A stretch of 64,000 nt of DNA from Bugula neritina (lineage: Eukaryota > Animalia > Bryozoa), in NCBI GenBank assembly GCA_964035545.1, contig OZ037766.1, forward strand, positions 29,328,640 to 29,392,639, given 5' to 3'. Under the pieces are notes generated by a model. The model made no database searches and had not been told where the DNA came from. It saw nothing but the letters and a program-made list of their open reading frames with translations. Below, in pieces: positions 1 through 64,000 of the stretch. Both the position numbers and the translations under genes were made by a program. The stretch's first letter is position 1; each line of letters begins with the position of its first letter.

Positions 1-428
1 AGTAAACCGACAATTTAAACTCTAAATACACCAACATGAGCAGCTGCAAATTTCTACATTGAAGAAGGGATCAAGGTTTGAGGTCAAGGAGTTATTGGCA
101 CCACTAGAAAGCATGAAAGATCTTTCAGACATTGAAAATAAGCAGTGCACAAAATGTACAGCATAGGAAATCAACACGCATCAAATACATCAACAATGCT
201 ATCTTGATGTATCCATAAGACAATTTTTTAATCAAGTCAGCAGAAAACTACTTCTAGGACCAGTGCTTTGACCAAAAATAAATTGAATATATTGAAAAAC
301 TTTTAACCATTCTTACTACGCAGCATTAAAAAAATTACACAAAAGCTCGTCAGAAATGGTAAAATTTGAGAAAATTAATTTGTAGAAAAAATACACACGT
401 ATTAAATTATTTATTGTGCTTTTTTTTA

Positions 429-1803
429 TTAGAAGTATTTTCTTTTAGCTTGTTCAAAAGGTAGGAGATTTATATGTAGTTTTTTTACTTGACTGTAGTG
501 ATTGGAGAGGTATTCCATAGAGCATCGGGAACCAAAGTGGATACTATCGTTGACTAATAGCAAACCAGTTTTATATTCTAGAGGTGATAAGAAATCCATG
601 TTGTAACACCCCTCAATTCCGACTAGTATAACCTAACATGGAAATAATAAATTGTTAGATATGTGAACACCAAGTGAATGTATGGATAAGTGCGCATCCA
701 GCAAATATGTAAGAAATTAATCTGCAACTTTTACAAGTATTTGGAAAAATTGAAAACTAATAGTTGATAATAAAGTACATGACCTGACATTTTTAGTACC
801 GGCAATAAAATAAGATCATCTGATATAGCTTTGATTCAACTTAAATTAGAAGGCAAAGCAAAAGCAATAAAAACTGCACCTTAGGAGCACAGACTAAATG
901 GCCATCTCCAGTTTTCCAACAAGGATTAACATGATCTTCTTCTACAGTCAAATTTTGATCAATACATTCTCCAGCTGGACTTTTGAAATTAAAATAGTGT
1001 CTAGCAGATCTATCCAAAGCTACAATGAACACAAACAGTTTGGAATATCAACAAATGAGATATAACATGGTTGCATTTTTTGCAAGTTAGCAGCTGATGA
1101 TGAATAAAAATCAAGCAGATATCATTTTGTGTAGATAATAAAAATAAAACATACCATTAAAAACATTACCAGCCTATAGTGATGCATGTGTATATTAATT
1201 GATAGATAAAATAGTTTTTGATATGGCAAAAATAAAAAGTTAAAGTAAAACACCCCAATTGGGCACAATAAAATTTAATAACCTGATGCAAAAAAAGCAC
1301 AATGCTATTCTTAAAAGAATCTTCACAAACATATTTGAAATAAAATTGCATATTGGCTAATGAAATACAAAAGTATGAATTTACTGTGCAAATTGAAAGC
1401 AATCAGAGTATATCATGCATATACTGCATTATAATTCCTGAGAATTCAGTTTAAAGACAGATTTCAACAAAAAGCATTAAAGTCATTTTTCAAACAATAG
1501 TTACTTACACTGCACAGTTTTTGCCACGCTTGGTCGTCTGATATGATCCAGTTTAATGTAGCCACTCCAAGTGAAGAACGTCGTGATTAGTGTTGCAAAT
1601 AAAAGTATTTTCTGCATGTTACGACTGCAGCAGCGAAAATTTGGCCAACAGAAGAATCTGACACACGAGACAGGTGGTGGTAACGAAGTGCGAAAGCCTT
1701 TCCGAAGACTCGGAGACGGACTACGAGTACGACTCAGCGAGCTGGTACTCTGCTCGAGATCCAGCTCGTCTAGAGCACTACACGACAGAGAATCGGTCAT
1801 CAT
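429..1803 (-). CDS. CHST15/GalNAc4S-6ST-like sulfotransferase-fold type II membrane protein with degenerate PAPS-binding loop (3 exons found; 3' end uncertain)
   Basis: Phase-compatible exons 1803-1509 (ATG ATG, in-frame stop upstream, donor GTAAGT), 1019-880 (TGTAG / GTGCAG) and 632-489 (GTTAG; either donor GTAAAA at 488 or read-through to TAA at 431-429). Protein has a Ser-rich N-terminal tail, one hydrophobic segment (ILLFATLITTFFTWSGYI), a stem, then NPCW-x7-VCAPKVILVGIEGCYNMDFL. This lines up with the CHST15-family NPCW...RCLPxFYIIGxPKCGTTDLY pattern as I recall it. Confidence 0.55.
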
Positions 1804-2751
1804 TGTGGTGCGCGAGAGATTGAAAAAGCTCAACAGTAGTGAAAAATTAGTAGCATACACATCCACCGACTACCTGTAGTTTGTACACGACAGCAAACGT
1901 GGCAAAGAGAGCTTAAAAAGCACACAGCAAACAGGCGGACAAGAGCACTTAAAGAGATATGCCAACATGGGATCTTCCTATTTACATAATCTGTGTAGAA
2001 GAAGGTTACTGCTCATCTCACTTATATCTAACCACTCTACTAAGGGGATCATCAGCTCTATTTACATATACTATAGTACCGCACTGCCCCGTTTGTTGAC
2101 ATTTTGTGTATAATTATATTGACTGAGGGTATTAAAGCAATGTCAACTTAACAGTATAATTCTGAAAATAACCTGTAACCAGACACATATTTATGTAAAT
2201 AATCAAAAAACTACTTGACAAACACAAGTAACATCTTAATGCCACAGCTTACAATAGAGAGATTATATTTCAGTTTGATGAGTGAAGATCGCAGATAATC
2301 CTAAACCTCTGCTCCTAACTATTAATATCCATTTGAAGCAATTTGATTTTTTCCTGTAAGCAAAATCTCCCATCCTTCACATGTCCCTTTGCAAAAATGC
2401 CTCTTAGCGAAAAATTATTTTGAGAATAAACAATATTCTATCATTCACAGGAGCTGTAAGTGCAGAACACAACATACTGACTGGGTTTTCAGTCTAATAA
2501 AACAGCCATCATTCTTACATACACAATTGTATCAGCATTGCAACATGGTAAGACAATTACATCCTCCAAAGCCACCGTGATGGTTCTGGATATGATGTCA
2601 CAAGTTGTGAGAACCACACAACAACACATGACTAATAGCAGAATATCAACAGAACAAGGATCTAAATACTCTTGGGAGGGGGTGGTGAGGTGGAATACTC
2701 TGGGGGGGGGGGGTGTGAGGTGAAATGCCTGGAGCTATATTTAGCAAATAC

Positions 2752-5700
2752 CTGTTTTTCTGCAATGACGCACAGAGACTCGAGGTCGATACACTTGCAC
2801 TCTTTCAGACATCTTTCCAGAAGTCTGTTAATTTGCACGCCTGGAATACAGAGTTGTCTTGTCAAAGGCTAAGTGACTCATCCCCTCAAACTCGCATCAA
2901 ACGAACAGAGAGAAAATATTTAGACACTTGCATAAGAAAAAAATTTAAAACCGATACTAGTAAATTGCAAGATAATGCAGCCAATAAATGAAGAGTAGTT
3001 CAATAATGCCTTGTCCACTATTTGAGTCAGAAGTTTGTATCAATTCTTCCCCAATGGTGCTATACTTTTATATTCAGAAGAAAGTATTTAATTGCTCGAA
3101 TAGTAGAATAAATATTCTATGAAAAGTCACCTTTACGAGAAAGTCTCCCAGGTTCAAAGCCAGGGCAGGCCACGTGGTTAAACTCTATATTTATCATGAG
3201 TGCTCCTTCATTTGGCCTCGTCTGTTTGGGTTCCACCATACTGCATGTGGCTTGAGCTAAGATTCTAAAAAGATGTAAAAATACAGCAACCAGTGCACAG
3301 GAAAGAAGCTACATTCCTATGTCTGCTTTCTTGTCCATTCAGCATGGGTTAGAAATCATGAAGCAGCACCTCCTCCATACATGCAATAGGGGGTGTTGGA
3401 ATTTTATTAACACAACCATATTACTTGCTTGGGGCAACACCTATAATCACGAAACATACTACAAAATATTCAACAATATTGAAGTCTTCAATGTTTCCAG
3501 TGCTGTGCCAGTTTCAACAATATGTATGTAGATACACAACAAGCTAGAGAATTAACAAAAAAATTATAATTTTAGATTATTGCAGTTTATACAAACTAAG
3601 CTTTTTTTAACTTTGAAGAAAAAAGGTGAAAATAGAATGAAATTTGTATTATATATGGTATTCTATTACATATTGCTTTACAATGTAATATATCTGTACT
3701 ATATATTGCATTATACATTATATTGTATTATATAATGCAATGGTGAAAATAGAATTAAACTTGCATTCAACTGTTAAAAAATAATTTCATAAATCCCTCA
3801 AAATACAATGCATGCAAAACCTTGCCTGATTATGACATCTACATAATACATTCATTCTGTGCTATAAACAGCTAGTTGTGAGTATTATATAGACTATAAA
3901 AATACACAACATGTCTAAATACAGAATGTATAAGGGAATTGGTGTAATTTAGGAGTTATCTTCTATTAGAGAACCAAGTCTCTAACATTTCCAATATTAT
4001 TTGTAAACAAAATAAAAATTTGCCACCAAATAGCAGCTCAAATAAAGAGAGACAAAAATGTGACAGATTCTGCTTAGCAGCTTTTACAAAAGTGTCTGAT
4101 CATTCTTGTCAAATTTTGAGCCCGTGCAAATTATAACCTGTTTAAGTATTAAATGGTTATGGGTTGACTTTTACACTCTATATTCTTAGTGTCTAAACTG
4201 TGATTGGCCGATGTTGATATGATTAACTGACAGCGAGACTGGGTGCAAATATTGTCTTTAAATATTCAGGTAAAAGTGAAGGTCAGCTATAGATTGAACA
4301 TGTGGATTGACACGTTAAAGTAGTCTATAGTGAAATGCAGGTTAAAGTAACACCAACTCAAATCAACCATGTTTAGCAAAAGTAATGTGCTCAGTGTTAA
4401 GAGTTTTAGTCACTAGTAAGTTATATTCAAGTTGACAACTTTTTGCTAAGAGATTAAAAAAACTCTCAGCAAGTAACTAGACAATAAATCCTAAACCAAT
4501 TATTTACAGTTATGAGTAGAAAACATATTACTTCACAGATGTTGACCAGAGGTCACTCTATCTAAAAGGAGTTATGCAGTCTACAAAAATAATTTAATGC
4601 TCGATATTAAAGGTCAGAAAACTTTTGATAAAAGTTGAGTGAAATTTTGCAAAGTTACTTTCACCAGCGAATCTTGCAAGATTGCCTTAAATCAGACTGA
4701 TATTTTGTTGCGACAAACTGGCTAGGAGTAATGCATTCTCCTTGAATGGAATAGTTTAGCCTTTATGTCAGGGTTACATTAGTAACACTCCTTGGACATC
4801 GCAAATAAATAACCCATTATAATTTGAGTGCTGTAGAAAATCGTGAAAAGTTAAAAATTAAGTGCTGCATTTAACAAATAAAAAATCTATTGATCATACA
4901 AAATGCCTGCTTGAGTAGAATATGAATATGGTGTGTTTCTAACGTTTGCTCATATCTTTGCTAAAATTAGCTGACTTAAAATCTTCACTCAGAGCGTTAG
5001 AAGGTTTGACAATCAATAGGGAATTTCACACAATAAATGAAGAGAACATCCTAAATATTGAAAACTTACAGTGTTTCGCCGATATGAACATGACAACACC
5101 CGTAATCTGCACCAAACTCTATCTTAATATTCCGATAATCGTATGCTCTTCGGTCATCTAACCTCTGTAAAAAGGTAGTACATGATTTATGATGCCATAA
5201 GATTAAATTACACAAACTAGGAGTTATGTCCACCATAATGGTGAAAATTTTGAATTAATTACTAGGAGTTACTTAAACTAGGAAAAAACACAATATAAAT
5301 TTTGAACTACACCTTTTTTAATATTTCGAAAGTATATTCAAACTCAGTATTTTTTAAAATTGCTAATTTATTCTGATATAGTAAAGTTTCACAAGCCTAG
5401 TGTAACTTTGACAATCACGGTTATACCCAAATGAGGAGAAAGTAAATATGGATATGCTACTTGCAGCACAAAACACAGTACAATTCATTGGTTAAAGTCA
5501 CAACACAAATCAAGTACAAGTCACTAGTTGATGTTAATCATGACTTTCCGAGATCAGAATATTACAATGAAGTACTGGTTTCCCCGAGTTCTAAGATTAA
5601 GATAGCTATCGTCTTAAAGCCAATTATTAGCAAAAGCATCCAACACAAATTAAAGATAGTAAACAAAGAGAGTAAGTTGATTTAGAGCTTACTTTTGATC

Positions 5701-5758
5701 TTTCAATAAGTTGCAATAGAAATTCCCGTTCACAATTAGCTAAGGGTCTGTCTTTCAT
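2752..5758 (-). CDS. EXOSC9: Exosome complex component RRP45 (PM/Scl-75), coding exons 1-4; remainder not found in window
   Basis: Exons 5758-5693, 5164-5070, 3264-3131 and 2840-2752 have GT/AG ends and consistent phase. They give MKDRPLANCEREFLLQLIERSKRLDDRRAYDYRNIKIEFGADYGCCHVHIGETLILAQATCSMVEPKQTRPNEGALMINIEFNHVACPGFEPGRLSRKGVQINRLLERCLKECKCIDLESLCVIAEKQ, which matches the N-terminal RNase PH domain of EXOSC9. Confidence 0.93.
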
Positions 5759-7850
5759 TGTTAATAGCAACTGGAAACAAATACAGAATATAAAGGTGAT
5801 AATTTTTATGGTTTTAGCAATTCATCTTTGCAAAGACATCTAACATTTGACATTACCATAGTACTAGAATTAGTATTTCGGCATTTTTAAATTGCAATAA
5901 AAACAAATGTAATATTAAAAATAATACTAAGAGTTAGTTTAAATCTAATGTCTAATACGAAGAGTAGTAGTAATGTTAATACATAATGATAAATGTTGGT
6001 TATACTAATTTTCATCTTGCAGTTACTATAATATAACTATATACTGTAGTATATTAACTACTGATCATCCATTTGACTTAGCTGTTAGCACTAAAGTTGA
6101 TGAATATAATATTAATCATCAGTCATCACCCAATCTATAACTTGCAAATGTAAGTGTAAAGATACAAGTAAAAATTATTATAAATAAAATATTATCATTA
6201 CAAGTGAAGCTAAGAGTAAATTAGTAATTGCCAAACTCAATCAGAAGTGACAATTGTCATCATTACTGATTAGTGATTATTTTCAGCTTCAAGCTCATGT
6301 CATTGACTCGTGGTCAATCAGTGTGATCAACATCTAGTTCTAGTGATGTTAATTTTAACATTTAAGAGTTATTATAATTGTTTAACTTAAAACTAATGAT
6401 ATACTTAAGTTATAGTACTTATACTTATAATTATACTTATTAACTAACTTATAGTTTTAGTTATACTTATAAATTTATTTACTTTTACTTTTACAGTTTT
6501 AGTTAATGTTATTAATATTATTTGGTAATTTACTATTCTGGTAAAACTTTATTATAGGTGTTATCACAGTAGTACAACATAGCATGCTCAGTGAGTTTGC
6601 CCAAGTATTATAAATACGTTATGGCATGAAATTGGCAAATAACTGCCATTATAAACCGTTAAAATGTGAAGTGTTCATTTGTTATGATTGTTATTATCAT
6701 CAGATTGACTACAATGCTCAGCTTTTAGCGGATAATATATATAACGGAAATAGATCCGTATATCGTTACATAAAAAACACAATATATAAATATAATTTGT
6801 TTTTTGTTTCAAATGTATTTGACAAAATTTTTTTATTTATTCAATATTAAAACTGTTAAAATAATTGTATTGACGTTCCAACTAATTTCGCAGGATATTC
6901 ATATCCGATTTTCACTAGGTGACATTAAAATATAGAATATCTGAAAAAATCTGGTAATACTTGCTTTGAAACTTCAACATTTTTGCTTTTTGTACAGCTT
7001 TGAATCAATATAATCACTATTGCTGTGGAAATAAAATGTATGTCTAAAAATTCTACATTTCTGACTTCTACACAGTAAAACTAAGAATAAAACCAATATG
7101 AATAGTGATACTAAAAGTAAATTTAAAATTAATAGTAATACTAATAGTAATAGTAATATTAATATTAATAATTAGTAATACTAATACTAATACTAATAGC
7201 AATACTGATGCCGTGATGGTAATAATAAATAATAAGAGTAAAATAAGTTCTAGTAGTAGTACTAGTAGCAGTAGCAGTACTCACTTTAAGTTTTAATTTG
7301 GGCTGAGCCTAGAATATCAATATGAAAAATGGCCATATTTTTCTTTTATGTAAACGGCGCAAATCGTATTAAATTGTCATGGCCACCATCAATGTCCCAG
7401 GCATCGCCACAAGATAAAGACTGATCTGAAATTATAATCATGATGGTTGTCCTTAATATTGCTATCATTTTATTTAAGAAGTCAATGCAATTATTAAAGT
7501 GAACCCGAACCCAATGTTAATTATTGACTGTGGCGATTGTATTGTCATTAGGAATAAACTTTTATTTAAGATAGTCGCAGTGATAGCGTGCCAGAATTTT
7601 TATCAATATTGCTTACTGCATAAACTGATAGTTTGATTGATGTAATTTTAACTATTTTATGATTATCATATTTATAGTTATGCTATAGCTCACGTGCCAT
7701 TGTGGTTTTGATTATATTGCTTCGTATGAAAAATGTTGCTACTATTGTCATATTAATTCGAAAACACTGATGAATTTCAAAGTTTTTGAAGCAGTTATAT
7801 TGATTTTATTTTAGTAGCTGCCTACGCACCGTTGTTATATATTTTCTAAA
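5759..7850. promoter_or_regulatory. Head-to-head interval between EXOSC9 and the THAP gene (likely bidirectional promoter with non-coding first exons)
   Basis: Divergent ATGs at 5758(-) and 7851(+). Acceptor-like sites lie just upstream of each ATG (TTTGTTTCCAG ending ~5771 minus; TTTTATTTTAG ending ~7814 plus). There is a minus-strand GTGAGT donor at 7284 and a CACGTG at 7691. Confidence 0.45.
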
Positions 7851-10800
7851 ATGGAAAACAAAATTGGAGTCAAAAGATGCAGTGCTCCACATTGTTATAA
7901 TAAAGTTGGCAGTAAAAACATACAGTTTTTTCGATTTCCAAGAGAAGAAATAAGGTAACTCCTACTTGATTTATGTTATCTTACAGACATGTTCATCTAA
8001 TCTATGCTCTTTTGTTTTAAAAGTTCAAAATTACTATTTAGTTCAAAGACCTTCAGCTCAATTCCACCACTACATAGGTTTTTAAATTTTATTATGGTTT
8101 GCTGATGTTTTTTTTTCAAAATGGTCAAAGAACTTTTAAACTTTTATTTAGTAACTTAGATATGCTTTAATAATTCTTCTCAAGTGTATAATACCTACTT
8201 CAGGTGCCAGGAGTGGTTGGATAATATTCTAGATGATGATTTGGCAGGATTGACTGTTAAAGATCTCCATGCAACGAAGGTTTATATAAATACTGTTGCA
8301 TTGGTATCATTTATTTCTAGCAATTTTATTCATCATTAGAAGGCTTTAGTTTTATTTGAGCTAATAATACAAATTTTATTTTATTTACTCTAGCAACACA
8401 GACTTATATTTTAGCAGAGTTGGACTGACTAATCACAATAAGGAATTATAGAAAGCAATAGAATGATACCAATATCATTATTACCAGTGTAGATAGGCTC
8501 GGTAATTCACTAGCTATTTAGTGTATAAAAATATGTCAAGGGTTCAACTTAGTGTCTTGTGTTTTAGTTGACATAATTATTGGACAATGGGAAACCTAGC
8601 TGGATTACTGTTATTTCATGTCAGATAATCAAAGTCTCTCTTTTTATGTACACAGACGAGTTTTTGTTTTCAGTTAATATGTTTTTCAGTTAATATGTGA
8701 AGCTCACTTTGCCCCGAATCAGTTTACCAACAGTGAGTGGAGAGATAAACTCAATGCTGACGCTATCCCTACAGTGTTTGATGCCCCTCCTGCATTTTCA
8801 TCACAAACACTGAATCGAAAAGTATGTTTCTATATATTTCCTAACTAGTTTGTTATAATACTTCTTTACATTGCTGAGTGTCTAGCATGCTTACATTGAG
8901 ACTTATCAGTTACGCAGTCATTTCAGGAGAATGCCATGTATTAAGTGTACAGGAAAACCTGTTTATGCTATTTTGCTGGAAAGTTTAGATATTTTCCTCT
9001 TTTTCCAAATGCATGTCATTAATTCCCAAACTGTATCCTGTTTTTTTGGTTAAATGATTGAGAACAACAAAAATACCTTTGTCACATTTTGCTCAAATTG
9101 ACACCTGTTCAATTGTATGCATTCACTAGGTGGTCAAGTTGTCTTCAATTTACTCACCTTTATTTTACAGGAGCTGCCAGAGCATGGCGAAACATTTGAG
9201 TTTGCAAAGAACTTGTAAGTAATAAAGTGTATGAGATTATATCATGTGTTGTTTTGAGACTAGGTCAAGTCTTGTACTGGCTGTTGCCTCGATCTGTCAA
9301 TGTTGTCTGTTCTAGTCACTCCATAAATGTAATGTGTCCGGGATTCTATAAAGAAAGTATGCATTTTTGTTTTGTCTTTTTCAAAAAGCCAAAAATATTT
9401 AATAAGTCAAAGCTGTATTGGAGTTGTATCCTCTATCTAGAGACAACATAAAAACAGAGCCCTGGGTGTTACTCACCGACATACTGGTCAACCAGAAAGG
9501 AGGTGACACATTTAGCAGTGCCCTTCCCTCTCTCGAACAGTTTCTCATCACAGACGTCTGCTCTCTCAGCGCGTCTGCTGAGTCAACCAAACCGGTCAGC
9601 AGCAAAAAAAGGGGTCCCAAACCGGGCCCTAAAAAATACAAAACTCTAACTGTGCCTAACAAAGTTACAACTACGGTTGCTGGCAAGCATAAGAATACTG
9701 GCAGTGGAAAAGGTCGTGGTCGTCCCAAAAAGAGTGCTAAAAAGTACAAGACGTCAACTGTGCCTAAGAAGGTTGCAACTACGGTTGCTGGCAAGCGCAA
9801 GAATACCGACAGTGGACAAAGCGTTTCTTCTCCAATTATTAAAAAAGTAAAACCTTCAACTCCAAACAAGCAATCAACAGCTGTAACTGCTGATAAACAA
9901 AAAGATTCTGCAATTGAAAATGGTGTTGCCCTGCAAAAGGAGGGAGTAAAAGCTAAAGGCGGTCGAAAACGGAAAACTGCCGTTACTCCTACTGATGTTA
10001 GTGCTGCAGCTAATGTTAGTGCTGCCACTAATGTTAGTGCTGCTACTAATGTTAGTACTGCAGCTAATGTTAGTGCTGCAGCTAATGTTAGTGCTGCCAC
10101 TAATGTTAGTGCTGCTACTAATGTTAGTGCTGCAGCTAATGTTAGTCCTGCAGAAGCTGAAAAGAAGAAAGATGCCTCAACATCACCCATCAAATGTGTC
10201 AATGGACAATCGACACCAGCTACAGGTGGGATGTCACTGTTCATTTCCTTTAATAGTATCAGCTATGTAAGAGTTGTCTTTTCGAAATCACTCATAAAAT
10301 GTAAAATTCTGTAATTATGTCAATCCGATAATTTTGAATGTCCACATTCTTTGGTTGTTTATTGTAGTTTATTTTGCTGTCATGTTATTTATACCTTCAT
10401 GAGTTTCAGTCAAAATCTCAATTTTGCTCAGTTGAAAATTTCAACGTGTTGCTTTGCATTATTATTGAAACCATTTCTCAAAATTATTGTCTTGTGATAA
10501 CTTAGTCGGCTGATTTCATGATGACAGTGCAAATAGGGCGAATAGTGATTGATGAATCTTTGTAGATATCGGCATTTTCTTATTTTTTTGTCGATTATAT
10601 AATTCAGTATGATATGACATGTCTAACAGGAATATTGCTCTGTAACAGCAATAATTATAAATAATTCAATTGATATTTTTCAATAAATTTCAGTCAACAC
10701 TACTCAAGTAAAGGCAGGAGAGAAGGCTGAATCTGGTTGGACTAGAGTGGTGTGGGACCCAACGTCCTCCCGTGTCATGGTGACTGAAAAGAACCTGAAA

Positions 10801-13800
10801 AGTGAGTCTTTCAAACTGACGGTGTTACCTCAAAATACTACAGCAGTATTGCGTTTTACATTTTCTGTGTTGATGTCGGTATTCAGTGCCTAAACATCTG
10901 GTGTTTTCTATTGTTTGTCTTTTTATTATCTTAAAATTAGCATACTTTTCTCAATGTACACAGTTTTATCAGTAGCTCTTATAGGCTGAGTGTTGAAAGT
11001 TATTTTAATAAACTGGGCCAACAGCTTGATGGTCTTTACTGAGATTCGAACCACTGACCTTTTGTTTATTATACCAGTGCTTTAACCACTAGATTATGGA
11101 TGCTTTTTTGTAGTTGTTATAAGTTTAATGTGGAAAGTTTAAGTTGTAAAAACAAGGAAAGAGTCGTCTCTTTAAAGGATTTTATATGCTGAATATTGTA
11201 TCTAACTGGGGGGTAGCATTTGCCGGTTTAGTTAAGTAGCAATTACCTACTCTTTTGATTTTTATATCACAACTGCTAATTCTAATTGGAATTTTTTTAA
11301 CTCCACCATTTGTTAGGGGGAATTTATCTGTTTAATATATTTTTATTGAATTACTTTTTTAGCTGAGAAACAAATGCATAAAGCCGTAAACATAGCCAAC
11401 GGTGAGTTTATCTCCATATAATTTAGTCTAACAAAAAAAATTTTCTTCAAAGTAATATGTTATAATAATCTATGCACTAAATAAATAGGTGGGTTTGGTT
11501 GCCTAATTTTACTGCTCATTGATGCTAAAGTAAGGGTTAGCGCACAAGTAGAGATTAGCTTGGTAGACAAGGGAGGGGGTAACTCCAAGTAATAAAAGAA
11601 CTGTAGGAAAAGCTATTCACTGTACAGCAGCACTACTCTATAAGCACAGTTTTAGTGTTTTACTCGTATGCTGAAGAAACTTATTTAAGTGTGTACCGTC
11701 TAATATATGCACTGTGTAAATCTCGAAGCTGCTTGGTAGAAGAGGTAAATGTCTTGCAGGTAAACAGCCAAAGTCTAAAACAAAAAAATCCTCTGCAGCT
11801 AAAGAAGCTTCTCCCGAGGATCCCAATAAACGTAAGTATACAGGGTGACCTGCAGCATGATATTGAGAGTTATCTCCCCTTCATTTATTGATTTACAAAA
11901 TTTAATGGCTAGTTCAGACTACAGCTTGAGATGAACTGTCATCGATGGCAGTCTGAACGGGCCATAAGTTTGTAATCTTCATTCTATAATTATACATTTT
12001 GTCATTCATAACAACCATCAGCTTGATTTTTGTACATATTAAGGCTGAAGTGCTGCGCTGCTGTAAAACTTTGCTGTTTTATGTGAACAAGATTCCCACT
12101 GGGTATCGGAACCTTCTCAACATAATCTTTCTCACCAGATGTAGTTTATATTTCACACTAGTCATGTATGAGAGAGAGAGTTTATATTCTCACTGTATAG
12201 GAGATGTAGTTTATATTTCACACTAGTCATGTATGAGAGAGAGAGAGTTTATATTCTCACTGTATAGCAGATGTGGTTTATAATTCACAGATTTTGTGAC
12301 GGACCTCCGCAACGTGCCTCTCTCTCTTCTCAAGCCTCAGTTCAGGATACAGCTACATGCTCACTGTGACGTCTGCAACAAAATCCGCAAAATCTCCGAG
12401 ACTTGTAAGTTCACTGGTTATTCTGTTATGAGAAATGTTTAGTTTAGAGTTATTTAATTACTGTTAAAATGCTTTTATGTAAAACAGGCTTTGGGTTTTT
12501 TTTATTTAAAACAGTTATGCTGGTAATGAAAGTCGTGTTCTCTTTTCTGTGTTAAATAGCTGACAACTCCCAGATGAATATCTAATAATTATGATGAAAT
12601 GATTTGCTAATATCCTAATTGTAGTGATAATCATGTTATTTTTAGTGATCACACAGTAGGGTTGATACGTATAATAGGTAATAGGTATTTGAAGGTCAGC
12701 TCACTGGTTTTATTTGCTGATGAAAATACTTAGTTATGAACACTTGAAAGGAACCAACAGTGGTAATGTAGTTCTGTTCTGTGTATTCACCAACTGTTGT
12801 AGTTAGAGCAGCTGTATCCTGTAGTATGACCATTTCATACTAATTCTATTCCTTTTCATCCACCAGCTTTAGATTCTGCCCAGAAGCAGCAGGAGGAGAA
12901 TGAGATGCTGAAAAGTACTTGCTTTGCCTGCGGCAAACAGCATCACTTCCCCGACACTCGTCTGTTTGAGTTTCCTGCAGACCCTGCCAGGTATTGTATC
13001 TCGGAGTAACACTTAATGATCTTGACCTTGTAAAGCAGCCGCTCTGGCAAATATTTTCAACATGCTATATATTTTTAACATATTTGTAACAGTGCTAAAT
13101 GATTCTTGGTGTAGAAAATCAGTTTTTGTTCATAGCAGCCTTGCCCAGCATTATTTACTAAATACGAGTATATGCTATGTTTTACCCACTTGCGCACACA
13201 CATACACAAACTCACTCACATACACGCGCACACACACACACGCATACACAAATACACACACACTCACACACACGCACGCACATGCACGCACGCACACATA
13301 CACACACATACGAATTCACAAGCGCTCGAACACACACACACGTCCTATATATTATATGTATGATATATGTACTTCTTATGCACACTTGTTTGCTATGATA
13401 TGGCATGATTTAGCACTAGGAGACTCATGTATTGTATATGATTACAGTTTCTTCCAATGGAGAGTGAACTGTAACTATGCCGACATTGAGCATAGTCAGC
13501 ATAAGACCAAGGTGAGGGATGGGGCAACCTAAACATTTAGAATACATTAACAACTACTCAACTCTTCATAGAGTATGAAATCATTGTTTTGTTGGATTAT
13601 TTTTCATGTTTATAGTCCTGTACGTTTTTCTCTGTTAGTACCTGTGTAATAGACACTTCACAAAGAATCAGTTCCGAGGAGATCACCAGTTTGGACCTCT
13701 CATATACGCTGCATTGCCCACCATTTTTTATGAGAGGGGGCGTGTCAAGGACCCACGTGATCTTCCATTTAATCTTAAAGCAGTTTCCATTAAGCAGGTG

Positions 13801-14805
13801 AATATGAGTTTATTAGCTCTATTTATATCTCCACCGCAGTTCATTGCATAGTCATACAACTAGTTTATACTCTAGAGTCTAGAGAAATAGTCTAAAATTA
13901 GATTGTATATTCATCGATTAAAATTGTAATATATTGTATTACTTTTACTTCTTACTGATTAAGTATATTGTTTTTAAATGAAGGAAATCAATAGAATAAA
14001 GTAATATAATATAGAATATTTACTTATGGCAAAAAGTAGTTGCATATTGAATTTTTCTTTTACTCGTTTGCTAGTTGCTTTAGTAAGTTTTCTCTTATCT
14101 CTAAGATTTGTAACAATGTGTACATTTACACACACAATAATGTAGCCAAATTTAGGTTATATATATTTTCCCCAACAATTAGTAGACTAGATACATATGC
14201 AAATCAATGTGTTTGGAATATAAAGTAATAGGGTTGGAAAAACTATGAAATATGCACGGTCATGTAGGAAGAAGCTCCTCTGTTTAGTAATGTCTAAAAC
14301 TTTCAAAGGTTTTGTCAATAGTAATACAATTGTTTCAGAGTTATCTCTCTCTACTAATACTAACTGGATTCATAATAATATAATACACGTTCTTTTATTG
14401 GGAATTTCCCAGAAAAAATTATGTTTGGGAATTATCATCTTTTTTTTATGTGAAAAACCCAAAGTATTAATATGTGGTGTTTGGAGGCAACTTATGCAAA
14501 TTAATTGTATCATCTCACAAACATTTCGTTTCATGTTAACATAGTTGAAGTTTTCTTATTGAAGTTGAACCAAAATAGTTTATTATTCACAGAATGTGCA
14601 GGAATTCATATTCTTATTGATTCCTTTTATGACTTTCTATATTGCGTGAGTCATTAAATAGGTTACATTGTCAAAATTTGAAAGCTGTCGCTATAGAAAG
14701 TGAAATCTTAGTTTTATGCTTATAAATATTTTATACATATTTACATTATATTATATATTTAGTATAACATTATATTATACATCTATACTAACATTATATA
14801 TGATA

Positions 14806-14893
<88 letters not shown>

Positions 14894-17800
14894 TTATATT
14901 TATTTTGTACATTTAAATTATGTTATGCATTTTGCATTATATAATTATGCATTATATAATATTCATATTCTATCTCACAGCCTGCAAGCAAGCGTCCAGT
15001 TAGCAAAATAATGACAACTCTAACCCCTGGGGAAGTGAGTCATTTCAATTCTTTAGTAACTGAACTGTAGAACAAATACAAATACCTTCTCACTATTTGC
15101 CAAAATTTTGAGAGTTGTAGTGTATAAGTCAGTTAAAAATGTGTTAACTAACACCGCCTGTGCTATTTTTTTGCACAAATTCTGAATTTTTTTTATATAT
15201 TTTTGATTTGAGGTTCAACAATGGTGTAAAATCTGATGTTGACTTGAAAATAATTTGTAAGTTATTTCTATTTTATGCTCACAGCAGAAGATATATGTTG
15301 CTTATTTATACTGAAAAATATTATTCTTGCATAATTTTGTAGCTTGTCGTTGGTGAGATGGTGCCCTATCATGATGGACTGAAAGGAAAGGTTTTAGTGG
15401 CTAAAGACGCAGCTACTACAGACATTAATGGTATCTTTCTACTCCTCTATATTGCCTGAGTTCTTTAAATTAAACTTTGTATTGCACATCATTTTCTTGA
15501 GATTAGGCATGTAGGGAAAAATCTAGAGTTTTGGCACTCGTAAAAATATATGTTAAAATTTGAAATTAATTTTCATTGAAGCTCTCACTATTCTAAAGTT
15601 CATTTTCTGTCATATGTTTTAGTAATTTTTTTTGTTATAAAGACACTTTCTAGTTGCGTAGAAGTTGTGCCATCATTGCTTTTCAACGGGGATTGCATCA
15701 GCTTTACATTTAGTCCATGCCACCTCATAGTGAAACTGTCAACTACAATGATTCATAATTGACAATAATAATTTTGAGAAATGATCATATCGTGGAGGTT
15801 GTGAAGCATTTAATTCTTTCGCTAATTGTGTTTGTTTAGTTTCTTCAAGTCTTTTGCTTTTGCTATGGTGCTCTGTTAGTTTCGGAACTGAAAAAAATCT
15901 CTATGCTCCGTTTGCTCATGTGATTGTCATAAGGATAGTTTCTTCACCATTGTTGCTGCTTTGAAATGTCGCACTACATTTAGTACATTTACATTTCTCT
16001 AGTAAATAAAGCGTTACTAATTATGTATATAATACAATTATTGCTGGAAAAACATGAATATCACTGCATGGTTGAGCATCACGTTTCTAGTTTCAACTAT
16101 TCAACTATCTAGTAGACAGGGTTATGAGAGCTTATAATATATGATATCATATAATATAATATGTGATATAATATAATATATTATAATAGATATAATCAAT
16201 GAATTAATATCTAATTGAAAGGTATATAATTATAATAATATATATAATAATTATAATTATGTGATATCTATTAAAGAAAGTTCACACATTTATATGTGGC
16301 AGAAACATCGATATTTTGTTTTTCAATTTAAAAGTAGTGCGTAGTTGACTGCGGTATTTTATATTTTTCTCATTTAAATATGAGATTTAAATTCTGTAGA
16401 ATTTATGAGTGGACAAATAAGGGTCGCTCAGCATTAATTCTATAAATAGATTCACTAACATATATATCATGTATAAAATTAAGCAAGTTTTCTGAAAACA
16501 AAATTACTTAAACTTAATTATCTGTAAACTATTTGGCCATAACACTTTGAATGTGGATTCACTTAATGTGTGAGGTTTTTGTGACGTTAAGTGGGGAAAA
16601 AGTTAATTTATAATCCAGAATAATTAGAGTCATAAAAATATGAAAGTAATAAAGTGTTTGGTGATTACTATGGCAGTAGTTGACCGGATCAGTGAGTCAT
16701 TTTTTTATATTTTTAACCAAATTCGAACTTTCCTGGTTGACTCAAGTAAAAAAACAAGCTCAACGTATTTTCACTATAAATTAGTAGCGAAAGTTATAAT
16801 TCAAAACATGTTTTTAAAGTTCCTGAAAATAAATTTTTGTTTAGTAAAATGTTATTGCCTATACCTTCTGTATAGGCGCCTTTTCAAAGCACCTCTACTG
16901 CTGTGGGTAAACTGTTAGACGTTCATTTCTTTGCCTCATTGAAGAATTCACACAAATTGGTAATTTAGTGCCTCATTGGTTGCGGCTTATTCTTTCCTGA
17001 TGGTTTTGTATGCTCTTTAAGTAAAAAATGTATTTCATTGTAGCTTATGGCAGGTCATTAAATCTACATTATACAACACTTTTAGCCTGCATTATTAGCA
17101 GTAATAACCGTGAACACCTTTTAATCGTCTACTGAATTGATTTCGAAATAGTATACTAATTCAATTTTTTGCTGTTATTACTCAGCAAAAATATTATATT
17201 CCAGCTATGCCATTCACCAAACGGTATTCATTATTAGTATTTAAATATGAGGTTTTTTAGGTTCATCTATATTAATTATCACGTCTTATAATTGTTGTAC
17301 AAAATGCGAGAAATAACTAACAATGCTAATTATGGGTATAGATTGTTTTCTTGTTTTTTTTTTATTTTGTGAATCAAGCAGTCTGAAATGTTGCAATAGT
17401 CTCATTTCCTTCCAAGCATTTATCTAATCACTCAGAGTCCATTCAGGAGCCGTAGTGGAGAAATTGAGATGGCCTAAGTTCCTTAATTTTATTATAACAG
17501 TTTTAGTTTGGGCTGCGGGTTGAAATTCTTTCAAGAACATAACTTTTTTTGCTACATTATTAGTCTAGAACACAGGCTTTTCTCCACTCCTACAAGTTCT
17601 CAACTTACTTACTACAAAAACAAGACTTGCGCATATAATACGATACAAATTTAAGACCAATATTGGTTTACTAAATTAATGCATTATAGTATCACATGTT
17701 TAGTTTCTGGAGCTTTAGTACCAGAACTACACTAGGCCTAGTGGCAGTGTGGTATTAAGTTAGGGCTTGTTACTGTGACAACTAACTTCTTAATAGAGAA

Positions 17801-20800
17801 ACCTAGCTTAATTTATAATAAGCATTTTCGTGGTAATAAATTCTCCTGTATATATGACAAAACACTGAATAACTAATCCTTTTTATTCATTCATTTTAAG
17901 TTGAAGTTTTAGGCCCTGATTCATGGTATTTTCTGCTGTAATTTTGTCTAATCATCATTCAATAATAAGACACATCATTAATACAAAACATTTCATAATT
18001 GTATGCGGTAAGTTGTAACTGAGCAGTTTTAAAAACAAAGGCAGATGTATTATCTGTCCAAGTTAGCTAGTTCCTAGCCCATTGCAATGAAAAATGACTT
18101 GAGATAAATTAAATTAATATTCCGCTATGTAACATTCAAGACATGCTGATGTTTAAGTATGAATTTGACCAAACAGAATGTATCGAGGAGAAATTTGAAA
18201 ATATAATATGCAAATTATATTTTACGTTTTTCATCTCCTTCAGATGATGATATTAATTTTATTCTAAAACTCTGCCCCAGTCTGAACTATATTAATTTAA
18301 GCATTAATTGTTTTATATAAATACTGTATAGAGCTAATATAGGAAGCAATAATACCGCCATGTTAATTTGACGCCTTCCGATGTTATAATGAATTCCTTT
18401 TTTGAAACAGTTAATCTCTCATTCTTGCTCATGAGTAAATAGAACTTTTTTATTTTGAAGTATTTTTACTAATTGGTTATTGAGCAATCTTATGATAGTT
18501 TTGAAACATTTGGTTATACTTGAGCTGATCATTTCTACTCCAGTTGCAACTATTTTCTCTGTAATGACTTACCTGGGTGCATAAGGCAAGGTAGGTCATT
18601 GCAGTTTTGATGAATATTGCTGACTCTCATATACTGTTTAGGCTACATTATAGTTACCATACTTCTGGACCTCGTCATAAAATATTGCACATTTAATAAA
18701 TTTCAGTAGTTAATTGGAATTATCTGTTATCTTTTTTAATTTTAGACTTTAGGTTCCCAGTAGAGTACTAATAACTCTTAGTAGAGTACTAGTAACTCTT
18801 AGTAGAGTACTAATAACTCAAAGTAGAGTACTACTAACTCACAGTAGAGTACTACTAACTCTCAGTAGAGTGCTAGTAGCTGCCAGTAGAGTACTTCTAA
18901 CTCACAGCAGAGTACTACTAACTCACAGTAGAGTTCTACTAACTCACAGTAGAGTACTACTAACTCTCAGTAGAGTACTAGTAACTGTCAATTAACTAAT
19001 AAATCAATTTTTGCAGTTATGTAAACTTCAAGATCAAAAGGCTTTATTGTTACTGATACATTTGAACTTTTGAACTAGATCCAGCGATGAGCTGAAGGTT
19101 GTTTTCAAGAGCTTTGCAATTATAAAGATTCTAACACAATATATAATTTGTCTGGGTAATCGGCTTTGAAGCTCACAGGTGGTTAGCTCCATTGTTATCT
19201 TTCATGCAAGAGCTTATTTCTCTGCTGTTTGCTTAGATTGAAACGTCTGGGGCAGAAAATTATTCTCAGCTGGTAAACCGCCTTGCTTTCACTATTCTAA
19301 GTTTCATTTTGTTGTCTCTAAATCGTTATTTTTAATTATTGAATCACTTTTGGTAAAAGATGACAACTCTTGCTTTGCTTGTGATGGGCAACCTCAATAA
19401 AGATCTACTTTAAGTAAAATTCACTCTACATGAGGGTATTATTCACTCTACATGAAGGTATTATTCACTCTACATGAGGGTAAATGTGCTTATTAGGGGT
19501 CTGGACCCTCGCCTGTTGTATAGTTCTACAGTAGTATAGGTTGATGTTCGTCACCAGAACAAGTCTTGTAGAAGTTTGCCAGTGGGAGTTGACTAGTAGT
19601 TGGCATATCTGTGAGAATTGATGTCTATTTCCTCCTATAAGTTTGGTCTTTCCATGTCTAGTCCTACCAGTTGCAGATGGTGTTAAATTGTGTGCCTCAT
19701 CTTCATAGTCAGTATCCTTACTGTTATAAGTGCTTTAAATACATTGTGTTTTTTGTGTTGGTATCAGCAAGCCCTCGAGAAAAGGATTGTTATACATCCT
19801 TAAGCGCCTTTCAGGCAAAAACCTCTCTAGGGATTTTTTGCCACCATTAGATTATGATTTTGTTTTTGAAGGCCTGTTTGTGTGAAGAGACAAGCCGCTC
19901 TCAACCGTGACTTGAACTTCAGTCAATCTGCATTTTTGGCAAACACTAGATGCTTGGTGATGATTTAGTACCATATTATTGTTGTGTCATAGCTCAACAA
20001 TTGGGTGATTCACTTTTTCAACTGCACACTGACATTGGTAAAGCATGTTGACAGTTACCTACAGGTGCTATCAGTATCAAATCTGCATTTATACAGTTGA
20101 TCTAAACCCCTTCAATGCTTTTCATTTATTTCCTTGTGACATCATATTTCTAAGTAGCACAGTTTGTATTTATCACTGAAATTTCTGAAATATACTTTGA
20201 AGTAGGCAGTATTCCGCTGTACGTTATCAAGTTTAGAAAGGCAAGAAATCTGGTAGTCTTTCCTGAAATTTTTCTTCCCTGAGTTTCAAATTATACTAAT
20301 TCATAGTTAGTTTTCATAGCTTGCCATCTCCCATGTGATGTAATGTGTTGTAGCGATTCCAACTTTTGGTACTTGCAGCTGGTGTGGAGTTGGTCAAAGA
20401 GACAGAAATAGATGTTGATGAAGACGAAGAGGATTTGCCTCCTTTCTCTCCAGTAGAGAGTGAGGAAGAAGGTGGAACAGCAGAAAGTGGAACCAAAGGA
20501 GGTACATCTGGTAGTAGTATACATGATTCTACTCAGGTGTGAGTCTTCAGTTAGCAGGAATGGCAGCTTTCTTGGATGGCGGATAGTTGAATCCAAAGCT
20601 GAAAATATCTTTCACTACTGCTATTTTCTGATAGAGTGTGACTTGCACTGCAACTGGTTTTTATTTTCAGCTCTGACTCTTCAGACAATACCAACAGAAA
20701 GGAAATATAATCGAGCAAAAAATCGGAAACGGACAAAAGTGCTTGAAGATGAAGAGCTCAGTGATGATGAAGGTAGAAGTTGTGTTTCACTGGTCAAGTC

Positions 20801-23800
20801 TGGCTTAGTCCTACTAGCTACCCTATCTAGTACCCTCTCCTATATCCTAGTCCTATTACCTACCTTATCTAATACCCTCTCCTATACCCTAGTCCTTCCT
20901 ACTAGCTACTCTATCTAATACCCTCTCCTATATCATAGTCCTACTACCTACCCTATCTAATACCCTCTCCTATACCCTAGTCCTACTACCTACCCTATCT
21001 AGTACCCTCTCCTATATCCTAGTCCTATTACCTACCTTATCTAATACCCTCTCCTATACCCTAGTCCTTCCTACTAGCTACTCTATCTAATACCCTCTCC
21101 TATATCATAGTCCTACTACCTACCCTATCTAATACCCTCTCCTATATCCTAGTCCTGCTACCTACCCTATCTAATACCCTCTCCTATATCCTAGTCCTTC
21201 CTACTACCTACCCTATCTAATACCCTCTCCTATATCCTAGTCCTACTAGCTACCCTATCTAATACCCTCTCCTATATCCTAGTCCTTCTACCTACCCTAT
21301 CTAATACCCTCTCCTATATCCTAGTCCTTCTACCTACGCTATCTAATATCCTCTCCTATATCCTAGTCCTGCTACCTACCCTATCTAATACCCTCTCCTA
21401 TATCCTAGTCCTTCTACCTACCCTATCTAATACCCTCTCCTATATCCTAGTCCTTCTACCTACGCTATCTAATATCCTCTCCTATATCCTAGTCCTGCTA
21501 CCTACCCTATCTAATACCCTCTCCTATATCCTAGTCCTTCTACCTACCCTATCTAATACCCTCTCCTATATCCTAGTCCTGCTACCTACCCTATTCTCTA
21601 TCCGCTTTTTCTTTACCCCCTCTGATATCCTCGCCCCGCACTATCCGATACCCACTTTCGAAGGCCCGCTATCCCCTCCCTCTATGTGCTTTACCTCTGC
21701 TAACCATGCCGAGGCTAATCCTGATTTATGCTTTGGCTATCTTTCATTGCCACATCAAAGTTTAATTGACAAAAATTCCTCCCCCAGTATCAGGTTTACA
21801 TAAACTCCACGTGGAGAAAACAAGAGAATTATCTTCCAGGTTCCGTGGTTGTAAATCACTGATTCTTATTAATCTTTGCCCAGTATGGTTTCACAACAAA
21901 CTGCACATCCCACTTCTTATAAGGATCCCACCTCTTTCACGTGTTCTGCCAGTTTTGACTGCTTGAAATAAATAATAAGAGCTGAGATTATCTCACCACA
22001 AAAGGTTATCAATGTCCACTCTAAGAAACCTATCTTCTTTAGATATAAGTAACATACCTCACGTGTTTGAGTTGCTCTCGGCTCACGTTTCTCTCTCCCT
22101 CTAATGCAGACTTTGTGGTTCACCTGCACCCACAGTTTCACAGGTCTTATTGGTGACTTCAGCAGTTATCAATATCATTCTATAAGGTTGACCTCGCTTC
22201 TTTAGTTATTACTCAAACTTGGTGAATCTTTTTGACTCTTAGATTCAATAATTTTAAAGTAATTTAACATTACTATATGCCAGACTGCTGTTTTTAATTT
22301 TAAGCCACGGCATGAATAACTTATAATCAATTTTAAATGAACCTAAATTGATAGTCAATCTAGCCCTAGTAATTTAATAGTTTGAAACAAAATGCTCAAT
22401 TTTTTTGTAACTTGTTTGAGTTTTTTACTTGCTTGTTTTGTTTTCTTCATTCGGGTTGAGGTTTGGCTAAATGTGGGGTTTTTCTAAACCTTAGTCGCTT
22501 GATTCGAGAAGAGTATTCTAGCTGCTATCTCAGACTTAGACATAGCATGGTTCTGTTCACTCACTCAGACTATTAGTATAATCACTTTTTTATGAAACAA
22601 GGATACATTTAAATTCCCAACCTCTTCTATAACTACAAGAACTTGGCAAGCTCAAGCGCTTTCATCATCCTAACAATTATTTTTTATTTATTGCACTTTG
22701 TTATGCTTTGTTATCTGTTGCCACCAGTAATATCTTTTGTACTGTTCACTCTTTGTACTAGGCGTGGTGCAACATTTGCCCACATTGACGGTTTCAAAGC
22801 TTTTGATTGTTGAATGTATAATATAAAATCTGATGCACTACACAGGATACGACCTAGATTTAGCTATTGCCTTTATTGTCGTAGCTGATTGCTGGTGTTC
22901 AGCTGTAGCATGAAACCAAGTCTTGCTCTCACTCATCTCTCCACCTCTTTATTACCCCCTTCTCATCGCCCCCCCTTCTCACCTCTACACCTCTCTATTA
23001 CCCCCTCTCTATCACTTTCCCTTCTCATCTCTCTATCACTCCCCCTTCTCATCTCTCCACTTCTTTTATCACTCCCCCTTCTCACCTCTCTACCACTCCC
23101 CCTTCTCATCACCCCACTTCTCACCTCTCCACCTCTCTCTCACCCCCCCCCTTCTCATCACCCCACTTCTTTATCACTCCCCTATATTATTCTCCTCATC
23201 CTCTCATTATACCTGTCTAATTTCTTCCTCCGTTTTCCTTGTTATTATATATACTATACATTAAGAACTGTTTTCCAATGTGCTTGCAGATCCCATTCAA
23301 CAGTCTCAGTTCATCAGGGATCTCCAAAAGGCACATTCTGATGAAGTCAGAAGTTTGAATAAAAAGTTCTCCCAAGAAATCCGGTCACTGAAAAAACAGT
23401 TGGAAGCTCAGCAGAAGCGAGAGCAAGAATTAGAAAAAAATAGAACAATTGATCCAAAATATCTGCTTACAGAACTTTCTAAGTACATTCCGCCCTTAGC
23501 ACTGGAACTTGTGCAGCACAAGCTAATGAGCAGTATGGGGCACGGCCATCTTAATTTCAGTGCTGCCTACAAGGAATGGGTGCACTCCATACAGCAAATG
23601 AGTCCTCGAACATTTGACAAACTGAAAGAGATATTCGTGTTGCCTAGTCTTCGTCATCTTCGAAATACTTCACGGAATGTGAAGCTCCGGGAATACATGT
23701 CTGGTTCAAACAGCGACTCTCTCCTTTTAGAAAAACACATTGATTACAGCCAGTTTGAAAAAGTTAAAGAAACTGAGCTGTTAGAAGCAGTTAATCGGGA

Positions 23801-23897
23801 ATCAGCTGACGCATCTGGACAGAGCTCAGCTGTTCCAGTTGACTCCCAGCAACTCTCTGACAAGCTGGGTTTTCTTTTTGAGAAGACAAATAATTAG
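7851..23897 (+). CDS. Double-THAP zinc-finger protein with AT-hook, acidic tract, coiled coil and P-element/THAP9 transposase-like helical segment (~930 aa, ~17 exons)
   Basis: Exons 7851-7954, 8204-8279, 8690-8821, 9171-9214, 9441-10225, 10694-10801, 11363-11401, 11760-11831, 12291-12404, 12867-12990, 13448-13511, 13639-13797, 14981-15034, 15343-15430, 20379-~20501 (donor uncertain), 20671-20772, 23290-23897. THAP1: CSAPHC..FFRFP..RCQEW..ICEAHF..AIPTVF. THAP2: CFAC..LFEFPADP..QW..LCNRHF..ALPTIF. AT-hook GRGRPKK. The last exon has a heptad coiled coil followed by FSAAYKEWVHSIQQMSPRTFDKLKEIFVLPSLRHLR. Confidence 0.85.
9994..10155 (+). repeat. In-frame 18-nt coding minisatellite (NVSAA[A/T]) x9 with 72-nt higher-order period
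   Basis: aatgttagtgctgc(a/c/t)(g/a)ct units; units 1-4 recur almost exactly as units 5-8. Confidence 0.9.
11031..11103 (-). mobile_element. Degenerate tRNA-derived head (SINE fragment or tRNA pseudogene)
   Basis: Minus strand reads A-box-like TAATCTAGTGGTTAAAGCA and B-box GGTTCGAATC at tRNA spacing. Acceptor and anticodon stems do not pair. Confidence 0.55.
12136..12275. repeat. Tandem duplication (~66-68 nt x2) upstream of a THAP-gene exon
   Basis: agatgtagtttatatttcacactagtcatgtatg(ag)n tttatattctcactgtatag occurs twice. Confidence 0.8.
13192..13342. repeat. Imperfect (CA)n microsatellite
   Basis: CA/CG dinucleotide run. Confidence 0.9.
14808..14892. repeat. (TA)n microsatellite
   Basis: About 42 perfect TA units. 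Confidence 0.95.
18759..18986. repeat. 21-nt minisatellite, ~11 copies
   Basis: Unit agtagagtactactaactc(a/t)c. Confidence 0.9.
19418..19481. repeat. 21-nt tandem repeat x3
   Basis: attcactctacatgagggtatt repeated. Confidence 0.85.
20806..21594. repeat. 42-nt (some 46-nt) minisatellite, ~18 copies
   Basis: Unit ctagtcctactacctaccctatctaataccctctcctatatc. Confidence 0.92.
22925..23235. repeat. Pyrimidine-rich degenerate repeat before the last THAP-gene exon
   Basis: Recurrent ctcccccttctca / ctctctatca words. Confidence 0.75.
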
Positions 23898-26800
23898 ACT
23901 TTTCTTACTCTGTTTCAAATCAAATTTAGAGTTTGTTAGTACAGATTTATATGCAACTAGTAGGTTGACTAGTAGTGTTATTAGCATTTCCTCAAGTGTG
24001 GTTAAGGATGAGCTTTTCCTATATCCTTGTTTCCTTTTGCTCACAACTAGTGAAGGCTTTAAAAAGGATGTCAGTGTTTTATAACCATTTATCTATATAT
24101 AGTGATATTATATGGACTACTCCCTTTTGGAATCACTCTGTAAAAATACTGTCTAGTGTTTTCTAAACCTGTACACTGCTAAATAATTTTTTTGTTATTA
24201 TGTATATATTTTTTAGAAATAATTATAAATTCTTTTTACACCTTTATCTTATATGGAATCTAAAAACAATTCATCAAAAATAATATGTCACGTTGCTTTA
24301 CTCCGATTTATGTTGGCGTATGAATTAGTTTAGTTTACTAAAAAAGTTACTGGTGTTGATTATTAAAGTTTAAATCCTTCTTAGGAATTTTTGTAACAAC
24401 ACTGCAAGCAAAATCTAACAAGCATGATTAAAAGACCTTTTTGGTTTAATGGGCTACAGAAAAAAAAAATATTTCGGCTCTATATGTTAGTCTTCAAGTG
24501 CCCTAAAACTTTTATCTAGTGACTAAAACACATCAGCTGATGCTGACACCTAAATTAGATTTTCCACAGCTCTAGGTTAAAGTGGAGGGGTAGACTGAGC
24601 AGCCTTTATAATCTGTCAGAGGTAGAGCTCAGACTATTTTTTGTTGACTTGTCCATAAATATATGTTCTGTGACTTGATTTCTGCATTTAATATATAGTT
24701 TCTACAGAAATAACAGAAATTTGTTTGTTGTATATTTCATTTAAAAACCACAACACTGGTAATTTATTTAATTTAGTTGGTTAGTGAGTAAAACATTTGC
24801 TTTTTAAGAAACCATTAAACAATAATTTGCATAGATTTACTTAAATCCCCATGTAATCTTTAGTTGCTTTGTTATGACACTGGTTAGTCAATATATTCTT
24901 AATCTTTCAAGCTATTATTCAGAAATAAATAAAACTAGATTAGACGTCATATCATAATTATATGGCAATTCTGACGAAGCTTCATAATACTTAATCGTAT
25001 TATCATCACCTCTGAAATGATCATTTTAGCAATTTAGAGAATGTGAATTGTGTAGGGCTTATCATAGATCTATATTGCAATATCATTTGGTAATCATGTA
25101 ATATTCTAAGGAAGGTACAAATAGATAATTTAAAAAAGTGCTTTATATAAGAAAATTCATCCTATAGTTATTTGCAGTTTTGAGCTAAATTTCATACATT
25201 AAGATCAAAAATAAATCAATGTTGAACACTGCATCAAGGTTTGCCATGCCTTATTAACCAATCACTGGCCAATTTCCTGAACACTTGAAAGAGATGTGCA
25301 TTCTGTAGCACCATAAATGTTTTATTTTTTCTATGAAGAAGTTTTGTAGTAGTCATCTAGGCACAAGAATTTTGGTTTGGATAAAAACAGCTTTTCAAGA
25401 AAATAAACCTATCACATGTATCTAGTTATTTTTTATCTTTAGTTTCGTAAGTATATAAAAGTCATAAAGGACATATAAGCTAATATGTACTCATTCCTCA
25501 ATTAAACGGCATGTTCATCTGCTTTCTAAACAGTTTGAAACATTTAAGTGTTATTGGTTTAGTCATTTGAACTACATAGTAACAAGTTTCTGTAGGGGTC
25601 TGACCATCTATAGTCACTACCAAATTGTGTTATAGCAATCTTCCTTTCAGTGCTATTTAAATAGAAATTAATTGTTGTGAGTAGCTTAGACTTTTTAATC
25701 TGAAAAGTATAAGTTTTAAAGAGTACAATGCATGACATCTAGTTGCATACTGCTCTTTCTGTCATTGCTCTGCAGTATCGCATCATATATATTTTTATGC
25801 TGTGGGATGGAAAGTCTCTAAGCCTGTATTCACAATGCTACTCCAATTACCGGGTGATGTAAAACTCACTAACTCTTGGCTTAGATATTGATTTTGTTTG
25901 TAATAAGTTGGTGCTAAGTCCGGAAAAAATTAATTCACTTATTAATTTACTAAAAGGTTGTATATTGGAATGGGTGAAATTTTAGTTGGAAGACCAATTC
26001 ATGGTTATCAATTTCATTTATTTGTTTTATTCAAAGACTCAGATTGAAAACCTGTTACAGGCACTACAGTGGTATTATTTCATCTATTTATATCCCTAAC
26101 CTATTTTGAAAAGACTGAAACATTGTTTGACAGAAATGCCTCTCCCTTCCCGACTGTAAAATTGCCATGTTGCACATGTGACTGCCCAGAAGTCACAGGA
26201 TCTACAGCTTCTCAAGATTACTAGGATGTTTACCTCAGATTCAGTGCTAATACATAAATCATAATCTGCATGTCCTCTTTTCTTATTCTGTATACGGAAG
26301 GCCGCGGTTTACCTTCTAATACCACCTATAAAATGAACATCAATCTAATTTTTCTTAAAGATAATTAAATCTTCAATAGGCTCTGGAATTGCTTACTTTG
26401 TTACAAAACTCACCAGAGCACAATATGAGAGAAGGGGGTACACTTAGAGAATCAGCATTAATATGACAAATGTGGTCTTCAAGTCGTTAATCAGACAGAT
26501 GAAATGCTTTATGCAACATATGCGGTGGTATCAGCTTCATTTATCTAAAACTTATTATTGTATAAGGCACAATCAGAGAGACTGGGGACTCAACTACTCA
26601 TTCTTAAATGTGTAGGCTCTCTAACTTTGCCAATGAGCTGTATCAGGCAATGAATCAGCAAACCCGTGCCATTAGATAACATTTTTCAAGCTCCACAGTT
26701 TAAACAAGTTGTTGAAAACTAGTTAAATGCTATACCTTATATAAACTAGGCTTCTCATTTAACATTTTCTCAATGCAAAATAACAATGTTTACATTTTAT

Positions 26801-29800
26801 TGCCATGACTTTTGTGATATTATCCTAAAGCTGCTTTTCCAATTTTTATGCACAACTACAACCTTGTGCAAAAGTAGGAAATGCTTAGATTATAACTTTT
26901 TACTCCCAGCATTTCGAAGTTGAATGTTCACAACTAAATACAATAGTGTATAATAGTTTCAACAGAACTATTGGTTATATTCTGACGCAGCAGCCTTACT
27001 TTAAAACCATCTTATATAATGTTATCTTTCTAAAGTTTTACACAATGCAGAATATTAAAAAGTAATGAGTTTTTATAGCTTAGTGATAATTCAGGTACTT
27101 TTGGGATTTTTAAAAAGTGAGTATATGGGTGTATAGAGTTGGTGCCAAAATTCTGTGCTGATAGCTTCCCATTTTCAGTAATTAACTTTCAATCAGTGAT
27201 GCAACAGCAATACTTCAGTGATTATTCAACCACTTCTTTAGTGAAATATTAATACAGTAATATAATAATACAGTAAGGTAGTGGGCCTGCTACAGTAATA
27301 TAGCAATACAGTAATATATACTGCATTATTACAGCGATAGCAGTATTACAGTAAAACTGTATTATAGTAATACATTAATATAGCAATTCAATAATTTATA
27401 GTAATAAAATAATAATTAAGACTGTACAATGCAGAGTTTATGCATTATACACATATTATGTAATAGCATAAGCAATTATAGAATATCAATTTCACATAAA
27501 TAATATTATATGATTCTAACAATAGATAATATCATAAATATGGCTGATTTAAAACTAGACATGGCTATTATAAGTTGTTGTCAATTGATAAACCCAGAAG
27601 ATAAAACACTAACTAAATTTTAGGTACAAATGCTTATTTTACTACTAATACAGCTGGTTTTACCTTAAGCTATGTGCTTAACTAGAACTAGGAAAGTGAA
27701 TGAAAACAGGATATGGGGAGGTACAAATCAAGTTCATTTCAGCACTCAGCAATTACAAGGGTGTGTTTGGCAGTTTAATGAGCTCTGGTGTTGCTATTTA
27801 CCAGGTTGGTGGCTCAAAAATGGTCTGAATGTGTTGTGGTGGGCTTATTTTTTGTTAGAAAACTTTCTCAGAAAAGATCAAGTATATCTATATGCTGAGA
27901 CGTATTGCCAAATGTGAGGTTCTACACCTGCAAATATTGCCTTACATTATAAAGATAAATTTCAGCTACTGCATGCTAACTCTGAAAAATATTCAAGTGA
28001 TGAGCTTACGTTGAAAGGGTGTGTCCTAGACATTTATGTATAAAGAGATACATGAGTACATTTCACTGTGTTAGCTAAGTACCTCAAAATTTTAAGTACA
28101 TAGGCCTATGAGGCAAATGTATCTTTTTATTATCCTGCTATACATTAGAGCGCGACTCAATGCAACTATGCTTGTGATTGTAGTCAATGAGCCTGTGTTT
28201 AAAATACAAATTGATAAAGGGCGTTCACCCTTGAATGTCGTCGTATATTGTTAATATTCTTTTAGTGTTACTTTAACTTTACTAAAACCTTCAAAATAAG
28301 ACACTAGGGCCCATAATGTTAGTAAAAACTGTTCCTGACATCACCAAAGACATTGATAGAGTCTAACATGATGATCTCAGATTTGTTGAGTCGCTTTTTC
28401 TCTCTGGGGCTACAAATTTAATAAAATCATCAACACCGTATCAATATTGTTTTTAAATGAAGCTGAAAGCCAGTTTCTGCTCAAACCACATGAAATACTA
28501 TTTTACTCGCTCTTGGTTTTTTCTATTATAAAGCAAATGACCACTATCTTTTGAGTAAAAGACCATAGAACTTCTTTTAAGTAATTACTCTAAAGAGAAA
28601 ATTTCAGCTACTGAAGTAGTACAAAGAGCAATGTTATTTATTTAAAAAACATGTAAAAATTTGGGGAAAGCTTTACTTTAATTTAGCAACATTCTTTTAA
28701 TAAGTAGGTTTACAAAAAACTAGCAATCAAAAGTGGTACACCTCAAACTTTAAGTCCTTTGAATGAAATCAATGGTGTCAAAATAAATCTTACAATTAAG
28801 AATAATGTTTTACCCTTCAATCAATTGCATGACACATATCCCAAATGGGATTTCAACCACATATTTATAGAAACTAGATTAAATAATTCTTGGCTTCTAC
28901 AGTATTCGGCTTACGTAAAAAGTTTAAAAAAATGTGAAGCGCAGCTAACACAAAAAATACATTTATATATAAATCTAGGCCTTAAATATAGATATATAGT
29001 TACCAATATAACATTTTATATATTTTAAGCTTTTTTTTGCATTTATGAAAAATTTCAGTAATTTTAAACTATGATGTTTGTTTTCTTGTCTCTTTCTCTA
29101 AAGTCTAGCAGATCTGAATTACTCCAACCATATTATACTGGCATCTTTATTAGTAGGTGTGTTACTTCTCATGCTTTCTTTCAATAGACAATGTTGTACT
29201 ACCACTCCAGCCTTTATAGTTTAGACATTAGTGGGTAGCTAGATGGCTTGCAAGTTCAATTTTTGATGGGAGCAGAAATTTTTTACAAAAATTGGTACCA
29301 CCGGCTAATTTGGATTAAGTTTTGCAAACCAAGTGACTTATGATAGGGCCATGCAATGGTCTTACCTAAAGTTTAAGGTGCTCAGCCCAACCACAACTCT
29401 TCAATGCATGAACTGCTATTTAACGCCTGTGCTTACTAGTCTTCAATCTTAATCAACTTTTTTTTATTAAATAAGTTTCTTCTAACAAATCATCCCTGAA
29501 TTAACCAATCAGCTGTTTTATATAGCAAGCTCCTGTTTTTGGTAGAATTGTAAATCTATGTGGATGCCATGCAGTCTGTACTTTGCAGTAGAAATTAGCA
29601 TTGTTCAAGGGAATTGTAAGACAGATCTTATTTGTAGAACTTAGAGTAGTGCTAGAGTCTTTCAAGCTGGTCATTTATTAAATTTTTTTGAAAAATAGTT
29701 TTCTGCTTTAAACTTTTAGCTTAAGCTTTGCAGTGCGATTCAAACGGCTTCCAAGCTTTTTAACTTGTGAATCAAATGTGCCGACTTGTGAGAGTTACTT

Positions 29801-31983
29801 ACAAGTTTGGAGGTTGCCAAATTTAGGACACGAATGGCACGACATAAGAGCATAGTTTGAATTAATTATCCTATTCTGCTTCAAGGTTGACAGTTCTATT
29901 CAGTACCAAATGTACCGTGTCACCATCCTATAGCTTGACAATAGAGGCTGATCGACATCCATTCGAGAAATGACAGACAGATGATCTAACAACAGTGCTA
30001 GCATACAGTCTCAGTTTTTGTAGGTTGGTTTTATATCTGTCAGGGAAGATGATAGATTGAATAGTTTTAAAGAAAAAGACTGTTCAAAGTTACCGATTGT
30101 AACATAAAACGAATTTTAATGTAAATTTGCTATGTTCATATTTTAGCTGTACTGAAACAAAGTTTAGTTTATTTGAAAATTCAACTCCCAAATCTTCCAG
30201 ATAAAACTTAATTCCAATTGCTTTTTTTAAATAAAAAGATTGAAAGAATCCAAAATGTGGTACACATTTAACATAAGTTTACTGCTTTCTATCATAATGT
30301 TAGGGTAGATTTATATTTGACTATAATAATATTCTAGCTAACAGATACCATTAACTTTATATACTGACTCCAAACCTGATACTACTTGATACTGAGTATC
30401 TCTCGAAACAGTAAATAAATCTAATGAATGAGATTTGAAATTTTTCCAAACAGCTTTCAGACCAATATAGCAGAATTTTTTGAAAGTTTGACTAGGATTC
30501 AGCATATCGTGGTAAAGTATCCTAGTGTAGTATAGGCATAAATCATACGCTGAATCAGCAAAAGACTTAGAAAGGAAGTGTGTTGGACACTATGTACTAA
30601 TCATATGTTAATATATATACACGTTAGCTGTGGTTATAGCTATTACAAAATGCTCATATAGATGTCCTGAATAAACCCTCTTTTGAAACAGTTGGTGCAG
30701 CTGGCAAATTGTGTTTAATAAGGAAGTTCCTGGCCCACACATTCTATGCCTCTGAGGTCTGACAACGGTAAAGCCACTTTCTGTTGTCAATCTTTAGTTC
30801 ATTTCCTACTGACGTGCTGCTACAGCAGTATTGAAACTGTATCATATGACACTATAAGCTTATAAACTCACTTTTCTCAAATATGTACCTCTAATTCTTT
30901 AAAATTCTAAAAAATAATTTTAACTTTCTACTTGAACATTCAAACACTCAGATCTGATAAAACGATGTAATCTTTAAATAATAAGACAAAGAAATATTTT
31001 CTTACATTCTGAAGAAACAATTAATGAATTAAATACTAACAAAAATGATTGCTCTTTTATTAGAAATTGTATCATATAGTCAACGCCACTTTCTTTTCAC
31101 ACACCCAGCTGTTATAAGCAGCTACCTTTTGTGAAAATGTAAAAGTTGGTCCTTAAACAAGTGTGATAGTAGAATTTACTTCACAGTATTTTAGTGTCTG
31201 ATTTAGACAGATCATTCACAACATATGCTTTTAAAATCTGCTGCTTAAAAATTATTTACTGAAATACTTTCAACAGGTCATTCAAAGGTCAACATGAAAT
31301 ATCTATATAAGATTCTTACAAATGTAAATACAATACAATAATAACACACTCTATTGAAGAACTTTGCTGTATCATTGCTTGCAAACTGCTATATAAAATG
31401 CTTTCCTCGTCAGAGCTACTTGTAGGAGTTTCATATGTTCAGCAGTAATGATAAAGTACTGTCTACATACATAACTCTACCTAACTACCTTAAACCACTT
31501 AACATTGCAGTGTCAGGTTACCCTAGATCACTTCAACAATCTCAGGCATGCATTCTAAGAAGATTAACTACCATCTATACAACATTAGAGCTCATTTGAA
31601 AAGTAATATCATCTTTTGTGTAAATCTTGCATAACAAATACTACAGTTGTATTATTATATAAGTTGTGTTTAGTAGACTACGTTGTCTCAGTCAGCATAG
31701 CTTTTAACTTTCTTTCTCAGGGCTAGTTCATAAGGACATACATTCATTTGGTTAAAAAGCCATGCATTTTATTATATTGAAGATATTGCATAGCATTTGG
31801 TGTTGCTGCCCTATTGAATTAGTTGAATAGAAAAGTTTGTTGATGACTTGAAACCATTTCGAATCTAAGCTAAACTATAATCTATAGCATATTATCAGTT
31901 CACCTTATATTTATCTAGACAATTGAAAGATTTGTGCTCTTGGTACAGGCCTATAAACAACTTATATTGTTGTGGGCAGCTGG

Positions 31984-32189
31984 TTCAGGGAGCAGCGGGT
32001 CTAGGGGTTAGAGCGTTTCCCTAGTAAGTCAAAGAGTCAAGCCCAGACAAAGGCAATTGGTGATGTTAGGAAAGCATCCAGTCATAATTGCTCCTGTGCC
32101 CCATCTGAATATGTCCTTAGCCCGATTTAACAAAAACCCCTCCCATCAGGGATTTTCTCACAGGGATGGTGACTGTATAACTTGCGGGA
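31984..32189 (+). mobile_element. tRNA-derived SINE (MetaSINE-like central domain) with 15-bp target-site duplication
   Basis: A-box-like GGTCTAGGGGTTAGAGCG. Body GGTGATGTTAGGAAAGCATCCAGTCATAA resembles the Meta domain (recalled consensus ..AGGAAGGGCATCCGGCCGTAA). GTTGTGGGCAGCTGG flanks both sides (31969-31983 and 32190-32204). Confidence 0.75.
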
Positions 32190-34849
32190 GTTGTGGGCAG
32201 CTGGCTCTAATTACTGTAGAACATCTGGTTGCAACTGTTTCTTATAAAAACTTAAAGTGTATGACAAAGTATAACTTTAATGTACACTAGCACCAAATTT
32301 TTTCCAGCAAAAACAATTGTGTTGTCAACTTCGGATGCCATAATTTAGGTAGAGTATAATTGGCATGTGTTTTTGCCAATTAATAATATATGAAACCAAA
32401 TATATCTCTCTATAACTATGGTTTTTCCCTACTTGAAGAAAAAGTTAATCTTATGCAACAAGGAGGGTCAGGTCTAGTGATTGTAGAAGTACCAACAACT
32501 GGGCAGTAACTTCAGATGCTCAAAACAGGCATGGCTGTATTTTGTTTTCACTGAAAGCAGAGGCAGACAAAAAATTTCATACATTGGAATTTCTAAACAA
32601 AACAATTTTGGGTTGGACACTTTTAAACTTTCAAGTTAAGGGTTAAAAGTTTAGTGTTTAATGAGCTGAGACACATTAAAATATTCATTTTTAGCTCATT
32701 TATATATAGTTTTTCAATCTATGAATATAAGAAGAAATATGTGGCGCGGAGATAATTGTTCAGAAGCTAGCCCCTTGGTGTAAAATTGCTTTTTCTAAAC
32801 TCCACTTGATAAGCTGTATCTATCATAAATCATTGGCACATAAAATCACATATACCTATTGCCATAAATGTATATAAAAAGACATTTTTACATGTAAATT
32901 AGATATACCGTATATTTGCTTGAAAGAAAAAAATGTAACTTATAGTCACTGCTATATTAAAACAGTTTGAGACATTTAGTTATTGTACAAACATGCACAC
33001 TCATTAGAATAAAGTGAGTTGATGAGTTGATGAGGTAAAATGTGAAATCTATTGCTTTCACTCGTTCCCACACTCTATACATGTTGTCTGAAAATCTCCA
33101 GGGTTTAGCATTATGATGGGATTTGTAAGTTTTTGCCTCTTGTGAAAACTAAGCCAGTTTTTCATATCTCTGTGGCGTATATATTGTGAAATAAAAGTGA
33201 TCCAGTAGAATTACAACGCATGTTTAGTCTCACAGCTATAAGTCTGGTAAAGGATATTTACTCGTGAATTCTGTTATCAAGTGCCTGTTTCATAAATCAT
33301 CAAATTTAATTAGCTGCTCCGTTATTTTGTAAAAGATAAATAATATATTTCAACTTTTGTCCATCCATCAGGTGGTGTCTTACAAACCCATTCTATAAAG
33401 TCTGTAGAAGAGAGCTTCTTTTGCTCTTCCAGACAAAATCTGGATATAAATTAAATCTTTTCTGTTAAGTGGAAATGTAATTAAACGTTTCTTTCTATTG
33501 TAAATTAATTAACTTATAATGTAATTGTCATGGAGAAGATAAGACTAGAATATATGTATGTATTGTAAGGCCAGGGTTGGGTTTTATTCAACAGAAACCA
33601 CTAATTGCTTGACTTAAAATAATTGGCAGTAAGTGCTGGTTATTATCTACAGTGGAAGTAGATCATTTATCTTTAACTTATCAAGATTACGAATAGAAAC
33701 TGGCTGTGACGTTGGAGATTTCAAGATGAATAGTGGTCGAATCACATACTCTTTATTTCATAATTATTTCAACAACTAAAATAATACAAATGATGGATTA
33801 TAATCACGTTTTCGTGCATTCCCATAGTTAATGTAACCAACCCTTATTGTATAGTATAAAACTATATAGGCCTACAATGTCAACACCTGAGTTTTATAAT
33901 AAATTATCATTTTGATTAATTTTTTCTATGTATGAAAAAACGTTTTAAGTTGATTTGAAAGTATTGTATGACAACAACTCAGTTTTCAATTCCATTTTAG
34001 GATTCTTGTCTTTATAGTCTTTAAATTGCTTGCAACTGTAGTGAATTTACTGTAACAACCATGATTTTGCAGAAAATAGAATTTGAACAAACTAGCCATA
34101 TTAAAATGTAATGTTTAAAGAATTTTATTTTTATTTTTAAAGCATTAAACATCGGAAAGATGCAGTAAAACACAGTGAATTTGTTTTAAGTCATAAATTT
34201 ATCTTTTAGGAGTTTTGCCGTCTAAAATATATGTGGATAATGTAAACCAAAATTTTCAAATTATTTCCTTTTAACCAAAAAGCAAATTTGTGTTTACCAG
34301 CTCAAGACATTCTAAAAATATCGCTATTACATTGTTTTTTTATGGAAGTAAATTTTTTCAATTAAAAGTAAGGACTTATAAGCAGCAGCCAAATTTTGTT
34401 GACTGAGTAAAAGCTTTCATTGAAAATAAACTGAAACCAATGACTAAACCCTAAAGATAGCTACAAATCTTTTAAAGATAATGCATAAAGTTTTTGCTTT
34501 GCATAATTTTAGTTGGTCTTCCAGTGCAAAGCTTAAGCCCCCTAATCTGCCTCACACATTTTAATATTATATTGTCTGTTATAATTATGGCTTGTTTTTT
34601 GCTCTTTATTAACATGTTTATTACGTTTGTCAGATAAATCATAATCTGGTCACATCCTAGTACACATTTCATCTTAAACAATATTCCAAAGCTAAGCTCA
34701 GTCATGCAACCCATTGGAAAAAGTTCACAGCGCAACCTTAAAGCAGTTTTATTTTGAAGGGCGGCGGTTTGTCTCACACTTAGATGGTTTTTGTTCGAAA
34801 ATTCACCAATTATTAGAAAAAAAATTCGTTTGCTGATCTAAATATTGAA

Positions 34850-35025
34850 TGGTAACAAAGAACCTGGCACACATAGGACAAAATGTTTTTACTGAATGTT
34901 GACTCATCAAGTGTCTGGCATGCATGGCTAGTCAGCGATTTGGTAAAAGGTTTACCATTGTTTTAAATGAGTAGATCAAAGCGTTGAGGTGACGCACTCA
35001 TTGTATGTAATTTGCATATTAATGA
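34850..35025. promoter_or_regulatory. Candidate enhancer 3' of SoxB2 (TCF, Sox and POU motif cluster)
   Basis: AACAAAG 34854, CATTGTT 34956, AGATCAAAG 34973, TGACG 34990, CATTGTATGTAAT 34999, ATTTGCAT 35010. Confidence 0.4.
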
Positions 35026-36345
35026 TTGAGCAACCCGACTGTTATACATTTTGAATTCATTACTTTGTTAGTGGAAGTGTCCAGGTTGAAACGGGGAAGA
35101 ACAAATTGGTATGACATTTTGGGCGCTGTTCCTTTTGAAATGACCAGATATGAGTCCATTATATTCATTTGTATTTATCATATTCGGTTAGCACCTGTAT
35201 TTATTACCTGTATTATTACTTGTAATTAAAAAAAATTGTGGTGCTACTCACAAGCCGCAACCAGATAATGTAGCACATAGTCAACCTTGGCTTTCATAAT
35301 CTGGTCGTGTCATAAAGATTTTAAATTTAGACAAATTTGGCAGTTAGAGTACATTGATAAATATTTTTATAACTTATTTGAATAAATTGCATTAAAAAAT
35401 CTTCCAACGAAATATTTTAAGATATCATTTAATAAAAACAGCTAATGTAAATCTGGATGAATTAACAACAGCTTATAGTAAAATTAACAGTGTGTGCATG
35501 TATTTAGTTGTAAATATATTTGATTAGCCATTTTGATTGTCTTGTACTCTACAGCAGGCAGTGGCATAGTTTGAGAGAGTATTACCATAACTGTATGCAT
35601 AGCTGAGAGTATTTCTTTGGCCTAATTATAGGTGGCCTTTTAATCAATTTTTGTAAAGCAAGCTTGTTTTTAAGCAATCGTATATTTCTAATTGTTATAT
35701 GCCAGAAAACTTTTAATTCATGTATATTTATAAGAAATTAAAGTATTCATGATGGAAGCAATGTTTTTCTTTTTAATTAATAAATGAAGTGTATTTGGTT
35801 GCGCTGCGGCTCAAATGCCTACTGATTCCTATTTAAACAAAAGTTATAGATTTATTTAAGTGTTTACTGTTTATTTCGAAAACGTTGGTTTCAATCATAT
35901 ATGTGGAATTACTATTTTAAATGCTACAATTAGCAAAACAAAACGTATAATTTAGCAAAGAAAATAGTGAAATCATATTTCAACATTACATTAGAATGCA
36001 AAACTTACTGTTAAATATTAATTATTCTCATCAATAAATCATTTGCGAAAGTCAAAACTAAATCTGGTGTTATTAATCAAAGCTTGCAAAAAAGCAAAAG
36101 TATTTTTTTTAAAAAAGTTTGAATGGGATTAACCGTTTAGCCAACCAAAAGGTGGGGAGTCAAGAGTTTACCGTAGCAAACAGAGAGATGGTGTAAAATT
36201 TCAACAGGTTTGAAAAAACCGGTATCATCAAGAAGTGGTAGAAAGGAGAAGAGAGAATTCTAAAGTCAAAATTTGACTCGAGTCAATTAGATAAATATAA
36301 AAATAACAAAATAAAGATAAAATGATAATAGTTTTAGTGTAGAGC

Positions 36346-37914
36346 TCAATGAGCTACACCAGCCAATGGTCGATAGAGTTCACTTTCTTTCAGTAGTAAG
36401 TACTGGCGTTGAAGTTCTTGATATGAGGGGAGGTAGGAGAGACCCCCGTAAGGATTGTATAGTGAGCTAGTAAGGCTAGTAAAAGTGTCTGTTGATGGTG
36501 CTGATAGCTTACTCGCCATGTCGTAGAAACTGACAGGAGGGGCGGCCAGGAGGGCTGCCCTCATTTTCTCAATAGTGATAGCATCAATGGCTGGTGGAGA
36601 GATGGAGGTTGGAAATGTGAAGGAAGTGGGGAGCATCATGGGATAGTTGGATGAATACTTAGTATCCTTAGCCTTGAGGAGAGACTTTGGCTTTCGTCTT
36701 GGTCTATATTTATACTCGGGATGATCAGACATGTGTTGAGCTCGAAGACGCTTGGCTGAAATAAACATCGTGGTTATTTAAATAAGGCTTGAATAAATTC
36801 TTCTATTTTAAAAAGTGTCTATTGTACCTTTAAGGCACTTTTACTGAGTTTAAGAAAGCTCATACATGTGTACATAACTGGTAGTCACTCACCTTCATCT
36901 ATAAATGGTCTTTTCTCCAGATCTGTTAACGTCTTCCAATCAGCACCCAATCTCTTGCTGATCTCGGAGTTGTGCATTTTGGGGTTATCCTGTGCCATTT
37001 TCCTTCTTTGTGCTCTAGACCTAAGAGTACCAAACATCAGGAAAGTTAAATAAAAGTAGACATCGTAATATCCAGTTTCAATCAATTTTTCTTCGAGACA
37101 ATCGTTAGTTCCAGATATTTGTTGTTGGAACAAAATCGAACCATCCCAAATAATCGGATTAAATTAATTCTAACCACCAGCTCATTGCTGGCAGACAAAC
37201 AGATTGCTTTAGGTTTCCATGGCAACAAGATATGCATCAGCGGCAAGCCCAGGTGCTAGTGAATATTAAGTGACAATAGCAATGCCAGGTTTACAATTGA
37301 AACTGCATTGCGATATTGTGTTGCCATGGTAACATCAGAAAGTTTTGTCATGTTATTCATCAGAGGACAATAGATATGGAAAAATAGAAAAAGGAAATAG
37401 AATGTCGTAGGCATTGATGGGTGATTAGTGGAGAGTCTGTACCAACTAGCATCAGTTAGAATATGATAATGTGAGGAACACAACAAATCAGATGCCTGAT
37501 GAATATTCAGACAGTATAGATTTTGAAAAAAGAATTTGAACGTTTCGCAAAAAATATACTATGCCAAATTCTCATATTGATTCATCTCAATACTGGCTGT
37601 GGGTTGTATAAGTATTTTGCCTTCTACATACTAACAGAATAAATACAGTTTAAACATTCTTTTTATCTCAAAATAGAAAACTCTTCTTATATACCTACAA
37701 TCTGATTTGAAAAGTTAAAATCAAAAAGGGAAATTTTGAAGAGGAAAACACCTTTTATTTAAAAGCTTCTCAACGCAACTTGTGAAGGCTTTCTATAAAA
37801 ATCAACCACCTTTGTAAATGTATGTAAGAGACAAGTAAAGAGCAACACTTACCAAACCATGAAAGCATTCATTGGTCTTTTGATGTGATCCTCTCTGTTA
37901 TGTTCCATCATCAT
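36346..37914 (-). CDS. SoxB2: SoxB2-group HMG-box transcription factor (Sox14/Sox21-like), 3 exons, ~200 aa
   Basis: Exons 37914-37853, 37020-36893 and 36755-36346 give [92 protein letters not shown] very short N-terminus and RRKPK (not RRKTK) after the HMG box are SoxB2 hallmarks. Confidence 0.93.
37213..37333. promoter_or_regulatory. Pair of RFX X-box motifs in SoxB2 intron 1
   Basis: GTTTCCATGGCAAC (37213-37226) and GTTGCCATGGTAAC (37320-37333), each one mismatch from the palindrome GTTGCCATGGCAAC. Confidence 0.65.
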
Positions 37915-38168
37915 TCTATTTGTAGATAAGACGAGATGAAAAAGTAAGTTTAGAAGAATTAAAAAGAAATGAAATATAGTATTCAGCCGTGAAGCTTCGT
38001 TGAAAAGTTTGTATAAGTTTATATCATGTACTGTAATAGGATTTTATCCAGATTGTGTCGAGACACACTTTGTTCCTTTGGATATGAGTTTTAATAGACC
38101 CTGAAGTCCAGGGTTAGTCGAATGCTGTGTTTTGTTTGTTACTAAGTTGGTGATGAGAAACCCTCTAG

Positions 38169-38256
38169 TTTATATAAGACAATCAAACAAAATACTCAGT
38201 TATCCAATCATAACAGAGCATAACAAAAAGTCACTTAGTCAGTGCAGCCATTGGCT
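38169..38256 (-). promoter_or_regulatory. Candidate SoxB2 core promoter (TATA plus two CCAAT boxes)
   Basis: Minus-strand TATATAAA at 38176-38169, about 260 nt upstream of the ATG. CCAAT at 38204-38208 (plus) and AGCCAAT at 38256-38250 (minus). Confidence 0.5.
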
Positions 38257-41200
38257 AATGGAGTTGGCAATAGAGATAGAAAACAATAACCTAATCTCCA
38301 TGCTTGAATAAATTGCAAAATATGGTGTTTGTGAAAAGTAATAGAAAAAGATTAAAACTGCAGTGGGTGAGTATAAACAATAGTTAATCACTAAATGATT
38401 TGTTATGATAATCCTTTTTTGATAGTTGTTGTGTTTTTTTTTGCAAAATAATATTAATTGCATTGAAAACATTGTATTTCATTCCGAGCCTCTTTATGAG
38501 TCATAATATATGCGATATATACATAAACTGGGTTTAGAATAAATGATTTGCATATATGAAATGTTTTGTCACAGAAGTCAATTGTGCTGATCAACTGGTT
38601 TTGTAATCAAATACTGTTTAATACTGATATTAAGCAGCTTATTATAGCACAATGACGTGACCCAGTTTATTAATATATTACTATAAAGCATCTAGTATGT
38701 ATATATCTACTTCGGTATTTAAAAAGAATTGTTTCAAAGATATGCTTGTAGAGCTTCAAAACACCTATGAATGGGAAAAAAAGATCATGTTATGTGAATA
38801 ATATTTGCATATAACTGTTCTTCTTTGGAGTTGTCCCTTTTATAAAGTGCTTTCGACAAAACTTCGTTGCTGCATGGTTTCGTTGAAAATTGAAATTCTC
38901 CTTTCTAAGCTGTTTCAAGTCAATGTATTGTAAACTAAATATCTAAAGACGATAAAGACCTACAATGTGGCTAAATTTAAACTTTGAACTAAGTTTTATG
39001 TAGAGAATACAACTCATAGTTGCGCAATTAATTTTTATCCCTTAACCTATCAATATCTAAAAATGTGTAGTTTAAATCAAAATCTTTGTCAGCTAATACA
39101 ACGTTATATTATCAAGTTAAGTTTCATCTTCACCAGCTTTGCTGCAAAATGAAATAAAACTGTCATTCATGATTGCAGTTATTTTTCATATCCAAGTGCT
39201 GTTTTTGACTTGTTATAAAAGTTGATAGACACTATTTTTTTCTAGTGAAAACAATTGAGTTCACAGACAACTAAGGCTATGTTACAGCATACAGCTCACA
39301 GACTAATAAAGTTCACGAGGGTGACCATTGATAATAAGGAGTTGTCTTCTTATAACTTGTTGAAGGAAAGCCAATTGCGACATAATGTAATAACATGTAA
39401 AGTTATCCCTCCAATTTATTGGCTGAAAGGGGTCAACTTTTATCTGCACTCTGCAGAGTAAACATCTTTTCAGCACACATTTTTTAAGTTCAAAGTTGTC
39501 TTCTTATTGAAAGTATTTAAAAATATTATTTAACAATCGTTATAATTAAGGAATCTGAAGTTGAAAATCAGAAATGGATATATATGTAGAAAAACCTGCA
39601 ATGAGCTAAAAATTTGTGCTTTTACATGCACATATTAACATATTAATGTACTTAGGCAATTGTTATATCAAAGAATTCTAATTCATACTTTTATCCAAAT
39701 ATAAATTCACTATAAAAAATGATGCAATACCTTCAAAATCTACCAATATTATCCCTGCCCAATATATTTTATAACAAACATGTGTAAATGAGTTTATATT
39801 ACCATAATTGTTTATAGGGGATGTAGTAGAAGTTGATTAATTTATCTGTAACAGCATGTTTCCCAAAACTCTTGAGCTTAGGTTTAAATTGATTATTTTA
39901 TGAATATATGCATGTGCACAGTTTAAACCAGACAGTAACTACATAGGAGGTAGCAACCAGGTAAAGAGTGATACCATTAAAATAATGGAACAGGATGAAA
40001 GTCAAAGCATCATCAATTATTTTCAAACAGTAACATTTTAGATGTATTATTATAAACTATTACTAGTTTAAGATATTCGGCAAAAGCTCTTGAGAGCAAA
40101 GTCCAGCAACGTGAATAATTAATTATTACTTTAGCATTATAAAATATCAAATAATATATTTTTTATGTTTTGGTTTGGCTAATGTATTCATGAACTACTT
40201 GCTGAAGAAAGAGTAAATCTCATATCTCTAATATCAATACTGGACTCATCACATTGCAGGTACCTGATGGAACTGTCTCATAATTAAGCCAATCAGAATA
40301 CTCTGCGAAGTCTATTGGTTGTTTTATCTTTGTTTTAAAAAAGCTGTAAATACCAGAATTAAACTATGGCATAAGATGACCTCATTCGATGACATCTCAC
40401 TAGCTTTCCAACATGTCATGATTGGTCTAGTGGACAAAATGAAACGGCTCACTACAGATCTGAATAAACTATCAGAGTGAACAATAACATCTTTCAACAT
40501 AAAACACATTTCAATAGAATAATTTTTTGTTGATGCTTATGATCATTAGAGATAGAATATTGTCTAATTAGCAACATATTTAACAAAAAAGTAAACTTGA
40601 AATGACAAGTTGAGCAATAAATTGGCGGTTTTTAGTCTCCAATCTTCTTTGAGAGGCTGCTTATGGGGGCCCCAACTCACACACTAAACCTCGACTAAAC
40701 AATACCAACTGCTGCATTCATAGGCGCTTCCTGCGATAAATCTGCTAAAATTTTAACTGTTGGAGTAAAAGAACTTACTGTAAAGAGTATAGCATTCTTA
40801 TATAGTTGTTTCTCATCTGCTATAGTATTGGTTGTTATAAATTTAGTACACATTATAGTAAATTCAAAAATAGCTGAAATAGAATTGAATCATACTATAT
40901 TAATTTGAGAAATTGCTAGTCATTTATCTTCAAAGAAAATATATGCTCCCTGCAGGTTAATTCAACTCCATAGGTTCACTATTACTTCTTTTGCTTTTTA
41001 GTAATTTAATATGGTAACTTTTAATTCAACCTAATGTTTATTATATAATTTGCTTGTGAACATTATTATGTGATCATAGTCTTGTTCTAAAAATAGAATA
41101 AGGGTTGAGTAACAGCCACATAATATGTTGTAATAAAAAGTTGAAATACGTCGAGTGATTCTATTGTTCTATTCCGCATGCATATGAATATTTCAGGTAC

Positions 41201-44200
41201 AAATACTTTCAAATTAAATGTTCGCCATCCGGGTATTATGTGGTTACAGTTCATTGGCTTAGACAAGAACAGGTCATAATATAAAATCCAGGTTAAAGCT
41301 GTTTAAATCATATTTAATAGCGTTACTATCCATAATATTCATAAGTTATTTTTACATATCTCTAAATAGATGCCTTTGCTTAGGAATTTATGAATTGCAT
41401 GCAAATTATAAATCAGAAAGAAATATTTATAGTAGGAAGCCGCCATCCCACTGGCTGTCAAATTATTTGTCACTGTAGTTTATATAACAATATTCCAGGC
41501 ACGCCTGGGGAGTCTAGAGCTGAAATGGCTGTTGTGCCAAGGTGTGAAACAACACCAAATAGTTATAATGTCACCTGAAGGCCAGTTTTTGTTACTGGCG
41601 CATTAAAATAATTTCTCTCTAGGGTAAAATGGCTACCAGGCTTTCAGATAGTTCTACTATACTATACACTGAAATTGTTTGATGGCAATCCAAAAACTAT
41701 CAGTTTCTTTTTTTATGGAATAAACAATAAAAAGATAATTTTTTGTCACCATTTTAACCTTAGTATTGTTGCAACTTATAAAGGAGAATGAGCATCAATT
41801 TTAAAGCAATATGAAAAAAAGTTATTGTAACATCTTTTAGTAATACCATACCTAATAATAATTCAACATGATCTAAATTTATAAGTTTGCAATTATGTTG
41901 CTGATAAACAAAGCAGCTCTTTCTAGTAGTCATGGCAACATCATAACATCCGCACACGCTATAAACACGTGTTGATTACGAAAGATTATACAGCTAGTCC
42001 GCAGCGAATGCTAATAGAAATTCACCAAATAAATCAAATTATAGATCTGCACTGAAAAGCAAGTGTTGTTTTGTTTTGATTCCCAGGCTTTGCTAATCAC
42101 CTTGTGATTCACAATAATCGGATAATGACCTTACATTAGTGATCACAAAGGCGATGGTCATTCTGTGTATATAATTAGTCTACTAACCCACTAATGCTGC
42201 ATCTATGACGTACTGTGACTCATTTTGACAGGAAATTAATATTTATAATAAAGAATATTTAAATCTGAGAATATATAAAGTAGTCTGTAGTATCTACCCA
42301 TTGCTTCAGAATCATTTATCTACATGCTTTCTTAGCTAACCTATTATATTGGTGAACACAGCTGTAAAATATAAAAATCATTTTTTGTTTATTGAGCATT
42401 TGATTATAGCAACAGCTGTAACATTTTCTGGAAGTTACTGGAAAGTAAAGCTATTTTTAGCAGCTAGTTTGTAAAACTATTCTACAGCTTCAAATGTTTT
42501 ATGATAAGTTTTGATGCTATATGAATGTGTATTGGAAGGAGTAATAAAATTCAGTTTTGTTTATATTAAAAAACATTTAAGTAAAAACAAACTACATTTT
42601 GAATATTATGATGTTTTGGCAAAAATCTTTTGGCAGGTGTTCACAGGATTTTGAAACTTGGTTATAGGAAAGTTTATTATTCTTTAATTGAAAGGATTGT
42701 TTTCAGTAAGTTGGTTACTTATGGCAACTTCTACTATAGCTGACTGTAAGATAACATTGTTGTTACTTTTTGTTTCAACAAGTTGTTTCAAAGATGCTTA
42801 TAAAAACATGTAACACTAAGATTAAAAATTACCATATTATGTAATACTAAATGTTAGAGTGCATTTATGGCTGGTTTAGCCAAAAACACTATATATATAG
42901 CAGACAAAAAAGAAAACATAATTGCTAACCATCTACTGCAGTAAATTTTACATTCATGCTAAATAAGCTAAATAGTAGCTAAGAAAAAAATATATACTAA
43001 TAGGCTGTATGTAGCGTTTTGATCATTTTTATTATATTGCACACTATTACATACAGCGGCACAGGACAATTCATCACCATTCACCCTTATATTCACTTAG
43101 CTACTCACTTAGCTACTCACACAGCCACAGCTTTTTTTTGAACCACAAATAGCTTTGTTTTCACTATAACAATGCAATGATTTTGCTAACAGAATAGCTG
43201 TCAGCTTTTTATAGCTTGTAGCCAGAAGTTATAATAGCTAAGGTTTTTTATGCCTTCATTTCTCTACTGACTGTTGCAGTTCTAACTAGTCATTCTTTAT
43301 TTGATTAAACTTTCACCATCACAATTTTATATACTTAATTCTAACTCTCCCCAGGAAGGGTAATAGAGGTATGTTAAACATTGTTTTGCAACAATTTTGT
43401 AATTTTTGTATGTTTCATTTTTCTTTCAATAATGTCTTTATTATTAAATCGTATTATTGTATTATTGTAGTTTCACGTTGGTTACCAGTTAGTTTCAATA
43501 AACATATGCAGCAAAACTCCAGCAGTGCAACCTGTTATCAATGAACTGGGGTAGACGTTACACTGTATGTAACTATAATACTAGTTTGAGAAAAGATCCT
43601 ATATTGATCTGTCAAGTAATGGGCGGCTTGTTGTCCAATTTCTCTTCATTTTATGTGAGTTTTTGCACCTTAATAATTGGAAGTTTAGTTTAGTCTATTA
43701 ATATTACAACAGATTCTTAGCCATTTGTGCATCCATTACATGCATGTTTTGCTAAAAAGCACAGAAGCCCAATTAAAAATATTGCATAAATATTGACTAT
43801 AATTTTTATAAAGGTTTTTTGTTACTATATTATACATTATTTTAATGAGTACTTCCAATTTTTAAATAAAATACTTAAAATACAACTTTACCTAAATCGT
43901 TTTGCTAAAAGTAATCAAACTGCAAAAAAACAGTTCGTCTCTTGGAAGTTGGATTTGTTTATAGGAAGAATTGTATTTTGAATAATTGCCTGCAGCTGTG
44001 TTCCTAAACAAAGCACAAGCATCCATATGATTATCCTGTACCAAGGGGTACTGTACAACTTATCTGTGAGTAGGTTTACATATTCCAATATTCATTGCAT
44101 ATGATTTGACAAATATAGAATTGTACAGCTGTGCACTTAGCATAAAACTGAGTGCCAAATGCTTGTAGTACCTGAGCCTATCCTAGTTGTTGTTATTGGC

Positions 44201-45824
44201 AAGCTCTTCCTTTCATCTGACAATACAGAATGTTGTGTCACTTCACAGCTTTATTCAGAAAGGAACACTGTGACTTGCAAATTTATGATTCTCCATAAAC
44301 AAAATTCTTATTTTAATCTATTCTAGGGATTGGAATGGGTAGAGGCATAACTCAAACTTCAAGCCACTTATGTGGTAAAACTGAAGCTATGCTGAAATCG
44401 TGATTTGTGCCTCTGAAAAGAATTTTATCATAAATTATGTTTGAAATGTGACAGGAATTAATAAATGAAACATTTAGTAAATACATAAACTATAGATTTG
44501 TTGTATTCTAATTGTATATAATTACTAATCTCTACTGGAGATGATTTATTTGCTGTTATTAACTTTATGTTGTAAGTATCTTATACAAGGATGTCTAAAC
44601 TGTTTCTATAAGTTGAGTAGAACAAACTACTGCATAGTACATACTATACTATACATACAAATACTATATGCTAACTACTACATCTTCTATATACTTTATA
44701 TTATATACTAATATTAAGTTCTAAATGTTATATACTCTATATAATGCATTTAATTATTAATCTAAATTACACAAAATAGATTCTACATACTAACTCTATA
44801 CTATATACTACACACTATACATCTAGATAAACTATACACTGCCTGTGGTTGTCTATACTCTGTAGTGTGCTGTATATTAAAATAATATTGATGTTCAGAT
44901 GCATATTGTAAAAACTATTTTATTTATAGAGCTGCACTATTCTGGGTCACTCTATTTCATCATTTATGGTACCATTTACTGGTTTAATCGCTAGCACATG
45001 GTATGATAAATGACATCATGGGTATTGCTTACTAGTCTCATCATCAAATAAGAGAAAAGACAACTTCGAATATCTATGACTACTTGACGGCTGTGCTTGC
45101 AAAAGAAGAAAGTCAGGGTTTCAAAAGAAAATTTACTTGTATATTTCATGCATTTAGTTGATTAAAATACTATAGGAAGGGTGATACAAAGTTGCTATAA
45201 CTCCAGCACATGCTGAGTATATACAAGCTATATTTTATAGGTAAAATAACAAATGTAAACAACAAACAGTAGTAAACATCTGCTTAGAGGACAAAAACCT
45301 GACCTAATATAACATGTTTTTTAGTTTACCTGCAAGCATCATGTACTTTTGACAGAATAAAAGCAACTAAGAGAAGATTATTCTAATGCTTATAGTCCAA
45401 GTACTTACTGAAATTGTAGCTTGAAATAGTAACATATATTAGCTAGTTAATACACAAGGGCAGGTAATTTCTATTACTCGTATAAGCAAAGTTGGATGCT
45501 AGTTCTATGTGCAGTGTAAAGTCGTAGGCCTACATACACGTCACATAGTTATAAGTTTATTTGAGTATTACAAGTATTACATTGCTAAGGCTAGTAACTA
45601 AAACCATCAAACGATGAGGCTACACTTGAAACTATTATAACAAATTTCACAATACATAATGTGAAACTTTTAGTAATAGCAATCAGTCATATTATTTTTC
45701 TGAAAAAATATGTTTTAGAAATACAATTCATAAAAAAATAAATTCAAAAAATTAAAATTAATAAAATAAAGCAGAAAACATGCACGTGATAACGCCGGAA
45801 CCATTCACTAGCTGGACTCACTCA

Positions 45825-48800
45825 CTAGCTGGGTTTAACCATCTCACTATCACTCAGCCGACTCTGGACAGCTTTCTCTGCAGTCTCAAGGATATTCAGG
45901 CAGTCAGCAAAATCAGTGTTGATGCTAAGGTCAAAGGCAGCAACTTCCTGCCTGAGATCAGCACTTCTGGCAGCGCGAGATGCTGCCTCGGGTTTGCTGC
46001 ACGCTGTCACATTAGTACATGATAAGTCAGTAGAAAATTCAATAGAATGAGGCTTTTCGGACGGTTTACTTCGTTTAGTTGGGGACTCCAAAACTGCCCC
46101 ACTTGCTAAACATGCGAAACCCAGACTATCTAAACTATGAGTCATGAGTTCTGTGCTTCTTGAACGCTTTGTCGGAGTTGTCATCACTTTGGGTAAAGTA
46201 TTTGAAGGAGCTGAGGCTAGAAGTTGAGTCACAGGACTACTATTCCACTTTGTTACACTTTCAGAAGGATGCAAACTGCCACACTTATCTCCGATGTCAA
46301 ACTTGAGGAAGGGGGAAGGAGAGAACCCCTCACTGTGTTCTGTAGTAGAACTGAGACTAGCTAACAAACTTTTACGTGCTCCAGTAGGACTAGCGGAATG
46401 TGCTGATTTGAATGAAGAGTGATCTTTATGCAAACCGACGTCTGCTTTATTCTGAGTCGAAGAAGTCATTGTTGGACGACTGACTTGATCAGACTGTGTC
46501 AAAAACGGGTCGTGCCCAGGAAGTGAATCTGCAACAATAACTAACTATATAAAACAAAGAGAGGAGAATTGCATGGAGGATACTGAGCTATGCGAGCTAT
46601 TGCTGTGTTCCTACAGAAAATTGATACTACAACGCAATATATGATTTTGTAGCAACACTACATTCTACATCACAACTATTGCTCAATGCTTAGCAATACT
46701 TTAAGTTTTTCAGAAAGTTAAGGATATTTATAATTGGCCAAACTTGTTTTATAGTAAATGCATAAAAATACTCTAGAGTCTAGACTAGATATCCTAATTC
46801 TGACTACAATGTTTAGATATAATTGAGGGAGTATTAAATAGCTGCCTAAGATATTATATATGCACTTTTCAATTTATTTAAGAAAAAGTAAAAACCAACT
46901 GCTGATTAAACATACTTGGTACATTACATGTTGCTGCTATGTCATTGGTTAAGCTGGACTGTAGCTTACTCTGATTGGCTAACTTGAGACGAGTCTCTAA
47001 AGCCTGTATATGATTGTCACTAACAGACAACGCCTTCTTAAGGTTGGAGATCTCCTTTTTCTGTTTCTCAATCTGTGATTCGAGAGCAGCCACTGTGAAT
47101 CTGCCAATCCTGTGTCACAAGACAGATATACAGTTACCATGGCAACCAATTAAACAGCTTTTGAGTAAAATTAACAATAACAACTGTGATTTTACTTAGA
47201 TTTCAAATAACAGAAGGCTTAGACTTATAGCGAGTTGCATTTTTACAAAAAATGCATCAATTCAACAGCAATCTATGTTTCTGTGCACTAAATATCGTAA
47301 GAGCTCAGCCAAAAATTGTCCGCAAGTGAAATTTTCATTTATAGCCAACAGAAATTTTAAAATAGATGAACGTATTTAAAAAAAACATTAAATCCAAAGA
47401 CACACAGAGCGGAATCGGCCATGTGGTCCTAGCTTAAACACATGGCAACTATGAAGACATAAATTACAATAACTGCTCAACTGGAAAGGTCTGCACTCAC
47501 TTGCTGGGAGTTCTTTGACTCAAGTCATATCGAAGTTGATCATTATCTCTTGAGAGATCAATGTTAGCTTGTTTGAGATCATTGTTCTCCTACAATAATA
47601 AGAGGAGAGATATTGATATGTAAAACACCCCATAAAGAAGTAGAAGATTGTCTTCTCATGCCACAATTGAGAATGTCTGCAATCCAATATGAACATAGAG
47701 TGCCATCTGTAGCTACGGAATCCTAGATTCAAAACATTCAATTTAGGAACATTTCATCATTATGAGTTGTCCATCCTTCAAGTAGTATTCACAATATGTG
47801 AACCATCAGGGTACAATGTGTAGATGTGAAGACATTTTCTACTGGGATATCAATGCAGAATTAACCACTTCCATGGTACACATAGGAAGGGGGGGATACA
47901 GTGTGCATCACAGAAAGCATGAAAAGTCACTCCTTACAAAAGTACGTGTTTCCAATAAAAGTGCTTGCTGTATTGATTATATTTGAAAAATAAAAAATAG
48001 GAGCTTTTGAGTTTCAGGCTATTGAGCTTTGATAACATTTTTCCCATATGCAAGGTACACTGAAACTTGAAAAAAGCTTTGGCTTTGGAGCATAAAAATG
48101 CATACACAATAGACAGATAGATAATGCCGTCTATTTACAGCCGCTGTTTTGGGAGTTGTCCCCTCATCAGAACAGAGCACCAAGGCCAACCCCTCCGTTA
48201 TGAAAAATACTAATTCTTCTACCTAAGAAAATTTAAAAGTGACACAAATTCAAGCCAGAGAGCTTAAGAAATGACAAGAGGTGCAAGCTTTGCAAAATGA
48301 TAAGCAGCATGAATTATTGTCGTAGTCGAAGAGCTAAGGTAAACATGATAATAATATCATTACATTAGCAAAGGAAAGTGTCTTAATGCATTACAAATTT
48401 TTGCAAGTTTGTCCCAATATGATAATAATAAATTAAGCAAAATGTTTGGAGGTTGGTCACTTTGAATAGGAAAGCAACACAAGAAAACTACTTCATATCT
48501 CATTTCTACCATTCAACATAACTTTGAAAGTAGAACTGAATAAATGATAATTTCGCTTGCTTCGCAATTATTAAGGCAAACTGAACCTTGATTTAAAACA
48601 TGCATGTTTTGTTTTAGGATAGATACTCAATTCTGCAGACACTCCAAACACGTTCCATTGCAGTGACCTCATGCCTATCGTATTGAAATGAATTTGCTGC
48701 CCCTGAAGCATAGACATTATCACCTGACCTGTTGATAGCCACGCAGTTCCAAGTTCACTTTGTGTTGGAGTTGTGATGCCTCAGCTAGCTTTGACTTGAG

Positions 48801-51296
48801 CATTTCCAGAGATTGTCTATCAGTTTCACAGAGACTGCTACCAGAGATGGACGGGGTCGGACTAACAGTGGCTGACGCAACATCCTTCAAACTCCTGATC
48901 TCTTCTTCTAGTTGTATTATTATATCATTCAATCTTTGAATCTCATCCTGATTGTGATAAGCAAGTAATTGTAGGTTAACAGCCTAAACTCGCAATAGAT
49001 TTCCATGTAAACAACTATTTTCAACAAAATCATTACGAGTATCACAACACATTTGTAGTTGAACACTTAGTTAATGTGAATAATGCTAAAGATTGAATGA
49101 AACTTATATATGGCAAAGGTTAGTGCTGCAATTAGTAATTTAGTTGAGAGAATCTTCTAATGGCAGACTTGAACTCAGCTATAATCTTCAGAGCAAAATT
49201 TGATTGAGAAAATGATTTGAAAAATAAAATTACTTTTACTTATATTTAAAATATTATCCTGTAACATAATGTAAATACTCAAACTGATACTAAGTGAAAT
49301 AAAATAATGCTGTAAAATATAAAATAGGCAGCTACGATTCAGCAATATGATATAGCAAGAAGCATATGGTGATGGATTGGTAGATCACACCTCATCAAAC
49401 TGCATTGGTGAAACGACTCCTGTGCCAGAGTTAAAGCATTCAAGTAATGCTCCCAGCATACATGTAGTTATGTCCTAACTTGTCAAAATTTGGACTTTAA
49501 TTTGAATGGTGACTATATATACAAATCTGAGTTATTACACAATTTGTGGCCCTTTATCTCATATGAGTTGAACATAATAGTGAATGCAGACTCCCTTACC
49601 TCATAGGAGTTGAACAAGGACTTTACTCGGGCCTTTCTGTTCATGGGCTCAGCAAACGCAGGTGATTCACTAGTTTCAACGTTCTGACCTCCTGGAAACA
49701 AGAGCAGAAGAGTCACATGACAGCTGATCCGTCCTGCTGACCTTGCTGACCTCCAAACGATACTACTAAAGTCTAAATACTGACTGGTATTACTAAATAC
49801 TGACTGGTATTACTAAATACTAACTAGTACTACTAAATATTGACTAGTATTACTAAATACTGACTAGTATTACTAAATACTGACTGGTATTACTAAATAC
49901 TGACTAGTTTTACTAAATACTGACTAGTACTACTAAATACTGACTAGTATTACTAAATACTGACTAGTATTACTAAATACTGACTAGTACTACTAAATAC
50001 TGACTAGTATTACTAAATACTGACTAGTATTACTAAATACTAACTCGTATTACTAAATACTAACTGGTATTACTAAATACTGACTGGTATTACTAAATAC
50101 TTACTGGTAACATTTGACTAGTACAACTGCTTGGTGTAATTAAATATAATAAAACGTGAAATAGAATGGTAACAGTTAACCGGCTTTACTGAGTAGTATT
50201 ATTGACTGATGAGTAATACTATTGACTAACGAGTAACTAGTATTACTGACTAATAATTAGCATTATTATGCATCATAATCAAATTTCATCATTAAAAGTT
50301 GGCAATATTTACAAACTAACACCTAAAATCACAATAAACCATTTCACAGAGTTGTCATACCTAATAAAAGCCGAAAAGGCTGTTCAGTAGTTATCTCCAC
50401 TCTGCAAGTGGGACAGTGTTTATTCTTGCTAGTCCAGATAATAATACAAGCTTTACAATAGACATGGTTGTTGTTGCAAGACACAGGTTCCCTCACCTAA
50501 ACAATTACAGGACTGCACGGCAAACACAGCACAGGTACACACAGCAATGATAATCAAACATCAACTGAATGGGGGAAGGAGTTGTAAAAGCCAGGATTTC
50601 CAGTGTTTGGAATTGTCTACTTTTAAAATAAAGTTATTGCATTTGAAAACTGTGATTGGGAGCCAATTACAGCCACTGGCTTTCCAATGACATTTAGCAC
50701 CTGTGAGCAACCTTTTTTATTTATAGTTGACTTGAGAAAACAGCAAATGGCACAGTGATGTCACTGATAAAGTGACATCATGTGACATAGTATGTCGTAT
50801 AAAAGATACCAGAAGCCAAGTCAGACAAAGGCTAACAGTAAAGTCAGCAAAACATCCTGCAATACTTAATTTCAATATTCATCGCTAAATAAAGTAATAA
50901 AATGTAGACATAATAATAAAAAGTTTTAGATGTCTCAATAGTTGACTATTTCAATTTTAACAACTACAATAATCATGCACTGTACTCAATAATGAGAATT
51001 GTCTGCCATATTTAGATGCTGCTAACAAATCAATCCAAATCAAGCCGGCAAAAGATAATTTCAGTTGTTTTAGCAACCAAAATAGATCATAGTAGCATTT
51101 GGATTTTGCGTCTATTGACTAGACATTTCAGATTTGTAGCACATCCATCAATAGTCACTTAAAATAATGGCTGAATGCTGTTAAAATAACGCATTTCGGT
51201 TACCTTTCCCAGGCATATTTGGCACAAGATTGGCAATGTCATAGCTACAGTAGACGTCATTGCTCTTGGCTTTATGTGTCTGCTAATTTCATCCAT
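45825..51296 (-). CDS. OBI1: ORC ubiquitin ligase 1 (RING finger protein 219), 7 coding exons
   Basis: Exons 51296-51204, 50496-50361, 49691-49600, 48947-48729, 47589-47501, 47109-46916 and 46528-45825. RING: MTLPILCQICLGKVREPVSCNNNHVYCKACIIIWTSKNKHCPTCRVEIT. Coiled coil contains RTPSKIGRFTVAALESQIEKQKKEISNLKKALSVSDNHIQALE, as in RNF219. Ser-rich tail. Confidence 0.92.
47133..47146. promoter_or_regulatory. RFX X-box motif in OBI1 intron 5
   Basis: GTTACCATGGCAAC, overlapping a CCAAT at its 3' end. Confidence 0.5.
48130..48176 (-). ncRNA. Minimal type I hammerhead ribozyme motif (Penelope-like/retrozyme type) with G12A core substitution
   Basis: Minus strand: UCUGUU-CUGAUGA-GGGGACAACUCCC-AAAA-CAGCGGCUG-UA-AAUAGA. 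Stem I UCUGUU/AAUAGA, stem II GGGG/UCCC, near-palindromic stem III CAGC/GCUG, GUA cleavage triplet. The GAAA box reads AAAA. Confidence 0.75.
49773..50110. repeat. 20-nt minisatellite, ~17 copies, in OBI1 intron 2
   Basis: Unit ctaaatactgact(a/g)gtatta. Confidence 0.92.
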
Positions 51297-51987
51297 CACC
51301 CTATAGAATAATTCCACAATTCAAAAATATTTAATTTGCCCTTTCAAAGCAATACTGTTGAGCTGGAATAAAAATGTGAGAAGCATATTAATATGCCCTT
51401 TAACACAAAATTTCAACTCAATTTCTCAAGTTATCTTTAGAATAGAATAAAATATCAGTTACAGAATAGAGTCAAAACAGTTTATGAAACTTTATCAATA
51501 AGACAAAGTCAGCTTGATTAAATAACTTTTAAAATTACAAACTTAAAACACTAAACTGCTATCTGTAAGTTATAATTATTCCATACAAATTCAAGGCAGT
51601 GACCTAAAGTTCAATAACTCAGGCATGCACAAGCGAGTAGCAAAAACTCAGTTATCAGTAGTCAGAATGATACTAATAACTAATAAGTAATAATCAGCAC
51701 GATTTTAAATATTATGTAACTAGTGATGTCAATACAGCCGACAAAAAATGTGTTTAATCTAGCTATATTAATTAATAACACGAATTAGTGCCAACAACTT
51801 TAGGCTCTCATAAAAATTTCAATTTTAAAAAAGTATTTTTTTCATATAATTGTGAATTTATTTCTAAAGGTATGAGAGCATGAATCAAGTAAAAGCAATT
51901 TGATTTAGAGACTTGCTCACTCATCGACACACAGACTCACTAATTTCAGTATTAGGAATTATTCAACTCCAGCCATTAAGTTTTGAC

Positions 51988-52400
51988 ATAATTATTATTA
52001 TATTAATATAATTATTATTATATGTAGGCCTATATTATTATTAATAGATTTATATTTATAATTAAATTTATAATTAAATTTAATTTGATGATTATATTTA
52101 TAATGAATAATTTTATTCTATATAAGTATAACAATAATCATAATGATATTCATATTCATATTGATGATCAGTTTGATGATTGATTCATATTTATTGACTG
52201 AATTTAATGATTACGATATTTATGATTATATTCGTATTGATAACGATAAATTTATATTTATATTGATATTGAATTTCAATTCGATGTTATTAAAATTAAA
52301 TTAATCATTATTATAATCATAATCATAATGAACTCATAATCATAATGATAATCATTATCATTATGATTATCATAATGATAATGATAATCAATATCATAAT
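51988..52400. repeat. AT-rich low-complexity tract upstream of OBI1 coding exon 1
   Basis: ATT/ATC/ATG-rich simple sequence. Confidence 0.7.
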
Positions 52401-54169
52401 GCTCATTGCTAACTTTAAGTTTAGGAGAAGCTAAATTGCCATACAATTACAATAGTAATTGTAATAAAAATTTCTTAGTTCATCAATTAAATGCAATTGA
52501 CTAATGAGCATAATTACATTTAGACTTGGAAGATTACTTGTTCTAAGCTGTCAGATTGAGATACTGAGACTGAGTCCTAGTGGCCTTTGTTTTTTACTTT
52601 ACCCGCGAGTATCACGTGACACAGCTTTAGTTAAAATCTTGGTGACACTTTGTAAATTATTAGGAAGGACGTTGATGTCTCTATCACACTTTATACAAGA
52701 ATTTATCTAATAAACTCAGGCAATTTAGCAATAAACACTTTTAAAAGGTCTATTTACTCTATATATGACCTTTGCACTCATTCACCACCAACTTGGAGCT
52801 GCTTATAGAACTATTCTTGCGCCATTGTATTATCTATTGGACATAATATTATTTTTCCTTTTATTCACATTTTCCTCGTTACTTAGCTGTGCTACAGGTG
52901 TATATTCAAGCAGTATTTTATAACGTTAAGCGATATATTGTATGCTATGCTATATATATATAGATCAGGAAATACACATGCAGGGTTTTATCCTTCTACA
53001 GAGTAGATACTACACAGTGACATGGGATATTTATAGAGAAGAATATGCTAATCGTAATTATAATAGATCGTTAACAATTTGAGTAGGAGCTATTTTAGTA
53101 AAATAATTTACGAAGTCAACGTAATTTTATATCATAGCACAATCTGCCCAGAAAATATTTGCCAATGAAAATAGAGGTAACAAAAATAAGTGGAATAGCT
53201 AATATTTTTATGTGTATTATATTCACTCTTTCTCCCCTTCTCCCGCCCTCCCCCATCTCTCTCCGCCTCCCTCTCTGTACTACACAACTATATCGCATGT
53301 CCTGCAAGCAACAAATTCATTTATCATAAAAATCTATATCTGTATCTGAATTGTTTCGGGATGACTGTCAACTCATCACTGGGTGTACCTTTTTTGCATT
53401 TTGTTGGTTTGGTAAACTGTTATAAGTAGAATAATCCCTAATACATCTTCATGCTCTCCATAATCGTCTTTTACTAGCCACCCATCATTTATCCACCACT
53501 AAAGTTCTTCATTTTACACATACAAAGTTTTGTTTATATCTACAGCTTTGTGTTAAAATAAATAACAGAATTATTATATATATTTGCATAATATATATAA
53601 ATAACCTAATTATTCTAATTGCCTAATTTAGCAACCAGTTATATTATAAGCATGCACAAAATACTTTCATTTATAGTGAGTGATACACATGATAGTTAGC
53701 ATTGTTGAGTTTTAGGTAAACTTCCTATTATATGAGCTTTCAAAAGCATAATCAATTAGCATGAGTTTAAATTGCTATAGCTTCCTTCTACATCTAACTG
53801 ATAACATGGAAGTAGCCTGCAAATAAATAATAATGAACTACAGTGGTTGAGAATATAATGTTGAGGAGACAACTCGTATATTCATCGTAAATAACATTGA
53901 CATAGTAAAGATCTAAAACTACACAACTATTTTTTACCACCTCTTCAAAAATAAAAATCTATATAGCTCTCGACTCATTGAACTATAAGTTTCAGTTCAG
54001 TGTCTCGACTATGCCACATTAATTCGGCCTCCACTGCTACAGAGAGTGGAAGTTGGACAAGAACCAGTCAGACTCAAACTAAACTGGTGACAAGCCGCTT
54101 TAAGTTGATTACTAAAAGAATTGCTACAGCAGCGTTTACCTCACATAAAACATACAAATAAATAGAAAA

Positions 54170-57100
54170 ATGATACTTCCATTTGTTATATTCGCATGCC
54201 TCATAATTATTGTCCTTCTAGGAACTTTGTTTTGGCTTTATCCGGTGAGTTCAACATGAACATGAACAATAAAATTAAATATAATTATAAAATTAAAAAT
54301 AAGTATAAGTGTAGCTGATAGTATTACTTTACTATTACTATTACTATAGTATTAGTATTGCATTTAGTATAGCTGTATTTAAGTCGTATGCTTTGTGTAA
54401 GTATTACAATGACAATCACCATGAGTATGACTTTGAGTAGATATTAGTATCACATTCACTGTCAGCAATGACAATCCTTTAATCGATTATATTGAACGAT
54501 ATGAATAAAATTAGTAAAATTTTAATAATTAAAAACATCATAACTATAAGGCATTATGACAGTATAACCCTTTATATAGGCTTAATCAGTTAATGGGTAA
54601 ACCCAATACTAATTATAATACTATTGGATAAGATAAGTATACCTGAAGTCGATGTTAAGTTTACATTTTGAGTTTGTTTTAAGTTTGAACTCCGCCCTGT
54701 GAAGTTGAATGTGATGGCAATTATTCAATATTGCAACTGATTCTGTGTTAGATTCTTTGTAATGTGTGATGTTCAACTGCATTTTTATATTTATTATTAC
54801 TAGTACAAGTACTTGTAGTTGTTATTGTTTTAGAGAAATTGATCAATTGTAGTTCGTTTTAACTGCTTGTTTTTTGCTTTGTAATTCATATAAATTTATG
54901 ACAATTGATAATGCTTTCAAATGTATATCTGAATGATTGTTTTTTGTTTTAGGGATCACAGAAAATATCCACAGTGCCTGGACTTGAACCTAGCTCAGAG
55001 TCGTGAGTCTAATTTTATGTTTTAATATAATAAGTATGTATACAAGTTTTTGTAGCAGTTATAACTAATTTTAGTGCAGTTTGAGATATATTTTTACACC
55101 CTCTTTCCATTTTAATAAACAATACATTTTTAATATCATAATTAAAGATGCTGTGTAGCATTTGTATTGTTTTATTAAAATGTATTAACAATCTATAAAA
55201 AAATTTAGCATGCGGTAGAAATTACATATAAGATAGTTACAGTTTTTCATTGATTGACAGTAGTAACTTTCTTAAATGCGCAGCTTGAATGTGTATATAA
55301 ATTTATAACTAGTTCTATGCCACACTTGATGGATAAGCACTAGCTTCCAATTACTAGACAAGATGTCGAGAATTTCGCTAAATCATTAGATAATCTATAA
55401 AAAAAATTAGCATGCGGTAGAAATTGTAACATCCTGTTGTGCGTGAGACTTAGCATGTTGTTCCACACTTTTAAAGTTTATTCATTGACGAAATGCCTAT
55501 TTTTCAACTATCTTAAACTGATAACATCTATTGCAGAGATGGTAATATTCCGGACATTCAAAGTGCTGGTAGCATGACTGAGTTTCTTGAGAAATTACAC
55601 AAAGAGTTTGGGCCTATAGCCTCTTTTTGGATTGAGAAAGAGTTTATTGTTAGCATAGCCAGTCCCGAGCTGTTCAAAGAAGTTTCGCATATATTTGATC
55701 GACCAGGTAACTCTATGATGACTGAAGTCACTCTACTGCACAGTACTGAGTATATGTTAGCTTGCCATCAAGTGGAGATACATATTATATTCTTAGTATC
55801 ATATTCGTAGTAGGTACTGATGTGCTACTTCCTGACTATATACAACATGCAGGTGTTACTAATGTGATATTCTTCAATATTGCAGTATCTCTGTTTAAAA
55901 GCTATGAACCACTGCTTGGCCTTCAAAGTATTCAATACAAAAATGGACCTGATGGCCAACAACTGAGGAAACTTCATGACAGGTCCTTCACTCAGGCCAA
56001 GGTCGTCTCTCAGATGGCTGTCCTTCAAGAGGTGAAGATTTATACACAGATTATCACTCTTTGCCGTTTTTTATAGAGTTCAAATGTCATACTGGACAAT
56101 ACTGAACATATATACTTCCTAAGATAAACTAATATTTTTTCCTATAGTTTGGAGTTTCAGAATAAAACATAGAATTGACTTAGCCATCTCATCTTATTCT
56201 ACCCTATTTTATTCTATCTTATCTTCTGTCCGATCTTATATCCTATTTTCTCGAATTTGAGTAAAATAGGATGTTTTTGCCGCTAGGTCAAAATGATTTT
56301 TTGTTTTTATTCATGCTTCTCTGCTATGATATAGTTTCATATATTATATCTTTTGTTATAATAGACCCTTTTCAGAGGTCCCTAATATCCCCCTTACAAT
56401 TAAGATTTGTGTCTTCCCAAAATGGAAATTGTTGAACAAAATAAACATATTTTTGTGATTTTGGTTGCTGAGCAATGCTGAAGTGCCACATCAGCGTCGC
56501 TCAGTAACCAAAACCACAAAAATGCTTTCAAATTTATTTTCTTCAAAATTTTTCAGGAAGAAATGTTTTTAATTTTTTCAACTGCTAATATGTGTGCTTA
56601 TACCAAAATATCTATCTCCTAAAAGAACAATTCTATAACATATTTGGAATTTTGAGTAGCAGCCAAACTTTAAATTTTTAATGAGTTTGCTGTTTATACA
56701 AAGGTTCAGCGTATTCACTTTGGGAGGACACAACTCCTAATTATAAAGGGGAATATCAAGGACCTCTGAAAAGGGTCTATACATTACGTTGTAATACACT
56801 GTTTTATATTGCACTATCTTGTCATTCACTAGGTAGCAGTAAATGCAGTTTTATAACAGATCTTTATTATAAGAATTATTTTTTAGGTCATTGAAGAGCT
56901 TCTGAAAAAATGGAACAAGATGGCCATTACCCAAGAACATATACCGCTCGGATTGCACATGTCGGCTGTTGTAATGAAATCTCTCACTCGTTTTGCTTTT
57001 GGTGAATATTTCAAAGATGAGAAAGCGTTGATAGCTTTCAGAAAGGATTATGATTTTGTGAGTGATGCTGTAGATATCGGATGTTTCAATCTCCAATTGT

Positions 57101-60100
57101 TTCAAGTCATTTAATTGTTTAGCATCAGAAATGCTTCTTCTTGAAAACTGACTGTCAAGCATACTTTCTCTTGTTTCTGATCCAACTTATGTGGAGGTCA
57201 ATGGTAATGTAAGCTGATCATACCAGCAGCTGATCATTGGATGCCCTGCTCTATTCACAACATGAATTTCATATAAAGTGAGAAACCGTGATTTCCCAGC
57301 ATCTTTTTGATGACTACTTGGTACTTCAATCACCTGCTGTCATTTTACACCAAAGTCATCATGTTATTTTCATATTTTATTGTTGACAGTGTTTCTGGGC
57401 AATGGAGAATACATTAGTGGAAGGACCAATGAAACCTGGAAGTGATCGAGAGAAAAAGTTCAAGGAAGGTGAAATGAAACATTGTCTTGATTTTGTATTA
57501 TACTAATAGATCATTAATTTACATACATAGTGTATATATTGATAGACACAATATTCTTTAAGTTATTGGTATAATTTATCTCCCTTTATTTACCTGTATA
57601 TACTTGTATTTACCTGTATCTTGATATTTAATGCCAGGTATTCAACGTTTGAAGAATATCACCAGTGAAATCATCCAACGAAGAAAACAGGAAGAAATAT
57701 CTCCTGATGACCGGATCTTCATTGGTAAGAGATGTTTAGTCATTGTAGAATTCAGTATGGTATGTAAAATATATGAATAGATACATGAAACATTATAATT
57801 TGCATTGATTTTTATATCAGTTGCTCATTTTAAGAGGCAGCTTTAACAAACTTCCTTTAAAACACATGTTCTAACTCGTAGATGTGTTTGTTATGTTGTG
57901 GAGTTTATCAGTCACTCACTAGTCAATTCCAGTCATTGTTTTGCCATGTACAGTATTATTCATCATTTCTCATTTACCAGTAGTATGTGTTGTGTAATGT
58001 CTGTCTACAGATGTTTTAATGGAGAATTACACAGATGAGGACATGATATTTGATGACATCATCACATACTTGATTGGAGGATCTCACACAACGTCATTCT
58101 GTGAGTGAAGCAGCAATATGTGTGTGCTCGTGCGTGTGTACGTGTGTGCGTGTATAGCTGGATCTATGAACGAAGACAGACAGCCAAATATGCAAGTCTT
58201 CTGATTATTTCGTAAGAAGCTGTTTTTCTTCTATCTAATATTGATACATATTTTAGTTATGACATGGGCCTTATATTTCCTCGCTACACATGAAGATATG
58301 CAGGATAAATTATATGCTGAAGTGACTAAGTACTACAAAGGAGGTCCCATAACCTGGGACATGATTAAAAACATGACGTATGTTGTATCTTTCTCTCTTT
58401 CAGCGTTTGATATTGTTAATTACTCGACACAAGAGTTACATTTAACTCGGCTGGTTTTGACAGACTGCAACTCTTTTCTTTTCTCAGAACAATACGTCAG
58501 CATTTCTAACTTTTAATGTCTGAACGAAGTTATATTATTTCGATAGTTCAACATTTTTATTAAATTTGATTTAATTTATTATGTAATATTCTGCACATTA
58601 TATTTGTATGATTCTATAAATGTCATTTATTTATTTCTAATGTATATTGATTTTAGTTACTTGGAGAATTTTTGCAAAGAGACTCTACGATTCTCCCGAT
58701 TGGCTCCCTTCGCTGCTCGTGTTTCCTCCCATGACAGTCTGCTCGGTGGTCATGTGATACCGAAAAATGTAAGTCTGTCTTTAACATGCTTTAAAACTGC
58801 TTTGTTATTATATCCTTGGATGAAATAACAAGCAGTTTTATGCTGAATAGAACTGTATAATTTGATTGGGCATATAATTTGATAAAAAAGAATTGTGACA
58901 CATATAATATATATTACATGTATAAGATGTATTCCATGTTTGTGTCCATGCATGCGCATTACATTTCACTAAAAAATTTATTGAAAAAAGTAACAATGTT
59001 TGGCTAATCAGTTAAAACAATTTGATTAAGGATACCATCGCAGTGAGAAGACCAATCTCATATATTTAATTATCTAAATGAGCTTGAAACATGATGCCGT
59101 AGTTTCAGATTTCAAATTGTGTTTTCTGTGTGTTTTGTTAGTATCTGATAATTTAGACTTCTGTTATTTGATTCTCATGAAAAAGACATTCAAGGCAGAG
59201 AGCATACAACTATTAACTTAAAACTTGGTGAAAACAATTCAAGAGTAATAGTTTTATGTGGCTGTGATTCCACGTCAATGTTCTAAGATCTTGTAAGGAG
59301 ATGTTCTTGTTCTGTAGACTCCAATAATAACATCAATAGGGACTCTGTTAAGTGACAAGAATCTATGGAAGGATCCGGAAACGTGAGTACAATTTACTTC
59401 CTTTTTTACTACTCAGTTCTCTGCGTGTATTTATCTTCATATTTATCAGATGCCAAATTTTACGATGTTTTGAAAGTGTAACATTTTATCTACTTCGTAA
59501 CAACTAATTTTTATTTTCCTTTCTCTTTAAATCGCTGTCTTAGGTGTCTTATGTAATGCCTATATTAATTGAACTAATGAAAATACCAGTAAAAATTTTT
59601 GTTCATAAACCAACAATAATGTCGATTGGTTTGTTTTTAAAATAGATGCAACATGGAAGTTTTTCACTTGTATAGCTACACTATGATTCCACGTTTTCTG
59701 GTAGAAATTGCATTGCTTTTCTCGCATTGATAGTTTTTTTTTTGTCCACTTTCATATATTTAATTTTAATCTTTTGCTATTATTACTTCTTGGCAATAAC
59801 GAACATTAAAATTTTGTTTAATGGGAAATTTTGTAGGAGTTTATATTTAATTGCCTGCAATAATCATGATGCCAAATGACTTTGTTCAATCTGTCAACAT
59901 TGGTTATTTTGCTGCTCTTTTCCAGCTTTAACCCTGATCGATTTAATGAAAGACCTCCACCATATGCATTTGAACCATTTGGTTTTGCCGGAAAGAGAAA
60001 ATGCCCAGGCTACCGACTTTCCGAAATTGAAGCTAACATTTTCCTCATACTCACTATCAAACAATTTAAAGTAATATACTGTACATTATATTATATATAC

Positions 60101-60445
60101 CCTCATTTGGAAGCGTACTCAAACACATTGTATTTGAATTTGAAATTATATATAATATCCATTATACTTATTCTAAGCACTTTAAATCACAAATAAATTA
60201 TTGCAAATTGCATTCGATCTACTAAAAGTGTTACCCTAGAAAATTTCCCATTCAATTTACAACTGCAACTTTCAATTTAATACCTTTTCTACAGTTTGCC
60301 CTCTTGTAACAATATCTCTAAGTTTACAAAGCAGCTTTTTGATTGGTAGGTTGCATTGGTTCCTGGCCAAGTGGTCAAGAATTTGTATGGAATTGTTACT
60401 AAACCAGCTGATGAGATATGGCTGACAGTGGAAGAAAGGAAGTAG
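54170..60445 (+). CDS. CYP20A1: Cytochrome P450 CYP20 family, complete, 13 exons, 468 aa
   Basis: Exons 54170-54244, 54953-55002, 55537-55706, 55886-56031, 56887-57057, 57390-57468, 57638-57724, 58011-58100, 58257-58377, 58657-58768, 59318-59382, 59926-60070 and 60350-60445 total 1407 nt and read open. The N-terminus (WLYP..VPGLEP..DGNIPDIQSAGSMTEFLEKLHKEFGPIASFW) matches CYP20A1. ETLR, PDRF and heme motif FGFAGKRKCPG are present, and the C-terminus is YGIVTKPADEIWLTVEERK. Confidence 0.93.
55190..55425. repeat. Direct repeat (~35 nt x2) in CYP20 intron 2
   Basis: aatctataaaaaaa(a/t)ttagcatgcggtagaaatt at ~55190 and ~55392. Confidence 0.7.
56361..56780. mobile_element. ~420-bp MITE with ~60-nt terminal inverted repeats and an internal hairpin (ISL2EU/Harbinger-like or TA-target type)
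   Basis: ATAGACCCTTTTCAGAGGTCC...GGACCTCTGAAAAGGGTCTAT is a perfect 21-nt IR that extends imperfectly to ~60 nt. A 2-bp AT or TA duplication is possible. An internal IR lies at ~56449-56524. Confidence 0.85.
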
Positions 60446-60844
60446 TTTAACATTTCTTATCTTATATTATGTTATTAAAAGATGATTTATCTACTTACTT
60501 TTATTAGAAATATTCTAGTCTGACTTCTGGGCTATGTAAAATTGTTTCTTTATTATATTTAAATATTGACGTTCTATGATTCAGAGAAATTTTTAATGCT
60601 AATAGTTGGATGATTTTATTGGATAGCTTTAAGCTAGTATTTTCATTTCTAAAGGCTTGGGTTAAATGTTTAAAATATTTATTGTTAGTTTTTAAGCTGT
60701 CAACACATGTGGATTCTAGTTACCACAAGTCCAGGTTGACTATGAACTAGTTTTGCCTTGAATATTGTATTTCCTAATCATTTCAGTACAATAAAGTTTT
60801 TAAATAAACACTAATTTATTATATAATATATGGTAAATATGGTA

Positions 60845-60950
60845 TGTGTGCGTGTGCGCCGGCGTGCGCGCGCGTGTGTTTATGTACTTTTGCGTGTGTG
60901 TGCGTGTAGATATTTTTGCGTGTGTGTGTGTGTGTGTGTTTATATATTTT

Positions 60951-61011
<61 letters not shown>

Positions 61012-61025
61012 ATATATTTTTGCGT

Positions 61026-61059
<34 letters not shown>

Positions 61060-61087
61060 ATATATTTTTGCGTGTGTGTGTGTGTGT
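60845..61087. repeat. Compound (GT)n microsatellite with TATATTTTTGC spacers
   Basis: GT runs interrupted by a recurring AT spacer. Confidence 0.92.
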
Positions 61088-61586
61088 TTTTGATCTTATA
61101 AGTAGTACTATCAGTAAAAATAGGTTAGATTGAGCATTTATTTTAACTAGTAGTTTTTACTAACGAATATTAACAATAGACTATCATTATGATAGGCAGT
61201 TTTTGTTTCGCGCAACAGGTGTTTTGAGACACGCTCGTCGGGTCCCTTCCGCGATAAAATAATTATGTGCATAATAATTATATTAATACGAATTGGGCTG
61301 GCTATTGTATTATTACGCGGGTTTCGCAGCCCGAGAAGCAGCACCCAAATAGTGTTCACTATGCCCTCGAGTGTAAAAAAACCAATGCCTATGCAAAGCT
61401 TAACTCAGTGACCCCAAACTATGTGTTACGTCTAACGATTTCTGAAGTAAAACTTGCACGGGTGAAATAAAAGGCACACTGAAATGCCACTGGTATCGAA
61501 CTTATCTAAGCCTACTGATCATTGTGAATACTAAAATTGCTGCCCTAGTGTTAAACTCACAATAAAAAGTACAAGTAACTCGAACA

Positions 61587-61667
61587 ATGATACTTTCATT
61601 TGGCATACTCGTATGCCTTATACTTATAGTCCTTCTAGGAACCTTGTTTTTGCTTTACCCAGTCACG
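61587..61667 (+). CDS. Exon 1 of a second, tandem CYP20-like gene (rest not in window, or truncated)
   Basis: MILSFGILVCLILIVLLGTLFLLYPVT followed by phase-0 donor GTAAGC, versus MILPFVIFACLIIIVLLGTLFWLYP in the upstream gene. The ~80 nt upstream of the two ATGs are also similar. Confidence 0.75.
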
Positions 61668-62810
61668 GTAAGCTCACTAATTTCAATTTATTTCAGTACT
61701 ACATTTTGGTTTAGTCTTACTATGATCATAATATTACTATAAGTTTAAGTTTAACTATAAGTATTATGTATTACTATTAGTATAACAATAAGAATTACAA
61801 TCAGTAGGACAATTACTAGTAGTAGTAGTAGTAGTATTAGTATTAGACTTAGTTTAGATTAGACTAACTTTCAAGTATCTGCAATGGGCAATGGCAATCT
61901 TGATCTAATAAAATAATAATATGAATATGAATATAGTTATTAATTGGTAATATCTTATTTTTAAGTTGAAGCAACACCATGATTTTAGTGTTTTTTATCA
62001 AGTATAATCGTAATGTGCGAGATGCTAAGGGATGTAATTGAGGTGCAAGTTAGCGTCATATAGTAAGCTTTATTATTCAACTCTATACATATTACACAAG
62101 CACATTCAGCATGTGTTCAAGCGTGTTAGTAAAGAGAAGACAATAATATCAAAACACAGCAACGATCATAAGCATATTTATTTTTATTTTAATATCAATT
62201 TTTCAATTTCATATTAAACTTATATTTAGTTTTTCACATAGTAAATAATATATATACAAGTTTTAACTATAAGTTCACTGATATATATATTTCACAGACA
62301 CAACTTGCTATTTTAAACACATCTTCACTGATAAAAATTATATGCAGTGGGCTTATAAAAATTCTATTAGTATTGTAGTAAATATTGTAGTGAATTTTGC
62401 CAGTTCACTATTATTATGTGTGGGTCTACTTAATCAAAGCCACTGCACCAGGTTGTTTACGATAAGATACTTTATTATTTACACAAATACAAGAAGGTTA
62501 TTTACTGCTAGCATGAATAGAAAACGATTACATAATTAGTGAGCTTTAATACACAACTACTCTAAATGAAGTCCCAAGCTGCTCTGCCGGCTAGCTACTC
62601 AGCGCACTGCAACTACGAGTAGCTAGCTCCACCTGCTATCAATTAGTCTGCCTGTCCTGATTGGTGGTTACTAATGGTGCCACTGCTGTCCATAGCTACA
62701 TGCCAATGTAGTCGAACTCTACTATAGCATACAATGTAGAGTTGACCTTTTTGATGCTAATTAACTCCATCCATAAGCATAACGCTATCATCTTCTACTG
62801 AGCACACCAA

Positions 62811-62900
62811 AGCCCTGGCCACACGATCGTGAGAATGACACGAAACTCGTGTGACGATTTTCGTGAGTTATCTTTTCGTATTGACCAGCCACATGATCGT
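62811..62900 (+). mobile_element. Possible PIF/Harbinger-type terminus fragment
   Basis: AGCCCTGGCCACACGA start and a CpG-rich subterminal region with repeated GCCACAYGATCGT. No partner end was seen. Confidence 0.3.
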
Positions 62901-62906
62901 TTAAAC

Positions 62907-62975
62907 CAGGGCTGTCCAAAAGGCGGCCCGGGGGCCGGATCCGGCCCTCCAGCTATATTTGTGTGGCCCCCCAAG
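62907..62975 (+). mobile_element. hAT/Charlie-type DNA transposon left end
   Basis: CAGGGCTGTCCAA..GGCGGCCCGGGGGCCGGATCCGGCCC..TGTGGCCCCC is a typical Charlie/SPIN subterminal pattern, preceded by the 8-mer GTTTAAAC (NTNTANAN target type). No right end in window. Confidence 0.65.
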
Positions 62976-64000
62976 GTATAGCAAGTTACAAATTTTTTGT
63001 TTAAATCAAATTTGCTAACTAGCCTGAAACAGCAGCACAATTTCTATTAAAATGTAGTTTAATTTCTTGTACAATATTGTTCTGTGGGTGGCATGCGTGT
63101 TACCTACTTATTATTGTTTAGCCTGAGATCAAACTACAACCAATAACAGCAAGCTAGTCATTATAGCCTGTTAGCTAGCAAGCTTGTGACTTACAATATG
63201 TAGACCCCTCTATTATATGCTCATCTCTACGCGTTTACTGAAGCGTGAAGTGATGCACAGTGCTTACTACTTAAAAAGAAATATACCATTTCCAGTATAT
63301 AAATCCATAATTTACATAAAATCTAAGTCATTGCTTTTTTATTCAGATATCATGCTTTCTTGCTAAGTTATTTTACTGGTACTAAACAATCAACTTTTCA
63401 GGCAAAATTAGCCGAAAATGTGCAGTTTTTTTTCTACAACTTTGCAAAAGAATGAAAAAATTCCAAAAAAGTTGCACTGGAAAAAAATAAGATTCACACC
63501 ATAGTTTTTAAATTTTGATTCTAGTAGCATACAATTAAATGAGATTTTTTTTACTGGTACTAAATTTTTATACAGTTACAATGCAAACCTGAGCAAGGCA
63601 GTTGCAGCTAAAAAGTTGCCCTTAGCTATCTTGTGCAGACAGATATTTCAAAGACATTTAATCAGGACTGGCCATATATAGAGACAAGACTTTTTTGTAA
63701 GTATAACTGAGATCTCACTTTTATTGACTGTATTGTGAAAGATAAGTAGTTGAAGAATCTCTGGCACACTTCACTTATGCAGTACTAAAATATTCTTATG
63801 TATGTTAGTTTTCATTTACATATTGTTTTAAGGTTAGGTGCCTAAACAATTTTGTTTTATAATGAACTTTTGTGCGAGTATGTACTGAAATGATTTGGGA
63901 TTTGTGATTGCCTTGACCTTTGACATTTGACCTTTGACTGTTAGGTACTATAAAACTTATACTATTTATAGCTAACTTTCATAGCATACTATTGTTAGAT

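Follow-up and report, generated by a model that had tools for sequence, protein, structure and literature searches.

A Bugula neritina gene probably domesticated from the DNA-binding part of a P-element-type transposase

The closest described counterparts of the gene analysed here are the KP (207 aa) and 66-kDa repressors of the Drosophila P element, which combine a THAP domain, a coiled coil or leucine zipper and an HTH domain but lack a functional catalytic core. The transposon encodes them itself, as products of an internal deletion or of a retained intron, inside terminal repeats and in many copies. KP-type proteins dimerise and bind DNA (PMC7776569). THAP9, the domesticated P-type transposase of vertebrates, is a single-copy host gene with the order THAP, coiled coil, HTH, and is cited as catalytically active in passages of PMC3698922 and PMC10983969. 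The Drosophila P-neogenes of the obscura and montium groups (Pinsker et al. 2001) figure in a passage of PMC3698922 as immobile, P-derived host genes without transposase activity. Stand-alone THAP factors of the THAP1 type, finally, are sequence-specific DNA-binding regulators whose C2CH fingers are often followed by a coiled coil. As for the P-neogenes, they resemble the longer 66-kDa form and arose in independent, insect-specific events; we know of none with a THAP duplication or an AT-hook.

Here we describe a locus of the bryozoan Bugula neritina, contained in a window of 64,000 nucleotides (the whole stretch analysed), which is predicted to encode the DNA-binding front end of a P-type transposase and no cutting domain, so that a host DNA-binding protein has probably been made out of a jumping gene. 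We put at about 70% the probability that the locus is an immobile host gene that arose by domestication of the N-terminal, DNA-binding third of a transposase of the P-element/THAP9 type. Ten GT-AG exons on the forward strand (7851-23897, +), all with compatible phases, form one open frame of 756 codons (2268 nt), and the product of this gene model has 755 residues. Its predicted order is a THAP finger, a basic linker with an AT-hook, a second THAP finger, an acidic linker with an NLS, a coiled coil, a P-type HTH and a short acidic tail. From the second THAP finger to the HTH, the domains follow one another as in the N-terminal ~200 residues of P transposase; the KP repressor has the same content.

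The two predicted THAP fingers both display a complete C2CH signature, and each is spread over three exons with the same intron positions and phases. For finger 1, exon 1 (7851-7954, +) supplies the start codon and the N-terminal third (C-x4-C, FRFP; Pfam THAP positions 1-27, E 3.5e-3) and ends in phase 2 at the donor AAG/gtaact. Exon 2 (8204-8279, +; acceptor ttcag/G, donor AAG/gtttat, fitting phases) carries the middle with the conserved W, and exon 3 (8690-8821, +) the C-terminal third (C-x2-H, AIPTVF; Pfam THAP positions 52-87, E 9.4e-5). Finger 2 is built likewise from exon 5 (12867-12990, +; N-terminal third with C-x2-C and FEFP), exon 6 (13448-13511, +; middle with the conserved W) and exon 7 (13639-13797, +; C-terminal third with C-x2-H and ALPTIF; Pfam THAP positions 52-87, E 0.056). 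The original prediction had recognized both fingers but did not list exon 6, whose boundaries (ttacag/T and AAG/gtgagg) bring the neighbouring exons back into phase. In the resident P element of the same genome, the THAP core lies within a single exon. The two modules of the gene probably arose by intragenic duplication of the three-exon unit.

Between the fingers, exon 4 (9496-10225, +) encodes a basic, repeat-rich linker of 243 codons without a stop. Its 5′ boundary is uncertain: the acceptor at 9496 is the in-phase option, whereas that at 9441 looks stronger but is out of phase; the donor at 10225 matches the phase of exon 5. An AT-hook had been announced in this gene, and a canonical core, GRGRPKK, indeed lies at 9712-9732, where GKGRGRPKKS can be read directly, with the R-G-R-P core between basic flanks. 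The exon also contains an AT-hook-like KKRGPKPGPKK (9604-9636) and an (NVSAA)n repeat. Searched against Pfam, exon 4 gave no match, AT-hook included, as is common with motifs of this length, and a homologue search with it found none. Metagenome contigs scanned with exon 4 and with the last exon of finger 2 yielded no relatives. Downstream, the announced acidic tract is present in exon 8 (20354-20536, +; DVDEDEED..ESEEE), which opens in phase 0 at the acceptor tag/CGA and ends at the donor CAG/gtgtga, and an acidic stretch recurs in exon 9 (20685-20772, +) after a basic, NLS-like one.

The tenth and last exon (23290-23897, +) encodes a coiled coil (about 23292-23441), which corresponds to a long predicted helix at residues 10-59 of its translation, followed by a probable P-type HTH (about 23445-23690). 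The remaining tail is acidic and of low confidence, with two conserved islands within it. The original prediction had quoted a 42-residue helical segment after a coiled coil, with the open frame ending some 70 residues later; this arrangement is borne out, the segment beginning at 23556 and the stop codon TAG (23895-23897) following 71 codons further on. Its label as a dimerisation segment, on the other hand, has to be abandoned: the segment corresponds to the HTH DNA-binding domain (PF12017), and dimerisation falls to the preceding coiled coil. In the cryo-EM structure of P transposase, from the description of which the domain roles used here are taken, the HTH is in contact with the inner halves of the terminal inverted repeats (PMC7776569).

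Several searches relate this exon to P-type transposases. Against Pfam PF12017 it scores 14.5 bits (E 0.048, profile positions 3-72/73), below the curated cut-off of 23 bits. Among 1.84 billion representative proteins, phmmer returned three matches only: the orthologue of a sibling species; a distant relative, P0002, 29% identical, which also ends without RNase H and reaches 20.5 bits on PF12017 (E 6e-4); and a piece of a true P-type transposase, P0003 (E 6.9e-4), which carries both PF12017 (1e-7) and RNaseH_N (2e-29). With the HTH alone, BLASTP reached E 7e-8 for the P-type piece and 7e-5 for the resident P element, to whose HTH it is 28% identical. In a Foldseek search with an AlphaFold model whose input alignment included one P-type piece, 6p5a and 6pe2 were the top two among 350,542 chains, at E about 1. 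VIA-align ranked 6p5a, the Drosophila P transposase HTH, first of 48,161 (rmsd 3.1 Å; Z 6.9, middling for a helical model), superposing model residues 63-141 on transposase residues 128-199. A second model, from an alignment devoid of any transposase sequence, had a pLDDT of 56.5, too uncertain for a structure search. In a protein-language-model feature search, the PF12017 cluster was the nearest (0.91; 196/256 features). The profile of the last-exon family found nothing at E 10 among the sequences of solved structures; word-indexed homologue searches gave no further members with this profile and, with P0003, only P0003 itself.

Each of these lines is weak singly and no single test proves the homology, but all agree, one and the same family emerging from four different types of search (Pfam, phmmer, structure and language-model features). 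The evidence thus supports the homology of the last exon to the coiled coil and next domain of P-type transposases, and the exon ends where RNase H would start. Of the originally proposed origin from the DNA-binding half of a P-type transposase, host-gene status and last-exon homology are retained, with the helical segment reassigned from dimerisation to DNA binding.

The gene behaves as a host gene rather than a mobile copy. As had been claimed, no catalytic core accompanies it: in genome-wide Pfam searches with RNaseH_N, GBD and RNaseH_C (PF21787, PF21788 and PF21789), no match fell inside the window. Terminal inverted repeats, sought around the gene, were likewise absent, the only palindromes being microsatellites. 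A protein-level search found exons 3 and 7 and the last exon in single copy in the genome, and a DNA search with the whole 16-kb span recovered intronic repeats only. On the single-copy exons and the lack of terminal inverted repeats we reject a mobile element, of which many dispersed copies with such repeats would have been the sign. From the DNA search of the span and the terminal-repeat search, the gene does not lie within an internally deleted P element either. The genes nearby are ordinary ones, coding for an RNase PH, an HMG-box protein and a P450.

Between B. neritina and the sibling species, whose contig is colinear with the locus over 6 kb, dN/dS calculated over the last exon is 0.057, falling to 0.009 for the coiled coil plus HTH (dS 0.31; Fisher p about 1e-17). 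By this comparison of coding sequences, the coiled coil and the HTH are shown to be under very strong purifying selection. Among the data searched, the last exon is present in two other lineages only; the distant relative P0002 lies on a 4.2-kb contig without recognisable neighbours.

Expression is documented by RNA contigs from four studies of the sibling species, 90-95% alike, rather than of the species of the window. They splice exon 9 to the last exon exactly at the acceptor of the latter, the bases that precede the last exon being the 3′ end of exon 9 with 2 differences in four runs. In the stretch examined (21600-27599), the contigs are confined to the last exon and the 3′ UTR (23898-24264, +); the pieces end at 24103-24264 with nothing past, and an ATTAAA is found at 24362. 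An intron-containing host gene, as originally predicted, is thus confirmed for the GT-AG boundaries, their phases and the splicing of the last intron, while the connection of the THAP exons to the last exon comes from the gene model.

This connection matters for one of the rival explanations, in which there would be two genes, a THAP/AT-hook/THAP gene ending near 13800 and a separate gene for the acidic region, coiled coil and HTH starting from 20354. The 6.5-kb intron 13797-20354 is unbridged by reads, the RNA stretch examined being 21600-27599. Against this, exons 8 and 9 both lack an ATG and are open from the acceptor on, so that a coding exon ending in phase 0 is needed upstream, and the donor at 13797 suits. 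Moreover, one transcript contig extends about 2127 nt upstream of the last exon, to which exons 8 and 9 would contribute only 271 nt; by the full model, 1660 nt of coding sequence, plus UTR, would precede the last exon. From phase compatibility and the length of this contig, the THAP exons are predicted to be joined to exons 8, 9 and the last exon, and we regard two separate genes as doubtful. Less probable still would be an ordinary, lineage-specific THAP gene whose C-terminal helices resemble the HTH by chance or convergence. Invertebrates have very many THAP genes (PMC10027918), THAP is also found in Kolobok and ISL2EU transposases of the same genome, the Pfam score is under the cut-off and the Foldseek E is about 1; but four methods give the same family, region and order, coiled coil then HTH, and P0002 scores 20.5 bits on PF12017. 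A decaying, immobilised transposon remnant or functionless pseudogene would explain the absence of the catalytic core, as in deleted P copies. It is however highly improbable given a dN/dS of 0.009-0.06, a frame intact across ten exons, spliced RNA in four studies and single-copy status, and we reject a pseudogene on the grounds of selection and expression.

The remaining rival concerns what the protein does. It might function like KP, as a host-encoded repressor of resident P-type transposons, either by occupying their ends with its THAP and HTH domains or by poisoning the transposase through coiled-coil pairing. The predicted domain content matches that of KP, a repressor that both binds P-element DNA and inhibits transposase (PMC7776569), and the genome harbours a P-type family with near-identical copies, one of them with all domains, which implies recent activity of this family. 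On the other hand, the HTH of the gene and that of the resident element share only 28% identity, and the 29% identity of the relative P0002 indicates an origin of the gene long before the transposon copies now present. Furthermore, in the known cases of KP and the 66-kDa protein the repressor is a product of the P element, whereas this gene lies outside any element. We consider such a repressor function possible, but unlikely. Still more tentative is the picture of an old, conserved host gene serving as a chromosomal KP-type guardian which restrains a P-type family still active in the genome, its retained THAP, coiled coil and HTH recognising P-type ends or pairing with the transposase. If true, a protein-based transposon defence would have become fixed as a host gene outside insects.

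The reading that we prefer remains that of a domesticated transposase half. Judged from its domains, the protein would function as a dimeric, non-catalytic DNA-binding regulator with a build like that of the KP repressor. It would dimerise via the coiled coil, and the dimer would bind specific DNA with up to four THAP fingers and two HTH domains, the AT-hook adding contacts in the minor groove. Such a protein would be incapable of cutting DNA, and DNA binding without cutting suggests a sequence-specific regulator, which could simply occupy its sites or recruit partners through its acidic regions and a conserved C-terminal motif. Since the genome still has active-looking P-type elements, regulation of host targets and restraint of transposons can be directly distinguished by experiment.

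We found no description of such a gene in the open-access literature. Known P-type domestication consists of THAP9, with its catalytic core kept, and the Drosophila neogenes. Compared with KP and the 66-kDa protein, with which it probably shares the THAP, coiled coil and HTH, the gene is a single-copy, ten-exon chromosomal gene, conserved between species, with a second THAP, an AT-hook and acidic linkers. Its single-copy host status and its predicted domain order are those of THAP9, which however keeps the RNase H and GTP-binding domains that are missing here. THAP1-type factors have only the THAP domain in common with P transposase, whereas this gene has probably kept the P-type HTH as well, a direct link to a transposase ancestor. 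What appears new is the combination of zinc finger, coiled coil and P-type HTH, with nothing catalytic, in an intron-rich, selected and expressed host gene of a lophotrochozoan. With its KP-like make-up, a duplicated THAP module and an added AT-hook, this probable domesticate would stand clearly midway between a transposase and an ordinary THAP factor.

In a 210-residue translation of the last exon of the gene (exon 10; 23290-23897, + strand), residues 10-59 are predicted to form a long helix and residues about 61-142 a globular part made of helices, while the tail beyond is modelled with low confidence. The Pfam family PF12017 ('Transposable element P transposase-like, HTH domain') matches this exon over profile positions 3-72/73 at 14.5 bits and E 0.048, under the cut-off. 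Among 1.84 billion representative proteins, phmmer retrieved three matches in total: a 96% identical counterpart; P0002, a 29% identical relative that also stops soon past the domain and reaches 20.5 bits against PF12017; and P0003 (whole-library E 6.9e-4), a true P-type transposase piece with PF12017 (E 1e-7) and an RNase H N-terminal domain (E 2e-29), at whose start the homology of the last exon stops. Deprived of the coiled coil, the HTH region reaches P0003 by BLASTP at E 7e-8 and the HTH of the resident P element, a P-type transposon of the same genome, at 7e-5. The AlphaFold model shows pLDDT 70-80 over the globular part; the alignment behind it included P0003, and a model made without P0003 was too poor for use. 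With the AlphaFold model, the two top-ranked of 350,542 chains in Foldseek belong to the Drosophila P transposase complex, at an E of only about 1. In VIA-align, Drosophila P transposase ranks first of 48,161 representatives (Z 6.9, rmsd 3.1 Å, 71 residues, model 63-141 on transposase 128-199), the remaining top rows being all single-helix matches to the coiled coil. A language-model feature search had a PF12017 cluster as its best match (0.91, 196 of 256 features); among the ten best family-bearing matches, eight belong to the same family or clan. No single line is strong alone; because these five kinds of evidence agree on family, region and domain order, we accept that the globular part is homologous to the HTH of P-type transposases. 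The original prediction was thus right about the similarity to P transposase but wrong in calling the segment one of dimerisation, since in P transposase the PF12017-type domain is an HTH contacting the inner half of the terminal inverted repeats and it is the preceding leucine zipper that dimerises (cryo-EM review, PMC7776569).

Stop-to-stop translation of the + strand and inspection of boundaries, with phases verified one exon at a time, gave ten predicted exons whose introns are all GT-AG, whose phases are compatible throughout and whose summed length of 2268 nt makes exactly 756 codons. Both expected THAP fingers have complete C2CH-type signatures: C-x4-C, FRFP, W, C-x2-H and AIPTVF across exons 1-3 (7851-7954, 8204-8279 and 8690-8821), and C-x2-C, FEFP, W, C-x2-H and ALPTIF across exons 5-7 (12867-12990, 13448-13511 and 13639-13797), the middle exon 6 being an addition to the initial exon list. 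Since finger 1 is interrupted by introns, Pfam detects it as two halves (E 3.5e-3 and 9.4e-5). The two modules share the same two intron sites and phases, four residues past FP (phase 2) and just before C-x2-H (phase 0), which points to intragenic duplication of a three-exon unit. The corresponding THAP part of the resident P element lies within a single exon, in agreement with the proposal that introns mark a host gene.

Exon 4 (9496-10225), whose boundary at the in-phase acceptor 9496 is uncertain, contains the anticipated AT-hook as one canonical core, GRGRPKK (9712-9732), together with a basic repeat resembling an AT-hook and a simple (NVSAA)n repeat. An acceptor at 9441 (ctctatctag/A) looks stronger than 9496 and does not match the phase of exon 3; its use would bring a stop about 21 codons on, leaving a protein with THAP finger 1 only, and it may be the source of an alternative isoform. 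The exon 4 region is also open on the minus strand (281-aa ORF, 9399-10244), to which an 18-bp repeat of 8.8 copies contributes; this ORF is most likely a by-product rather than a second gene. Acidic tracts are present in exons 8 (20354-20536) and 9 (20685-20772), the latter opening with a basic NLS-like stretch.

Contigs from four runs of four studies, with 90-95% identity to the window, are confined to 23288 to about 24264, and represent RNA since the preceding intron and the downstream DNA are barely covered. In all four runs, a contig leaves the window match at the last-exon acceptor, and its further letters reproduce the exon 9 3' end apart from two differences; the aligner start at 23288 instead of 23290 corresponds to a shared AG. 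These contigs hold 308, 1009, 1171 and 2129 extra upstream letters, for a predicted upstream coding sequence of 1660 nt. As exons 8 and 9 amount to 271 nt only, with no ATG in either, the transcript must hold further upstream coding exons. The THAP exons, which lie across a 6.5-kb intron from exon 8, are compatible in phase with exons 8-10, and we infer that they belong to this transcript.

Exons 3 and 7 and the last exon occur once each in the 216-Mb genome, as expected of a single-copy gene, and a DNA search with the entire 16 kb met only intronic repeats elsewhere in the genome. The reported absence of terminal inverted repeats and catalytic core also held: inverted repeats flanking the gene were looked for and none was found, and RNaseH_N, GBD and RNaseH_C profiles have zero matches within the window, while the same searches readily pick up the resident P-type family elsewhere. 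Over 6 kb of largely non-coding DNA, sibling-species contigs share about 85% identity with the window, versus 93% in the last exon, where dN/dS is 0.057 overall, 0.009 for coiled coil and HTH (1 replacement versus 24 silent changes) and 0.21 in the tail. Two tail islands common to P0002 and the gene, a D-Y-S-x-[FY]-E motif and a C-terminal L..K...LF motif, hint at a partner-binding role. P0005, from the sibling-lineage contig L023 (JGI 3300003318), has lost one of them through an in-frame deletion of 60 nt from the C-terminal tail, which could reflect an allelic difference, a further cryptic species or an artefact of assembly.

One copy of the resident P-type family (G000:C8:~1832640-1836420; retrieved stretch L021, ~3640-7420) has THAP, coiled coil, HTH, RNaseH_N, GBD and RNaseH_C all present. 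At least seven near-identical copies have HTH and RNaseH_C without RNaseH_N, and about 20 further copies only the second half of GBD onward; this near-identity suggests recent activity. In the ESM Atlas, arthropod protein clusters of about 145-270 residues with THAP and/or PF12017 and without RNase H could represent either P copies with deletions or additional KP-like genes. The long intron of the gene holds a dispersed, SINE- or MITE-like repeat of about 145 bp (17440-17594; more than 35 copies at 84-88% identity on many chromosomes). The strong negative GC skew at 20-24 kb results from the combined effect of C-rich intronic minisatellites (20806-21594, 18758-18986 and 22932-23182); one consists of 18.5 copies of a 42-bp unit and begins 34 bp past the exon 9 donor, and another of 10.9 copies of a 21-bp unit. 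The gene has ordinary host genes as neighbours: an HMG-box (SOX-like) gene (36349-37163, -), a cytochrome P450 gene (55517-60193, +) and, 5.6 kb before the window start, an RNase PH-domain exon (G000:C2:29322946-29323053, -) that may be the EXOSC9 named originally.

Lacking a nuclease domain, the protein would be unable to transpose DNA. The most economical reading is that a predicted coiled-coil dimer binds composite DNA sites and serves as a regulator, whose targets would be either host genes or the ends of resident P-type elements. A dedicated transposon repressor acting on those elements appears unlikely, as the HTH is only 28% identical to that of the resident element and the gene is old, as the 29% identity of its relative P0002 shows.

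No account of a conserved host gene with the architecture of this putative regulator turned up in the open-access literature; the closest known cases are the KP and 66-kDa repressors, THAP9, the Drosophila P-neogenes and plain THAP factors. Plain THAP factors have the zinc finger only, and THAP9 retains the catalytic core, which the gene is without. The THAP, zipper and HTH content is common to the gene and the KP repressor, and to it the gene adds a second THAP finger, an AT-hook and acidic regions; KP, like the 66-kDa repressor, is element-encoded.
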